A stretch of 64,000 bases of DNA. It comes from Vulcanimicrobiota bacterium. GTDB lineage: Bacteria > Vulcanimicrobiota > Vulcanimicrobiia > Vulcanimicrobiales > Vulcanimicrobiaceae. The translations under genes and the position numbers were made by a program. Shown here one piece after another: positions 1-64,000 of this stretch; within the stretch, counting starts at the first letter, position 1, and every line of letters begins with the position of its first letter. The notes under the pieces were generated by a model. The model saw only the letters and a program-made list of their open reading frames with translations. It ran no database searches and had not been told where the DNA came from. The stretch is from contig CAWETW010000002.1 of assembly GCA_963812155.1 (NCBI GenBank), positions 160,001 to 224,000 of the forward strand, read 5' to 3'.

Positions 1-1145
1 TCTTCCGGTTCGATCTCGCCGAGGAGTCTAAGAAACTTGGCGAGCGGATGGGCTTCAAGCCGGAGGTTCCCGCCGGCGTATTCGGAGCCTACACGGTTAA
101 CAGCATTCGCGCGATTCGGTTGAACGCCGACGGAATGGCCGGACGAACCGTCGGGCACGTCGAGGACGGTTTCGAGCAGCGTGGCCAACGCGTTTTCGTC
201 GCGGCGTTTAGACGGGACGATCGGATTACGACCGCTTCCCGAAGTGACGTGCTGCGAGAAGGCGACGTCATTGCGCTGGCGGGGCCGTCTGAAACCGTGA
301 TTCCGGAAGCCTCCGGAAAGGAAGTGCACGACCCGACACTGCTCGACATACCGCTTGCGCAGCTCGACGTGGTCGTTACAAATCCAGCCTTGGCCGGCCG
401 TACCGTGGAAGAGATTATGACTGGGCGGGCGCGGGGAGTCGTGCTCAAAAAGATTACCCGCAGTACGCTCGACGTTCCGGTTCTTCCGCGCACGGTGTTC
501 GAACGGGGTGACACGTTACAGATCGCCGGCTTTCAAGCCAGCGTCGAAGCGGCCGCCAAGGTAATCGGCTACCCGTTGCGGCCATCGGCTTCCGCGGACG
601 TCGTCTTCGTCGCTACCGCGATCGTCATCGGCGTATTGGTCGGGTCGCTTAGCATCGTCGTCGGCGGCATTCCAATCGGCTTAGGCGGCAGCGTCGGCGC
701 TCTGGTCGCAGGGCTTGTCGGCGGCTATTTGCGCGCGAGATACCCGACCTTCGGCAACATATCGCCGGGCGCGCAGTGGGCGTTTGACTCGTTTGCGCTC
801 ACCGTCTTCGTCGCCGTCGTCGGCATTCAGGCCGGTCCGGGCTTCATCGCCGGCATTCAATCCGTCGGCTTGCCGCTCGTCGCCGGCGGCGTTCTGATAC
901 CCCTCGTTTCGTTGCTGATCGCGGCCGTCTTTGGGAAGTACGCACTGCGGCTCAACAACGTGATACTCTGCGGCGCGCTCGCGGGAGCGGACACCTCGAC
1001 CGCCTCGTTCGGTGCCGTTCAAGATGTTGCCAAGAGCAATCTCGTCACCCTCGGATACACGATAACCTACGCCATCGGCAACGTCTTGTTGACGGTTTGG
1101 GGCACGGTGATCGTCGCAATTTTTGCTCGCAGGACCGCCATTTAA
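1..1145 (+). CDS. aspT: Aspartate:alanine antiporter AspT/YidE family (5'-truncated by window edge)
   Basis: Frame open from base 3. TrkA_C-like cytoplasmic repeats, then a hydrophobic C-terminus ending GYTITYAIGNVLLTVWG typical of AspT; directly upstream of aspD. Confidence 0.88.
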   Translation, partial: FRFDLAEESKKLGERMGFKPEVPAGVFGAYTVNSIRAIRLNADGMAGRTVGHVEDGFEQRGQRVFVAAFRRDDRITTASRSDVLREGDVIALAGPSETVIPEASGKEVHDPTLLDIPLAQLDVVVTNPALAGRTVEEIMTGRARGVVLKKITRSTLDVPVLPRTVFERGDTLQIAGFQASVEAAAKVIGYPLRPSASADVVFVATAIVIGVLVGSLSIVVGGIPIGLGGSVGALVAGLVGGYLRARYPTFGNISPGAQWAFDSFALTVFVAVVGIQAGPGFIAGIQSVGLPLVAGGVLIPLVSLLIAAVFGKYALRLNNVILCGALAGADTSTASFGAVQDVAKSNLVTLGYTITYAIGNVLLTVWGTVIVAIFARRTAI

Positions 1146-1157
1146 GGAGTAACCGTC

Positions 1158-2786
1158 ATGGCCACCCAATCGACCGAATCCGATCCTCTCGAACGCTTTC
1201 GCAGGTTTGAGACGCTCAGCCCCTTCGAACTCAAAGACGATCTGATCAAACTTGCAAAGGATCCGGAGAGCGTTCACGTGTTCCTCGATGCGGGGCGCGG
1301 CAATCCAAACTGGATCGCCACGACGCCGCGCGAGGCATACTTTCTCTTTGGACGGTTCGGCATCGAAGAGTCGAAGCGGGTTTGGGACGAGCCCGGCCTC
1401 GGAGGAATGCCCAAGAAAGACGGGATCGGCGCGCGATTCGACGACTTCGTGAAGCGGAACGCGAGCGAGCCGGGCGCGGCCGCGCTCAAAACGAGCGTCG
1501 AGTACGGCGTGCAGAAACTGGGCTTCGACAAGGACGCATGGCTCCACGAACTCGCGGATGCGATCATCGGCGACATGTATCCGGTACCCATGCGCATGGG
1601 CCGCCACATGGAGCAGGTCGTGCGCGCATACCTCGTTCGCGAGATGTGCGGCGACTCGCCGCCTCCAGGCACGTACGACGTCTTTGCGGTCGAAGGCGGA
1701 ACCGCAGCCATGTGCTACATCTTCGACTCGCTGATGGTCAACGGTCTGCTCAAGCGCGGAGACCGAATAGCATTGGCGGTGCCGACCTTCACGCCGTATC
1801 TCGAGATCGCGCATCTCGACAAGTACGCGTTTGAAACCGTGGAAATCGACGCGAGCGGCACGTACGACTCCGGCGCGCATTCGTGGCAATATCCCGACGC
1901 CGAGATCGACAAGCTGCTCGACCCCAAGATCAAGGCCTTCTTCGTAGTCAACCCGAGCAACCCGCCGTCGTACGCACTACAGCGCTCGACGCTCGAGCGC
2001 ATCGCGAGGATCGTGCGCGAGCAACGCAAAGACCTCATCATCATCACCGACGACGTCTATGGCACGTTCGTCGAGGGCTTCGAGTCTCTCATGAAATACG
2101 CGCCCCGCAACACGATCACGGTCTACTCCTACTCGAAATACTTCGGTTGCACCGGCTGGCGTCTCGGCGTCATCGCAATCCATCAAGACAACGTCTTCGA
2201 AGAAATGATCGCAGCGCTGCCCGAGCCGGAGAGGGTCCGCCTACGCAAGCGGTACAGCCCGCTCACGCTCACGCCCGACACGATCAAGTTCATCGACCGC
2301 CTCGTCGCCGACAGCCGTCAAGTCGCACTGAATCATACCGCCGGACTCTCGATGCCGCAGCAGGTGATGATGACCTTCTTCTCGCTCTCGGCCCTCACCG
2401 ACTCGAAGAACGCCTACCGCGACCTCACGCGCCTTATTTGCAAGCGGCGCATGGAACTGCTTTGGAAGGGGTTGAATCTGCCGCTCGTTCCCGACGCGAA
2501 TCGGGCGGACTACTACTCGACCTTGGACCTCATGAAGTGGGCCGAACTCACGTATGGCGATAAATTCATGAAGTTCCTCGTCGACAACTACCACCCGCTG
2601 CAGATCGTTTTTGCGCTGGCGACCTTCCATTCGATCGTGTTGCTCAACGGCAGCGGCTTTGGAGCCCCGGATTGGTCGGTACGCGTCTCGCTGGCAAATC
2701 TACCCGACGAGGCATATGGCGAGATCGGTGCCGATCTCTCCAACGTCGCGCAGACTGCGCTCGAGCGGTGGAAGAGCCAAGGATGA
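1158..2786 (+). CDS. aspD: Aspartate 4(beta)-decarboxylase, PLP-dependent
   Basis: LSPFELKD, DAGRGNPNW, EGGTAAMCY, NPSNP, TDDVY, SYSKYFGCTGWRLG, ALNHTAGLS motifs; SD AAGGAG. Confidence 0.95.
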   Translation: MATQSTESDPLERFRRFETLSPFELKDDLIKLAKDPESVHVFLDAGRGNPNWIATTPREAYFLFGRFGIEESKRVWDEPGLGGMPKKDGIGARFDDFVKRNASEPGAAALKTSVEYGVQKLGFDKDAWLHELADAIIGDMYPVPMRMGRHMEQVVRAYLVREMCGDSPPPGTYDVFAVEGGTAAMCYIFDSLMVNGLLKRGDRIALAVPTFTPYLEIAHLDKYAFETVEIDASGTYDSGAHSWQYPDAEIDKLLDPKIKAFFVVNPSNPPSYALQRSTLERIARIVREQRKDLIIITDDVYGTFVEGFESLMKYAPRNTITVYSYSKYFGCTGWRLGVIAIHQDNVFEEMIAALPEPERVRLRKRYSPLTLTPDTIKFIDRLVADSRQVALNHTAGLSMPQQVMMTFFSLSALTDSKNAYRDLTRLICKRRMELLWKGLNLPLVPDANRADYYSTLDLMKWAELTYGDKFMKFLVDNYHPLQIVFALATFHSIVLLNGSGFGAPDWSVRVSLANLPDEAYGEIGADLSNVAQTALERWKSQG

Positions 2787-3949
2787 TTCGCGTTTTCGCC
2801 GCGGGCCTTCTGCTCGGAGTTTGCGTCGTAACCGCCGGCTGCGGCCACGGCAATGAGGCGAACGAAGCAAACGTCGCGCCCCCGCCGCCGACCGTGGTCG
2901 TGCAGACCGTTCGCCGCGAAACCGTGCCCATCGCCGAAGACTACGAAGGCACCTTCGGATCGGTCGAGAGCGTGGAGATTCGCGCGCGAGTCGAGGGAAC
3001 GCTGGACCGCGCGCCGTTCAAAGAAGGCGACCTCGTGCGTAGAGGCGATCTCGTTTTCGAGATCCAGCAGAACGAGTATATCGCCGCGCTTCGAGCGGCA
3101 CAGGCTCAACGCGCACAAGCGCGCGGGAATCTGTTCGCACGCCAGGCCGCACTCGCACGTGCGAACACGACGGTCGCGCGAAACCGGCCACTTGCCGCCG
3201 ACAGAGCGATACCGCAAAAAGACCTCGACAATGCGATTCAAAACGCCGAAATCGCGAAGGGCGACGTTCTGGTCGCACAGGCCCAGATTGCGTCGGCGCA
3301 GGCTGCCGTCGACAACGCGCAGATCAATCTCGGCTACACGACGATCTACGCGCCGGTGACCGGCTTGATCGGATTCCTCAACTACGACGTCGGCAACGTC
3401 GTCGGCGGACAGGGTACGCAAGTGCTCGACACGATAAACTCGATCGATCCCATCAAAGTCAACTTCGCGTTGGACGAGCCGACGTACTTGGCCTTGTCGC
3501 GCAACCGGACTGACCCCAACGTCAGCGGGCTGAGATCTCAAGAGTTGAGAATCATCTTGGCAAACGACCAGAGCTACGCTTACCCAGGAACGATTTACGC
3601 TTTTAGTCCCACGGTCGACCCGAAGACGGGGACGATCAACGTCGAAGCGAGGTTCCCCAATCCCGAGGGTCTCCTTCGCCCGGGCGGTTTTGCTCGGGTG
3701 CGCGTCGTCGTCGAAAACCGGCGCGATGCGTTGCTCGTACCCCAAACGGCAATCACGAAGTCGCAAGGCGTCGATACGGTCTATGTCGTCAACTCGAAGA
3801 ACGAAGTCGTACTTCGGTCGGTCACACTCGGCACTCAATATAAGCAGTCGTTCGTCGTGAATTCCGGGATCAATTCCGGAGATCGCGTCATCGTCGAGGG
3901 TACGCAGAAAGTGCAACCCGGTGTGAAAGTCACCGTAAAGGGAAAATAG
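2783..3949 (+). CDS. RND efflux periplasmic adaptor (MFP) lipoprotein
   Basis: ATG overlaps aspD stop (ATGA); lipobox TAGC; VEIRARVEG and NLGYTTIYAPVTG motifs. Confidence 0.92.
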   Translation: MIRVFAAGLLLGVCVVTAGCGHGNEANEANVAPPPPTVVVQTVRRETVPIAEDYEGTFGSVESVEIRARVEGTLDRAPFKEGDLVRRGDLVFEIQQNEYIAALRAAQAQRAQARGNLFARQAALARANTTVARNRPLAADRAIPQKDLDNAIQNAEIAKGDVLVAQAQIASAQAAVDNAQINLGYTTIYAPVTGLIGFLNYDVGNVVGGQGTQVLDTINSIDPIKVNFALDEPTYLALSRNRTDPNVSGLRSQELRIILANDQSYAYPGTIYAFSPTVDPKTGTINVEARFPNPEGLLRPGGFARVRVVVENRRDALLVPQTAITKSQGVDTVYVVNSKNEVVLRSVTLGTQYKQSFVVNSGINSGDRVIVEGTQKVQPGVKVTVKGK

Positions 3950-3951
3950 CG

Positions 3952-6900
3952 GTGGCACACTTCTTCATAACCCGGCCGATCTTCGCGATCGTCCTATCCA
4001 TCGTGATCGTCATACTGGGGGGCGTCGCGATCCTCGTGCTTCCGGTGGCGCAATTCCCGCCGATCTCGCCGCCCCTCATTCAAGTGCAAACGACCTACAT
4101 CGGTGCGAGCGCTTCGGTCGTGGAGCAATCGGTCGCGTCGGAGATCGAGAACGAGGTCGTCGGCGTCGACAACCTGATTTACATGCAGTCGACCAGCTCG
4201 TCGAGCGGTCAGTATACGCTCAACTGCACGTTCAAAGTCGGTGCGGACATTCAAAAGGCGCTGATCGACGTGCAAAACCGCGTCGGGCAAGCCACCGGAA
4301 AGCTACCCGAATCGGTCAATCGGTTCGGGATCACGGTTCAAAAGAAATCGCCCCAGATCTTGATGGTGCTTGCGCTCTACTCACCAACCAATTCGTACGA
4401 CCGCCTCTTTCTCAGCAACTACATGACGCTCAATCTGATCAACCCGCTGCTCTCCGTTCCGGGCATCGGCGGCGAGAACACCATCGGGGATCAAGACTAC
4501 GCGATGCGCGCCTGGGTGCGCCCCGACCGATTGGCCAAATTTGGTTTGCAAGCGAGCGACCTTGCCGACGCGGTCAGCAAGCAGAACGTGCTGATTCCGA
4601 CGGGTGCCGTCGGCGCGCTGCCGGCTCCGAAGAACAATCAATTCCAACTTTCCGTCAACGCGCAAGGCCGGCTCGTCGATCCCAAGCAGTTCGGAAACGT
4701 CGTCGTCCGCTCCAATCCGGATGGATCGATCTTGCGCTTGCGCGACGTTGCGAGAGTCGAACTGGGCGCACAACTTTATCAGACGCTCGGATCGCTCAAC
4801 GGGCGACCCGCTACCCTCGTAATTCTGTATCAAACTCCCGATGCTAACGCGCTGACGACCGTAAAAGCGATCCGGACGAAAATGGAGGACCTCTCCAAAG
4901 CGTTTCCGCCGAGCTTGAAGTATGCGATCGCCTACGACAGTACGCTCTTCGTCAAGGATTCCATCAAAGACGTCATCAAGACGCTTTTCGAAGCGATCGC
5001 GCTCGTCATCATCGTCGTTTTCATCTTCTTGGGCAGTTTCCGATCTTCGTTCATTCCGATGCTGGCCGTTCCGGTTTCGCTCATCGGAACGTTCATCGCA
5101 TTCCTTCCACTCGGGTTTAGCGTCAACACGCTGACGCTTTTTGGGTTGGTGCTCGCAATCGGCATCGTCGTCGACGATGCGATCGTCGTGGTGGAGGGCG
5201 CCGAGCATCACATCGAAGCGGGGCTCGAGCCGTTGGCAGCCGTCGAAAGGGCGATGAAAGAACTCACCGCGCCGATCCTCGGCATCTCGCTCGTTCTCAC
5301 GTCGGTTTTCTTGCCGTCGGCCTTCATTAGCGGCATCACGGGCCAGCTCTATCGGCAGTTCGCGCTCACCATCACGATTTCGGTCAATCTTTCGGCGATC
5401 GTCGCGCTCACGCTGACGCCGGCACTCTGCGCGATCATTCTTCGCAAGCGAACGCGCATGTGGGGACCTCTTGGATGGTTCATCGACCACTTCAACAACA
5501 TTTTTGGAGCGGTAACGAAGGGCTACATGGGGCTGCTAAACTGGCTCATGCGCCGGGTAATTCTGGTCATTGGATTGCTTGCCGCATTCTACGTGCTCGT
5601 CGCACTGCTCGGCATGAAGCTGCCGGGCGGCTTCGTGCCGGATGAGGATCAAGGCGTCGTCTACGCTTTGGCGCAGCTTCCCTACGGCTCATCGTTGGAT
5701 CGTAACGCCGCAGTCGTCGCTAAGATGGAAAACGATTTGAAGTCGGTTCACGGCGTTGCCGACGTCATCTCGCTTGCCGGTTATAATTTGCTGACGTTCA
5801 TTCAGTCGCCGGACACGTCGAGTTTCATCGTCGTGCTGCATCCTTGGGAGGAACGAACCAAAGAGCACCTGACGCTGCACGATATCGTTGCCCAAATCGG
5901 CCAGAAGATGAACGCCTATCCCCAAGCAGCGTCGTTCACGTTCGTGCCGCCGACGATCCCGGGACTTGGGAACGCGTCGGGCTTCGCCTTCGAGCTACAA
6001 GACACCGGCGGTCACACGGTCGACCAGCTCGCCACCGTTGCGGACAAGGTCGTCGCCGAAGCGCGCAAGCGGCCGGAGCTTACGGCGATCAACAATACGA
6101 TGCGAACTTCGGTCCCGCAGCTCCAGCTCGACGTCAATCGCGACAACGCTGCCACGAGAGGCGTGGCGGTGAGCGACGTTTTCAAGCAGCTGCAGGCGTG
6201 GCTCGGCGGCATGGTCGTTGACGAGTTTACCTACTTCAATCGAACGTGGGACGTGATGATTCAAGCGGAGCCGCAGTATCGTGCGACTCAAAATAGCATC
6301 TCGTCGATTTACGTTCGCAATAACACCGGTCAAATGGTGCCGCTGCGAGCGGTATCGACGGTACGCCGCGGCCTCGGCGCCGATTTCATTCAGCGCTTCA
6401 ACACGAACCGCGAGATCGAGATATTCGGCGCGAATTCCGCGGGGTATAGCACGGGACAGGCAATCGCCGCGATGACCGAGGTCGCGAAAAAGACCGTACC
6501 GGCCGGTTACACGTACGGTTGGTCCGGCACGGCCTACCAAGAAGTCGCCGTCGGCAATACGCAAAACATCATCTTCGCGTTTTCGGTACTGCTCGTCTTC
6601 TTGTCGCTCGCGGCGCAGTATGAAAGCTGGGTGATGCCGCTGGCCGTTCTCCTCGCGGTCCCGACCGGCATCTTCGGCGCGTTTCTTTCGGTGCTCTTGT
6701 GGCGGCTCGATAACAACGTCTACGTGCAAATCGGCATGATTTTGGTGATCGGACTCGCGGCGAAGAACGCCGTGCTGATCGTCGAGTTCGCGCGCGAGCG
6801 GCGCGCCCACGGCGCCTCGATTGCGGAGGCGGCGAGGGACGCGGCTCGCCTGCGCTTCCGGCCGATCCTCATGACGTCATTCGCGTTCATCATCGGCGTC

Positions 6901-7116
6901 ATTCCGTTGATGTTTGCGCACGGTGCCGGCGCGGCATCGAGACACTCGCTAGGCTCGACCGTCTTTGCCGGCATGCTCGCGGCAACGTGTTTCGGCATTT
7001 TCTTCACGCCGTCTCTCTACGAGCTCTTCCAGCGGTTCGCCGAGCGCAAGAAAACCAAGACCAAATCCGACGTGTCGGCGGAAGCCGCGATTCCCCCGAG
7101 CGAAGAACCGGCATGA
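3952..7116 (+). CDS. RND efflux permease (AcrB/HAE1 family)
   Basis: FFITRPIFA start, GIVVDDAIVVVE, GLAAKNAVLIVEFA, RFRPILMTS; 1054 aa. Confidence 0.96.
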   Translation: MAHFFITRPIFAIVLSIVIVILGGVAILVLPVAQFPPISPPLIQVQTTYIGASASVVEQSVASEIENEVVGVDNLIYMQSTSSSSGQYTLNCTFKVGADIQKALIDVQNRVGQATGKLPESVNRFGITVQKKSPQILMVLALYSPTNSYDRLFLSNYMTLNLINPLLSVPGIGGENTIGDQDYAMRAWVRPDRLAKFGLQASDLADAVSKQNVLIPTGAVGALPAPKNNQFQLSVNAQGRLVDPKQFGNVVVRSNPDGSILRLRDVARVELGAQLYQTLGSLNGRPATLVILYQTPDANALTTVKAIRTKMEDLSKAFPPSLKYAIAYDSTLFVKDSIKDVIKTLFEAIALVIIVVFIFLGSFRSSFIPMLAVPVSLIGTFIAFLPLGFSVNTLTLFGLVLAIGIVVDDAIVVVEGAEHHIEAGLEPLAAVERAMKELTAPILGISLVLTSVFLPSAFISGITGQLYRQFALTITISVNLSAIVALTLTPALCAIILRKRTRMWGPLGWFIDHFNNIFGAVTKGYMGLLNWLMRRVILVIGLLAAFYVLVALLGMKLPGGFVPDEDQGVVYALAQLPYGSSLDRNAAVVAKMENDLKSVHGVADVISLAGYNLLTFIQSPDTSSFIVVLHPWEERTKEHLTLHDIVAQIGQKMNAYPQAASFTFVPPTIPGLGNASGFAFELQDTGGHTVDQLATVADKVVAEARKRPELTAINNTMRTSVPQLQLDVNRDNAATRGVAVSDVFKQLQAWLGGMVVDEFTYFNRTWDVMIQAEPQYRATQNSISSIYVRNNTGQMVPLRAVSTVRRGLGADFIQRFNTNREIEIFGANSAGYSTGQAIAAMTEVAKKTVPAGYTYGWSGTAYQEVAVGNTQNIIFAFSVLLVFLSLAAQYESWVMPLAVLLAVPTGIFGAFLSVLLWRLDNNVYVQIGMILVIGLAAKNAVLIVEFARERRAHGASIAEAARDAARLRFRPILMTSFAFIIGVIPLMFAHGAGAASRHSLGSTVFAGMLAATCFGIFFTPSLYELFQRFAERKKTKTKSDVSAEAAIPPSEEPA

Positions 7117-8549
7117 AATTCGTCGTCGCGCTGATCGCGCTCGTTCAGCTCATCGCATCGTGCGTTCCGCCGACACCGTCGGCCCCGCCGAACGCAGAGA
7201 TGCCGCAGGTGTATCGCGGCGAAGCATCCACGGCTTCGTCGCTGGGCGATCTCCCTTGGCGCAAGTTGTACGAAGACCCGGTGCTGCAGGGACTCATCGA
7301 GAAGGCCCTGGCACGCAACTTCGACGTGGAAATCGCCTACGCGTCGATCCTCGAAGCCGAGGCAACCCTCGGAATCACCGCTGCGAATCAGTCCGTGTTC
7401 GTCAACGGAAATGTCCAGGCACCCTATCAGGCAACGGCCGGTGGGAAACCACCCGGCACTCCCAACTCCGAGTTCTATCCGCAGCTGGGAATCGGGGCGA
7501 GCTATCAGGTCGACCTTTTCGGCAAACTCGCGTCGGCGACGGGCGCTGCGCGCAACCGGCTTCTCTCCACCGATGCAGCAAAAAACACCGTTCTCGCGAC
7601 GGTCGTGGCGCAGGTCGCAAGCGACTATTTTCAGCTGCTCGAACTCGACGACGTTTTGAAGCTCACCCAACGAGCGATACCCGTGCGGCAGGAAAACGTG
7701 CGCCTCATGAAGCTGCGCGTTGAAGGCGGCGAATCCTCGGCGCAAGATTTGAGACAAGCCGAGCAATCGCTCTACGAAGTCACGCAGAACGAACCGACGA
7801 TTCGGCAAAACATCGCAAAAACCGAGAACGCTCTCGCCGTGTTGACCGGCGATTATCCGCACGACATCCAGCGGGGCTTGCCGTTGGAGAAACAGGTGCC
7901 GATGCCGGCGGTTCCGCAAACGGGCGTGACCAGCGAACTACTGCAGCGCCGTCCGGATATCGTTCAGGCCGAATATGCGATCGCCGCGGCGGCCGGCGAC
8001 GTCGACGTCGCGCGCAAGCTGCTCTATCCGTCGCTGACGCTCGGCGCCTCCGCCGCGGCGGCGGGGAGCGTCGTTCACGGCCAATACGCCAACGAGCCGC
8101 CGGCGCTCGAACCGCTGTCGGCCATCAATGGGGTTTTCTACGGGCCGTTCGGTCTCTTTTCGATCGTCGCGCAGCTCCTCCAGCCGATCTTCAACGGCGG
8201 CCAGATCAAATCGCAAATTCACCTGGCGCAGGCGCAACAGCAGCAAATCACGGTCTCGTATCTGCAAACGGTCCACCGCGCTTTCGAAGAAGTCTCCGAC
8301 GACGTCGTTTCCTATAACGAGTCCCGGCTGCGCACCGGACAACTCAAGCTCTATGAGGGTGCTTCTCTCGACTCCGTACGGCTCGCGAACGAGCGCTATG
8401 AAAATGGCTACACCTCGTACCTCGAGGTGCTCGATGCGCAGACGCGCGCCTATCAGGCACAAACCGACGTTGCAGCAGGGCAGCTGAACGAACGTTTGGC
8501 GCTCGTACAGCTCTATCTCGCCCTCGGCGGCGGCTGGCAAACGCAATGA
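7113..8549 (+). CDS. Outer membrane efflux lipoprotein (OprM/NodT family)
   Basis: ATGA overlap with RND stop; lipobox [29 protein letters not shown]. Confidence 0.93.
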
Positions 8550-8577
8550 CACAACTCACGCAACGACAGAGGTGCAC

Positions 8578-10284
8578 ATGGACTGGCTCGTAGCGACTCT
8601 CAAGCAATATCCGGAGATCGCGCTCTTCTTATCGCTCGGCATCGGTTACTGGGTCGGCGGCAAGAGTTTCAAGGGATTCAGCCTCGGCGCCGTCACGGCG
8701 ACGCTGCTTGCCGCGATCGCACTCGGGCAGCTCGGCATCAAGATCTCCGGCGACGTCAAATCCACGTTCTTCCTGATCTTCCTCTTTGCGATCGGTTACG
8801 GCGTCGGACCGCAGTTCATCAGAGGCATCACGAAGGACGGCATTCCGCAAGCGGTCTACGCTGCGATCGTCTGCGTATTCTGTCTGGGCGCATGCGTCAT
8901 CGTTGGGAAAGCCGCAGGTTACGATGCCGGAGCCGCGGCGGGCCTTTTTGCGGGATCTCAAACGATTTCGGCGTCGATGGGGCTGGCGACCGATGCGATC
9001 AACCGGCTCGCGCTCACGCCCGATAAGACGAAGGCGATGCTCGATATCATGCCGACGGCCTATGCCGTCACGTACATTTTCGGCACGGTTGGATCCGCCA
9101 TCGTCATCGCGATGCTCGGACCGATTCTGCTGCGCATCAATCCTCGCAAGGCCTGCAAGGAGTACGAGGCGTTGCATGGCGGCAAACGCGAGTTCGGCGG
9201 CCTCGGCGACGCGTGGCAGGCGTACGACGTGCGCGCTTTCTTGATTGCACCCGACGCGCAAGTCGTCGGCAAGACGGTGAGCGAGACCGAAGCGCTGCTC
9301 ACGGAGGCGACGAAGGCGCTGGGGAACCAGATGTACGTCTTGGCAGTGCGTCGAGGCGGAACGATCTCCGAAGCGACGAGCGACCTCGTTTTGCAGGCCG
9401 GAGACGTCGTATCCGTCGTCGGAGAACGAGATCAGGTGATCGCGCTGCTCGGCTACGCCAGCAAAGAGGTCGACGATCCCGAGCTGATCTCCGCGCCGAT
9501 CGAGGGCGTCGACGTCTACGTCACCAGCAAAGAGGCTGACGGAAAGACGTTGGCAGAACTTGGGGGCCTTCCGGGCGCGCGCGGTGTCTACGTCCGGCGA
9601 ATCAAACGCGGATTTACCGAGACGCCGATTCCCGTGCTCGGCGATACCAAGCTCTATCGAGGCGACGTCGTGACGTTGGTCGGGCGCACGCAGGACACGG
9701 CCGTCGCGGCCGCGGCACTGGGTGTCGTCGATCGCGCCACCGACGTCACCGATGTGGCGTTCATCGGCATCGCGATCACGATCGGCGCGCTGATCGGGGC
9801 GGTCGTCCTGAAAATCGGCGGGGTTCCGATTACGCTCTCGACGGCCGGCGGTGCGCTGATCTTAGGCATCGTCGCAGGATGGTACCGCGCGGTCCGCCCG
9901 ACCTTCGGCCGCATTCCGACGCCGACGTTGTGGTTCATGAACTCCGTCGGCCTCAACATGTTCATCGCGGTCATCGGTCTCACCGCCGGCCCCAAATTCG
10001 TCGCGGGTCTGCAGCAGCTGGGCTTCGGCCTCTTCTTGTGGGGCGTCGTCGCGACGACCGTGCCGCTGATCCTTGGCATGTATCTCGCAAAATACGTCTT
10101 CCGCTTCCACGACGCCATTACGCTCGGCGCGATTTCCGGAGCAAGAACGACGACGGCCTCGCTCGGGATGGTCTGCGACGCCGCGCAAAGCCAGGTCCCC
10201 GGACTCGGCTACACCGTTACCTATGCGGTCGGCAATACGCTACTCACGATTTGGGGCATGTTCATGGTCATGCTCGTGAAATGA
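8578..10284 (+). CDS. aspT: Second AspT/YidE-family antiporter
   Basis: [26 protein letters not shown], two TrkA_C-like domains, [17 protein letters not shown]. Confidence 0.88.
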
Positions 10285-10334
10285 CCGTGCGCAATTCATT
10301 TCTGCATCTAGTTCTGGTCATGCTGGGACGTTGA
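10281..10334 (+). CDS. Possible 17-aa hydrophobic micro-ORF ([17 protein letters not shown])
   Basis: ATG overlaps aspT stop (ATGA); stop lies 1 nt before the decarboxylase ATG. Confidence 0.3.
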
Positions 10335-10335
10335 C

Positions 10336-13071
10336 ATGAGCAATCTGGAAAAAAACAAAAAAGGCCGGCGGGTAGACGTCTTCTTCGCAACCCCGGGAGC
10401 TCGAGAAGATCGTTGGCGCGATGTCGTCGATGCCGCCAAGAAGTGGGCTGCTGGGACCGGCAGCCGCGCGGAGTTCGAGTCGGCACTGAGCGAAGCAGCC
10501 GTGATCGAAGAGTTTCACGGCTATCCTGGGCCGAGCCTGATGGCGGCGCTACGCGATCGTGCCGAGAGCGATGATTCCACGGGGGCTTCCGCGCTCGCAT
10601 GGCGGATCGCTTCGGCGTTGCTCACGCGCTCGTTTAGGCAGCATGCGTCGGATTGGGATCCGCATGCTGATATCTCGAGCACCGTCCCCGACGTATTGCC
10701 GCCGACGCTAGGGCGGCCCGCGGCCGCGCCTCCGTATTTCGAAGTTCTCATCGTCACGGGAGCGCCGATCGAACGATGGGCGTCGATCGCGGCGGAGTGG
10801 CGCCGGCTGCGCCGTCCTCAAGACGAGTTCGTCTACGAGCCGGTCGTCGTCGGCACCGCCGAGGATGCAGTCTGCGCAACAATGTTGAACGCGGACCTCG
10901 CGGCCGTGGTGATCCACGAGGGTTTTGGATATCGCTCGCGACACGACGCCCCGGTCTTGCGCGGCATCGTCGATCCCGTCGCGAAGGAAGAGCTTTCGGA
11001 CGGATCCGCGCTACGCTTGGCGCGGGTCATTCATCAGGCGCGACCCGAGCTCGATCTCTACCTGCTTTCGGATCGACGCGTCGAGGAGATCGCCGGCGAT
11101 CCGGCAGCCGACATCGTGCGGCGCGTCTTCTACGCCGTCGAGGAGCTGCTCGAACTGCACCTGGCGATACTCGAAGGCGTTGCCGCGCGCTATGAGACGC
11201 CGTTCTTCGATAACTTGAAGAAGTATGCGGAACGCCCGATCACGACGTTTCACGCTCTCCCGATCGCCCGCGGCGCGTCGATTTTCAAGTCGGACTGGAT
11301 CCGGGACATGGGCGAGTTTTACGGCCCGAACCTGTTCCTCGCCGAGAGCAGCGCAACGACCGGCGGTCTCGACAGCATGCTCGAGCCGACGGGCACCATC
11401 AAGCGCGCTCAAGAGATGACGGCTCGCGCGTTCGGCGCCGAGCGCGTATTCTTCGTCACCAACGGGACATCGACCAGCAACAAGATGGTCGTGCAGGCGT
11501 TGCTGTCGCCCGGCGACATCGCGATCGTCGACCGTAACTGCCACAAGTCCCATCACTACGGGATGGTGCTAGCCGGAGCGCAGCCGCTGTACGTCGAGGC
11601 CTTCCCTCTGACCGATTACTCGATGTACGGCGCGGTGCCGCTGCGCACGATTAAACAGGCGCTCCTTACGGCAAAACGCGAGGGGCGGCTCGATCGCGTC
11701 AAGATGGTCGATCTAACCAACTGCACGTTTGACGGCCACATCTACAACACGCGCCAAGTTATGGAAGAGTGTCTGGCGATCAAACCGGACTTGATCTTCC
11801 TGTGGGACGAGGCGTGGTTCGGGTTCGCGCGCTGGTCGCCGTTCCTGCGCCCGCGCACGGGGATGGGCGCCGCAGCCGACATCGAGGAGTGGCTGCGCGA
11901 CCCGGCGAGCGTCGCCGCCTACGAGCGACAGCTCGCCGAGTTGGGGAAGGATCCGTCCGACGAAAAACTGCTCGATACGCGGCTGCTGCCGGATCCCCGC
12001 AAAGTACGGCTTCGCGTCTACCAGACCAACTCCACGCACAAGTCGATGTCGGCGTTGCGGCAAGGGTCGATGATCCTGGTGAAGGACGTGGAGTATCACA
12101 CCGTCGAGCAACAGTTCAAGGAAGCCGTGTTCACGCACGCTTCCACCAGTCCCAACCAGCAGCTGATCGCCAGCCTCGACGTTGCGCGGCGCCAGATGGA
12201 ACTCGAAGGCTTCGGCCTCGTCGCCAATGCGATCGAGATAGCGATGGCGATTCGCCGAGAGGTGAATCGGCATCCGCTGATTTCCAAGTACTTTCGTGTC
12301 GTCGGAGCGGAAGGGATGGTTCCTGCGGAGTACCGCCGGAGCGGCTTCACCGACTTCCTCGCAGCGGATTCGGACTGGGCCAAGATGCGCACGAGCATGC
12401 GGGACGACGAGTTCTGCCTCGATCCTACGCGGATGACGCTCGTTTGCGGCACGTCCGGCTACGACGGAACTCAGTTCAAGAATCTGCTGGCAAACGAGTA
12501 CAACATCCAGCTCAACAAGACGTCGCGCAACAGCGTCTTGCTGCAGTCGAACATCAACAACACGCGCAGCGACGTGGCGCACTTGATCCGGGTCCTCGTC
12601 CAGATAAGCCGTGAGATTGAAGAACGGCTCGCGTCCGGCGGCGAAGGCGAACGTACCGAGTTTGCGGCCCGCGTAAAAAGCTTGATGACGGACGTCCCGG
12701 ATCTGCCGAACTTCAGCTACTTTCACGAAGCGTTTCGACACGATGCGGGGGCCGGGACCAACGAAGGCGACATCCGAACCGGATTCTACGCCGCCTACGA
12801 TGTCGAAGGATGCGACCACATTCCGCTGCACGATAAGGAGATCGATCGCCGCTTGAAGGACGGGCCGCCGCTCGTATCGGCGAATTTCGTCATCCCGTAT
12901 CCGCCCGGCTTCCCGATCATGGTACCAGGCCAAGTCATCACGGCGGACACGATCGACTTCATGCGCAAGCTGGATGTGAAGGAGATTCACGGCTACAATG
13001 CGGCGCAGGGGTTGAAGCTCATTAGCTCCGCCGCGTTGGCGAAGCTCGACCGTCGTAAGGCGCACCGTTAG
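10336..13071 (+). CDS. Large PLP-dependent Orn/Lys/Arg-family amino acid decarboxylase
   Basis: FVTNGTSTSNK, DRNCHKSHH, TNCTFDG, WDEAW, STHKS (PLP Lys), STSPN, PYPPGFP; long N-terminal extension. Confidence 0.9.
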   Translation: MSNLEKNKKGRRVDVFFATPGAREDRWRDVVDAAKKWAAGTGSRAEFESALSEAAVIEEFHGYPGPSLMAALRDRAESDDSTGASALAWRIASALLTRSFRQHASDWDPHADISSTVPDVLPPTLGRPAAAPPYFEVLIVTGAPIERWASIAAEWRRLRRPQDEFVYEPVVVGTAEDAVCATMLNADLAAVVIHEGFGYRSRHDAPVLRGIVDPVAKEELSDGSALRLARVIHQARPELDLYLLSDRRVEEIAGDPAADIVRRVFYAVEELLELHLAILEGVAARYETPFFDNLKKYAERPITTFHALPIARGASIFKSDWIRDMGEFYGPNLFLAESSATTGGLDSMLEPTGTIKRAQEMTARAFGAERVFFVTNGTSTSNKMVVQALLSPGDIAIVDRNCHKSHHYGMVLAGAQPLYVEAFPLTDYSMYGAVPLRTIKQALLTAKREGRLDRVKMVDLTNCTFDGHIYNTRQVMEECLAIKPDLIFLWDEAWFGFARWSPFLRPRTGMGAAADIEEWLRDPASVAAYERQLAELGKDPSDEKLLDTRLLPDPRKVRLRVYQTNSTHKSMSALRQGSMILVKDVEYHTVEQQFKEAVFTHASTSPNQQLIASLDVARRQMELEGFGLVANAIEIAMAIRREVNRHPLISKYFRVVGAEGMVPAEYRRSGFTDFLAADSDWAKMRTSMRDDEFCLDPTRMTLVCGTSGYDGTQFKNLLANEYNIQLNKTSRNSVLLQSNINNTRSDVAHLIRVLVQISREIEERLASGGEGERTEFAARVKSLMTDVPDLPNFSYFHEAFRHDAGAGTNEGDIRTGFYAAYDVEGCDHIPLHDKEIDRRLKDGPPLVSANFVIPYPPGFPIMVPGQVITADTIDFMRKLDVKEIHGYNAAQGLKLISSAALAKLDRRKAHR

Positions 13072-13182
13072 GCGCAACGTGGCGCCTGAAAAGGAAGAGC
13101 TGGTCATGTCCTGATCTCTGCGACGTCATCTCAAATCGAGTACCACCGAATCTAACCGTCCTCCATGAAAGAAGGATCACGA

Positions 13183-13854
13183 ATGCAACGCTTGGCTATT
13201 TCGCTCTGCTGTGGACTCGCGCTCTTTGCGACGTCGGCGACGGCCGGCTTGGCCCAGCCCAACGTCTCGGGAACGTGGACGATTCAGCAGTCCGGATTGA
13301 ACGGCACTTCGACTTCGACCGTTACGCTGCACCAATCCGGCAACGGCATCGTCGGAACCAACGCCTCAAACGGAAACGGGTTCACGGGGGAGTTCGCCAC
13401 CAACGACCGGATCGACGCAAAGTGGCACGGTCCCGGCGGCGCGGGTTGGCTGACCGTCTACGTGACCGCAAACGGCCACAGCTTTAACGGCACGTGGGGC
13501 TATAACGGACGTCCTGCCAACGGCTCTTTTGTCGGAAACAAAGTTCTACCGCCGTCGCCGATCTCGGCGGCGGGCACCTGGCACGTTACCGGCGCGGGCG
13601 GTCAGACGAAATTCGTCGGAACGATGAAGTGTACGCAGTCGGGTCCAACCGTCGTCTGCCACGCCACCGATGTCACGTTCAACGGCAAGTTCGTCGCCAA
13701 GGACAAGGTCCGGGCAACGTGGACCGGCGGGGCCAAGTCGGGCTGGTTCTCGTTTTGGTTCAACGGCGACAACAATAGCTTCAATGGTATCTGGGGCAAC
13801 GGAACCGATATGAGTTCGGCGGTCGGCCGCGTCGTGGGTCAACGCTCGCTCTGA
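13183..13854 (+). CDS. Secreted protein with two ~95-aa Gly/Trp-rich beta repeats
   Basis: Signal peptide; repeated GxW...QSG...W-x4-GxGW...SFxGxWG; paralog at 57127. Confidence 0.8.
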   Translation: MQRLAISLCCGLALFATSATAGLAQPNVSGTWTIQQSGLNGTSTSTVTLHQSGNGIVGTNASNGNGFTGEFATNDRIDAKWHGPGGAGWLTVYVTANGHSFNGTWGYNGRPANGSFVGNKVLPPSPISAAGTWHVTGAGGQTKFVGTMKCTQSGPTVVCHATDVTFNGKFVAKDKVRATWTGGAKSGWFSFWFNGDNNSFNGIWGNGTDMSSAVGRVVGQRSL

Positions 13855-13902
13855 GTCCGAGCCACGGCTCGCCCGAGCTTGCATCGCGCGTGACGTAACG
13901 CA

Positions 13903-14703
13903 ATGGTCGATATTCTCGATCCAATTCCGACGTGGGCGCTCATGCTCGTATCGGTGCTCTTGATCCTCGCCGCAAACGAGGTTGGTTTCCGTCTTGGCCG
14001 AGGCAAGGGGCCGGGACTCGGCGCTCAGGATCCCGCCGCAATCGTGCAGGGAGCAGCGTTCACGGTTTTGGCGCTGCTTCTAGGGTTTTCGTTCGCACTC
14101 GCCCTTGGCCGGTATGACGCTCGGCGCGGCGCTCTCATGCGAGAGGCCAATGCCATCACTACGACGTGGCTGCGGTCGCAACTCCTCGATCCAGCGGACG
14201 CGCGGGCCGTGGGCGCCGATCTTCGCATCTACGTTGCGCAACGCATTGCATTTGCGCGAGCCGAGGCCGACCCCATTCTACGGGCAACCGCCGACGAGAA
14301 GTCGAGGGCGATCCAGCGCAAGCTTTGGCTAGCGACGCTGCAAATCGCGCATCGCGACCCGCATTCCACCATCGTGCCGCTCTTCATCGCGGCGCTCAAC
14401 GATGCCATCAATCTGAGCACCGAGGAACGCGCCGTCCTCACCACTCACATTCCGGACGTCGTAACGATCGGACTGCTATTAATCGCCTTCATCGCAGCGG
14501 CAATGATGGGCTATCGCTTGGGGCGCCAAGGGGAGCGTGCGACGATCTTCAAGGCGTGCTATGCCGTCATGCTGGCCATCACGCTCGGTTTGGTTCTCGA
14601 TTTGGACCGCCCGCAGCGCGGCCTGATCCGAGTCAATCTGACGCCGTTGCAGACCGTCCAAGGCGCCATCGAGGGAACGGCCGCGCAGCCCACTCCACCG
14701 TAA
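13903..14703 (+). CDS. DUF4239-like (bestrophin-like) membrane protein
   Basis: LLLGFSF...RYDARR...EANAI and LDLDRPQRGLIRV motifs; about 4 TM segments. Confidence 0.75.
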   Translation: MVDILDPIPTWALMLVSVLLILAANEVGFRLGRGKGPGLGAQDPAAIVQGAAFTVLALLLGFSFALALGRYDARRGALMREANAITTTWLRSQLLDPADARAVGADLRIYVAQRIAFARAEADPILRATADEKSRAIQRKLWLATLQIAHRDPHSTIVPLFIAALNDAINLSTEERAVLTTHIPDVVTIGLLLIAFIAAAMMGYRLGRQGERATIFKACYAVMLAITLGLVLDLDRPQRGLIRVNLTPLQTVQGAIEGTAAQPTPP

Positions 14704-14719
14704 CGTTCTAACGTTACGG
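14698..14719. terminator. Hairpin between convergent CDS and tRNA 3' end
   Basis: ccgtaacgtt-ct-aacgttacgg inverted repeat; no U-tract. Confidence 0.4.
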
Positions 14720-14723
14720 CTCG

Positions 14724-14798
14724 TGGTGGGCCTGGTAGGATTCGAACCTACGCGCAACCAGTTATGAGCCGGCCGCTCTACCGCTGAGCTACAGGCCC
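14724..14798 (-). tRNA. tRNA with CAT anticodon, most likely tRNA-Ile2 (lysidine); encoded CCA
   Basis: 75-nt cloverleaf GGGCCTG TAGCTCAGCGGTAGAGC GGCCGG CTCATAA CTGGT..GTAGGTTCGAATCCTAC CAGGCCC ACCA. Paired G1-C72 and no GGG/CCC anticodon stem, so not an initiator; the Ile2 versus elongator Met call is less certain. Confidence 0.92.
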
Positions 14799-14851
14799 GG
14801 TAGACGCGCAACGGTTACACGATACGCCGCGGCAAGGCGCGCGTCCCCGTG

Positions 14852-15172
14852 CTACGAGCCGGGCGGATGAAAGGATACGTGCTCGCGAATCGCGCGATCG
14901 ACGTCCTCGACGGTCATCAGCGGCGTCATCCCGCTCGCGATTGCGCCCGACGCCCGGACCGTCATCGCAATCGCCAGCGCGGTATCGGCACTCGGAACGT
15001 CGATAATCAGGATCGCGTCGTCGGTCCCGAACATGAAGTAGAACGCTTCGAGCGTTCCCCCCAGCGATGCGAGCAGCGCTTCGACGGCTTTCTTTCGTCC
15101 GGAGCCGCCGTCTTTGAGCACGCCCTTCGCGCCTTCGGGCGTGTATTGTGCTTGAACCAAGAATTTCGGCAT
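14852..15172 (-). CDS. GYD domain protein
   Basis: YTPEGAKG...GGTLEAFYFMFGTDD...TPLMTVED; SD GGAGG. Confidence 0.85.
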   Translation of the reverse strand: MPKFLVQAQYTPEGAKGVLKDGGSGRKKAVEALLASLGGTLEAFYFMFGTDDAILIIDVPSADTALAIAMTVRASGAIASGMTPLMTVEDVDRAIREHVSFHPPGS

Positions 15173-15298
15173 AAGGACCTCCGTGCACGGATGCTACGCC
15201 GAACTTCACCGCCGTCCCGTTTTCGACGGCAAAGGACTCCCGCGAGCGTGGCCCTGAATAGCCGCCTCAGCGATCAACGCCTTCACGAAGGAGGTCTC

Positions 15299-15769
15299 GT
15301 GGCCATTCGAATCGGCGCTCTTGCGTTTGCGCTCGCGCTCGTGCCTGCGGCCGTCGCGGCCGCTCAAAGTCCGCCGCCACCCGCGCCGATTTTGCAGCTT
15401 GCGAACGCGGTGATCCACGCTGCGAACACCGACGATGCCTCCGCGCTCTCCGCCCTCTACAGCGGCGACGCGGTCGTCGTCGACGAGAATCCGCCGTTTC
15501 GCTGGCGCGGCGCCGGCGCGGGCGTCGCCTGGTGGCATTCCGTCGAAGCGGTCACGCGAAAGGCGAAGTTACTGCACCTCAAGTCGGTCAACGTTCGTCT
15601 TGGCGAGTTCAAGCAATCTGCAACCAATGCATATCTCGTCCAGGCCATGACGGTAACGGGCATCATGGCGGGCAAGCCGTTCGCCGAAGCCGGAACGATG
15701 ACGTACACCTTCCACGCGACGGGCGGAAAATGGCTGATTTCCAGCATGGTGTGGACGACGAAGCCTTAG
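15299..15769 (+). CDS. Secreted NTF2/SnoaL-like protein
   Basis: GTG after AAGGAGGT; signal peptide; DAVVVDENPPFRWRG, GKWLISSMVW. Confidence 0.75.
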   Translation: MAIRIGALAFALALVPAAVAAAQSPPPPAPILQLANAVIHAANTDDASALSALYSGDAVVVDENPPFRWRGAGAGVAWWHSVEAVTRKAKLLHLKSVNVRLGEFKQSATNAYLVQAMTVTGIMAGKPFAEAGTMTYTFHATGGKWLISSMVWTTKP

Positions 15770-15787
15770 GAGCATCGTTGTAACGCC

Positions 15788-16294
15788 GTGCCGGAATTTC
15801 GTTCGCTCTTTGAAACGCCCATCGGCACAATCGAGCTTGCCGTGAATGACGAGTGCTCGCTGACCGAGATTCTGCTCCCTAATCGCGGCCCATTCGCGCC
15901 CTCGCCGCAGCCGTCGTCGCCGGCGGCAGCGCGAACGATGCGTGTGGTGAAACGGCAACTCGAAGAATACTTTACGGGCAGGCGAACGATTTTCGATCTG
16001 CCGCTGCAGTTTTCCGGGTCGCCGTTCGAACGCCGCGTGTGGACGACGCTGCTCGAAATACCGTTCGGCGTTACGACATCGTACGGTGCGATCGCAACGG
16101 AGCTCGGTCTGATCAACGGGGCGCGCGCCGTAGGCCGCGCCAATGGTGCGAATCCCATACCCATCGTGATCCCATGCCATCGCGTGATCGGATCGGATGG
16201 TCGTCTGACCGGCTACGGAGGCGGCTTGCCCCTGAAACGCGCGTTGCTCGAACTCGAAGGAGCGCTCGCATCGCCGGAACTGCCTTTGCTTTAG
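15788..16294 (+). CDS. ogt: Methylated-DNA--protein-cysteine methyltransferase
   Basis: ARAVGRANGANPIPIVIPCHRVIG, GYGGGL. Confidence 0.95.
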   Translation: MPEFRSLFETPIGTIELAVNDECSLTEILLPNRGPFAPSPQPSSPAAARTMRVVKRQLEEYFTGRRTIFDLPLQFSGSPFERRVWTTLLEIPFGVTTSYGAIATELGLINGARAVGRANGANPIPIVIPCHRVIGSDGRLTGYGGGLPLKRALLELEGALASPELPLL

Positions 16295-16328
16295 ATTCGC
16301 AAGGCGGTACGTTCGCGCTTAGGCGGCC

Positions 16329-17993
16329 TTAGTGCGCCAGCACTTGGTGCACGAAGGAGATGGCGATGGAGCCTTCGCCGACCGCCGAAGCGACGCGTTT
16401 GACGCTGCCGCCGCGAACGTCCCCCACTGCAAACACCGCCGGCAAACTCGTTTCGAGCAGAAACGGCGGCCGCGCAAGCTTCCATCCAGCGGCGGACAAG
16501 TCGTCGGCGTTCAGCTCGGGACCGGTCTTGACGAAGCCCTTTTCATCCAACGTCAGACAGCCGTCGAGCCAGGCGCTGTTCGGCTCGGCACCGGTCATGA
16601 GAAATACGTGGGGGATGTTGCGTTCCTCGGTTGCACCGGTTTGATTGTTGCGCCAGCGAACGCGCTCGAGCCGATCGCTGCCCAGCAGCTCAACGACTTC
16701 CGTATGCGTAAGGAGTTCGATGTTCGGCGTCAGCTCGATGCGTCGGCTGAGGTAGCGCGACATGCTTTGCGCGAGACCGTTCGACCGCACCAGCAGGTAA
16801 ACGCGCTTGGCGGTCGCGGCCAGAAACACCGCGGCCTGCCCGGCTGAATTGCCGCCCCCGACGATGACCACCTCGTCGCCGGCGCAGAGTTGCGATTCGA
16901 CGAACGTCGCGCCGTAGTAGACGCCTCTGCCTTCAAACTGCTCGAGGTTTTCCAACGCGGGTTTGCGATACTGCACGCCGCTCGCGATCACGATCGAACG
17001 TGCCCGAATCTCGCCGCCGCTTTCCAGCTGCACGCGATACGGATGGCGTTCGCAGTGCAAGCGCAACGCGCGGTCGATCAACACTTGCGCACCGAATCGT
17101 TCCGCTTGGGTGTAGGCCCGCCCCGCCAGTTCCTGTCCGGAAACGCCGGCGGGGAAGCCGAGATAGTTTTCGATGCGCGACGTCGACCCGGCTTGCCCGC
17201 CCGGCGCATTGGTCTCGATCACGAGCACGTCGAGCCCCTCGGACGCGCCATAGACTGCGGCCGCAAGTCCCGACGGGCCGGCACCGATGACGACGACGTC
17301 GCGAACGTGCCTCCGATCGATCGACTCGTTGAAGCCCAAACACTCGGCCACCTCGCGGTTTGACGGGTTTCGCAAAACGTTTTTTCCCCGGCAAATGACG
17401 ACCGGTATCTCGTGCGCGGCGACGTGGAACCCACGCATCAGCTGCTCGACTTCCACATCGCCCTCGAGGTCCATATACGCGTACGGATGGCCGTTGCGCA
17501 TGAGAAACTCTTTGAGCCGCCAAGTGTCTGCGGAATGCGCGGATCCGACTAAGACGACGTCGCCGATGCCGGCGGTGACGAAGGCAACGCGCCGAAGGAT
17601 GAACGCGCGCATCACGAGCTCGCCGATTTCCGCATCGGTTTGTACGAGCGCCATCATCGTCTTCCGGTCGAGCTCGACGAGCTCGCCGTCCGTGGCGGCC
17701 TGGATACGGAACATCGCACGCCGGCCTGAGAGCGTGTTGATCTCACCGTTGAACTGGCCGCGCCCCTTTAATGTGACGATTCGTTTCTCGAGATCCGTCG
17801 GACGCACCGCTTCGAGTTCGCCGGAGAGGATGACGAAAAACGGCAACGCCGCGTCCCCTTGCTCGATGAGTACTTCACCGGCGGTGACGCGGCGTCGCGT
17901 GCCATGGCTATCCAGCCTCGCGATTTGCGCCTCGGAAAGCGTCGGGAAGATGTCTTCCCGCGCAGCGAGGAGGGGAAGCTCCGAACTGCTCAT
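16329..17993 (-). CDS. cNMP-binding domain fused to thioredoxin-reductase-like FAD oxidoreductase
   Basis: N-terminal cNMP fold; GAGPSG, IENYLGFP, GGGNSAGQAA, FAVGDVR. Confidence 0.9.
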   Translation of the reverse strand: MSSSELPLLAAREDIFPTLSEAQIARLDSHGTRRRVTAGEVLIEQGDAALPFFVILSGELEAVRPTDLEKRIVTLKGRGQFNGEINTLSGRRAMFRIQAATDGELVELDRKTMMALVQTDAEIGELVMRAFILRRVAFVTAGIGDVVLVGSAHSADTWRLKEFLMRNGHPYAYMDLEGDVEVEQLMRGFHVAAHEIPVVICRGKNVLRNPSNREVAECLGFNESIDRRHVRDVVVIGAGPSGLAAAVYGASEGLDVLVIETNAPGGQAGSTSRIENYLGFPAGVSGQELAGRAYTQAERFGAQVLIDRALRLHCERHPYRVQLESGGEIRARSIVIASGVQYRKPALENLEQFEGRGVYYGATFVESQLCAGDEVVIVGGGNSAGQAAVFLAATAKRVYLLVRSNGLAQSMSRYLSRRIELTPNIELLTHTEVVELLGSDRLERVRWRNNQTGATEERNIPHVFLMTGAEPNSAWLDGCLTLDEKGFVKTGPELNADDLSAAGWKLARPPFLLETSLPAVFAVGDVRGGSVKRVASAVGEGSIAISFVHQVLAH

Positions 17994-18023
17994 TTTTCGG
18001 CGCTTTGCCGCGCAGGCTCGATG

Positions 18024-20234
<2,211 letters not shown>

Positions 20235-20274
20235 CTACTATCTCTCCGATTGCGTGAAAGGAAGAAGGGAAGGC

Positions 20275-20303
20275 TTGACTCCCTTCTTGAAAGTGAATAT
20301 CAT
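20275..20303 (+). promoter_or_regulatory. Sigma70-type promoter for the Fur-family gene
   Basis: TTGACT-N17-TATCAT. Confidence 0.65.
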
Positions 20304-20308
20304 TCTCA
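20294..20308. promoter_or_regulatory. Fur/PerR-like operator
   Basis: TGAATATCATTCTCA (reverse TGAGAATGATATTCA) resembles the Fur-box core; AT-rich island between katG and fur. Confidence 0.6.
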
Positions 20309-20317
20309 GTATTGCTA

Positions 20318-20346
20318 AGAGTAGCGCCGCGGGCGCTTGGAGTCAA
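20318..20346 (-). promoter_or_regulatory. Sigma70-type promoter for katG
   Basis: Minus strand TTGACT-N17-TACTCT. Confidence 0.6.
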
Positions 20347-20356
20347 TAGGGCTACT

Positions 20357-20773
20357 ATGGCGTCGATCCTGCACACGAAGCTGCCAAAAAATTACCGGCT
20401 CATCTACGACATCGTCGAGGAGAGCGGGCTTGGCCGCCATCTGACGCCGACGCAGATCTACGCGAAGGCGCGCAGGCACCGGCCCGGCATCGGATTCTCG
20501 ACGGTGTATCGCGGCCTCGAGCGCTTGCGCGAGCTTGGACTGGTTTCGGAACTGCACGTCCCCGGTGCGGTCGCTGCAACGTTCGAGCCGGCCGGGCCGC
20601 GGCACGCCCATTTCCGGTGCAGCGAGTGCGGCGAAATCGAAGACGTCGAATACGCAATCCCGTCGCGCACGATTAAGGCGCTCGCACTGGAGCACGGTTT
20701 CGAGATCGATGGCGAGCGCGTGACCTTCGAAGGTCGCTGCGCGCCGTGCGGCGCACCCTCCGGCAAACGCTAG
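20357..20773 (+). CDS. Fur-family regulator (FurA/PerR-like)
   Basis: STVYRGLERL helix, HAHFRCSEC, CAPC; divergent from katG. Confidence 0.9.
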   Translation: MASILHTKLPKNYRLIYDIVEESGLGRHLTPTQIYAKARRHRPGIGFSTVYRGLERLRELGLVSELHVPGAVAATFEPAGPRHAHFRCSECGEIEDVEYAIPSRTIKALALEHGFEIDGERVTFEGRCAPCGAPSGKR

Positions 20774-20794
20774 CTCGCAAAACGGAGGCTTCGA

Positions 20795-22438
20795 ATGGAA
20801 ATGCCCTCGCACGAATGGTTGCGCGGCATTGCGGCATTGACGTTGGCGGCCGCCCTCTCCGGATCCGCCGTTTCTGCCGCCGGAGCCAGCGGATCCGCTC
20901 CAAGCCGAACGGCCGTGCCGCCCGATATTCAAGCCGTCTTTCAAAAGCCGGCGTATGCCAAAGGCGTGTGGGGGCTGCGCGTTCTCGACGGCCAGAACGT
21001 GCTCGTCGATTACAACTCGCAACGGCAGTTCTACATCGGATCGGTTCGCAAAGTCTTCAGCGTCGGGCAACTGCTCAATGCCGTCGGGCCGAGCCACAGC
21101 TACGACACGCCCGTCTACCGCAGCGGCACCATCGACGCAAACGGCGTGCTTCACGGTAACCTCATCGTCGTAGCGTCCGGCGATCTCACGATGGGCGGCC
21201 GCACCAATCCGGACGGAACGATTGCGGTCAGCGATTGGGATCATAACGAAGCCGATGGCCTCGGCAATGCCGTTCTCACCAAACCCAATCCGCTCGCCGG
21301 GTATGCGAAGCTCGCCCGAGCCGTGAAATCGGCCGGAATCAAGCGGGTTTCCGGAAACGTCGTTATCGACGACCGGTTGTTTGCGCCGTTCTTCTTTCGC
21401 GATCAATTCTACGTACGCCCGATTTTCGTCAACGACGACGTCGTCGATCTTTCGATGGTGCCCGGCAGCAGCGCCGGCGCACTCGTCAACGTTTCGACGC
21501 GCCCGGTCTCTGCCGCGCTCGACGTCGTCAACCAACTGCGCGTCGGCGCGGCCGGCAGCAAAAACACGCTGAAGATCGAACCGGAACTGCTGCAATGCAT
21601 CGGCAAGCGCGGATGCACGGCCACGATTTCGGGAACCCTGCCGAGCGACTTCAAGCCCCCGCTCACCGGGCAGCCGGCGCTCGTACAGACGATTCGTATC
21701 GTGCAGCCTTCGAACTACGCGCGCACGGTCTTCATCGAAGAACTGCGCAACGCCGGCGTCACCGTTGCAGCGCCCGACGTTGGAGGAAATCCCGTCGCGC
21801 TGCTTCCGCCGAAAAACTCGTACCGCCCCTCCGATAAGGTGGCTGCGCTGACCGGCATGCGCTACGGCCAAAACGCAAAGTTCGTTCTCAAGATCAGTTA
21901 CAACATCGGAGCCGACACGAGTCTCGTGCTGTTGGGAGTAAAAAACCACGCACCTTCAATGAACGCTGCACTGGCGTACGAGCGCAACGATCTACGCGCG
22001 CATTGGGGGATCGCCGCCAACCAATACCATTTCATCGACGGCAGCGGCGGAGGCGAGACGACCGCGACCAACACCGCGGTGACACGGATGCTGGAAGAAC
22101 TCGCGAAGAGCCCAGCGCATCGCGCGTTCGTCGACGCCCTGCCGATTCTCGGCGTCGACGGGTCGCTGGGATTCGTCAAGAATTTCCAGTCGGATGCAAG
22201 CTTAGCCGGCGCCGCGGGAAACGTCCGTGCAAAGACCGGAACCTACGTCGGCGCCTCCGCGACCGGCGGCATGGAACTGAAGGGGCAGGCGCTCGGCGGA
22301 TACATCACCACAAAGCGCGGTCGCCATCTCACCTTCGAATTGGTCGTAAACAACATTCCGATGTCCGGCATCAACGATCTCATCGGCGTCTTTCAGGATC
22401 AAGGCGCCATTGCGGCAAGCTTGTGGCGAGACTACTAG
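20795..22438 (+). CDS. D-Ala-D-Ala carboxypeptidase/endopeptidase (peptidase S13, PBP4-like), secreted
   Basis: Signal peptide; SVRK (SxxK), SYN (SxN), DGSG, AKTGT. Confidence 0.88.
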   Translation: MEMPSHEWLRGIAALTLAAALSGSAVSAAGASGSAPSRTAVPPDIQAVFQKPAYAKGVWGLRVLDGQNVLVDYNSQRQFYIGSVRKVFSVGQLLNAVGPSHSYDTPVYRSGTIDANGVLHGNLIVVASGDLTMGGRTNPDGTIAVSDWDHNEADGLGNAVLTKPNPLAGYAKLARAVKSAGIKRVSGNVVIDDRLFAPFFFRDQFYVRPIFVNDDVVDLSMVPGSSAGALVNVSTRPVSAALDVVNQLRVGAAGSKNTLKIEPELLQCIGKRGCTATISGTLPSDFKPPLTGQPALVQTIRIVQPSNYARTVFIEELRNAGVTVAAPDVGGNPVALLPPKNSYRPSDKVAALTGMRYGQNAKFVLKISYNIGADTSLVLLGVKNHAPSMNAALAYERNDLRAHWGIAANQYHFIDGSGGGETTATNTAVTRMLEELAKSPAHRAFVDALPILGVDGSLGFVKNFQSDASLAGAAGNVRAKTGTYVGASATGGMELKGQALGGYITTKRGRHLTFELVVNNIPMSGINDLIGVFQDQGAIAASLWRDY

Positions 22439-22455
22439 CGGTCTCCTAAAAGAAA

Positions 22456-22485
22456 ACTGACCGGTTCGATTGCGAACCGGTCAGT
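22456..22485. terminator. Bidirectional intrinsic terminator
   Basis: actgaccggttcg-attg-cgaaccggtcagt, 13-bp stem between convergent genes, A-run on the left. Confidence 0.75.
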
Positions 22486-22515
22486 GTGGTTTTCGAATCG
22501 GCTAGCGGGGCCGCT

Positions 22516-23250
22516 TCACGGAGTGAGCATCGGCAACGCTTTTCGAATCTCGTTGACCCTCGCTTCGCTGAACGTTTGCCTCCCGACCAGCGTGATCGTT
22601 CCGGTCGTGTAGGTGGCGCCGCCTTGCTGCTTCAGCGTCATCTTTCCGGATCCGCCCTTGCTCGAAAGCTTTGAGATCACGAGCGACGCGATCGGACCCT
22701 CTTCCACGGTCTTACTGTTGTAGTTGAACGATGCGAGGTTTGGAGTACCGAGCGTCTCTCCGCTAAACTTGAGATCGCGTAACGGCTTTCCATCCGTCGT
22801 CGTGAACAGAATCGCGCAGCCGTTCTGCTTGTTCGCGGTCGCGAACGTTCCCCAGTAGTAGTAGACCTGCTGCGGCTTGGGCGTCGGCGTCGGTTTCGGC
22901 GTCGGCGTCGGTTTCGGCGTCGGCGTTGGTTTCGGCGTCGGCGTCGGCTTGGGCGTCGGCGTGGCCTTCGTATAGCTGGTCAGCACCCACAGCGCCTCAT
23001 TCGTTTGTTTGGTCGCGGTGAACGTCGTGCCCTTGACCTGTCCGAGCGCGAAGTAACTCAAATACTTTCCGGGAATTTTGCGCTTCGGCGCGGTGCACGA
23101 CGGCGTTCCCGCCGCCGGCGACATTTGATCGGTTGACGCATCACCCGGCGCAACCGACGGCGTAAAACCCGTACCGGCTGCATGACACGCGACCAGCAAC
23201 GTTGCCACAAAGAGTGCAACGCCGCCGTAAAGTGGAGACCTCTTGATCAC
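22516..23250 (-). CDS. Hypothetical lipoprotein with internal (TPTPKP)5 tract
   Basis: SD GGAGG, GTG start, lipobox LVAC. Confidence 0.8.
   Translation of the reverse strand: MIKRSPLYGGVALFVATLLVACHAAGTGFTPSVAPGDASTDQMSPAAGTPSCTAPKRKIPGKYLSYFALGQVKGTTFTATKQTNEALWVLTSYTKATPTPKPTPTPKPTPTPKPTPTPKPTPTPKPQQVYYYWGTFATANKQNGCAILFTTTDGKPLRDLKFSGETLGTPNLASFNYNSKTVEEGPIASLVISKLSSKGGSGKMTLKQQGGATYTTGTITLVGRQTFSEARVNEIRKALPMLTP
22873..22962 (-). repeat. Coding tandem repeat, 5 x 18 bp
   Basis: cgg(t/c)tt(c/g)ggcgtcggcgt-type units encoding TPTPKP. Confidence 0.9.
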
Positions 23251-23391
23251 GATCCGAATCCTCCAAAAGAAGCTGGCTGCGGGCTCTTTGGGGTCGAGAC
23301 CGCCGATTCATCTTTTGAGGAACGCAAGCGTGGGGTAGAATACCTGCTCCCTGGGTGGAATCGTTGCCTGCCGCCCGAAATCGTCCTCGAC

Positions 23392-24447
23392 ATGAAGGTG
23401 ACCGAGCCGGCGCGCGCCGACCGCGTGCGTCTTACCCATCGCAGTACCTGCGCGGGATGCGCCGCCAAGGTACAGGCGAGCATCCTTGCGGATATTTTGC
23501 GGCGGCTGCCTCCGATTACGGATGCCAACGTTCTCGTTGGGCATTCGAGCGGTGACGACGCCGGCGTCTACCGTCTCGACGACGAACGCGCGCTCGTTCA
23601 AACGGTCGATTTCTTTCCGCCGATCGTCGACGATCCGTACGATTACGGCCGGATTGCCGCCGCCAATGCGCTTTCCGACGTTTACGCAATGGGCGCGCGG
23701 CCGCTGTGCGCGCTCGCGATCGCGGCATTTCCGGAAGACCTCGATGCAGATTTCGTCGCCGCGATTTTGCGCGGCGGCATCGACGTTGCCGCGCAAGCCG
23801 GCATTGCCGTCATCGGCGGCCACACGATTGCGGACGACGAACCGAAGTACGGTTTGGCGGTGACGGGAGTCGTCCGACCGGATCGGATTCTGCGCAACGA
23901 CACCGGACGTGCCGGCGACGTGCTGATTCTGACCAAGCCGCTTGGCACCGGGATTCTGACCACCGCTCGGCGAGGCGATGCAATAGATGAAGCAACTCTC
24001 GCGCCCGCCGTAGACTCTATGGTGACGCTTAATCGCGCCGCGAGCGAAGTCGCGGCGGGATTCGACGTTCGTGCGATGACCGACGTGACGGGCTTCGGAC
24101 TGTTAGGCCATTTGCGCGAGATGTTGGCCGGCCGCCTGGGCGCGCGCATCGGCGCTGCGTCGGTACCGCTGCTTCCGGAAGCGTTGTCGTTGGCAGCCAA
24201 AGATTTCGTGCCGGGCGGCACGCGAAAAAATCTGGCGGCCGCCCGGGAAAACGGCGTGCGCTTCGACGCCCGTCTCCCGGAGGGACTCGCGACCGTCTTG
24301 TGCGACGCACAGACCTCCGGCGGCCTCTTGATCGCGATCGGCGAGGAAGACGCAACACCGCTCGTGGCGGCGCTTCACGAAGCCGGAATCATTGCGGCGT
24401 CTATCATCGGCGCGCTTACCGCATCGGGCAGCGTCGAAGTCGTATAA
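23392..24447 (+). CDS. selD: Selenide, water dikinase (Cys form)
   Basis: CAGCAAK, DDAGVY, QTVDFFPPIVDDPY, NALSDVYAMG, TDVTGFGLLGH, DAQTSGGLL. Confidence 0.95.
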   Translation: MKVTEPARADRVRLTHRSTCAGCAAKVQASILADILRRLPPITDANVLVGHSSGDDAGVYRLDDERALVQTVDFFPPIVDDPYDYGRIAAANALSDVYAMGARPLCALAIAAFPEDLDADFVAAILRGGIDVAAQAGIAVIGGHTIADDEPKYGLAVTGVVRPDRILRNDTGRAGDVLILTKPLGTGILTTARRGDAIDEATLAPAVDSMVTLNRAASEVAAGFDVRAMTDVTGFGLLGHLREMLAGRLGARIGAASVPLLPEALSLAAKDFVPGGTRKNLAAARENGVRFDARLPEGLATVLCDAQTSGGLLIAIGEEDATPLVAALHEAGIIAASIIGALTASGSVEVV

Positions 24448-24475
24448 CCGGCTCCGGGGGTGCGCGACGCCACGC

Positions 24476-24516
24476 TTGACGGCGTTCATAGTTAGCTGTA
24501 TAGTTATATAACTATA
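24476..24516 (+). promoter_or_regulatory. Promoter and palindromic operator of the ArsR gene
   Basis: TTGACG-N17-TATAGT; perfect 18-bp palindrome TATAGTTATATAACTATA at 24499-24516. Confidence 0.75.
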
Positions 24517-24860
24517 TGGTTAATCAAACGCGGATAGATGCGGTCTTTGCGGCTCTCGCCGATCCGACGAGGCGCCGGATGGTCGAACGCCTGGCGCGCG
24601 GTTCGATGAGTGTCGGGGAGATTGCCCAGGGCTTTGCGATCTCGCAGCCCGGAATCTCCAAGCACGTCAGAGTGCTCGAAGAAGCCGGCTTGCTTAAGCG
24701 CGAGGTCGTCGGCCGCGTACACCACTGCACCATCGATCGCAAGGCGATGGAAACCGCGTCGGCGTGGTTCGAACGACAGCGCCGGTTCTGGAACGCCACG
24801 CTGGATCGCCTCGACACCTACCTCACATCGCCACCGAAAGCACGGAGGAAGCATTCATGA
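24516..24860 (+). CDS. ArsR/SmtB family transcriptional regulator
   Basis: FAALADPTRR, ISKHVRVLEEAGL, FWNATLDRL. Confidence 0.92.
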   Translation: MVNQTRIDAVFAALADPTRRRMVERLARGSMSVGEIAQGFAISQPGISKHVRVLEEAGLLKREVVGRVHHCTIDRKAMETASAWFERQRRFWNATLDRLDTYLTSPPKARRKHS

Positions 24861-25678
24861 GTTCCACACCTGCGGCCGAATCGACGAGGCTCGAGTTGCG
24901 GCGCACCTATCCGGTCGCCCGCGAACGCCTTTTCGACGCATGGACCACGCCCGACGCGATCAAACAATTCTACGGACCGAAGGACGTCGTCATCAGCGAC
25001 GCGTCGGTCGATCTGCGCGTGGGCGGCGCTTACCGTATTGCCATGACACATCCGGACGGCGATGTCTGGATCGTCAAAGGCATCTATCGCGAACTCGATC
25101 CTCCGTCGAAGATCGAGTGTACGTGGGTCTGGGAAGAGGACGACCCCAAACTCGAACACGAGTCTCTGTTGACGCTCGAGTTTCTCGACCGCGGCGAGGA
25201 AAGCGAACTGGTGTTGACGCACGATCGCTTCCGCGACGCGACCCAACGCGATAATCACGAATCGGGCTGGTCGACGATCCTAGCGCAACTGGATGGCTTC
25301 ATGCGGCCGTTTCGCATCGCCGGCATCGATCTGAGCGGCTACATGGTCAACGACGCGCAGCGCGCCATCGGCTTTTATCGCGACGTGCTGGGCCTCGAGC
25401 CGTCGCGCGTGTATCCGGAGAACCGGGGTGCCGAATACGAACTGCCGGATGGGACGGTCTTCGGTCTGTGGGGCGGCGGAGGAAAAGTGATGCCGTTCCA
25501 GCCGAGCAACGGCATCCTGTTTGCCGTCGGCGATTTTGCAGGCGCCGTGGCAACCTTGAAGGCGCGCGGCATTCCGATCGTACGCGAGATCGAGACGCCC
25601 AACTGCCGGATGGCGATGATCGAGGACACCGAAGGTAACCTCATTACGCTGCACGAGCGCAAAGCCGGCGCCGTTTAA
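24857..25678 (+). CDS. SRPBCC (AHSA1-like) domain fused to VOC/glyoxalase domain
   Basis: ATGA overlap; LFDAWT, DLRVGGAY, HESGW, then FYRDVLGL, DTEGNLITLH. Confidence 0.85.
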   Translation: MSSTPAAESTRLELRRTYPVARERLFDAWTTPDAIKQFYGPKDVVISDASVDLRVGGAYRIAMTHPDGDVWIVKGIYRELDPPSKIECTWVWEEDDPKLEHESLLTLEFLDRGEESELVLTHDRFRDATQRDNHESGWSTILAQLDGFMRPFRIAGIDLSGYMVNDAQRAIGFYRDVLGLEPSRVYPENRGAEYELPDGTVFGLWGGGGKVMPFQPSNGILFAVGDFAGAVATLKARGIPIVREIETPNCRMAMIEDTEGNLITLHERKAGAV

Positions 25679-25709
25679 CGCGCGCCCGCAGGGCTTTCGG
25701 CTGCATGAG

Positions 25710-25741
25710 AAACGGGCCGCGCGGATGCGCGGCCCGTTTTG
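25710..25741. terminator. Bidirectional intrinsic terminator
   Basis: aaacgggccgcgc-ggat-gcgcggcccgttttt. Confidence 0.8.
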
Positions 25742-25766
25742 CCTTCGATCGCCCAGTGCGATCGCG

Positions 25767-28151
25767 TTACAGGCCGTTGGCCAGTGCCCAGCCCTTCGGA
25801 GCTCCGATTCCCGCGGCCTGATTGTAGTGCGTCGCGTTACACGAATAGGCGCCGTTACTGCCCGACGTGCACGGCGTGTAGTACGTGCTGTATCCCGTTG
25901 AGGAGAACAAGCTGTAGACCGTCGGATCGATCCATCCGAGTTTCGTTCCGTGAAGTTCGTTGGCTTCGACGATCAACGCGACCGAGGCCGGCGAAGACCA
26001 CGAGGTTCCCAGATACTCGCCCCAACTGCCGCCCGTATAGACTGCGACGGGGAAGAACGGCAGCGAGAAGTCGGGTTGATTGCGCCCCGACGTGATCATC
26101 CCGGTGATGCCGCTTTGATAACTCGGAAGCGCGAAGACCGTTGAGACGCCGCCTCCACCCGAGTCGCCGTCGGCGGTGCCCATGGTAACGGTTTGAAGCA
26201 CGCCTTGACTCGTATCGGTGAAGTTGATGCCGCCGATCGACGTGAAGTACGGATCGCCGGCAGGAGCGCTTACGCCTTTGCTGCCGCTGCATTCGTTGCT
26301 TCCGGTGTCACCGCTCGACGCCGAGAATTCGACGCCTTCGGAGGCACCTTGTTCGGCGATCGAGTTTGTCGAATCGTCGAACGAAACGTCGCTCGATTCG
26401 CAGCCGCCGAACGACGAGTTGACGGACGTCGCCTTCCCGTCGGTCAACGCTTTATTATAGGTATCTTCAATCTGCTGATCGCCGAGCGATCCCATGTCGT
26501 ACACGATGATATTTGCGCCGGGGGCCAATCCCGCGATCGTTTGCACGTCGAGATCGGTTTCCGGCTCGTCACCGCTGCCGCCGCCGTCGACGGCGACGTT
26601 AGTCACGGTGCCGGTTTCCGTCACGCCGGCAGCCGTCAAATACTTAGACAGATAGCTGCTGTTCACCGGATCGTCGATGGCAATGGCTGCCGTGTAGCCG
26701 GCACCGTTGCACCCGTGCTGAACGGGGAAATCGAACGGTTTGGCGACGCCGGTCGCCAGCGTTCCGGAAGAGTTGGTCAGCGGCCCGTTATCGGGTGCCG
26801 CGCCGTTACAGCCTCCGCCGGGTGTCGACGATGGTGACGGAGTCGGCGTCGGCGGCGCCGTCGGAGTTGCGGTTGGCTGGGACGTTGGCGTCGACGTCGG
26901 CTGTGACGTCGGCGTTGCCGTCGGCTTCGCGGTCGGCGTGGGCGAGGGCGTCGGCGTCGGCGATCCTACCCACGTCACGTTATCGACGTATTGATAGACG
27001 TACGTTTGACTGTAGCCGTCGCCGTAGGAACCGAAGTAAATGTAGTCGGTCTGACCGGCCCACCTGTTGAGATTGACTTGGTAGTTCACCCAGCCGTTGG
27101 TGTTGTTCACGGTCTTGTAGAAGGTCGTGAGGATGCCGCCGCTCTGATTGAGCAGGTAGGCAGCCTGAAACGCGTACCTCGTACTGGTCTCGTTCGTTCC
27201 TTGGTAGACCCAGAAGCTCAGGACGCCTTTCGACGGAACTTTCACGATTTGCGCGACCGACGCCCACCCGTTGACTTCGGGCGGCTGCAGCGAGCCCATA
27301 AATGCCGAGTACGAGCCTTGCTGGGCTCGCGCGGTCGTGATCGAAAGGTAGGTCGACTGCGTGCTTTCGTTGATCCAGCCCGGATTGACAGAGCCCGTCT
27401 CGAAACTTCCGTTGACGAGATTGCCGGAAGAATCGTCGGGCCGAATACCGAGCGGAATAACGGTGCGTCCGTTTGCGTCGCGCTTGAACTGCGGCAGCGT
27501 GCGCTGCGTCTCGACGCCGCTCTGTTCGGCGACCGTTCGCACGACGACGAGATTATTGAGGGAAACGTCGCGCACGAGCGGCGCAATGTCTGAAGGCAAC
27601 GTCGCCGGCGCCACGTTCGTGTAACGCTCGCCGTACTTGCCCTGACGAACCGTGTGGATTTCGGTGGAGAAAAAGCGTTCGGCTACAGCCGTTCGCGCCG
27701 TCGCATCGACGATGGTGCGATTGGGAAAACGTTGGACGATCGTAAAGCCGGCGCGCTCCAGCGCGCGAGCGACGCGCTCTTCTTGCGCCGCCGTGGGCGC
27801 ATAGCGTTCGGCAAACTGCGTTGCGGTAAGAAAACGGTGCCGGCCTACGCCCGGCGCGGCCGCGTTGGCCACGAATGCGTCGAGTTCCGACTGATTATTA
27901 TAGCGCAGCGTGAGCGAAACTCGGACCATTTGGTTCTGTGGACGCCGTCCGGCATCGGTGTATGCGAGATTTCCGGAGAGTCTCGGAATCGAAATCAAGG
28001 GCTTATCGGGCGCCGACGTCCGGACGGAAGAATTCGTGGACGTTCCGTTCGCCGGAGCGAGCCCCGGTAGCGACGAGTTCTGGCCGCCGCAAGCGGTGAG
28101 CGTCAGTGCCAGCCCTACGGTTGACGCGATCACGCGTGATGATCGTTTCAA
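25767..28151 (-). CDS. Sedolisin/kumamolisin (S53) serine peptidase lipoprotein with inserted CBM-like domain and Pro/Thr linker
   Basis: Lipobox LTAC; prodomain; ETDLD, SSGDTG, GTSWSSP, YNQAAGIGAP. Confidence 0.88.
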   Translation of the reverse strand: MKRSSRVIASTVGLALTLTACGGQNSSLPGLAPANGTSTNSSVRTSAPDKPLISIPRLSGNLAYTDAGRRPQNQMVRVSLTLRYNNQSELDAFVANAAAPGVGRHRFLTATQFAERYAPTAAQEERVARALERAGFTIVQRFPNRTIVDATARTAVAERFFSTEIHTVRQGKYGERYTNVAPATLPSDIAPLVRDVSLNNLVVVRTVAEQSGVETQRTLPQFKRDANGRTVIPLGIRPDDSSGNLVNGSFETGSVNPGWINESTQSTYLSITTARAQQGSYSAFMGSLQPPEVNGWASVAQIVKVPSKGVLSFWVYQGTNETSTRYAFQAAYLLNQSGGILTTFYKTVNNTNGWVNYQVNLNRWAGQTDYIYFGSYGDGYSQTYVYQYVDNVTWVGSPTPTPSPTPTAKPTATPTSQPTSTPTSQPTATPTAPPTPTPSPSSTPGGGCNGAAPDNGPLTNSSGTLATGVAKPFDFPVQHGCNGAGYTAAIAIDDPVNSSYLSKYLTAAGVTETGTVTNVAVDGGGSGDEPETDLDVQTIAGLAPGANIIVYDMGSLGDQQIEDTYNKALTDGKATSVNSSFGGCESSDVSFDDSTNSIAEQGASEGVEFSASSGDTGSNECSGSKGVSAPAGDPYFTSIGGINFTDTSQGVLQTVTMGTADGDSGGGGVSTVFALPSYQSGITGMITSGRNQPDFSLPFFPVAVYTGGSWGEYLGTSWSSPASVALIVEANELHGTKLGWIDPTVYSLFSSTGYSTYYTPCTSGSNGAYSCNATHYNQAAGIGAPKGWALANGL

Positions 28152-28360
28152 GTGCGTGCCTCCTCACGTTTCAGTAGCTAACTGGGTCGTGGGAGGCAGG
28201 TTCTCCAGCCCTCCTGCCACACCCGCCCCTTGCAAGCTTTGGCGCCTCGCCCAAGCAACCTCCAATCAGAGAACGGGAGGGAACGGGCGCGGAGCACTTG
28301 GCAAGCAGCCTCTCGTTTCCCAGACCACCGTGCGGCCGGAATGGAGCAGCTTAGTTAGGG

Positions 28361-29506
28361 TTACGAGCGCGGCCAGTATTTCAGCGACGTGCCCGTATTG
28401 AACAGTACGATCGGTTCCGGCAACCGCGTTCCGGCTGCCCGCAGCGATCGAAGACCCGCGAGCGTCGCAGCGCCTTCTTCCGTCACGTCGATGCCTTCAC
28501 GGCGGTGGATTTCGCGCATTGCCGCAAAGGCGGATTCATCGGTGACTGCAACGGCGTGGCCGCGCGACTCGCGCAGTGCTTTGAGCGACAGCCGATCGCC
28601 GATTCCGCCGGGTACGCGTAGGCCCCACATCGCGGTCCGGCCGTTTTCAACTCGTGCGGCGGATTCCTCACCAGCGTGGAATGCCCGCACGATCGGCGCG
28701 CAGCCGTCGGCTTGCACGCACACCATCACCGGGCGCGCCGTGCCGATCCAACCCAACGTTTCCTGTTCGCCGAAGGCCTTCCACATTGCGACGAGGCCGG
28801 TGCCGCCGCCCGTCGGATAAACGATGGTTCCAGGTACGCGGCCGAGCTGCTCGACCAACTCGTAGGCCATCGTCTTTTTACCTTCGACGCGATATGGCTC
28901 ACGGAACGTCGCACAGTTGAAGGAGCCGCTCTCTCGAGCATATTCGGCCGCCAAGCGCCCCGCATCGTCAATCAGGCCGTCAACAAGCACCACTTCGGCG
29001 CCGTATCCCCGCATCTCGTCGAGCAACAATGCCGGCGTGTCGCGCGGAACGTACACCCGCACCGGCATTCCGGCGCGTGCGCCGTAAGCCGCAAGCGCGC
29101 TGCCGGCATTACCGGCGCTCGGAGCGACGAGCGCGCGGGCGCCGAGACGCTTAGCGACCGTCACGGCGACGGACATGCCGCGCGATTTGAACGACCCCGT
29201 GGGATTCTGGGCCTCGTCTTTGACGTACAGCGGTCCGTCTCCGAACTCTTTGCTCAAGGCAGTTGCCGCGAGTAGCGGCGTCGCGCCTTCACCGAGCGAA
29301 ATCGGTTCCTCTCGTTCACCGATGGGCAGCATCTCGCGGTAGCGCCACATCGTCCAAGGCCGCGGAGTGACCGTCGCGCGCGACATCTCCACGGCCGAAT
29401 AGCGCGCCAGCAACGGCGCACCATCGTGCGGACACGTACCGGCTAGAGCATCTGCCGGCACGCGATGCGATGCATCGCGCGAACACTCTAAACGTTGCGG
29501 CAGCAT
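28361..29506 (-). CDS. Threonine-synthase-like PLP enzyme
   Basis: SLGEGATP, NPTGSFKSRG, PSAGNAG, EPYRVEGKKTM, PTGGGTG; start overlaps permease stop (TGATG). Confidence 0.85.
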   Translation of the reverse strand: MLPQRLECSRDASHRVPADALAGTCPHDGAPLLARYSAVEMSRATVTPRPWTMWRYREMLPIGEREEPISLGEGATPLLAATALSKEFGDGPLYVKDEAQNPTGSFKSRGMSVAVTVAKRLGARALVAPSAGNAGSALAAYGARAGMPVRVYVPRDTPALLLDEMRGYGAEVVLVDGLIDDAGRLAAEYARESGSFNCATFREPYRVEGKKTMAYELVEQLGRVPGTIVYPTGGGTGLVAMWKAFGEQETLGWIGTARPVMVCVQADGCAPIVRAFHAGEESAARVENGRTAMWGLRVPGGIGDRLSLKALRESRGHAVAVTDESAFAAMREIHRREGIDVTEEGAATLAGLRSLRAAGTRLPEPIVLFNTGTSLKYWPRS

Positions 29507-30834
29507 CAGTTCGTCAGCGTTGCTGCGGCTTTGCCGCGCGTCCACAGGAGGTAGGCCGGGACGGCACTGAGGACGATGACGATCCCGACGAGCCCGTCGC
29601 GCGGATCGGCTAGGCATGCGGCCGCCGCGACACCCCAGGATGCGACCAAATAGAGGCCGGTCGAAACGGGATGACCGGGCGCGCGAAACGTTCCCGGCGG
29701 CATCGCATGCGTGTCGCGCGCTCGCAGAACGAAGACGGCTAGCGCGAGCAGGCCGTTGAATGCGTAGAACGTGGCGACGACGTAATTCAAAATCTGTTCG
29801 TAGTTACCCCAGAGCGCGACGATCGTCGCGACCACTCCCTGCACCGCGATTGCGAAGACGGGCGCGTGCGTGCGCGGATTGACGTGTGCGACGTGGCGAA
29901 AGAAAAGCCCGTCTTGCGCCATAGCTTGATAGAGGCGCGGGACCGTCAGCATCCGATTGCTGATGAAACCCAGCGTCACCACCGCCACGACGATCGACGC
30001 GACGCGGCTTGCAGCCTTTCCCGTCGAAGCGAGCAGCACCGACGAAGCGGGTACGGCCGTGTGCGCCAAACCATGCAGACCCAGCACGCGCACGCAACTC
30101 ACGTTGACGAGCACGTAGAGAATCGTCACGCACGCCATGCCGACGATCAGACCAATTGGGAGCGTTCGAAGTTCATTTTTTGTTTCGGGGGCCATGAAGT
30201 TGGCGACCATTGCGCCGTTATAACTGAAGAGAATCGGAACCATCGCGAAAGCGAACGCGGCCGGCCACACCGGCATCGTCGTCGCGCTTACCGCAACGGA
30301 ATCCGCGGCGGGACGCGCGTAGATGCCGGCAGCCACGATCGCCAGCAGCGCGACGATCTTCAGCAAGGTCAAGGCGCCTTGCAGCCGGTTCCCGGCGCGC
30401 GCTCCCAGGGCGTTCACGACTGCCAGGATTGCGATGACCGCGGCCGCGACGATTGCGGGCCACATGCGAAGCCCGGTAAGCGAAAGAAAATACCCCGCAA
30501 ACAGTACGGCGGCCGCCGCAATTCCGCCGCTGAACGAGGCCAGCAATCCGGTCCAGCCATACGCGAATCCGACGATGGGATGAAAAGCGTCGCGCAGATA
30601 CGCGTACGGTCCACCACCTTTCGGAAGGCGCGCGCCGAGTTCGCCCAGGACGAACGCGCCGCACAGCGCGACGATGCCGCCGGCCAACCACACTGCCGGC
30701 ACGAAAGCCGCTGCCGGCAGACGTTGCGCGACGACCGCCGGCGTCCGAAAGATTCCCGAGCCGACGACGCTCCCGACGACGATGAGCGCCACGTCGTAAA
30801 GCCCGAGGTGGCGCGGTAGCGCCGGCGAGCGCAC
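29506..30834 (-). CDS. APC-family amino acid permease
   Basis: VGSVVGSGIFRTP, ELGARLPKGGGPY; about 12 TM. Confidence 0.92.
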   Translation of the reverse strand: MRSPALPRHLGLYDVALIVVGSVVGSGIFRTPAVVAQRLPAAAFVPAVWLAGGIVALCGAFVLGELGARLPKGGGPYAYLRDAFHPIVGFAYGWTGLLASFSGGIAAAAVLFAGYFLSLTGLRMWPAIVAAAVIAILAVVNALGARAGNRLQGALTLLKIVALLAIVAAGIYARPAADSVAVSATTMPVWPAAFAFAMVPILFSYNGAMVANFMAPETKNELRTLPIGLIVGMACVTILYVLVNVSCVRVLGLHGLAHTAVPASSVLLASTGKAASRVASIVVAVVTLGFISNRMLTVPRLYQAMAQDGLFFRHVAHVNPRTHAPVFAIAVQGVVATIVALWGNYEQILNYVVATFYAFNGLLALAVFVLRARDTHAMPPGTFRAPGHPVSTGLYLVASWGVAAAACLADPRDGLVGIVIVLSAVPAYLLWTRGKAAATLTN

Positions 30835-30837
30835 GGG

Positions 30838-31662
30838 TTAGACCGGCGTTTCGCCGATTACCGTCGCGCGGCGAACCAGCCGGCGCGCCGGAAAGTAGTC
30901 GGCCAGCGCGCAATGCTGCGTCCAGCGATTGTCCCATATGGCAACGGTACCCGCGCTCCATCGCCAACGCACTTGAAACTCCGGCGCGCTCATATGCTCG
31001 AAGAGGAAGCGCAGCAACGCTTCGCTCTCGCGCGCGGAGAGGTTTTCGATATGTGAGGTGAAGTCTTGATTGACGAAGAGCGCTTTTCGTCCGGTCGCGG
31101 GATTGGTGCGCGCGACGGGATGCGACACCGGCGGATGCGCCGCATAGATGGCCTCGCGGCGGTTTTCCATCCCGAGCGCAGAAAAACGATCCGGCGTGAA
31201 GTTCTTAGCGAAGGAATGGACCGCGCGCAGGCCGCCCACGAACTGCTTCATCGGGCCGGAAAGCGCTTCGTATGCCAGATACATGTTGGCCCATAACGTG
31301 TCCCCGCCGATTTCCGGTATTTCTTCGGCGTAAAGAACCGCGGCCTTGGGCGGCTTCGCGAGATACGTTACGTCTGTGTGCCACCGGTCGCTGTTGGCAC
31401 GCCGCGCCGCGTCGTGCTCCAACACCATAATTTCCGGAGCGCTCTCGTGACCCGGATAGAACGGATGGAGGTAGAGCGGACCGAAACGCGCGGCAAGGTC
31501 GCGCTGCTGCACGGGCGTAAGCGATTGATTTTGGAAGAACAGCACGAGGCGGTCGCCGAGCGCCCCTTCTAACTCGGCGATATCCGTTTCAGAGAGCGGC
31601 TCGCGCAAATCCACGCCTTCGACGACGGCGCCAATGCCCGGCGTGAGCGGTGTCGTCTTCAC
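30838..31662 (-). CDS. tauD: TauD/TfdA Fe(II)/2-oxoglutarate dioxygenase, taurine-dioxygenase-like
   Basis: WHTDVTY, GGDTLWAN, HPVART, WDNRWTQH. Confidence 0.85.
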   Translation of the reverse strand: MKTTPLTPGIGAVVEGVDLREPLSETDIAELEGALGDRLVLFFQNQSLTPVQQRDLAARFGPLYLHPFYPGHESAPEIMVLEHDAARRANSDRWHTDVTYLAKPPKAAVLYAEEIPEIGGDTLWANMYLAYEALSGPMKQFVGGLRAVHSFAKNFTPDRFSALGMENRREAIYAAHPPVSHPVARTNPATGRKALFVNQDFTSHIENLSARESEALLRFLFEHMSAPEFQVRWRWSAGTVAIWDNRWTQHCALADYFPARRLVRRATVIGETPV

Positions 31663-31675
31663 TCCGTTGTCCTCA

Positions 31676-32128
31676 TTATGGTGGGAGCGGCGCCCAGGCG
31701 TGCACGCCGTCGTCTGAAATCGACCACGGCCGCGCGCCGGTACGGCTGCGATAGTATCCCCCGTTCGTGCAGCCGCCGCCGGCGCCTATCGCCAACGCAC
31801 AGAAATAGGCGCGTACGTAACCACCGTCCCACGACAGCGATTCGCGCATACATGCCGTCATGAACTGCGGATATGCGGTGGCACCCCAATCGGCTGCAAG
31901 CGTCACGTCCCAACCGGTAACGTCTTGGTGCTCGATGCGCGCGCGATAGAGTTTGCATCCGCTTGCGCCCAAGATGAGCGGGTCAGCGTGCCCCGGGAGG
32001 TGCACCACAATCAAGTTCTTGCCGAAGCGCGCACGGTCTTCGTTGGAAATCACGTAGGGAACGTGCGCGCATGCGCTCGCGGCGACTGTCAGAACCAGTA
32101 CGATTGCGGCGGCGCGTACGGATCGCAT
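31676..32128 (-). CDS. Hypothetical Cys-containing lipoprotein
   Basis: Signal ending ASAC; fits between co-oriented genes. Confidence 0.65.
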   Translation of the reverse strand: MRSVRAAAIVLVLTVAASACAHVPYVISNEDRARFGKNLIVVHLPGHADPLILGASGCKLYRARIEHQDVTGWDVTLAADWGATAYPQFMTACMRESLSWDGGYVRAYFCALAIGAGGGCTNGGYYRSRTGARPWSISDDGVHAWAPLPP

Positions 32129-32152
32129 CGCGTTTCCTAGACACGAAATTCG

Positions 32153-33487
32153 TCACATCGGTGGACCAATGACGATCCAGGTCTTCCCTTGATAGCGCTG
32201 CACGAGCACGACCGTCCCGGTGCTTCCCTGACCGACGAGGAAGGCGTCTTCGGATTTTTCCATGCCGGGCTGGACGACTTCTTGCGCGGCCGGAAGATGT
32301 GCGCGATACCAGGATCGCACCGTCGTGAAGTCGTCGGCCGTCGCGTAGGTTTTCGCTTGCGCGGGCGGAGTCTTGAAACCAACGCCTGAAGGCCGCTCCG
32401 ACGCGACGGCACCCGGATAGACGGGAGGAGCGGTTCCGGCGTTTCCATCGCTCGGGCTTGGCGATCCCACGCGCCCCGCCTCGGCGCACGCCGACGTCGT
32501 GCCGCCAAACATCACTGCAAGGCCGCACGCGGATGCGAACATGCGGCGGTTATCGTGCGGAACGCCTTCGACGAAGGCGTAGTCTTGAGCGGTCCCGCGC
32601 GGGTGGCGCCGACCGATGTAGGCGATGTAGAATTTCGCGCGCGTGAAGCGGTTCGGACCCTGTGCTTCGCCACCGCAGGAGCGGTCCAAATCGTCTTCGT
32701 TCGGATTCGTGTCGGCGGTCCCCATGAGATAGCTAACGTGCCGGGTGGCGTACCGCGATTCGAGTTGCGCAGACGTCCCGGTAACGTAGCGCGGTGCGCC
32801 CTTCAACCCGTATCGCCATTGGTCGAAGTCCGGACAGTTCGACTGCGGAACCGGGCGCCAATCGGTGAAGTAAAAATACGATGATGGATTCGAAACAACG
32901 AGATGCACCGGGATTCGCGCGCCGGAGTCGAGCCCCGCAGATTTACCGACCGCCGCGTAACGCTGGACGATTTGGCCGCCCGCGGAGTGTCCGGCGATCA
33001 CGATCTCGCGAAGTTTCGGAAAGCGTTCGATATCCGACAAACGCGCAACGATCGCATCGAAAACCTCGTACGTGCTGATCGGCGCGGGTGCCACCGCATC
33101 CGAACCGCCGGGCCACGTTCCCTTCCAGTACAGCGTGCGCGGTGAAACGGAATGACCGGCCAGATCGTCCCGTTCGACGAACTGCGGAGCGATGACGAGC
33201 GTGTCGCGCAACGCATGCGCGGCATCGGCGGCAATCACGCCCGTATCGTAGTAGTAGTCCGCGTCGCGCAGTACGCCGTGCACGACGACAATCGCGCGCG
33301 TGACCGACGCATCTCCATCGAGGGACGACGTTCCGAAGTACCGCGCGTACCCGCTGCCGAGCGGCGTGGTCACCAGAAATTGGCGATCGGCGAGGCGCCC
33401 GGAGTTGTCGGGTTGCGGCGTCGTCGTTACGGGGACGACGACGCTCAAAAGCAGAGGAGCCAGTAGGGCGCTGACGAGTTGATGCAC
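32153..33487 (-). CDS. Secreted alpha/beta hydrolase with extra C-terminal domain
   Basis: VVHGVLRDA, GHSAGGQ nucleophile elbow, NPSSY, GVPHD. Confidence 0.82.
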   Translation of the reverse strand: MHQLVSALLAPLLLSVVVPVTTTPQPDNSGRLADRQFLVTTPLGSGYARYFGTSSLDGDASVTRAIVVVHGVLRDADYYYDTGVIAADAAHALRDTLVIAPQFVERDDLAGHSVSPRTLYWKGTWPGGSDAVAPAPISTYEVFDAIVARLSDIERFPKLREIVIAGHSAGGQIVQRYAAVGKSAGLDSGARIPVHLVVSNPSSYFYFTDWRPVPQSNCPDFDQWRYGLKGAPRYVTGTSAQLESRYATRHVSYLMGTADTNPNEDDLDRSCGGEAQGPNRFTRAKFYIAYIGRRHPRGTAQDYAFVEGVPHDNRRMFASACGLAVMFGGTTSACAEAGRVGSPSPSDGNAGTAPPVYPGAVASERPSGVGFKTPPAQAKTYATADDFTTVRSWYRAHLPAAQEVVQPGMEKSEDAFLVGQGSTGTVVLVQRYQGKTWIVIGPPM

Positions 33488-33567
33488 GAGCGATTCTTTC
33501 GGGCCGTCGCGGCTGCATCATCCTGCCCGAAGCGGGGACGTCTCGATCGGCGGCAAAAGGCGACATC

Positions 33568-34719
33568 GTGCATCGGCGCGTCTTCGCAATCGTACTCTCG
33601 GCGATCTCCGCCCTTGGCGTGCCGGGTTGCAGCGCGCCGGTCATCCCGAACGCTTTCCGTGAGACATCCGGCGCTGCCGAGCGCGCGTGCCGTCCGATTT
33701 TTTATCCACCGAGAGGCGCGGTCAAGCCACGCCGGATTGTTTTACGCGGTCCGGGACTGGTGTTCGGCGGAGGCGGGCTCGACGTCGACGGCGAGTTCGT
33801 ATGGATTCACGATACGGTCGTTGGATCGCACGCGCGTCGGGACGGCGATCTCGTCATCTTACGGGCAAGCGGAGACAACGACTACGATCGTTACATCTAC
33901 CGTCTGGCGCCCTACAACTCGGTACGAACGCTCTTGCTGCCGGATTGCTCGTCTCCGAAGGTGCTGGCCGCGGCGGCAGCCATCGTCAGTGCTTCGTCGG
34001 CCGTGTTCTTCGCCGGGGGAGATCAGGCCGACTACGTTGTGTGGAAGGGAACGCCGATTCAAACAGCCGTGCAGGGCGTTTACGATGAGGGAGGCATCGT
34101 CGGAGGCACCAGCGCCGGCGAAGCGATCCTCTCCGAATACGTCTTCGACGCGCTCCACGATAACCGGTTCGACGCGACGTCGAAAAACGCGGTTCGCAAT
34201 CCCTACGAACGGTTGATCAGCTTTACGTACGATTTCCTGCGCTTCCCGGCTGCCGCCGGCGCCGTCGCCGACATGCATTTCGTTACGCGGAACCGCTTCG
34301 GGCGCACGGCAGTTTTTATGGCGCGGCAAATCGCGGACGGGAAGGTTGGCGGAACGCATCCCGAGGTGCGTGCGATCGCCGTCGACGAAGCGAGCGGACT
34401 CGTCGTCGACCGGCACGGAATGGCGACGCTGTTGCTGCAAGGCAAAGGCGGCTCGGCTTTTTTGATTCGAGGCGGTGCGGCGCGCGCGATCGAGCCCGGC
34501 AAGCCGTTCGTGTCGGGACGGATGACCGTCACGAAACTGAGCCGTCAGGGCGAGCGCTTCGATCTCGCCGCATGGTGCGGGAGCGAACCCACCTACGACG
34601 TAACGGTCGATGGAAGGCGCCCGTACGGCGAGATCTACTCACCTCTCGATCCGTACACACCTCCGCCCAATAGCCGAATACCGAAGTGTAAAGGAAGCTC
34701 TGATTTATCTCAAATCTAG
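33568..34719 (+). CDS. Cyanophycinase-like peptidase S51, exported
   Basis: FFAGGDQADY, GGTSAG, DMHFVTRNRFGR, VDE; N-terminal signal with Cys. Confidence 0.82.
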   Translation: MHRRVFAIVLSAISALGVPGCSAPVIPNAFRETSGAAERACRPIFYPPRGAVKPRRIVLRGPGLVFGGGGLDVDGEFVWIHDTVVGSHARRDGDLVILRASGDNDYDRYIYRLAPYNSVRTLLLPDCSSPKVLAAAAAIVSASSAVFFAGGDQADYVVWKGTPIQTAVQGVYDEGGIVGGTSAGEAILSEYVFDALHDNRFDATSKNAVRNPYERLISFTYDFLRFPAAAGAVADMHFVTRNRFGRTAVFMARQIADGKVGGTHPEVRAIAVDEASGLVVDRHGMATLLLQGKGGSAFLIRGGAARAIEPGKPFVSGRMTVTKLSRQGERFDLAAWCGSEPTYDVTVDGRRPYGEIYSPLDPYTPPPNSRIPKCKGSSDLSQI

Positions 34720-34792
34720 GAAACGAGGGCCGAAGTTTACTATGGTAAACGAGGCCCGAGTTGACAACGAGTTGAGGTAAATCAGAGCTTCC
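34693..34792. mobile_element. 100-bp MITE / internally deleted IS5-like element
   Basis: 21-bp terminal inverted repeats GGAAGCTCTGATTTA(T/C)CTCAA (20/21 match) at 34693-34713 and 34772-34792; no transposase. Confidence 0.65.
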
Positions 34793-36535
34793 TTAGATTG
34801 GGCCCATCGCTTTAGACAATAGCTGACAAGCGTCGGCGCCGACTTCTTTCGTAATGAGATCGTTGAGGAGCGCGTTCATCCGGAGAATCGTTTCTTGGTT
34901 CTTTCCGGGATCGAGCGCAAGATTCCGCACTTCGCCCGGATCGTTTTGCAAATCGAAGAGCTGAACGTCGTTGTTCTTCAGAATCTCGTCCAGCGTCGTC
35001 GGTATGTTACAGGCAGTCGGCGCATAGTAGCGACCGAATTTGTAGCGTCCGTCAAAAGCCAGTGCGAGCAAACCGCGTTTGGTCAAATTCGCTTGCGCTA
35101 ACGGCGGAGAAGGTTGGCCCCGGAACTGCGTGTCCATCGTTTTGTTTAGGAAATCGCCGTCGACGGTTGCCGGCCCAACGTAGTTAAAAAGAATCGCCGG
35201 ACGTATCTGCGTGAGACGCGCGCCCTCGGGGTCGTCGAGCAGCGGCGAAAAGTCGTGGCCGGGCAGCGCCGTCACGGCGGGCGGCCGTTTCGAATCCGGT
35301 AATCCGGTGAGTCCGACGAACGTGGGGAGAAGGTCGAGGTGACTGGTGAGCGCCGAGCACTTCGTGCCCGCCTTTGCAGTGGGGTGCGCAACGATGAGCG
35401 GCACGTGGACGTTTTCCTCGTAGACGAACGGGCCTTTGCCTTTGAGGCCGCCGTGGGCTCCTCCCATCTCGCCGTGGTCTGCCGTAAAGATTACAACGGT
35501 ATCCCGCCACAAATTCATCTCGTTCATGACGTCGACGATCTGCTGGATGCCGCGGTCGACGTCTTGAATGGCGTTAAGGTAGTAGTTGTAAAAGATCGTC
35601 CACATGTCTTTGCGATCGGTCGGAATGGTCCCAGACCAGCCGTCCCAGCCCTTTTTGTACTCTGACAGCGCATTCGGCATGCCCGGCGCGGCAAGCGATT
35701 CGTCGAGACTTGCCGGCAGCGTGAACGCCCATTTTTTATCGTAGATCGTGTTCGCCGGTGGGGGCGGCACGGCAGAGGGAATGACCGGAATCTGGACAGG
35801 CGGCTGCCCGGGAACGTTACCGTCACCGTACATGATGTCGTGCGGATTGACGAAGCTCGCCACCATAAAGAATGGCTGGCCGCTCTTTCGCGCTTCCGGA
35901 CCGGCTTCGCGCAAATAGCGCGCACTCTCGCCTGCGATGAAGAGGTCGTTGTCGTAGCCGCTGTCGGGCGTGCTGCCGATGTCACCGCCGGAGCCGAATT
36001 TATCGAAGCCATAGGCTTGGGCTGCGTCGCTGTAGTTTACGCTAGGTTTCGGATCCAGAATCTCCTGGTCCATTTCGAATTTTCCGAAATAGGCGGTTTT
36101 ATAGCCCATCCCTTTCAGCACCGATCCCATATTCGGCATCTTCGGATCCAAGCTGTGCACGAACGAGAATTGCATTTGGTCGATGACACCGGTGACTTGA
36201 GGCGGCTGGCCCGTGAGAAACGACGCTCTGGAGGGCGAGCACTGCGCGGTCGAGATGTAATGCTTCTGAAACGTGACTCCGCGTTCGGCCATCGCGTTCA
36301 TCGCGGGCAACGAATAGTCGGAATCTGCGAGCAGTTTTTCGACTCTTTGGTCGACGATGATGAAGACGATGTTATAGGGCGGCTTGCCGGCAGGTCCGGT
36401 CGCGATCGATCGGCTATGCGAGGTCTGCGCGGCCGCGTATTCGGGGATCCGCATCACCCCGAGGCCTGCCAAGACCTGCGCGCTTCGCGTAAGAAACTTA
36501 CCTCTCGTCTTGCTGGACGATTCCTCGCGCTTCAT
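34793..36535 (-). CDS. Sulfatase (Cys-type formylglycine), Tat-like signal
   Basis: NIVFIIVDQ, CSPSRASFLTG, FTADHGEM, TSHLDLLPT. Confidence 0.92.
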   Translation of the reverse strand: MKREESSSKTRGKFLTRSAQVLAGLGVMRIPEYAAAQTSHSRSIATGPAGKPPYNIVFIIVDQRVEKLLADSDYSLPAMNAMAERGVTFQKHYISTAQCSPSRASFLTGQPPQVTGVIDQMQFSFVHSLDPKMPNMGSVLKGMGYKTAYFGKFEMDQEILDPKPSVNYSDAAQAYGFDKFGSGGDIGSTPDSGYDNDLFIAGESARYLREAGPEARKSGQPFFMVASFVNPHDIMYGDGNVPGQPPVQIPVIPSAVPPPPANTIYDKKWAFTLPASLDESLAAPGMPNALSEYKKGWDGWSGTIPTDRKDMWTIFYNYYLNAIQDVDRGIQQIVDVMNEMNLWRDTVVIFTADHGEMGGAHGGLKGKGPFVYEENVHVPLIVAHPTAKAGTKCSALTSHLDLLPTFVGLTGLPDSKRPPAVTALPGHDFSPLLDDPEGARLTQIRPAILFNYVGPATVDGDFLNKTMDTQFRGQPSPPLAQANLTKRGLLALAFDGRYKFGRYYAPTACNIPTTLDEILKNNDVQLFDLQNDPGEVRNLALDPGKNQETILRMNALLNDLITKEVGADACQLLSKAMGPI

Positions 36536-36713
36536 CTACGTCGCCCTCTCCCTTCGACAACACGCGCGGTTCTACGCTCGACCATCGGGCGCAAAACGTC
36601 GCTACGGCGCCCGAGGCTTTCGCGTCCGCGCATGGGCACCCCTGGGACGATGACAATGACGACGCTACGGGGAAACGAGCACGAGTGTTTTCGTCAACTG
36701 CCGTAATCGCGCG

Positions 36714-37571
36714 GTGATCGTCCACCTCGTCGACGGAACATACGAACTCTTCCGCCACTTCTACGGATTGCGCCGCTTCAACAACGGTGAGGATCGCCGG
36801 TTCGGAGCCGCCGTTGGCGTATGCAACACGATCCTCCAGATGATCGACGAGGGCGCGACGCATGTCGGAGTGGCGACCGATCACGTCATCGAGTCGTTCC
36901 GCAATGCCCTCTGGAGCGGTTACAAAACCGGAGCCGGCATCGAGCCGGCGTTACGCACGCAATTCGAACCGCTCGAAGATGCGTTAGATGCAATGGGGAT
37001 CCAGGTGTGGGCGATGGTCGAACTCGAGGCCGACGATGCGCTCGCCTCCGCCGCGGCCATAGCGTCGAGAAATTCACGCGCGGAAAAAATCTGCATTTGG
37101 ACGCCGGACAAGGATCTCGCGCAATGCGTGCGTGAGGACCGCATCGTGCAGGTGGACCGGCGTAGCAAGCTCGTGCGCGACGCCGCCGGCGTGCGGGCAA
37201 AGTTCGGTGTAGATCCCGAACTCATCCCGGATTACCTTGCGCTCGTTGGAGATTCCGCGGATGGTTATCCCGGCATCGCCGGCATCGGTGCCAAAGGCGC
37301 GGCGCTTCTCCTCGCACGCCATGGTCCGATCGAACGGTTTCCACCCGAGGTTCTCGGCGATCGCCGCCCTCTCGCGTTGAAGTTCAAAGAGCTGGCAACG
37401 CTTCGAACCGACGCGGCACTTTTTTCGAACGTCAATGAGTTGGCGTGGCAGGGGCCTACGTCGCGATTCTCGACCGTTTGCAAGCGGCTCGACGCCCCGA
37501 ACCTCCTTGCACGCGCGACGAAATTGCAAAAGGCGGACAACGCGTCGGTCCGCAGGAACTCTAAACGATAA
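36714..37571 (+). CDS. Stand-alone 5'-3' exonuclease / flap endonuclease
   Basis: LVDGTY, EADD, DKDLAQ, LVGDSADGYPGIAGIGAK. Confidence 0.9.
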   Translation: MIVHLVDGTYELFRHFYGLRRFNNGEDRRFGAAVGVCNTILQMIDEGATHVGVATDHVIESFRNALWSGYKTGAGIEPALRTQFEPLEDALDAMGIQVWAMVELEADDALASAAAIASRNSRAEKICIWTPDKDLAQCVREDRIVQVDRRSKLVRDAAGVRAKFGVDPELIPDYLALVGDSADGYPGIAGIGAKGAALLLARHGPIERFPPEVLGDRRPLALKFKELATLRTDAALFSNVNELAWQGPTSRFSTVCKRLDAPNLLARATKLQKADNASVRRNSKR

Positions 37572-38374
37572 TGAAAGTATCGATCGCGCTCGTTTTTGCT
37601 ACCGCGCTCGCTTGTTCGGCTACCGGCTGTTCGTCCACGGCGACGACCGTGCCGATGCCGACGTCCGCGCCGGCTATCTGCACGAGCTTCGTTCTCACCG
37701 GGCATCCGTCGTATCCGCCGGTGGCTTGGAAGAGCGCCGGCACGCTAACCGGCGGCGGCATCGACGTCGTCGCGCGCCTGGCAAACGCAAACGGGATAAA
37801 GATGCGCGTCCTTGCGCAGGATACTTGGGAAGACGCGCAGCTCGCGGTGCGCGGAGGTCACGCCGACGCGATCGTCGGAATTTATAAGACGAAAGAGCGC
37901 CAGGCGTACTTCCACTATCTATCGCCGCCGCTCGCCCCGGACCCGTCCGCCGTCGTCATTCGTAGCGGCGAAAGTTTCACGTATAAGGACTGGGACAGCC
38001 TCATCGGCAAACGCGGTGTTCTGGGAGCAGGTGAGTCGTACGGTTCAGCGTTCGACGAATTCCTGGCTGCAAAGCTCACGACGTATCGCGTAGCCACCCT
38101 CGCCGACGTCTTCTCGGAGGTGCTCGCGAGCAAAGCCGACTACGGACTCAGCGGCTACTACGCCGCAGTGACGTCATCTCCGCCGGGCATTGTGTTTGCG
38201 AGTAAGAACTTCGTCACCGAAGGCCTCTACCTCGCTTTTGGTAAGCAGTCGCGCTGCGGTTTCGCGCTCGCGAGTGCCTTCTCGGCCGGCATCGCGCAGA
38301 TGAGAGCCGATGGCACGATCGATCGTATTTTTGCGCGTGAGCTCAAACGCTACGAACGAACCCATCCGCGCTAA
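37571..38374 (+). CDS. Family 3 solute-binding lipoprotein
   Basis: Lipoprotein signal; YPP..GIDV, GESYG, MRADGTID. Confidence 0.82.
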   Translation: MKVSIALVFATALACSATGCSSTATTVPMPTSAPAICTSFVLTGHPSYPPVAWKSAGTLTGGGIDVVARLANANGIKMRVLAQDTWEDAQLAVRGGHADAIVGIYKTKERQAYFHYLSPPLAPDPSAVVIRSGESFTYKDWDSLIGKRGVLGAGESYGSAFDEFLAAKLTTYRVATLADVFSEVLASKADYGLSGYYAAVTSSPPGIVFASKNFVTEGLYLAFGKQSRCGFALASAFSAGIAQMRADGTIDRIFARELKRYERTHPR

Positions 38375-38377
38375 CGG

Positions 38378-38497
38378 CTAGCTCGCTTTGCGAGAAGCGG
38401 CGTCCTCGGCGCGGCGACGCCGCGAAGAATCCAGCGGGGTCAGCATTGTTTGCAAGCCGCCGACGACGGTAATCGGAATTCCGTTGTGGAAAACCAT
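38378..38497 (-). CDS. Small protein, 39 aa (MVFHNGIPITVVGGLQTMLTPLDSSRRRRAEDAASRKAS)
   Basis: Strong SD GGGAGG upstream of ATG; stop abuts the convergent gene; too short for the ORF track. Confidence 0.55.
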   Translation of the reverse strand: MVFHNGIPITVVGGLQTMLTPLDSSRRRRAEDAASRKAS

Positions 38498-38828
38498 CCT
38501 AAACCTCCCTTCCCATTGTTCGAATTTTCATCCACTCATATAGACCTATCCAAAGACGGAAAAGTTTCGCTGTCGTAACGCGCAAATTCGTGCTTGGCGG
38601 CCTTTAACGGGCGACTATTGTCGGGCGGCGCCGCCGGCTGAAAACCGCGGAATTCGGCGTCTGGAAAATCGACCGGATATGCTTCGGTTACAGCGTCAAT
38701 AGGGATGCCGCAAATCGCAATGGCGAGCGCCGCATTTGACGGCGGCGCCGAGGAGGAAGTCGTAGCGTCGTAGGCGGAGTCGACCGAATGCCAGCCGGAA
38801 ACCGTTACGGTCGTGCGGAGCGTTGGGT

Positions 38829-39530
38829 ATGAACGATGACGATTCGGCGAAGCGCGCCGCAGGCTACGCCGCGGTCGACCGCTACGTTACGGACGACGCG
38901 TGTATCGGCTTAGGCACCGGAACGACGGCGTATTGGGCGGTCGAACGCGTTGGCCGGCGCATCGCCAACGGCGAGCGTATCGCGGCGGTCGCGACGTCGA
39001 CGGCGACCGAAGCGCTGTGCCGCAAATGGAACATTCCCGTACTCACACTTCTCGAGCGGCCGATGACCGTCGCGATCGATGGCGCCGACGAAGTCGCTGC
39101 CGACTGGTCGCTCACGAAAGGCGGCGGCGGCGCGCTCTTTCGCGAGAAGGCAGTCGCGTTGTCGGCGCAGCAATTCGTCGTCATCGTAACGGGACGCAAG
39201 CTCGTCGAGAAGCTTGGCGCATTTCCCCTGCCGGTTGAAATCGTGCCCTACGCGGCGCCCTACGTGCAGCGCGAAATCTCGCGCGCCTTTTCCGATCTTA
39301 CGATCGTACGGCGCGGCACCGAAGACGTTCCCTACGTCACCGATAACGCCAACTGGATTTTCGATTGCCACTTCGGAAGCATCCAGGATCCGCGCGCCGT
39401 CGACGAAACGTTGCGGGGAATTCACGGCGTCGTCGCGACGGGAATCTTTTCCGGCATCGCCACCGACGTTATCGTCGGCGAAGCCTCCGGAACGGCCCGC
39501 TCGCTCTCGCACCGGGATGTTTCTTCATGA
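38829..39530 (+). CDS. rpiA: Ribose-5-phosphate isomerase A
   Basis: GLGTGTT, IDGADEV, KGGGGALFREK, TDNAN. Confidence 0.95.
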   Translation: MNDDDSAKRAAGYAAVDRYVTDDACIGLGTGTTAYWAVERVGRRIANGERIAAVATSTATEALCRKWNIPVLTLLERPMTVAIDGADEVAADWSLTKGGGGALFREKAVALSAQQFVVIVTGRKLVEKLGAFPLPVEIVPYAAPYVQREISRAFSDLTIVRRGTEDVPYVTDNANWIFDCHFGSIQDPRAVDETLRGIHGVVATGIFSGIATDVIVGEASGTARSLSHRDVSS

Positions 39531-40948
39531 GTGGGCCGACCCGCGCGCGGTTTCTGTCGACCGCCGCAGCCGCGGCGGTTCTTCCCTATGTCGAATGGAT
39601 ACGGCCGGTTGCGGCCCAGCCGCCGCCGGCGAAGCTCTCCGATATCGAGCACATCGTCATTCTCATGCAGGAGAACCGGTCATTCGACCATTACTTCGGC
39701 ACGCTGGCCGGCGTTCGCGGATTCGGCGACGCGCACGCTCCGCTGCTGCCCGGCGGGCGGACCGCGTTCTATCAACCGGATCCGCGTTCGTCCGAAGGCT
39801 ATTTACTCCCGTTTCACCTCGACACGCACACGACCAGCGCGCAGCGGCTGCACGACCTCAGCCATGCGTGGAACGTTCAGCATGCGGCGTGGAACGATGG
39901 GCGACTCGACCGTTTCGTCGAAGCGCACTACCGCAGCAACGGTCGCAGCGCGCCGCTTACGATGGGCTATTACAAACGTGAGGACATTCCGTTCTACTAC
40001 GCGCTCGCCGACGCGTTTACGGTCTGCGATGGATACCATTGCTCGGTGCTCGGACCAACTAACCCAAACCGCTACTATTGGATGACCGGCTCGATCGACC
40101 CGACGGGGAAGTATGGCGGTCCCGCAACCGAAAACAGCGGCGGACGCTATGCGTGGGAAACCTACGCGCAGCGCCTTCAAAACGCCGGCATCTCGTGGCG
40201 GATATATCGCCCCGAATCCTCCATCGAGTTTCCCGTCGGTCTCGATGTGATTCTGAACTTCGCTGCCTTTCAAGATCTTCCAACGACGTCACCGCTCTAC
40301 GAGCATGCCGTCAAAGTTCGTCCGGTCGAGACGATGCTCGAGGATATTCGCAGCGGAAATCTTCCGCAGGTCACCTGGATCGTTCCGCCTTACGGACTCT
40401 CCGAACACCCCGACATGCTCCCGGCCGCCGGCGAGAACTACGTTCGCCGAATCCTCGAAGCGTTCTGGTCGAATCGCAAGGTTTGGTCGCGTACCGCGTT
40501 CGTCATCGTCTACGACGAGAACGACGGCCTCTTCGACCACGTGGTGCCACCGACGCCGCCGCCGGGAACACCCGGCGAATACGTCAACGGCGTGCCCATC
40601 GGACTCGGTTTTCGCGTACCTTGTTTGGTCGTCTCGCCGTTTTCGCGCGGCGGTTTCGTCTGCGGCCAAACGTTCGATCACACGTCCACCCTGCGCCTGA
40701 TCGAAGCGCGTTTCGGCGTCGAAGTTCCCAATTTGACGGCGTGGCGGCGTGGAACGTGCGGCGATTTGACCGGCGCCTTCGGTTTCGGCGAAGCCGCCGA
40801 TACCAGCATTCCACAACTCCCTCAGACGGCCCAACCGCTCGCCGAGATCGAACGGCGGGTCGCCGAGCTTCCGCGTCCGGCCGCACCGCAGATTCAAACC
40901 ATGCCCAAGCCTGAAACAACGGGAATCGTCCGCCGCCGGCGCGCGTAG
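39527..40948 (+). CDS. Phospholipase C / phosphoesterase, Tat-like signal
   Basis: IEHIVILMQENRSFDHYFG, GPTNPNR, SEHP, YDENDGLFDHV, GLGFRVP, FDHTS. Confidence 0.92.
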   Translation: MSGPTRARFLSTAAAAAVLPYVEWIRPVAAQPPPAKLSDIEHIVILMQENRSFDHYFGTLAGVRGFGDAHAPLLPGGRTAFYQPDPRSSEGYLLPFHLDTHTTSAQRLHDLSHAWNVQHAAWNDGRLDRFVEAHYRSNGRSAPLTMGYYKREDIPFYYALADAFTVCDGYHCSVLGPTNPNRYYWMTGSIDPTGKYGGPATENSGGRYAWETYAQRLQNAGISWRIYRPESSIEFPVGLDVILNFAAFQDLPTTSPLYEHAVKVRPVETMLEDIRSGNLPQVTWIVPPYGLSEHPDMLPAAGENYVRRILEAFWSNRKVWSRTAFVIVYDENDGLFDHVVPPTPPPGTPGEYVNGVPIGLGFRVPCLVVSPFSRGGFVCGQTFDHTSTLRLIEARFGVEVPNLTAWRRGTCGDLTGAFGFGEAADTSIPQLPQTAQPLAEIERRVAELPRPAAPQIQTMPKPETTGIVRRRRA

Positions 40949-40966
40949 GTCAAACGCTCGAAGGCG

Positions 40967-41278
40967 TCAGCCTTTCGGATTCGCCGCCGAGTTCAGGGCC
41001 CGATTACGGACGGCAACGAGAAACTGCATCGGCGTCAGAAACCCGGGCCGCCCTTCAAGTGAATCGAGGACGTTCCAATCATCGCCCGCGCAATCAGTCT
41101 CCATAAGCGCGACGAATTCGGCGAGCACCTCCGTCGCCTTGCGCGCGACTTCCTCGCAGTGCGCAGGTATGGAGAATGCAGGCCCGCGCCAGCCGCACGA
41201 GCAGATGAGTTCGTCGATTTCATTTGACCCGTAGACCGGCCGGTGCTCTACACTGACTGCAATGGTCTTTGCTTCCAT
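40967..41278 (-). CDS. Hypothetical protein with CSCGW...HC putative metal-binding motif
   Basis: ORF fills the gap downstream of gpx. Confidence 0.6.
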   Translation of the reverse strand: MEAKTIAVSVEHRPVYGSNEIDELICSCGWRGPAFSIPAHCEEVARKATEVLAEFVALMETDCAGDDWNVLDSLEGRPGFLTPMQFLVAVRNRALNSAANPKG

Positions 41279-41309
41279 GCGGCTGCTTTTACCCGCAAAA
41301 ACCGTATTC

Positions 41310-41852
41310 TTAGCGCGTGAGCTCCATTTCGATAGCTTCGCGCAGACGAGGGTCCCCGGGGGCGACGTCGGGCGAAAACCGGGCAACGACGGAGCCGTCG
41401 CGCGCGATGAGGAACTTTTCGAAGTTCCAGAGCACCTCCGGCTCGGGATTAGGCGTCATGCCGTACCCACTGAGCTCCTCACGAAACCCATCGCTCGCCT
41501 GCGCCTTTGGAAAACGCGCGACCAGCTCGGCGTACAGCGGATGCTTGCTATCGCCGGCGACGACGATCTTCGAAAACATTGGAAAATCGACGGAGTATCG
41601 CTCGGTACAGAAAGCCGAGATCTCGGCGTCGTCACCCGGTTCCTGCGCTCCGAAATCGTTGGAGGGAAAGCCCATCACGACGAGTCCCTTGTCGCGGTAC
41701 TCCTTGCTCAGTGCTTCCAAGCCGCCGTATTGCGGCGTGAGTCCGCACTCCGACGCCGTGTTCACGAGAAGGAGCACGTTCCCGGCGTACTCGCCGAGCG
41801 TCGTCTCGCGTCCGTCAATGGTTGCAAGCGGGATCTGCAGTAAATCAGTCAT
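41310..41852 (-). CDS. Glutathione peroxidase family (Cys form)
   Basis: VNTASECGLTPQY, FPSNDFGAQEPG, WNFEKFL. Confidence 0.95.
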   Translation of the reverse strand: MTDLLQIPLATIDGRETTLGEYAGNVLLLVNTASECGLTPQYGGLEALSKEYRDKGLVVMGFPSNDFGAQEPGDDAEISAFCTERYSVDFPMFSKIVVAGDSKHPLYAELVARFPKAQASDGFREELSGYGMTPNPEPEVLWNFEKFLIARDGSVVARFSPDVAPGDPRLREAIEMELTR

Positions 41853-41937
41853 GGGACGCCTGCCTTCGGCGGGGGCCGGCACCCTACCCTCGACGCCCCG
41901 TCCGAAACAAAGCATTCGGCATGCCGTACGTGCGCCA

Positions 41938-42660
41938 ATGGAGATTCTGACCGAAGCTCTGAGTAAGAACTATCGCGAGATCGCTGCAGTGCGAGATTGT
42001 ACGCTGCGGTTGGAGCCCGGAGTTCTGGGATTGCTCGGGCCAAACGGCGCGGGCAAATCGACGCTGATGCGTATGCTGGCGACGGTCACGAAGCCCACCA
42101 GCGGAACGATCCGCTTCGACGGAACCGACGTCGTCGCACAGCCGGGCAAGTTGCGCCGAGTGCTAGGGTATCTGCCGCAGGACTTCGGCATCTATCCGCA
42201 TCTCTGCGCGACCGAATTCCTCGAATATATCGGCGCCCTCAAAGGCATCCCACGCCGGCAGCTTCGCGCGCGCATCGGCACGTTACTCGAGCTTCTGAAC
42301 CTCACGCATGCCGCGTCGCGGCCCCTGGGCGGCTTCTCGGGCGGCATGCGCCAGCGTGTCGGGATCGCACAGGCACTGCTCAACGACCCGCAAGTCTTAA
42401 TCGTCGACGAGCCGACGGCGGGATTGGATCCGGAGGAACGCGTGCGGCTTCGCACGCTGTTGTACGAGATGGCGCGCGACCGCATCATCATCTTCTCGAC
42501 GCACATCTGCTCCGACGTCGAAAGCATCGCGACGCGCATTGCCATCGTCAATCACGGGAAGCTGTTAGCCCACGACGCTTTCTCGAGGCTTCTCTTGCCT
42601 TCGGAATCGTTGGAGGGGTGCTACTTGCGCGTCATCTCGGAAAGTCGCGCCGCGGCGTGA
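41938..42660 (+). CDS. ABC transporter ATP-binding protein
   Basis: GPNGAGKST, FSGGMRQR, IVDEPT. Confidence 0.95.
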   Translation: MEILTEALSKNYREIAAVRDCTLRLEPGVLGLLGPNGAGKSTLMRMLATVTKPTSGTIRFDGTDVVAQPGKLRRVLGYLPQDFGIYPHLCATEFLEYIGALKGIPRRQLRARIGTLLELLNLTHAASRPLGGFSGGMRQRVGIAQALLNDPQVLIVDEPTAGLDPEERVRLRTLLYEMARDRIIIFSTHICSDVESIATRIAIVNHGKLLAHDAFSRLLLPSESLEGCYLRVISESRAAA

Positions 42661-44201
42661 GCGGCCTTTGGCCAATGTACGCACTGGTACGTGCCGATTT
42701 TTTCGAACGTACGCGGCGCTACGCGTACGTCGCGACGATCGCCGCTACACTCTTGATGGGCACCCTGCTGCTCCCGGCCCATAACGCGGGCTACCAGACG
42801 TTTCTGGTCGACAACTATTGGGGGATTTATAATTCCGCATGGGTCGGCGCCAGCTCCGCACTGCTGGCGGCAATGCTGCTTTCGCTCTTCGGTTTCTATT
42901 TAGTCAAGACCGCCGTGACGCGCGATCGCACGACGCGGGTCGGGGAAATCATCGCGACCACGCCGCTCAGCCGTTTCGAATACTCACTTGGAAAGGCGCT
43001 TAGCAATTTTTTGGTGCTCGCGACGATGGCGGCGATCCTCTTCGTTACGGCCATCGCAATGCAACTGCTGCGCGGCGACAGCACCTCGGTGAATATCACG
43101 CAAATCGGCGCGCCCTTTGCTTTGGTGGTCTTGCCCGTGATCGCGGTGGTTGCGGCAGTCGCCGTCTTCTTCGAGATGGTGCCGTGGCTGCGCGGCGGAT
43201 TCGGCAACGTAGCCTATTTCTTTTTGTGGACGGCTTATCTCGGCTGGAGTTTTCAGGCGAACCTGCGGGCGCCATGGTGGCGGGATCTGCTCGGCGGGAA
43301 TCTGATCGTCGGGAAAGTCTTTTCGGCGATATTACGCATCGATCCACGCGCGCGGCGCGACTCGATTGAACTTGGCGCGGTGTTCGGCGCGACGGCGCGC
43401 CGCAGTTTTGAATTCTCAGGATTTATTTGGACGGCCGGCGACGTCGCAGGCCGCTTGATGTGGCTCGTCGTCGCGATCTGCATCGTTGCCGTAGCCGCCC
43501 TGCTCTTCGACCGTTTTTCAAAGGTTGCACGCAGCTCGGAAGCGCGCCGGCGCGGCAGCGCTGCTGCGCGTTGGAGTACGGCGTTCGAGCGCTATACGGC
43601 GCCGGTGGTCGACGTGGTCTTTGCCAGTGACTTCGGCACAATCGTGCTTGCGGAGCTTCGCCTGCTCGTTCGGGGATTGAGTTTCTGGTGGTACGTCGTT
43701 GCCGCCGGGTTGTGGGTGTTCCAGCTGCTGGCCGGAGCCAAAGAGCAAAGCCTCGCCGTCGGTTTGGCTTGGATTTGGCCGATGCTGCTCTGGTCGCAAC
43801 TCGGCGCGCGCGAGCCTATCTACGGCACGGAGCAACTGATCTATCCTGTTCTCCATCCGATCCGGCAATTTATCGCGCAGTGGTTCGCCGGAGTCGTGCT
43901 CGCGCTGTTTGTTGCCGGAGGCGCGCTGATTCATTTCGCGGCAACCGGCAATCCGAGCGGCATCGAGGGTATCGTTGCCGGTGCCTTTTTCGTTCCGACG
44001 CTCGCTTTAACGTGCGGCGCACTCTCCGGTACGACGCGCCTCTTCGAAATCGTCTACCTCATCCTGTGGTATCTGGGACCGATGAATCGCACCGCGCTCG
44101 ACTTTTCGCAAGGTGCTAACGCACCTGGCTTCACGGCTGCATCGCTCGGTCTGCTTGCGCTGGCAATCGGCGCACGCAAGCTTCGCCTGCGATACGCTTA
44201 G
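42657..44201 (+). CDS. ABC-2-type exporter permease (two-module membrane protein)
   Basis: GTGA overlap with the ATPase; many TM helices; TTPLSRFEYSLGK. Confidence 0.78.
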   Translation: MSGLWPMYALVRADFFERTRRYAYVATIAATLLMGTLLLPAHNAGYQTFLVDNYWGIYNSAWVGASSALLAAMLLSLFGFYLVKTAVTRDRTTRVGEIIATTPLSRFEYSLGKALSNFLVLATMAAILFVTAIAMQLLRGDSTSVNITQIGAPFALVVLPVIAVVAAVAVFFEMVPWLRGGFGNVAYFFLWTAYLGWSFQANLRAPWWRDLLGGNLIVGKVFSAILRIDPRARRDSIELGAVFGATARRSFEFSGFIWTAGDVAGRLMWLVVAICIVAVAALLFDRFSKVARSSEARRRGSAAARWSTAFERYTAPVVDVVFASDFGTIVLAELRLLVRGLSFWWYVVAAGLWVFQLLAGAKEQSLAVGLAWIWPMLLWSQLGAREPIYGTEQLIYPVLHPIRQFIAQWFAGVVLALFVAGGALIHFAATGNPSGIEGIVAGAFFVPTLALTCGALSGTTRLFEIVYLILWYLGPMNRTALDFSQGANAPGFTAASLGLLALAIGARKLRLRYA

Positions 44202-44297
44202 CCGCTCCCGGCATAGGAATTTGCCCGCGAAGGCGCCCATGCGGTAGAGTTGACCGGTCGAATGGAGCCGAGCCGGCTAGTTCGAGAGGAGGGCGTT

Positions 44298-46346
44298 TTG
44301 AACGTTCAGTCGCCGCGGCTACGCCATATTCTGGCGTTCGTTGCCTTCGCGTTTACCGGTGCATCGCTATGGGCGGGTTGCGCTTCAATGGGGACCCCCG
44401 CGAGCGCGATCCCATCAACAGCGACGGCCCGTTCCATTGGCGGGCCGTCGCCGAACGAACGCACGTATCCCGATGTTACGATCCCAGTGACAACGTTGAA
44501 CGACTTCGGCCCTGGGTCACTGCGAGAGGCGATTCTTACCGTCAACCACCGGCAGGCGGCTCGAGCAACGATTACCTTCGCCGTGAGCGGCTCCATTCGG
44601 CTGGTCAGCGATTTTCCGGTCGTGAGCGCTCGCGTTACGATCGATGGAACGACCACTCCCCAGTATGCGGGGGAACCGCTCGTCGAAGTAAATGCAAACG
44701 CACATCGTGGGGTGGTTTTCGGGCCTGGGTCGACCGGGGCAAAACTCCTCGCCCTCTCGATAACGAATGCAATCGGAAACGGCGTGACGCTCAACGCCGG
44801 ATCGATTACGCTCAACCTCGACTATATCGGTCTGCGTCGGAACGGCACCGCGTCGCGCAATGGCGGCGACGGCATCTACGTTTCCGCAAAGTCGTCAAAA
44901 AACCGCATCGGGATCAACCTTTCTGGGGCGTCGGGCGCGCTCGGGAACGTCGTTTCGGGGAACGCGGGTAACGGCATAAGCCTCCACGGCTCCTCGGCAA
45001 ACGTCATCGCCGCCAATCGGATCGGAACCGACGTAAACGGCAAACACGCGATACCCAACGCCGGAAACGGCATTCTGCTAACGGCGGCTTCCACCGGCAA
45101 CGAAATCGGCGGAACGAGGTTTGTCGACAGCGCGACCGGGCAGGCGAACAACCCGACCGGAAATAAGGGAACGACGACGCCGGTTTTTGTGGTTCCTCCC
45201 GACGGTAACCTGGTTTCAGGGAATGCGAAAAACGGCATTCTCATCAACAAAGACTCGCAAGCGAATACCCTCAACGGCAACTTCGTCGGAACGAGCGCCG
45301 GCGGAGACTCCGCAATTGCCAACGCAGCAGACGGCGTGCGCATCGTCTACTCTCCGGGCAACGCACTAATCGGCTGTAAGTTCCGCAACAATCCGTTCGT
45401 TTACTACAACGTTCTCAGTGGAAACCTGGGAAACGGACTGCACGTCACCAACTCCGACGACGTCATCGTTCAAGGCAACTTTTTCGGCATCGGCGCGAAC
45501 AACACGAACATCGTCACCAATAAGCGTGATGGGATTCTCATCGACGGATCGTCGGCCAACACCCAAGTCGGCGGCGTCATTCCGCTGGGTAACGTTTCGG
45601 CCGGCAACGTGCGCAACGGCATCGAGGTGGCTGGAACGGCGGCCGGTTTCATAACCTTCAATACGTTTGGCGGGCTCCTGGCCTTTAAGGGCGCCGCCCC
45701 GAACGGAAACGACGGCGTGCTCATCACGGCAACGGGCGGGAAACAGACGGTTCGCACCAACGTCCTTTCCGGAAATGGAAATAACGGACTGGAAATCGGC
45801 GGAGACGCGTCGGGAGTGACGGTCGGACCAGACATCATCGGCCTTAGCACGCAAGGTAATGCGCTATTGCCGAACGGCGGCGATGGCGTGCTCATCGACG
45901 GCACGGCACACGACAACACGCTCGGCGACTACTATCAGTCGGTTATTCCGCAGAACACGTTCTCGGGCAATCTTGGATACGGCGTTGCAGTTACGGATAG
46001 CGCTCACGATAACACCATTATCAACACTTTTATCGGTATCGACGTCGCAGGAACTGGGCCGCTCTCGAATCAGCACGGCGGCATCTTCGTCGGAGGCTCT
46101 GCGATACGCAACGTTATCGGAGGCTCGTCATCCGATCCCAGCAAGCCACTGAAGAACATCGTCAGCGGCAACGTGGGTAACGGCGTAACCTTGGACAAGT
46201 CGAGCAGCTATACGTCGATCATCGACAACTGGATTGGCTTGAATCGGACGGGGAAAAAGGCGCTGCCGAACTCCGGGCATCCGATCGTCGTGAAACCCGG
46301 CAGCCTCCACAACAAAATCGCCGGCAACGTGACGTGTTGTAACTAA
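44298..46346 (+). CDS. Secreted right-handed parallel beta-helix repeat lipoprotein
   Basis: SD GAGGAGG then TTG; WAGC lipobox; GPGSLREAI; repeated N(V/L)VSGNxxNG(I/V) and N(F/Y)IG. Confidence 0.82.
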   Translation: MNVQSPRLRHILAFVAFAFTGASLWAGCASMGTPASAIPSTATARSIGGPSPNERTYPDVTIPVTTLNDFGPGSLREAILTVNHRQAARATITFAVSGSIRLVSDFPVVSARVTIDGTTTPQYAGEPLVEVNANAHRGVVFGPGSTGAKLLALSITNAIGNGVTLNAGSITLNLDYIGLRRNGTASRNGGDGIYVSAKSSKNRIGINLSGASGALGNVVSGNAGNGISLHGSSANVIAANRIGTDVNGKHAIPNAGNGILLTAASTGNEIGGTRFVDSATGQANNPTGNKGTTTPVFVVPPDGNLVSGNAKNGILINKDSQANTLNGNFVGTSAGGDSAIANAADGVRIVYSPGNALIGCKFRNNPFVYYNVLSGNLGNGLHVTNSDDVIVQGNFFGIGANNTNIVTNKRDGILIDGSSANTQVGGVIPLGNVSAGNVRNGIEVAGTAAGFITFNTFGGLLAFKGAAPNGNDGVLITATGGKQTVRTNVLSGNGNNGLEIGGDASGVTVGPDIIGLSTQGNALLPNGGDGVLIDGTAHDNTLGDYYQSVIPQNTFSGNLGYGVAVTDSAHDNTIINTFIGIDVAGTGPLSNQHGGIFVGGSAIRNVIGGSSSDPSKPLKNIVSGNVGNGVTLDKSSSYTSIIDNWIGLNRTGKKALPNSGHPIVVKPGSLHNKIAGNVTCCN

Positions 46347-46362
46347 TATCGCGCTGAAGGTT

Positions 46363-46983
46363 GTGCTGCACTCTCGCCGGATCGCTACGGTTTTCGTTGC
46401 GACCGCCGCCGTTTGCACCTGCATGCCGATGGCTGTATCCGGTGCGCGTTTTCCGAACGCCGTCGAAAGGACGTTTGTCGTCACCGGGGACGCTGCGAAG
46501 TCGGTGGCGCTGCTGCTCGGCATGCGGGCGTCCGGATCGTCCTCCGCCTCACTTCCGCTCGATAAAGGTGTGGCATGGGCGGTGTATCTCCTCAAACAAG
46601 ATACGAAGACGCCCCTGTACAACGGCGACGGACCACCGCGCTCGAATCGCGTAACTTTCTCGGCTTCTCCGCTTCCCACTCTGACGCTGGCGCCTTACTG
46701 GCTCGATCTTGCGACCGCTCTTCCTAACTCGCAACCCGGATACTATTCGTTCAGCTCACCATTTATCGCCGAAGACCTGAAGGCGAGCGATTCGTGGACG
46801 CAGATGTTGAAGCGCCTCAAGCACGAATCTGGCTGGGATAGCAAGCGATTCCCGCAGTTTCAACGATGCTTTACGTCGCTCGACAAGACTGAACTCTGCG
46901 TCGCGGTCTACGGCAATAAACACTACGCCGACAACGTCGAACGAAACGGTTACATGGAGACGATCGCCATCCACTCCACGTGA
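46363..46983 (+). CDS. Hypothetical secreted protein
   Basis: Hydrophobic N-terminus; fills gap. Confidence 0.65.
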   Translation: MLHSRRIATVFVATAAVCTCMPMAVSGARFPNAVERTFVVTGDAAKSVALLLGMRASGSSSASLPLDKGVAWAVYLLKQDTKTPLYNGDGPPRSNRVTFSASPLPTLTLAPYWLDLATALPNSQPGYYSFSSPFIAEDLKASDSWTQMLKRLKHESGWDSKRFPQFQRCFTSLDKTELCVAVYGNKHYADNVERNGYMETIAIHST

Positions 46984-46984
46984 A

Positions 46985-47584
46985 TCACTCTACGTAGTAG
47001 ACTTGACCGGTCTGAGCACCTTCGACGCTCTTGGCGAATGCCAGGGCGACGCGCTTGCCCGGGACGCCTTCGCTGCCTGGGAAGTAGGGGCCGTACGCTT
47101 CCATCGATTCGCGCAGTACCGTCGGACTAACGACGTTGATTCTCGTTCCGGCGGGAAATTCGAGTGCGGCCGAACGCACGAACGATTCGAGCGCACCGTT
47201 TACGAGCGCGGCGCTCGCGCCGTACCGGATGGGATCCTTGCTGAGCGTGCCCGCCACGAGCGTCACAGAACCTCCGGCGTTCAGGTGCTTCGCCGCCTCT
47301 AAAGCGAGATGGACCTGGCCCATCAGTTTATTGCCGATTCCGACCTGAAGCTGTTCGGGAGTCATCTCGAGCAAGGGACCGAAGTGCACGCTGCCCGCGG
47401 CGCTGACGACCGCGTCGACCTTGCCGATCTTTGCGAAAAGATTGCGAATGCTTTGGACGTCCGCGATGTCGACGTTGTGCTCGCCGTGCGACCTTCCCGC
47501 GGTAACGATTTCGTGCCGTTGATTGAGCTCGTCGACGATCGCGCTTCCGATCGTGCCCTCGGCACCGATAACGAGAATTTTCAT
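46985..47584 (-). CDS. Short-chain dehydrogenase
   Basis: KILVIGAEGTIG, NKLMGQV, RINVVSP. Confidence 0.9.
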   Translation of the reverse strand: MKILVIGAEGTIGSAIVDELNQRHEIVTAGRSHGEHNVDIADVQSIRNLFAKIGKVDAVVSAAGSVHFGPLLEMTPEQLQVGIGNKLMGQVHLALEAAKHLNAGGSVTLVAGTLSKDPIRYGASAALVNGALESFVRSAALEFPAGTRINVVSPTVLRESMEAYGPYFPGSEGVPGKRVALAFAKSVEGAQTGQVYYVE

Positions 47585-47609
47585 ACTCGCCGTGACCGGT
47601 GCTGCCGGG

Positions 47610-48599
47610 CTAGGGTTGCAGCTCCATGATGAGATTGGCTTCACGCTCGGCGGTGATGCCGGCTTTGAGCGGAGCGCTCTGCTCGCGGCTGCGATCCCAG
47701 CGCCACGTGTCGAGAATCGTGTCGTGCAGCGGACGAAAACGCAAGCCGCTCTCGATTGCGCGTTTCGATGAAATCGAGTCCCAGCCGCCCGCTTCATCGT
47801 CTGGAATCCACAGCGGCATCTCCGTCCACGGCTCGACTCCGTGCGCGTGCAGAAACGCCTGCGGCGCCCAGAGAAACTCGGCATCGCTGTGTAAGGCCGT
47901 ACGGCAGGCGTCGAGCAGCACACCGAACGCAAGGCGATAGTCGGGTCCCGTCGCGTTGAACGTTCCCGTACGGCGTGCTTCGAGTGAGGCCACGATCCAG
48001 TCGCTGAGGTCGCGCACGTCAATGAACTGCACGGCACGATCCGGCGGCGCGGGCGCGAGCGTGCGCCCACCCGATCCGACTCGCCGCACCCAATACGTAA
48101 ACCGATCGCTGGCATCGCGGGGCCCGACGATCAGCCCCGGACGCACGATAAAAGCGTTGCTGCCGAAGCGTTCGACCGCAGCCGATTCGCACTGGGCCTT
48201 GAGCGCTCCATACGCTTCCAGCGTTAGTTCGGTAGCGTTTGGATCGCCGTCGTCGAGCAGCGGTGCCGACTCGTCGGCGCCCTCGGGAACGCCGTCGCGA
48301 TAGACGCTCGTACTCGAGATAAGCGTATAGATGGCGTTCGGGCTCGCCCGCAAGAGATGGCCGCACGACGCGCCGACGTCGCGCGGCAGGTACGCGCACG
48401 TATCGACGATCGCATCGTAGGACTCAGTAATCTTCTCGAGATCGTGCGCGCGATCGCCTGGGATGCTGACCGCGCCGAGCAGCCCGCTTGGCATCGTTTT
48501 CGCGCGGTGAAAGAGCGTGACGTCATGCGCTCGCGCGAGAGCGCGCTCGGCGACCGCCCGTCCCAAGAACCGCGTGCCGCCGATGATGAGTATGCGCAT
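47610..48599 (-). CDS. NAD-dependent epimerase/dehydratase
   Basis: RILIIGGTRFLG, YGALK, RPGLIVGP, QFIDVRDL. Confidence 0.9.
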   Translation of the reverse strand: MRILIIGGTRFLGRAVAERALARAHDVTLFHRAKTMPSGLLGAVSIPGDRAHDLEKITESYDAIVDTCAYLPRDVGASCGHLLRASPNAIYTLISSTSVYRDGVPEGADESAPLLDDGDPNATELTLEAYGALKAQCESAAVERFGSNAFIVRPGLIVGPRDASDRFTYWVRRVGSGGRTLAPAPPDRAVQFIDVRDLSDWIVASLEARRTGTFNATGPDYRLAFGVLLDACRTALHSDAEFLWAPQAFLHAHGVEPWTEMPLWIPDDEAGGWDSISSKRAIESGLRFRPLHDTILDTWRWDRSREQSAPLKAGITAEREANLIMELQP

Positions 48600-48704
48600 G
48601 CTGGAGCTGCCGTGAGATACGAGCTCAGACCGGGGGTGCCTGCTGGGCTTGGCAGGCAAGGCCACGGCTCCGAACGGAGAACGGAACGCTAAGGGGAGAT
48701 CCCG

Positions 48705-50075
48705 ATGCAGTATCGCATGATTCTCGTTCTCGCTTTGCTGGCGTCCGGTTTGGCCGGTTGTTCCCAACCGGCGAATCCGGCCGGCTTTGCACCCACGGCG
48801 GTGCGCGCAACGAAGACGTCGCAGTCTGCCGGCAAAATCCAGCATGTCGTCATCATCATTCAAGAAAATCGAAGTTTCGATAACATCTTCGCGGGCTTTC
48901 CCGGTGCCGACGCGCCCTTAACGGGTTTGCGTCACAACGGTAAGGTCGTGACGCTGCACCAAGCAACGTTGACCCAACGCCCCAACGTCGATATCAAGCA
49001 CGACTATAAGCACTCGCAGATAGAGTACGATGCCGGAAAGATGGACGGCTTCGACGAGGACGTCTGGAATGACGGGCAGCCGGCAAAGACGTATCCTTAC
49101 GCGTATCTGAGCCACAAGCAGGTCGCGCCGTACTGGGCGATGGCCAGTCAGTACACGCTGGCCGACCGCATGTTCCCCACGGTCTGGGGACCCAGCTTCA
49201 CCGCCCATCTCGATCTGATCGCCGGCACGACGGTCGTAAGCCGGGCGCCGCTTCGGATCGTAAGCGAAATCGATTATCCATACAATCAAGACAATCCGAA
49301 CTGGACGTGCGCCGCCCAGCCGCCGCCACCGTCGTACATCCTGGTGGACGCGAAGGGAACGATCTCCGAAACGGGAGGCGGCCCCGCGCCCTGCTTCACA
49401 CAATTTCACACCATGGCGGACACGCTGGATACCGCCCACGTGTCGTGGCGATACTACGCACCCGCGCTTTCGACCGGAAGCGGTCAGTTGTGGTCTTCCT
49501 TCGCGGCAATCAAAAACATCTACAACGGACCCGATTGGACCAACGTCATCGCGCCGGAAACGACCGTGCTCAAAGATATCAAGAACGGAAAGTTACCATC
49601 CGTCGCATGGGTTGTGCCCAACGTGAACAACTCCGATCACGGCGGCAGCGGATCGGATACCGGCCCGTCGTGGGTTGCCGCAATCGTCAACGGGATCGGA
49701 GAAAGCGCCTACTGGAACTCTTCGGCGATCGTCGTCTTATGGGACGATTGGGGCGGATGGTACGATGACGCCCCGCCGCCGCAGTTGGATTTCATGGGTC
49801 TGGGCTTTCGCGTCGGGTGCATCCTCATCTCTCCTTACGCAAAAGCCGGGACGGTCTCACACACGCAATACGAATACGGCTCGATTCTCAAGTTCGTCGA
49901 GCAGACGTTCGGCGCGGCTTCGCTGGGTTACACCGATGCGCGGGCAACCAGTCTCAGCGACAGCTTCAATTTCGCGCAACGCCCCATCGTCTTCAAAAAC
50001 ATTCCGGCAAAGTATCCGCCCTCGTACTTCCTTAAACAACGCTCCCCGGGCAAGGTTCCCGACGACGACAATTGA
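48705..50075 (+). CDS. Phosphoesterase (phospholipase C/acid phosphatase family) lipoprotein
   Basis: LAGC lipobox; IQHVVIIIQENRSFDN, WDDWGGWYD, GFRV. Confidence 0.9.
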   Translation: MQYRMILVLALLASGLAGCSQPANPAGFAPTAVRATKTSQSAGKIQHVVIIIQENRSFDNIFAGFPGADAPLTGLRHNGKVVTLHQATLTQRPNVDIKHDYKHSQIEYDAGKMDGFDEDVWNDGQPAKTYPYAYLSHKQVAPYWAMASQYTLADRMFPTVWGPSFTAHLDLIAGTTVVSRAPLRIVSEIDYPYNQDNPNWTCAAQPPPPSYILVDAKGTISETGGGPAPCFTQFHTMADTLDTAHVSWRYYAPALSTGSGQLWSSFAAIKNIYNGPDWTNVIAPETTVLKDIKNGKLPSVAWVVPNVNNSDHGGSGSDTGPSWVAAIVNGIGESAYWNSSAIVVLWDDWGGWYDDAPPPQLDFMGLGFRVGCILISPYAKAGTVSHTQYEYGSILKFVEQTFGAASLGYTDARATSLSDSFNFAQRPIVFKNIPAKYPPSYFLKQRSPGKVPDDDN

Positions 50076-50180
50076 CCGATGAGGCCGGCCGGCGTGCACG
50101 CTCGCAGGAGCACGCGCCGTACCCAAGAACGGAATCTCGCCGGGCCTTCCTGTCGTTAAGAAAGGACTGCGTTGCTACGT

Positions 50181-50507
50181 ATGTTTCGGAAAATACTGGT
50201 TGCGCTGCCGCTTGCGGCGCTGGTATTGTCGCTGACGTCGCTCTCCGCTTCGGCCGACGTGCACAAGTTCAAGGTCGACAACGTCGGCGGCCATCAGGTC
50301 GATCATCTGTATCTTTCGCCGATCAGCTCGAATAAGTGGGGACACGATCAACTGGGTCCCAATGAAGTGCTTGAACCCAACCACCACCTCACGTTTCACA
50401 TAGACACGCTGTGCGAGATGGACGTGCGCGTCGTCTATCACGACGGGACCGTTCACGTGGATAAAGATATCGATACCTGCAAGTACAATCTCAGCTTAAA
50501 ATACTGA
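50181..50507 (+). CDS. Small secreted protein
   Basis: Signal ending ASA; LYLSP..WGHDQLG..C..DTC. Confidence 0.75.
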   Translation: MFRKILVALPLAALVLSLTSLSASADVHKFKVDNVGGHQVDHLYLSPISSNKWGHDQLGPNEVLEPNHHLTFHIDTLCEMDVRVVYHDGTVHVDKDIDTCKYNLSLKY

Positions 50508-50527
50508 GCGGAGGACATAGCGCTACG

Positions 50528-51226
50528 CTACTTTGGTGCCGGCGAACCGTCCGACCAGGATGGAGCCAGGATGACGATCGTCACGGGTTCGTACCGGCGA
50601 AACGTCGACGTTGCAGGTGAGAGGATGGGCGATCCCTTGAAGCCTGCGCCCCACGTGTTGAGCTGGTCCAAGGCGATGAACGGCATCACGTGGGGGCGCC
50701 ACGGGCCCGCTACTCCATCGTTGAGATAGCCCTCCCTTGAGAGCATCAGCGCGAATGACCCCGGAGCCGGGTCAGTGAACTGACGATCGGCGTAGCCGGC
50801 CTGCGATTTCTTTGCAATCTCCGCGCGTGTGTCACCGGCCAGCGCCCATTTCGTCCGGGCGAGGTAAAACGGCAGCACGCTTTTCACGGCCAGCGGGTTG
50901 AAACACGACGGTCCGCGCCCCTTCGGATTCCAAAACTCGGGATCGTCTAGACCCGCCAACCACATACGCTCGACGAAGCAGACCCAGCCGTTACTTCCCT
51001 TTTCGGCGGCCGCATAGCCGCTCTTGGTAAGCACGAGCACCTCGGCGCCGGCGGAAATCGATGCCGGTGCCGCGCTACGCGCCATCTGGATTTCAGCGGC
51101 GCGGGGCATGAGGTATTGCGAGACCGGCGCCATCGTCGGATACGGATCGTTCGCCGGCACCTGGGCGTACGCGGGGCCGCTACAGGCAAGTACGACGATG
51201 AGGGTCGTGCAGGCGGTGTTTCGCAT
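50528..51226 (-). CDS. Hypothetical secreted protein
   Basis: SD GGAGG; signal AYA; ARSAAP, NGWVCFVER, PHVM. Confidence 0.75.
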   Translation of the reverse strand: MRNTACTTLIVVLACSGPAYAQVPANDPYPTMAPVSQYLMPRAAEIQMARSAAPASISAGAEVLVLTKSGYAAAEKGSNGWVCFVERMWLAGLDDPEFWNPKGRGPSCFNPLAVKSVLPFYLARTKWALAGDTRAEIAKKSQAGYADRQFTDPAPGSFALMLSREGYLNDGVAGPWRPHVMPFIALDQLNTWGAGFKGSPILSPATSTFRRYEPVTIVILAPSWSDGSPAPK

Positions 51227-51326
51227 GATTGACCTCCAAAAGCTCCGCTTGAATAGTCGTATCGCAGTCCCGCGACCAACTGTGACGCCTCAGCCCAAAA
51301 ACGAGGCTGGTCCGTCAGGTCCGCGC

Positions 51327-52322
51327 TTAGTGAATATCTACGAACGCAGTCAGCGAGTAGCTTTCCGGATTCACGTATATCGATCGAACCGGTTTCACGG
51401 GCCCTCGATCGGTGACGGGATACTTGCTCACCAAAGCGTACAGCGACCCGGACAGAGGATTTTCAGAAACGTACAGGTTCTTACGATACAAACGCATTTC
51501 GCCTCGGAACCAGTTTGCCGTCGGCTGAGGCTGAAACGTGCCCGCTGGAGCGACGTTCCCGCTTGCATCCGGAGAAAAAATGTCGACTTGATTGGCGTTG
51601 AAGTGGTTGTCCATGACGTAGATATCGCCGTGCGCTGAGATCTGAACGTCGGTTGGAATGTCGAACGTCGTGGCCGATCCGGTGATGACGCGAATCGGGG
51701 CAACGTCGCCATTGGCGTCGGAGGCAAACTCCAGCACCGACTTAGCCTTCGAATCGGCAACCCACAGATTACCCAGGGAATCAACGGTAATGCCGTACGG
51801 AGTTTTCAACTGCGTCGCGCTCCCAACGATCTTTCGAACCGGCTTTGAGGAGCTCGTAATGGGCTGGGCGTATACGACGATCGACGCCTTCGCATGACCC
51901 ACCGCGTAGATTTCATTGTGCGCTCCGATGGCGAGCCCGGCAGGCCTTACGGCGTTGGAGACCGTTATGGTCGGTTTAACGTTCCCGCTCGCGCCCGGGG
52001 CGAACACGTCGAGATTCGTCTGCGCAACGTAGATGCGCCCTTTTGAGTCGACTGCGATTCCGACCGGCTCGTTGAGGTCTGTGTTCGAGCCTTGAATCTG
52101 AGATACGAACGCACCGTTGAGGCTGAAGACCGCAACCCGGCTATCGCGTTCGTCGGCGATGTAGACCTTTGGAGAGGCAACCGCTGCTTTCACGTGCGCC
52201 TGCGATTGAACCGACGAGGGGATTGAGGTTTGCGTTCCGGCGCTGCAGCCGGCTAACGACGCCGCCAAGACAACCAGACGCAGACGACTGGGGTGATAGA
52301 GAAACAACCGCATCATAAACAT
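51327..52322 (-). CDS. NHL-repeat (beta-propeller) lipoprotein
   Basis: LAGC; PVGIAVDSKGRIYVA, PYGITVDSLGNLWVAD. Confidence 0.82.
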   Translation of the reverse strand: MFMMRLFLYHPSRLRLVVLAASLAGCSAGTQTSIPSSVQSQAHVKAAVASPKVYIADERDSRVAVFSLNGAFVSQIQGSNTDLNEPVGIAVDSKGRIYVAQTNLDVFAPGASGNVKPTITVSNAVRPAGLAIGAHNEIYAVGHAKASIVVYAQPITSSSKPVRKIVGSATQLKTPYGITVDSLGNLWVADSKAKSVLEFASDANGDVAPIRVITGSATTFDIPTDVQISAHGDIYVMDNHFNANQVDIFSPDASGNVAPAGTFQPQPTANWFRGEMRLYRKNLYVSENPLSGSLYALVSKYPVTDRGPVKPVRSIYVNPESYSLTAFVDIH

Positions 52323-52449
52323 TGCTCCTTATGCATAGCGCTCGGGCCGTGGTGGTTCGTGAAGCTCCGCAGCGATTCCACCCGTAAAGCTGGGCGCGGA
52401 CAGTCATCGGTAAGAGGACGAGACCGTCAGCGCCGCTGAACTCGAGCAC

Positions 52450-53649
52450 ATGAGAGCGTCGCGTAGTCCACGCCCGAGTCTCACGCAGCTGGTCGTCTAT
52501 TTTCTCAAACTCGGAGCTACGGGATTCGGTGGACCCGTCGCGCTCGCAAACTATATGCGCGCCGACCTGTTCGAGCGCCGTAAGTGGTTCACGGAAGACG
52601 AATACGAGCAGGGGCTTGCGATCGCGACCGCGCTTCCCGGGCCGATGGCGTACAAGCTCGCTATCTACTGCGGGTACATCGCGCACGGCGTCGTGGGCGG
52701 CGTAACGGTCGGTTTCGCCTTCGCGATCGCGCCGTTTGTCTTAGTGGTGCTTGCCGCGTTCGTGTATACGCGCTACGCCGCATCAGATATAGTTCGCGGC
52801 CTGTTTTACGGCGTCGGCCCCGTCGTCGTCGCCCTTATTCTTAACGCATCGTTGGATCTCGGAGTGAAAACGCTCAAGCGGGAGGTTCCGGCCTGGATCG
52901 TCGCATTAGTCGCTCTCGCAGCGACGATCGCTCTGCAGCGTGAACTGACGATTATCTTCGTCCTTGCCGGCGTGCTCGGCATTTTTCTTTTCGCTCCACA
53001 GCCAAAGCCGCCGCCTGCAACGCCGGCCGCCGTAGGCCCTTCCCAGAAGGTCTCTGCCAACGCCCTGCCACTCCTTGCCGCCGCCGTGCCCGCGGCGGTG
53101 AACGGCATGGCATGGCAGCTCTTCGCGTTCTTCTTCAAGACCGGTCTGCTCGTCTTCGGAAGCGGCCTTGTGATCGTGTCGTTCGTCAAGGCTTACGTAG
53201 TAGATCAATACCACTGGCTCGACAACCGAACGTTTCTCGACGCCGTGGCGATCGGTATGATCTCACCCGGGCCCGTCGTCATCACCGCAACGTTTGTCGG
53301 GTACATCGTGGGCGGCCTCTTAGGCGCTGTAGCGGCGACCGTCGGCATCTTCCTCCCGTCGATCGTGCTGACTATCGTAGGCACGCCGATCCTGATGCGC
53401 TATCGCAGTAATCGAAGCGTTATGGGCTTTGTTCGAGGCGTAACCGTTGCCGTCGTAGGAGTTCTCGCGGGCACTACGTATCTCGTCGGCCGTCCCGTGA
53501 TCGGCGATCTTCTTACCGTTGTGCTCCTGGTCGCAGCGATCGTCGCGACTCGACGCGCGAAGAAGATTCCCGACCAAGCGCTAATTGTCGGCGGCGCTAT
53601 CGTCGGGCTCATCGCGTATCCCCTACTTCGGCCGACCTGGATTCAATAG
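52450..53649 (+). CDS. chrA: Chromate ion transporter (long-chain CHR)
   Basis: FLKLGATGFGGP, LPGP, FGSG, SPGP; two homologous halves. Confidence 0.92.
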   Translation: MRASRSPRPSLTQLVVYFLKLGATGFGGPVALANYMRADLFERRKWFTEDEYEQGLAIATALPGPMAYKLAIYCGYIAHGVVGGVTVGFAFAIAPFVLVVLAAFVYTRYAASDIVRGLFYGVGPVVVALILNASLDLGVKTLKREVPAWIVALVALAATIALQRELTIIFVLAGVLGIFLFAPQPKPPPATPAAVGPSQKVSANALPLLAAAVPAAVNGMAWQLFAFFFKTGLLVFGSGLVIVSFVKAYVVDQYHWLDNRTFLDAVAIGMISPGPVVITATFVGYIVGGLLGAVAATVGIFLPSIVLTIVGTPILMRYRSNRSVMGFVRGVTVAVVGVLAGTTYLVGRPVIGDLLTVVLLVAAIVATRRAKKIPDQALIVGGAIVGLIAYPLLRPTWIQ

Positions 53650-53719
53650 GCGTCCGCCTTGTGAAGCTCATTGAATAGAGAGCTTGGGTAGCCCTAACGG
53701 GAGTCGTAATCTGAATCCC

Positions 53720-54358
53720 TCACAAGGTTCGGCGTATCACGATCGTCCCGATGATTCTTCCAAGTGCTGCCCAGACGAAAATTGATGCAAACACCACTAC
53801 TGACGGCCAGCCCAGACGGTCCGCCAAGCCAAGAGTCACAAGCGATCCGAATCCGATGCTGCCAAGACGAGCCACAGACATGACGCCGATACGCTGCTCG
53901 TCGGTTCCGATCTCGTTCCATCGAATTCGCATGCAAATCAGATACAGCGCCATGAGCAACAGCCAAACCGCGGAGAATGTAACGATATAGCTAGCGGCGG
54001 CTACGGTCTCTTCAACGGTTCCTTGAAAATGAACGAATACTTGAAGTTGGTAGACGAGCCACACCACGAGAGCGAGGGTGACAAAGTTCAGGGCGATGGT
54101 GAGCGGCGTTGGCACAAAGAAGTACTCGAACAGACGATTGTGCGAGTACCAAAGGATGGATACGACGAGGAAGGTGAAAGCGAACGCGGCGAGAGCGAAC
54201 GGCTGAGTGTAAACATTTATCGCATGATGCGGTAAAGCTAAGTTAAGGCTCATCATGCCGAGACTCAAACCCAGCACGATATCGAAGAATGTTTCTAGGC
54301 GATGCGTAAATCGCTGAGCGTGTGCGTCCGAGAAACGCCCGACTTCCAAGGAATGCAA
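53720..54358 (-). CDS. TMEM175-like (DUF1211) membrane protein
   Basis: RLETFFDIV, WYSHNRLF, LNFVTL; about 6 TM. Confidence 0.7.
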   Translation of the reverse strand: MHSLEVGRFSDAHAQRFTHRLETFFDIVLGLSLGMMSLNLALPHHAINVYTQPFALAAFAFTFLVVSILWYSHNRLFEYFFVPTPLTIALNFVTLALVVWLVYQLQVFVHFQGTVEETVAAASYIVTFSAVWLLLMALYLICMRIRWNEIGTDEQRIGVMSVARLGSIGFGSLVTLGLADRLGWPSVVVFASIFVWAALGRIIGTIVIRRTL

Positions 54359-54656
54359 GGTTACACCGTTCTTTTAGGCAGTTTCGATGCTACATTATAG
54401 CAGACTGCTACGCAGTGTTGATGCGTGGCTCGAGGAACATTGCGGCTTGCGATCTACCGCAGCGCCTTCACTGGCCGGATGAATCGGCCGTTTTGGATGT
54501 ATCGAACCCGAGAGCGGTAGCTACCCTCATTGAAACCGCCGCAGCGGCCGTTCCTACGACGTGAGGGCCAGATCGAATGTTCGCGATGCTGTGGGTCGCT
54601 ACAATCATGCCTGCGCGGGGCCTTATTGACGCCGCTGCACTCCGCTTGCCTTCCCG

Positions 54657-55223
54657 TTAGATATATCGGCGCACTCGCTTCCGGTAAGCCTGATATTCAT
54701 TGCCGTAGTGAGATGCGAGATAGACCTCTTCTCGCAGTACCTGCCGATGGAAGAGCGCAACGAACGCAAACAAGTACAACAGAAACAGCCAAGTCGGCAA
54801 GACGAGGAATTGGCCGGAAAGCACCATCGTAAAAGCGACGTACATGGGATTGCGGCTGTAGGCAAACAGACCGGTCGTGACCAGGCTATCCGGGCGTTCC
54901 ATATCGATGCCGATGCGAAAGCTTGAACCAAATGCGACAAGCGTCGCGGCCATGAGGCCGAGTCCGGCCGCGCAAAGCCCGACGCCGGCCCACGCAACGA
55001 CGGCCGATGTGAAAAGCAAGGGCAGAGCAAGGCTTGGCCAATGCAGCGCACTTGCAAAAATGAGATAGAAATAAAACAAGGCAAAGGGCGGAATGAGGAA
55101 GTCCGTCTTGTCGATTGCACCGAACTTCGTCGCAACGATTCCGCGCCTGCGCAGGATCGCGGTGCGCGTAAGGACTATGCCGACGAGGAGCACGATAGCT
55201 AGTGCCGCGAGCTTATGCGTCAT
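54657..55223 (-). CDS. Isoprenylcysteine carboxylmethyltransferase (ICMT/PEMT) family protein
   Basis: LVTTGLFAYSRNPMY, EE..L...YG..Y..Y...V.RY. Confidence 0.88.
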   Translation of the reverse strand: MTHKLAALAIVLLVGIVLTRTAILRRRGIVATKFGAIDKTDFLIPPFALFYFYLIFASALHWPSLALPLLFTSAVVAWAGVGLCAAGLGLMAATLVAFGSSFRIGIDMERPDSLVTTGLFAYSRNPMYVAFTMVLSGQFLVLPTWLFLLYLFAFVALFHRQVLREEVYLASHYGNEYQAYRKRVRRYI

Positions 55224-55382
55224 ACTGGCGTACCGACCGATGAGTGCGGTCGTACTTCGTCGTAGTCCTTTTTCTTTCAACGATGACCGAAGAGCAAGTT
55301 GTCGAAGAACTTCGGAAAGGCGATGCCTAGAAGTGTTGTCCACATGGGAAGTAGCATTCGGTCGCATGGAACGGGTAAGCGC

Positions 55383-56900
55383 ATGAGCCGTGCCGTGTGG
55401 TTCGCGACAGCGCTCGTGGCCACGGCCGTGGCCATCGTGCACTTGATGAGTGCGGGTCGCTACGGCTTCTTTGCCAACGAGCTGTACTTTATCGTCTGCG
55501 GCCGCCACCCGGCGATCGGCTACGTCGACCAGCCGCCGCTGGTGCCGCTGCTCGCCGCCGCGACGCAGATCGGCGGCATCAACGTCTGGCTGCTGCGCCT
55601 GCCCGCGGTGCTCGCGGCCGTAGCACTCGTGCCGCTGGTCGTGGCGCTTGCACGGTTGCTCGGCGGAAGCACGCGCGCGGCCTGGCTCGCCGCTATCGCT
55701 GCTGCTGCGTCTCCGATGATAACGGCGATGAGCGCGGCGCTGTCGACATCGACCTTCGAGCCGCTGGCCTTTACCGCCGTGGCCTACTTCGTTTCGCGCG
55801 GCGTGCTGCTGGCGGAGTCCCGCGCCTTTTGGTGGGCGGGCTTAATCGCAGGCATCGCGCTGGAAGCGAAATACGGCATCGTATTTTGGTTGCTGGGAAT
55901 CGCGTTGGGGCTCGCGCTCTTCGGCGATCGTTCGGTCTGGCGGTCGCGAGATTTTTGGATTGGTGCGGCGATCGTGGCGCTGCTCGCGCTTCCGAACGCC
56001 GCCTGGCAGGTGGCACACGGGCTTCCATTCCTAGAACTGGTACGCAACGACAACGCCGGAAACTTAACGGGCAGTCCACTGCGCTTCTTGCTGGATCAGC
56101 TTTTCCTGATAAACGTCCTGCTCGCGCCGCTATGGATCGCAGGCATCGTCGCGCCCTTCGCTTCGAAGCGAATGGCGCCGTCGCGGTTTCTTTCGGTGGC
56201 ATTCGTGGTAACTGCCGTACTGGTAGTCGCCACCCACGGCAAGGACTATTATTTAGCCGGTGCCTATCCGACCATGTTCGCCGTCGGCGCCGTGGCGTGC
56301 ACGCGCCTTTGGCGCTGGTTCGTCGCGATCTGGGCGGTACTCACTGCAGCAAATGGAGCACTGGCGCTGCCCTTCGTTCTGCCGCTGGAGCCGCCCGCGC
56401 GGCTCGCCGAGTCACTCGACCGGATGAACTTTCGTCCGCCGCCAATGGAGAAAGCGTGTGTCGGAGCACCGCTTGGATGCATCTTCTCGCTGGAGTTCGG
56501 ATGGGAGGAGGTCGCGCAACGCACTGCCGACGTCTATGCGGCGTTGCCACCCGCCATTCGCGATAAGGCAGCCATTTTAGCGTCGAACTACGCTGAGGCC
56601 GCGGCAATCGACATCTACGGAAAAGGCTTGCCGCCGGCATTGAGCGGCAACAACCAGTATTATCTTTGGGGCCCGCGCGGCTACGACGGCTCCGTGGTGA
56701 TCGCCGTCGGCTTCGAACCATCTGCGTTAGCACCACTTTGCGGTTCGGTCGCCCTCGCGTCGCGATACGGAACCTCGCCGTATGAGATGCCATACGAACG
56801 CAATCGTTTCATCATCATCTGCCGCAACGTGCACCCGTCGCTCGCGGCACGCTGGAGCGAGTTCAAGCACTACGGTATCGAGTATTGGCCGCGGCGCTAA
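55383..56900 (+). CDS. GT-C glycosyltransferase (family 39/ArnT-like)
   Basis: ELYFIVCGRHPAIGYVDQPPL, KY, PN..WQ, GKDYY, NQYYLWGP. Confidence 0.85.
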   Translation: MSRAVWFATALVATAVAIVHLMSAGRYGFFANELYFIVCGRHPAIGYVDQPPLVPLLAAATQIGGINVWLLRLPAVLAAVALVPLVVALARLLGGSTRAAWLAAIAAAASPMITAMSAALSTSTFEPLAFTAVAYFVSRGVLLAESRAFWWAGLIAGIALEAKYGIVFWLLGIALGLALFGDRSVWRSRDFWIGAAIVALLALPNAAWQVAHGLPFLELVRNDNAGNLTGSPLRFLLDQLFLINVLLAPLWIAGIVAPFASKRMAPSRFLSVAFVVTAVLVVATHGKDYYLAGAYPTMFAVGAVACTRLWRWFVAIWAVLTAANGALALPFVLPLEPPARLAESLDRMNFRPPPMEKACVGAPLGCIFSLEFGWEEVAQRTADVYAALPPAIRDKAAILASNYAEAAAIDIYGKGLPPALSGNNQYYLWGPRGYDGSVVIAVGFEPSALAPLCGSVALASRYGTSPYEMPYERNRFIIICRNVHPSLAARWSEFKHYGIEYWPRR

Positions 56901-57126
56901 AGTCATGAAGTAAAGAGTCCTTCACGCGGCGAGTTCTCTGGAAACCGTTAGATCGCCGGAGAAGCGGGCGCTTTGTCGCCGCTGCAGGCCTATTTCCTCT
57001 TCTCGGGCAGGCGTCGGCGTAAGTCCCCAACACTAGGGAACAATGTCCGCGGAAGCGTGCGGCCGACTCCCGAGCCGGAGGGCCCGCTTTTGCACATTCT
57101 TGCGGCAGCGATTTGGAGGTGCAGTC

Positions 57127-58110
57127 ATGATCAAGCGCTTTGTCGCTCTTCTCGGAATCACGATTCTTGTAGGCTCTCTGCGTACCGGCGCATTGGCGCA
57201 GAACGCGATCAATGCGACCGGCAGTTGGAGCATGACGCCCAGCGGTGAGGCGTTGGCGAATGGTCAAGTCAAAGTGCGGCAGGATGGGTCGGCTGTCGTC
57301 GGCACGTACGGACAAAACGGACATTTCGAAGGGAAATTCCAGCCCGGCACCCTGCAGGTGGATGCGAATTGGAACGACTCGCGTGGCACCGGTTGGATGA
57401 CGATCGTCTTTGCAGCCAACGGAAGAAGTTTTTCCGGCCAGTGGGGACGTCCAGGCAGCAGCCCAAGCGGACATTTTGAAGCGGTTCGCTTCGCCTACCC
57501 GAATGTGTCCGGACTCTATTACGTGAACGTTACCGGCGGGACGGAAATGACGTCGCGCCGCGTCAGCCTTCATCAGTTAGGGTTAGATGTCGTCGGCAAT
57601 TTGGGTCCTGGAACTCAACTCGACGGCACCATCGACTCCGACACTTACACGCTGACCGGCAGTTGGAAGGAACCGAACGGAAGCGGCTGGATCAAACTCC
57701 AGTTTGCCGACAACGGCAAGAGTTTTCAGGGCACCTGGGGCCTGGCGCCAGGCGCGGAAGCTGCCGGGCAGATCAGCGGAAGCGTCGCCGACACCGCGCA
57801 GCTCCGCGTCAACGGTCTCTGGGAGATTGCGTCCAGCGGCGGCGCTTTTTCCGGCAACCATTTGAAGCTCGAGCAACAGGGACAGACGGTCACCGGCAAT
57901 TTTAAGGATGGGCACCTGCAAGGAACGCTTACCCGAGGCTCCTCATCGCTGAGTGGCACCTGGAGGGACGCGCACGGCACCGGATACGTCGCCATTAAAT
58001 TCACATTGGACGGCATGCATTTCCAAGGCACCTGGTCGCGGAAAGGCGGGAGCAGCGGAAGCCTCATAGGGAAGCGCGTGACATCCGCAATGCCGGCGTT
58101 GCGCAACTAA
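57127..58110 (+). CDS. Secreted protein with three ~95-aa Gly/Trp-rich beta repeats
   Basis: SD GGAGG; signal ALA; same repeat as 13183-13854. Confidence 0.8.
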   Translation: MIKRFVALLGITILVGSLRTGALAQNAINATGSWSMTPSGEALANGQVKVRQDGSAVVGTYGQNGHFEGKFQPGTLQVDANWNDSRGTGWMTIVFAANGRSFSGQWGRPGSSPSGHFEAVRFAYPNVSGLYYVNVTGGTEMTSRRVSLHQLGLDVVGNLGPGTQLDGTIDSDTYTLTGSWKEPNGSGWIKLQFADNGKSFQGTWGLAPGAEAAGQISGSVADTAQLRVNGLWEIASSGGAFSGNHLKLEQQGQTVTGNFKDGHLQGTLTRGSSSLSGTWRDAHGTGYVAIKFTLDGMHFQGTWSRKGGSSGSLIGKRVTSAMPALRN

Positions 58111-58167
58111 CTTCTTAACAAGGCGCTCCGGCGAATGACGACCGTCCCGGTGGATCTTCGGAGCGGT

Positions 58168-59064
58168 CTAGACGTTCGCGATTGCGCCCGTCGTGTCGCG
58201 CAGCGGTCGCCCAGATCGCCCGTTCAATACGCTCAGTATCTCTGCAAGAATCGAGCAGGCGATCTGTGCGTTGGTAACGGCACCGAGATCGAGTCCCACT
58301 GGGCCGCGAACACGGTCGAGGACGGCTTGGTCGTAACCGAACGCACTTAGCGCTTCGCGCCGCACTAACTGAGACCGCCGGCTTCCCAGCGCGCCGATGT
58401 AAGGGATCGTTGAAGCCAGTGCGCAGCGAATCGCGGGCACGTCGATCTTGACGTCGTGCGCGAGTGCGACGACCGCATCGGCGTGCTCGAGCAATGCGAG
58501 GAGTACGTCGTCAGGCCATCCGACGATCAAATCGTCGGCATCCGGATGCCGGCGTTGCGTTGCAAACGCCGGCCGTGGATCGACGACCGTAACGTGGAAG
58601 TCGACGGCGCGGGCGGCGCGCGTCAGATGCGATGCAAGATCGGTCGCCCCCACGATGACGAGCCGGCGCTTTCTTGGAATATGCAGGAGGTGCCCGCCGC
58701 AGAGGAACGTGACCGCATCGGAACCGCTCGAGACTCGATCGGCGATCGAAGCAAATTCCTTCGGCGGCCTCCAGACGACGACGGTTAGCGATGCACCGCA
58801 TGCCGATCCGTCGAGTAGCTCGTCGCTCATATCGAACTCGAGCGTACGATCCGTCGTATCGCGCAACGCAGTGCGCGCAGCGTCGACTATTTCGCTCTCG
58901 TGACAACCTGCACCGATGTTGCCGGTAATCGCGCCGTCGGAATCGACGACGAGTGACGTGCCGATCGGCGCCGGTGCGGAGTTGCGCGTCGCGACCAGCG
59001 TCGCGACGGCGAACGGATTTTCATCCCGCAAGCGGATTGCGATTGCGTCGTATATCTCACGCAT
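58168..59064 (-). CDS. xdhC: XdhC/CoxI family Moco insertion chaperone
   Basis: SAPAP, GAGCHE, ACG, VVDPR, YIGALGSRR, GPVGLDLG. Confidence 0.9.
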   Translation of the reverse strand: MREIYDAIAIRLRDENPFAVATLVATRNSAPAPIGTSLVVDSDGAITGNIGAGCHESEIVDAARTALRDTTDRTLEFDMSDELLDGSACGASLTVVVWRPPKEFASIADRVSSGSDAVTFLCGGHLLHIPRKRRLVIVGATDLASHLTRAARAVDFHVTVVDPRPAFATQRRHPDADDLIVGWPDDVLLALLEHADAVVALAHDVKIDVPAIRCALASTIPYIGALGSRRSQLVRREALSAFGYDQAVLDRVRGPVGLDLGAVTNAQIACSILAEILSVLNGRSGRPLRDTTGAIANV

Positions 59065-59626
59065 TCGCAAACGCCTCCCACTGCGCGGGAGAGTCGAGGT
59101 CTAGAAATGCCGACGCGTCGGGACACGTCCATTGGGCTCGAACGAACGACGCATCCTCGCGAGCCACGCTTAGCGTGTCTCCGTCCGGCAATGCTTCGAG
59201 CTTGGCACGTGTGCTCGGCGCAAACAGAACGGGATGTCCAGGAGCTCCCTCGGCGCTTCTCGGAAACGCAACGTCGACAGCGCCGGACAACAACGACTCG
59301 GTTCGCGCGATCGTCGCGTCCGTCATTGCAGGCATATCGCCGAGAAGAACGCCGACTGCTTCGTTGCGACCAATGAACCGTAGCGCGATGCGCAGCGAAT
59401 GGGCCATCCCACGCCACGGCTCTTCATTCGCAAGTACCAGCGATCGCGGTATCATCCGGCCCGCTGCCTCGCGCAGCCTAGGCGCTACCACGAGGATGCT
59501 GTTGCGAATACCGAGCGCAAGGCCGACACGCTCCAACGGCGCCGCGTGGCCGCATCGGAGAATGGTCTTGTCGAACCCCATCCGCCGAGCGTTCCCAGCT
59601 GCCAAAACGACGTAGCGAACCTTCAG
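59057..59626 (-). CDS. MocA/MobA-like nucleotidyltransferase (probable CTG start)
   Basis: VVLAAGNARRMG, GMAHSL, LGDMP, GHPVLF, LDLDSP. Confidence 0.85.
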   Translation of the reverse strand: MKVRYVVLAAGNARRMGFDKTILRCGHAAPLERVGLALGIRNSILVVAPRLREAAGRMIPRSLVLANEEPWRGMAHSLRIALRFIGRNEAVGVLLGDMPAMTDATIARTESLLSGAVDVAFPRSAEGAPGHPVLFAPSTRAKLEALPDGDTLSVAREDASFVRAQWTCPDASAFLDLDSPAQWEAFANA

Positions 59627-62343
59627 ACGGCCACCTCCTGGAGGCGCGCGAAAATACGGTCCTCGGTAAAGGGTAAGCTCGTAAAGCGGAGGCCCGTGGC
59701 GGCGCGCAACGCATTTCCGATGGCCGGCGGAACGGGATTGTTCGTGTTCTCCGAGATCGATTTTGAACCGAGCGGCCCGATTGGGTCGTGCGTGTCGGCG
59801 AAGAATACTTCGGTTTCGGGCGCGTCGGCGAAAGCGGGAATGCGATAGTTTCTCAACGTTGGATTTACGACCGCCCCCTGCGCGTCGTAGACCATTTTCT
59901 CTTGCAGCGCGTACCCGACGCCCATGACGACGCCTCCCACGGCCTGCCCGCGCAGCTGGTGCGGATTCATCACCGTACCGGCGTCGACTGCCTCAATGCT
60001 GTAGAGAATGACGATCTCGCCGGTGACGCGGTGCACGGCCAATCGCACGCCGTAAGCGATGAACGCGACCGTACGCGGCGAGCCGTACGCTTTGCGGAAC
60101 GCGGTGAAATCGACGCCTTCCTTCACTCCTTGCGCGTACAGGTCGGGCAGGGATACTTTCTTCTCCCCGCAGAGCACTTCGCCATCGACGAGCGAGCACC
60201 GGTCGAGTCTTTCGCCGGTTGCTCGGCTCGCGTAACCCAAGATCTTCTCTCGCAACGCAACCGCGGCATTCTCGACCGCCTTGGCCGGGACCATCATGCC
60301 GGCACTAGCAAACGTCCCGGTGTCGTAAGGCGTCTTGTCGGTATCGGCGTTCAGCATTGAAACGCGCGATGTGGAGCAGCCCATGACCTGCGCAACGATT
60401 TGCTGCTGCGCGGTGACGAGACCGTTGCCGATCTCGGTGGAACCCACCGTAAAATGATATCGGCCGTCCTCGAGCAGCTCGATAACCGAACCGGATCGCT
60501 GTTCCGTCGGCGGAACGCAATCGAGCATCGTGATGGCCATCCCGCTCCCTTCGAGCCAATGCTCGCCTTCCGGTTTGGCGCGACCTCGTTTGGCTTTCAT
60601 GCCCTTCTCGACGGCGTCAATGCACTGATCGAGACCATAACTGCTGATCGAGAGGTCCGAGACGTCTTTCCCGGCCGCTTCGAGGTTGTCGTTGGGACCG
60701 ACGACGTTCTTCCGACGGAATTCGATCGGATCCATGTCGATCATGTGTGCCAGCTCGTCGATTGCCGATTCCAGCGCAAAGGTCGTTTGCGACGTTCCGT
60801 ATCCGCGGAATCCGCCGCCGCAGTGCGTGTTGGTATACACGGCGTACCCGTCGCCTTTTTTGTTGGCGCTCTTGTAGAGGCTCCACGGACCAGACATGCC
60901 GTTCGCGAGCGTTTCGCCGCCATGGTTGCCGTACGCGCCGGTGTTCGAAACCACGCGATATTGGATCGCAGTGATTTCTCCCGCTTTGGTAGCGCCGAGT
61001 TTGAGCCGAACCTTCATCGGATGCTTCGTCGTTGCGCCGATGAACTGTTCTTCGCGAGTAAATTCCCATTTCACCGGCCGGCCCGTCTTGAGCGTCGCTA
61101 GGAGCGGGAGATCTTCGCTCATCATGTCCTGCTTGCCGCCGAAACCGCCGCCCACACGTTCGCAGAAAACGTGGACGTCCGAAAGATTCAGCCCAAAAAT
61201 AAAGCACAGCTTAGCCTGGACGATGAACGGCCCTTGGACGCTCGTCCGGATGTGATATCTGCCGTCCTCGCCCTTCCAACTGATGGATTGCATCGTTTCG
61301 AGATGGACGTGCTGCTGGCGCGGCGCGAAATACGTATCTTCATAGATCGCGTCGGCAAGCGCAAAGCCGGCCTCGACATCTCCCGTTTCGCCGTGCATCT
61401 CCAAGAAAATATTCTGTTCGGGATGCATCGCGCGGGAAAACTCGCCCTTGTCGTGGATGCGCGGTGCACCAGGCAGCATCGCCTCTTCGGGATCGTAGAC
61501 CGCCGGCAGAATCTCGTACTGCACTTCGAGCTTACGCACGCCCTCTTCGGCCGCGGCTTCGGTATCGGCGACGACCGCGGCGATGCGCTGACCGACGAAG
61601 CGCGCGACGTTGTCGAGCATGTACGTATCGTCGGGGTCGACGCGATTGTCCTCGTGGATCGCCGTCGTGTAGAGTTTGCGAGGCACGTCTTCCCAGGTGA
61701 ATACATCGACCACGCCGGGAACTGCGAGCGCTTTCGATTTGTCGATCGACGCGATACGAGCGTGGGCGTGCGGCGAGCGCAGGACCTTGAGATGCAGCAA
61801 ACCTTTCGGCTCAGAAATATCGGTGGTGTAGCGGGCGTGTCCGGTGACGATGTCGCGAGCAAAGGGATTGGGCACGCTTTCACCTTGCGACGTTCCGGCG
61901 GTATCTCGCTCGACGTTCTTAACGCCCGCGAACGCATCGCGAATCGAGCCATACCCCGTGCAGCGGCACAAGTTTCCTTTCAGCGCCTGCGGGAGATCGT
62001 GTTTCTGCTCTTCCGTCAGCGAGGCTCCCGTCATGATCATACCGGCCGTGCAGTATCCACATTGAAAAGCTTGAGCGTCGAGGAAAGCCTGTTGCATTGG
62101 ATGGAGCGCCCCGTCGTTCGCCAATCCCTCGATCGTCGTGACGTGCTTGCCTTCGGCTCGAAACGCCGGGTAGAGGCAACTGTGCACCGGCTTTTGGTCG
62201 ACCCACACCGTGCAGGCGCCGCAGTCGCCCCCGTCGCAGCCCTTCTTCGTTCCATACCATCCGAGATCGCGCACGAAAGTGCGCAGGCACTGGCCCGGTG
62301 CCGGCGCTGCCGAGTATTCCTTTCCGTTCAGATAAAAGTTCAC
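59623..62343 (-). CDS. Xanthine-dehydrogenase-family fused 2Fe-2S + molybdopterin-binding subunit
   Basis: KKGCDGGDCGAC, QCGYC, NLCRCTGY, VGGGFGGK, FRGYG; GTGA overlap with upstream stop. Confidence 0.93.
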   Translation of the reverse strand: MNFYLNGKEYSAAPAPGQCLRTFVRDLGWYGTKKGCDGGDCGACTVWVDQKPVHSCLYPAFRAEGKHVTTIEGLANDGALHPMQQAFLDAQAFQCGYCTAGMIMTGASLTEEQKHDLPQALKGNLCRCTGYGSIRDAFAGVKNVERDTAGTSQGESVPNPFARDIVTGHARYTTDISEPKGLLHLKVLRSPHAHARIASIDKSKALAVPGVVDVFTWEDVPRKLYTTAIHEDNRVDPDDTYMLDNVARFVGQRIAAVVADTEAAAEEGVRKLEVQYEILPAVYDPEEAMLPGAPRIHDKGEFSRAMHPEQNIFLEMHGETGDVEAGFALADAIYEDTYFAPRQQHVHLETMQSISWKGEDGRYHIRTSVQGPFIVQAKLCFIFGLNLSDVHVFCERVGGGFGGKQDMMSEDLPLLATLKTGRPVKWEFTREEQFIGATTKHPMKVRLKLGATKAGEITAIQYRVVSNTGAYGNHGGETLANGMSGPWSLYKSANKKGDGYAVYTNTHCGGGFRGYGTSQTTFALESAIDELAHMIDMDPIEFRRKNVVGPNDNLEAAGKDVSDLSISSYGLDQCIDAVEKGMKAKRGRAKPEGEHWLEGSGMAITMLDCVPPTEQRSGSVIELLEDGRYHFTVGSTEIGNGLVTAQQQIVAQVMGCSTSRVSMLNADTDKTPYDTGTFASAGMMVPAKAVENAAVALREKILGYASRATGERLDRCSLVDGEVLCGEKKVSLPDLYAQGVKEGVDFTAFRKAYGSPRTVAFIAYGVRLAVHRVTGEIVILYSIEAVDAGTVMNPHQLRGQAVGGVVMGVGYALQEKMVYDAQGAVVNPTLRNYRIPAFADAPETEVFFADTHDPIGPLGSKSISENTNNPVPPAIGNALRAATGLRFTSLPFTEDRIFARLQEVAV

Positions 62344-63155
62344 GATGCGAACAACTCCTCGCAAATCTCATGGGCGAAATGGTTCGTGAGGTAACGGCGA
62401 TGGGCCGGGGAGCCGTGAACGTCGTCGAGGTAGAGCTCGGGCGGAATCGTCGCATCGATGACCCCGCGAAGGTCGTGCGCGAGAAGCATTCGATCGAAAC
62501 GCAACTGCACGGGATGAACCGTGGCGGCCGTGACGGTGACGACGACCTCGTCGTGTGCGCGGGTGCCGATCAACAGGACTGACGACCGTCCGAGGTGCGT
62601 CTGCGACGCGCGGCGGAACGCGTGGCGCCGCTCCAACACCGACGCGGACACGTGAATCGCGCGCAGCAGCTCGCCCGGCGCCAGCACGTTGGCGTGCACG
62701 CCCGTAACGAACTCCGCTGCCGGAATGCGGCGTGCAGAACCCTCACGAGGCCACAGCTCGTACGTCGCTTCCAACGCGACGGTCAGCGAAATCATGGGGC
62801 CGGCGGGAAGCGACATCACAATGTTGCCGCCGATCGTCGCTTCGTTCCAAATCTTGAAAGACGACAGGAACGATCGGCAGCACTCCGCGATCAGCCCTCC
62901 CGCGATCCACTGCTTCGGCGGGGCGAAAGCATACAGCTCGGCAATCTTGCACGTAGCCGCGATGTCGAGCCCGTCACCGGTCGACGTCAGCGCCGGCCAA
63001 CCCAGCGTTTCGAGATCGATGAGCGTGTCGGTCTGAATCTGCGGCTCGGAAAACAGCCACGTACCGCCGCCGAGCCACGCGTTTCCGGGACGCCACCCTT
63101 GGATTTCTTCGAGCGTACGAGGACGTTTGACGTCCGTAATCGTGTTTAAATTCAC
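62340..63155 (-). CDS. Xanthine-dehydrogenase-family FAD-binding subunit
   Basis: WLGGGTWL, ATIGGN, DDVHGSPAHR; TAGTG overlap with upstream gene. Confidence 0.9.
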   Translation of the reverse strand: MNLNTITDVKRPRTLEEIQGWRPGNAWLGGGTWLFSEPQIQTDTLIDLETLGWPALTSTGDGLDIAATCKIAELYAFAPPKQWIAGGLIAECCRSFLSSFKIWNEATIGGNIVMSLPAGPMISLTVALEATYELWPREGSARRIPAAEFVTGVHANVLAPGELLRAIHVSASVLERRHAFRRASQTHLGRSSVLLIGTRAHDEVVVTVTAATVHPVQLRFDRMLLAHDLRGVIDATIPPELYLDDVHGSPAHRRYLTNHFAHEICEELFAS

Positions 63156-64000
63156 TACCCCAACAGCCTCCAGAAAACAGCCAGCTCGATCGCGTAGCAG
63201 AAAAGCAAGATAAACGGCATCGCCGTCACGAGCGCTCGTTGTTGACCTTCGGGGTAGAGCCATGGATGAAACCCACGAAGGGCCAGCGGCAGCAGCGGCC
63301 ACGTTGTCAAGGCGACGCTAATGGCGTTTCCGGTAAAGGTTCCGAGCGCCGGCGAAAAACCGGCCATTTTCAACACGGGATTGAGAAACTTCAATTCCAG
63401 CATGATGACCGGAAAGAGCACGAGTAAAATTAGCGAGGCCGTCTTCCACCTATTGGGCGGCCGCCCGGTCGCGGGATCGGCTGGGACCCATCCCGGAAAC
63501 GACGTGTCGACGCGCTGCGCGTCGAAGCCCTCGATGAGCTCGTCGGCTTCCTTCAGCAGGACAGCGCGTTCCGGCGACTCGAGCCAGCGCTCGAGATCGC
63601 GAACCGCGTTGAAGCGCAACACCGTCGTCCACCCGGTTTCGTTCTGATGCGGCGGCTGTACGAACGATCCGATATATCCGGGAAACGTTTGCTGCACCCG
63701 CTGAATCTTGTCCGCGAAGGCGCGGTACGCTTCGTCCTTCCCAACCTTTATGTGGGTGATGATGACTTCCGTCGCGCTTTGCTGAAGATAATATTCGACG
63801 GCCGCTTTGCCAGTAAGCTGCATCACAACGCCGCCTTCGACGAGCGCCCTCGCGCTTTCGATCAGGGCGCGATTCGCTTCGCTATGGCGCCACACTCGCA
63901 AAGCGTCGAGCGTAGCAAATCGGGCAATGCTGACTGTCTCGTCTTGGTCGGGGGTTTGCGGAACTTGTTCGCAGCTCTGCGCGCCGGGCGAGCGCAGCGC
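63155..64000 (-). CDS. Tandem ABM (antibiotic biosynthesis monooxygenase)-like domain membrane protein, 5'-truncated
   Basis: Frame open to the window end; FPGYIG, RF..WLESPER, PPNRWK then TM helices. Confidence 0.78.
   Translation of the reverse strand, partial: ALRSPGAQSCEQVPQTPDQDETVSIARFATLDALRVWRHSEANRALIESARALVEGGVVMQLTGKAAVEYYLQQSATEVIITHIKVGKDEAYRAFADKIQRVQQTFPGYIGSFVQPPHQNETGWTTVLRFNAVRDLERWLESPERAVLLKEADELIEGFDAQRVDTSFPGWVPADPATGRPPNRWKTASLILLVLFPVIMLELKFLNPVLKMAGFSPALGTFTGNAISVALTTWPLLPLALRGFHPWLYPEGQQRALVTAMPFILLFCYAIELAVFWRLLG

Follow-up and report, generated by a model that had tools for sequence, protein, structure and literature searches.

Gene content and layout of the cluster

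The window analysed here, 64,000 nucleotides of contig CAWETW010000002.1, belongs to a soil bacterium placed among Ca. Cybelea (Vulcanimicrobiota), a phylum reported mostly from sites of pH 3-6.5 according to passages of 10.1101/534180. At its left end, nine open reading frames lie in one orientation on the + strand in the order aspT1-aspD-adaptor-RND-OMF-aspT2-long decarboxylase-secreted protein-bestrophin-like protein, with the families and at the place given by an earlier, sequence-only reading. The tight packing which that reading reported for the first seven genes, as ATGA overlaps or short gaps, is also seen, the junctions being in order 12, -4 (ATGA), 2, -4 (ATGA), 28 and 51 nt. The long decarboxylase is followed by 111 nt to the secreted gene and this by 48 nt to the bestrophin-like gene. 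The run continues 5' of the window with at least one further co-oriented gene, for a predicted outer-membrane β-barrel of 294 aa, 39 nt before aspT1, and a tRNA gene with a CAT anticodon (14724..14798, - strand) closes the cluster on the right. The gene order is found again in relatives from several genera and is therefore not due to chance. A promoter and terminator scan returned no promoter-like sites, and 23 terminator-like sites where 15 ± 4 are expected by chance.

The GC content of the cluster is 2 to 4 points below the contig mean, and the low GC goes on for 70 kb more. An integrative island at the tRNA was considered and rejected, as the tRNA 3' end has no att repeat in the left flank of the cluster and no integrase occurs among the open reading frames of the 20 kb upstream. 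The tRNA is not a conserved border either, being absent from the close-clade loci.

The last two genes are neighbours from the surrounding island. The secreted protein (13183..13854, + strand) is predicted to form two eight-stranded β-barrels by an alignment-based model (pLDDT 88; 48 for the single-sequence model). The barrel of residues 1-98 matches generic eight-stranded barrels with Z 13; no family stands out among the structure matches, and an Atlas search gave unnamed clusters only. The gene is present in 129 of 401 genomes of the phylum, which makes it lineage-wide island cargo and not the module component it had been taken for; an HdeA-like role was rejected on this spread and the predicted all-β fold. 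The bestrophin-like (DUF4239-type) membrane protein (13903..14703, + strand; PF14023, 48 bits) has four hydrophobic segments, and a sequence search among solved structures gave no relative at E ≤ 0.6. Conservation of its gene beside aspD had been made a condition of the sequence-only proposal, in which the protein might be the ion shunt of the module. It occurs in none of 67 mostly alphaproteobacterial and none of 68 distant loci, and it stays in place as the end gene of the island even where the whole module is missing. Since both genes persist without the module, the shunt idea is weak.

Decarboxylases and exchangers

The aspD gene (1158..2786, + strand) encodes a predicted L-aspartate 4-decarboxylase (Asp + H+ -> Ala + CO2), which scores 773 bits against TIGR03801 (cut-off 435) and aligns with PDB 2ZY2 at E 5e-158, PLP-lysine motif (K327) included. 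It is accompanied by two exchangers of the AAEx family. The window edge cuts aspT1, leaving its 3' two thirds (1..1145, open reading frame 3-1145, + strand); the whole gene starts 552 nt upstream of the window and encodes 565 aa. Orthologues of aspT1 exceed TIGR03802 (552 bits, cut-off 547), and its site motifs resemble Tetragenococcus AspT. The gene is intact or near-intact in eight of 23 scorable genomes and lost from the other 15, and is thus dispensable. The constant exchanger of the module is aspT2 (8578..10284, + strand; TIGR03802, 632 bits, cut-off 547), whose clade accompanies aspD in 30 of 31 loci and which lies directly 3' of the OMF gene in all 19 genomes where the position is visible. 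Mapping of the aspartate-site residues described in PMC12462496 shows that the equivalents of T130, S132, Y167, L431 and T496 are kept. AspT2 is likely an Asp:Ala exchanger, and it possibly exchanges Glu for GABA too. An Arg in exchanger hairpin 2 was tried as a marker of glutamate partners and is not diagnostic, being also found in three aspD-adjacent exchangers with no glutamate enzyme nearby (L114-L116).

The second decarboxylase (10336..13071, + strand; 911 aa) is a PLP enzyme of the long-form, Rv2531c type, to which its size (class of ~900-950 aa) and extra N-terminal domain assign it. The alignment with PDB 9N0O spans residues 51-906 and scores 742 bits, versus 175 for the best Lys/Arg enzyme. 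A canonical Lys/Orn/Arg decarboxylase was rejected on scores of 149-176 bits against the LdcC, CadA, AdiA, SpeC and SpeF cut-offs of 794-1310, the protein staying under every Lys/Orn/Arg cut-off of NCBIfam. Residues H403, K404, K569, R575, T604 and N727 match H405, K406, K570, R576, T606 and N731 of Rv2531c, with one difference in the glutamate site (R718 to K715); the R576 equivalent is kept in 98 of 99 homologues. In four relatives (genus g36) a canonical GadB of 466 aa occupies the exact slot of the long enzyme, and the two arrangements GadB-aspT2-aspD and long enzyme-aspT2-aspD coexist in one proteobacterial genome. The decarboxylase tree was midpoint-rooted, with no clade test. Because the key residues are kept and GadB takes the identical slot in the four relatives, the 911-aa enzyme most likely converts L-glutamate to GABA, so that the module would work on aspartate and glutamate and not on aspartate alone. 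The genome also encodes a separate GadB, on a different contig.

The RND pump and its linkage to the decarboxylases

The start codon of the periplasmic adaptor gene (2783..3949, + strand; TIGR01730) overlaps the aspD stop codon in ATGA. It is followed by the HAE1 RND inner-membrane pump (3952..7116, + strand; NF000282, 1261 bits, cut-off 1250) and, after another ATGA overlap, by a NodT/OprM-type outer-membrane factor (7113..8549, + strand; TIGR01845, 248 bits, cut-off 210). With these three proteins and an intact proton relay (D408, D409, K938, R970 and T975, the equivalents of the AcrB relay residues), the genes encode an HAE1 tripartite pump. Its best relatives among solved structures score 874-915 bits, and MdtF, with 768, is the last of the 60 RND structures listed; the adaptor reaches 154 bits against an MdtE cut-off of 738. 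By sequence the pump falls on the OqxB/CmeB side and not with MdtF, and no MdtEF orthologue is found at the locus.

A scan of 401 genomes of this acid-habitat phylum found aspD in only 27, too few for a general acid adaptation. Among 24 sampled genomes carrying the same aspD clade, the pump adjoins aspD in 21 (18 in line and three divergent after rearrangement) and aspT2, on another contig, in two more; viewed in reverse, 20 of 24 close adaptors sit in aspD loci of the same clade. The ATGA overlap of aspD and adaptor is kept in all 15 distinct loci, and dN/dS of 0.07-0.15 across the three pump genes indicates purifying selection. Conservation of the pump beside aspD or aspT2, on which the sequence-only reading had staked its proposal, is thereby confirmed. 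The pump was retained while aspT1 was lost (15 of 23 genomes), while the glutamate enzyme was swapped (four), moved (one) or absent (one), and while the secreted gene came and went. One genome (G038) has aspD, pump and aspT2 with neither type of glutamate decarboxylase, while in another (G241) aspD remains although both exchangers and the close pump are missing. The linked pumps of the Vulcanimicrobiota lineage form one clade in a quick tree and in FastTree, which points to one insertion, and the linkage counts are accordingly not independent.

The core is also found in more distant bacteria, without a pump in 64 of the 67 mostly alphaproteobacterial loci and with no pump at aspD in any of 13 random Pseudomonadota loci. 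In 11 of the 68 more distant loci aspD is flanked by unrelated pumps, which belong to two other RND lineages and are 41-47% identical. Genes added in these versions include glutaminase, type II asparaginase, DcaP porin and PdxS; a Rhizobium plasmid has the core together with an HdeA/HdeB chaperone. Genes of this kind usually accompany acid-resistance systems. Bradyrhizobium-type loci have the core with PPK2, a Crp-family regulator and SulP.

Proposed acid defence and comparison with known systems

We consider the cluster to be likely one operon for acid defence, a reading to which, as the best explanation of the whole, we give a probability of about one half. In its favour stand the linkage and retention of the pump, the exchange of the long enzyme for GadB, the gene company and the other RND lineages at distant loci, the acid habitats of the phylum and the effect of MdtE in E. 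coli. Against it weigh the single insertion, the unlinked sister pumps, the many cores without a pump, the rarity of aspD in the phylum, the lack of HdeA and GadC matches in the 84% complete genome, the K715 difference and the case of G241. AspD and the predicted glutamate decarboxylase would each consume one cytoplasmic proton, while AspT2 would import aspartate against alanine and probably glutamate against GABA. Both decarboxylations and the Asp:Ala exchange are modelled on characterised relatives; Glu:GABA exchange by an AAEx protein is our inference. The upstream β-barrel is the likely outer-membrane entry pore. The co-translated pump, driven by the proton gradient, would export amphiphiles such as lipophilic weak acids, whose entry is easier at low pH, and the decarboxylases may repay the protons admitted by each pump stroke. 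The assembly of the module was likely an event separate from that of the E. coli acid fitness island.

A different account, possible but on the whole doubtful, is that of an energy and carbon module working at ordinary pH, in which AspD and AspT2 build up proton-motive force, as they do in Tetragenococcus, the long enzyme supplies the GABA shunt like Rv2531c, and the pump is co-expressed as a consumer of that force when energy or oxygen is scarce, any gain in acid survival being incidental. It draws on AspT being an electrogenic Asp:Ala exchanger (in passages of PMC9508256) and on the GABA shunt sustained by Rv2531c. That Rv2531c was assayed at pH 7.3, has a K0.5 of 509 mM and is given no acid role in the passages that treat it (PMC13506015, PMC12329521) counts against acid defence. 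The energy account also fits the company of the core in Bradyrhizobium-type loci and the fact that aspT2 follows aspD more strictly than the glutamate enzyme does, as in G038. It fits less well with the in-place exchange for GadB, an acid-activated enzyme type in the relevant passages of PMC12329521, or with glutaminase, asparaginase and HdeA/HdeB beside other versions of the core. The energy and acid-defence readings are compatible, not exclusive.

The remaining alternatives concern the pump. As a hitch-hiker, it would be a general multidrug pump that landed once in a patchy stress-cargo island and has moved along with the adjacent genes ever since, under selection of its own and with no physiological tie to the decarboxylases. 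The single clade of linked pumps and the many core versions without a pump agree with this, as do the sister pumps (62-75% identical), which lie in unrelated contexts without decarboxylases, or beside other cargo of the same island in G229 and G301. Piecemeal recombination, deduced from synonymous distances that vary between the genes of the cluster (0.2 in the long enzyme and 0.6-1.3 in its neighbours), points the same way. However, we judge it unlikely in view of the conserved ATGA coupling, the pump staying with aspT2 through rearrangement, the lack of the close pump wherever the island has no decarboxylases (four of four genomes) and the other RND lineages beside the core elsewhere. More improbable still is that the pump serves as a dedicated route by which the products alanine and GABA, or some by-product of the PLP enzymes, cross the outer membrane. 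The location of the pump genes between aspD and aspT2 and their translational coupling would suit such a role, but HAE1 pumps mainly take amphiphilic compounds, the exchanger and predicted pore already let small amino acids out, and the pump belongs as an ordinary member to a broader lineage, in which sisters at 74% identity have no decarboxylase genes linked to them.

All parts of the putative acid-defence operon belong to known families; an operon of this make-up was not found described in the open literature searched. The closest parallel is the E. coli Gad acid fitness island (gadA, mdtEF, hdeAB, gadE/X/W), which likewise combines an HAE1 RND pump with a gene for a glutamate decarboxylase at a single locus, with the low-pH role that we propose here. 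The likeness drawn by the sequence-only reading is closer than claimed if the glutamate decarboxylase is counted, and its description as aspartate-based has to be widened. The parts share no ancestry with those of E. coli: the decarboxylase is the long-form enzyme (the 466-aa GadB in genus g36), AAEx exchangers stand in place of GadC, an aspartate arm is added, and the pump is of the OqxB/CmeB side with its own outer-membrane factor. This 84% complete genome has no GadC over the cut-off and no HdeA/HdeB (PF06411) match, and no Gad regulators were seen.

The AspD/AspT cycle of Tetragenococcus halophilus (TIGR03801/TIGR03802; PMC12462496) is represented here by AspD and AAEx exchangers above the family cut-offs, in a diderm host, where the exchangers number two and a further decarboxylase and a pump are present; AspT2 differs from AspT in an Ile for Q131 and in Gly-Ala-Arg for Gly-Ala-Asp in hairpin 2. 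The 911-aa enzyme matches Rv2531c (PDB 9N0O/9N0N/9N0P) in full length over four domains, but its gene lies in an exchanger operon and is interchangeable with GadB, whereas Rv2531c has a cytoplasmic GABA-shunt role in the passages of PMC13506015 and PMC12329521. OqxAB, CmeABC and MexEF-OprN share with the pump the adaptor-RND-OMF trio, the intact relay and the top structural-sequence matches, yet the pump is below every named-pump cut-off, has no adjacent regulator and sits inside a metabolic operon.

These comparisons give genomic evidence, independent of enzyme work, that long-form 'Orn/Lys/Arg' decarboxylases may be glutamate decarboxylases outside mycobacteria (the GadB slot, in two lineages), and they suggest that AAEx proteins supply the missing glutamate/GABA exchange in bacteria without GadC. 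Next to the Gad island, they also provide another, unrelated example of a decarboxylase cluster in which an efflux pump has become fixed. Passages of 10.1101/2020.11.21.392837 call the reason for MdtEF in the Gad island unexplained and give an advantage of MdtE in E. coli only under pH 2 exposure plus bile acids. Tentatively, and with rather more doubt than belief, one may suppose that decarboxylase-plus-RND islands arose in at least three independent assemblies in soil bacteria and one in E. coli because decarboxylation, which consumes protons, and efflux, which imports them, are tied together physiologically at low pH. In the version described here AspT2 would be a dual Asp:Ala/Glu:GABA exchanger, standing in for GadC and working with either GadB or the long-form enzyme. 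If true, this would explain mdtEF in the Gad island and establish a glutamate system of acid resistance that does not depend on GadC. The compact operon, of which natural variants without single parts exist, makes the coupling of pump and decarboxylases testable.

Gene order, island and distribution

The nine co-oriented genes of the sequence-only reading (aspT1-aspD-adaptor-RND-OMF-aspT2-large decarboxylase-secreted gene-bestrophin-like gene) are all present on the forward strand with the families it named. Its tight spacing of the first seven also holds, with junctions of 12, −4, 2, −4, 28 and 51 nt from aspT1 to the large decarboxylase; the secreted and bestrophin-like genes follow after 111 and 48 nt, and a tRNA(CAT) is the right border of the run. 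aspT1 is truncated by the window edge (whole gene, 565 aa). Ending 39 nt before it is a putative pore gene for a predicted outer-membrane beta-barrel (294 aa, signal peptide), which matched no Pfam or NCBIfam family and whose look-alikes in Atlas include one outer-membrane family. A larger cargo island (L001:8231-19408, 11.8 kb upstream of the window) has the cluster as its right end. Besides the beta-barrel pore gene just named, the island contains a frameshifted marC and genes for a 390-aa membrane protein, a flavoprotein disulfide oxidoreductase, two unknowns, a DyP peroxidase, a glycine-rich secreted protein and an MmyB-like regulator. Relatives have this set in altered order around the module, and one genome (G153) has it without the module. 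After the tRNA come stress genes at 15788-20231 (O6-methylguanine methyltransferase, cNMP-binding thioredoxin reductase-like protein, catalase-peroxidase).

The host genome, of which the window is C2:160001-224000, is 2.96 Mb and 84% complete. Among named relatives, the nearest to its large decarboxylase come from Candidatus Cybelea and Eremiobacteraeota records (90-95% identity), family Vulcanimicrobiaceae. The phylum is described as diderm and mostly from pH 3-6.5 (10.1101/534180). Distribution of the cluster is patchy. The decarboxylase has an orthologue in one of 40 relatives (G014, same genus; the unpublished genome G036 counts among non-carriers and enters no other result), and aspD occurs in 27 of 401 phylum genomes, 24 of which, ours included, form a close clade; the other three, at 45-52%, are distant, and none has a pump in its vicinity. 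The lineage's decarboxylases nest among alphaproteobacterial ones (support 1.0, midpoint-rooted tree), which suggests transfer. Synonymous distance to relatives is ~0.2 for the large decarboxylase and 0.6-1.3 for its neighbours, which shows piecemeal recombination in the cluster. In Bradyrhizobium (L022-L083) the long decarboxylase keeps conserved company: two AAEx clades, PPK2, SulP, DUF1275, DUF3300, DUF2950, AI-2E, a small ion channel and a Crp-family regulator. A plasmid run of Rhizobium sp. T136 (L241:15601-28166), a cultured, tractable carrier of the decarboxylase-exchanger core, holds an AI-2E transporter, carbonic anhydrase, long decarboxylase, aspT, aspD, DUF2092 and an HdeA/HdeB chaperone.

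Two eight-stranded barrels are predicted for the secreted protein. Its gene is present in 129 of 401 genomes, and the host genome contains a 68% paralogue at another place. A 355-aa ORF at 57043-58110 shares ~30% identity with the secreted protein and apparently has more repeats. The bestrophin-like gene stands at the cluster end in 16 of 24 genomes. Nothing ties it to the proposed role as ion shunt: four of 16 full-length close orthologues (at least 60%) belong to aspD-less genomes, where they lie in the same larger island, it directly follows the pore gene in G153, where the whole module is missing, and it occurs in 0/67 mostly alphaproteobacterial and 0/68 distant loci. A channel slot near the core is conceivable, as a different channel gene often accompanies the alphaproteobacterial core (37 loci) and MscS comes after aspT2 in another relative, G038.

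Linkage of the pump

Adjacency of pump and aspD, for which a synteny check had been proposed, is kept in most of the close clade: the adaptor follows aspD in line in 18 of the 24 close-clade genomes, and in three the pump is divergent, immediately upstream of the pore gene and aspD. Two more have pump-aspT2 on a separate contig. In the remaining one (G241, 96% complete) aspD stands without exchanger or close pump; its locus (L096:170-2508) retains pore gene and aspD, and no AAEx exchanger was found in the genome. All 15 distinct in-line loci examined (18 rows less three duplicates) have the aspD/adaptor ATGA overlap, and aspT2 directly follows OMF in all 19 genomes where this is visible. dN/dS is 0.08-0.14 for the adaptor, 0.07-0.12 for RND and 0.09-0.15 for OMF. 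The adaptor has a match in 33 of 401 genomes; the best 24 of these (at least 66%) comprise 20 in module loci and four in unrelated places. The linked pumps fall into a single clade (support 1.0 / 99), their unlinked sisters being 62-75% identical; the pump was inserted once and has long been retained. Genus g56 has a sister pump, 65% identical and without decarboxylase (L127:4681-15178; L128), amid glycine-rich, 151-aa and secreted cargo genes. The RND retains the proton-relay residues, equivalent to those of AcrB, and is closer to CmeB and OqxB-type entries than to AcrB or MdtF.

Outside the lineage, pump linkage is mixed. RND occurs in three of the 67 mostly alphaproteobacterial loci, each at least 20 kb. 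A random set of 401 Pseudomonadota gave 13 aspD loci in 12 genomes; none has an HAE1-like pump, and one has a 23% match. RND is present in 11 of the 68 more distant aspD loci from metagenomes (10 of the 30 of at least 10 kb), several sharing the co-oriented run of aspD, as in adaptor-RND-OMF-exchanger-pore-aspD and adaptor-RND-OMF-porin-decarboxylase-aspD. In a quick tree, the nine that were placed belong to two other lineages, 41-47% identical to our pump. This enrichment is a lead, from partly redundant loci with no matched baseline for their taxa.

Exchangers and the second decarboxylase

The large decarboxylase aligns with PDB 9N0O (Rv2531c) at 742 bits over residues 51-906 (best lysine/arginine enzyme, 175) and falls below every Lys/Orn/Arg family cut-off. 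Rv2531c is reported to act on glutamate, not basic amino acids, with residues H405, K406, R576, T606, R718 and N731 named (PMC13506015) and K570 as PLP lysine (PMC12329521). The 9N0O alignment gives H403, K404, K569, R575, T604 and N727 in our enzyme, K715 replacing R718; of 99 homologues collected, 98 have the R576 equivalent. A canonical GadB stands between aspT2 and the secreted gene, in place of the long enzyme, in four genomes of genus g36 (TIGR01788 516-522 bits, cut-off 380, in three tested; the fourth, split, grouped by similarity), independent support by synteny for the glutamate assignment of the long enzyme. Proteobacterial G442 has a GadB-aspT2-aspD and also a long enzyme-aspT2-aspD arrangement; the order aspD-exchanger-porin-GadB occurs in two metagenome loci. 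The module is thus probably not "aspartate-based" alone, the second enzyme most likely acting on glutamate. The host has a second, canonical glutamate decarboxylase on another contig (L144:7868-9226, TIGR01788 626 bits), adjoining a membrane sensor gene and without exchanger. GABA production at low pH is reported for Castellaniella MT123, which lacks gadA/B/C and whose 'Arg/Lys/Orn decarboxylase' has no antiporter to match (PMC12915299); a long-form enzyme, as a candidate, would explain this.

The constant exchanger of the module is aspT2; aspT1 is present in eight, a remnant in two and absent in 13 of 23 scorable genomes, and ours retains Tetragenococcus-like hairpins. The aspT2 clade accompanies aspD in 30 of 31 alphaproteobacterial-type loci, and another clade fills the slot after the decarboxylase in aspD-less loci (29 loci, none with aspD). 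Both have Thr-Ile/Met-Ser in hairpin 1 and Gly-Ala-Arg in hairpin 2 (reference residues from PMC12462496). Since its clade tracks aspD, and since G038 has aspD, pump and aspT2 with neither type of glutamate decarboxylase found, AspT2 is most likely an Asp:Ala exchanger. Unless GABA is retained in the cell to feed the shunt, AspT2 probably also carries Glu/GABA, as it is the sole exchanger in many two-enzyme loci and no GadC was found in the 84% complete host genome. A glutamate exporter is said to belong to the exchanger family (PMC9527358).

Proposed function and comparison with known systems

We favour, at a probability of about 0.5, an acid-defence module. Amino acids would enter via the pore, AspT2 would swap them for their decarboxylation products, and each decarboxylation would remove one proton; the pump, presumably on the same transcript, would expel amphiphiles or weak acids at the cost of protons, and the decarboxylases would reabsorb those it lets in. 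The glutaminase, asparaginase, PdxS and HdeA/B chaperone carried by distant module versions fit acid defence. Rv2531c counts against a simple acid reading, with an assay pH of 7.3, a K0.5 of 509 mM and a demonstrated role in the GABA shunt (PMC13506015), and a module serving energy or a shunt is a possible, if distinctly weaker, reading. That the pump merely hitch-hikes is unlikely; sister pumps do sit amid cargo genes without a decarboxylase. Export of the decarboxylation products by the pump seems very improbable.

No description of the operon was found in searches of the open-access literature. The proposed analogy to the E. coli acid fitness island survives in outline, in that the working would be similar, but the cluster is not a member: its pump is not MdtEF, and neither GadC nor HdeA was found in the 84% complete genome. 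Every module part belongs to a known family. What is new is that a coupled pump is embedded in the module, that GadB can take the place of the long enzyme, and that other pumps recur elsewhere.
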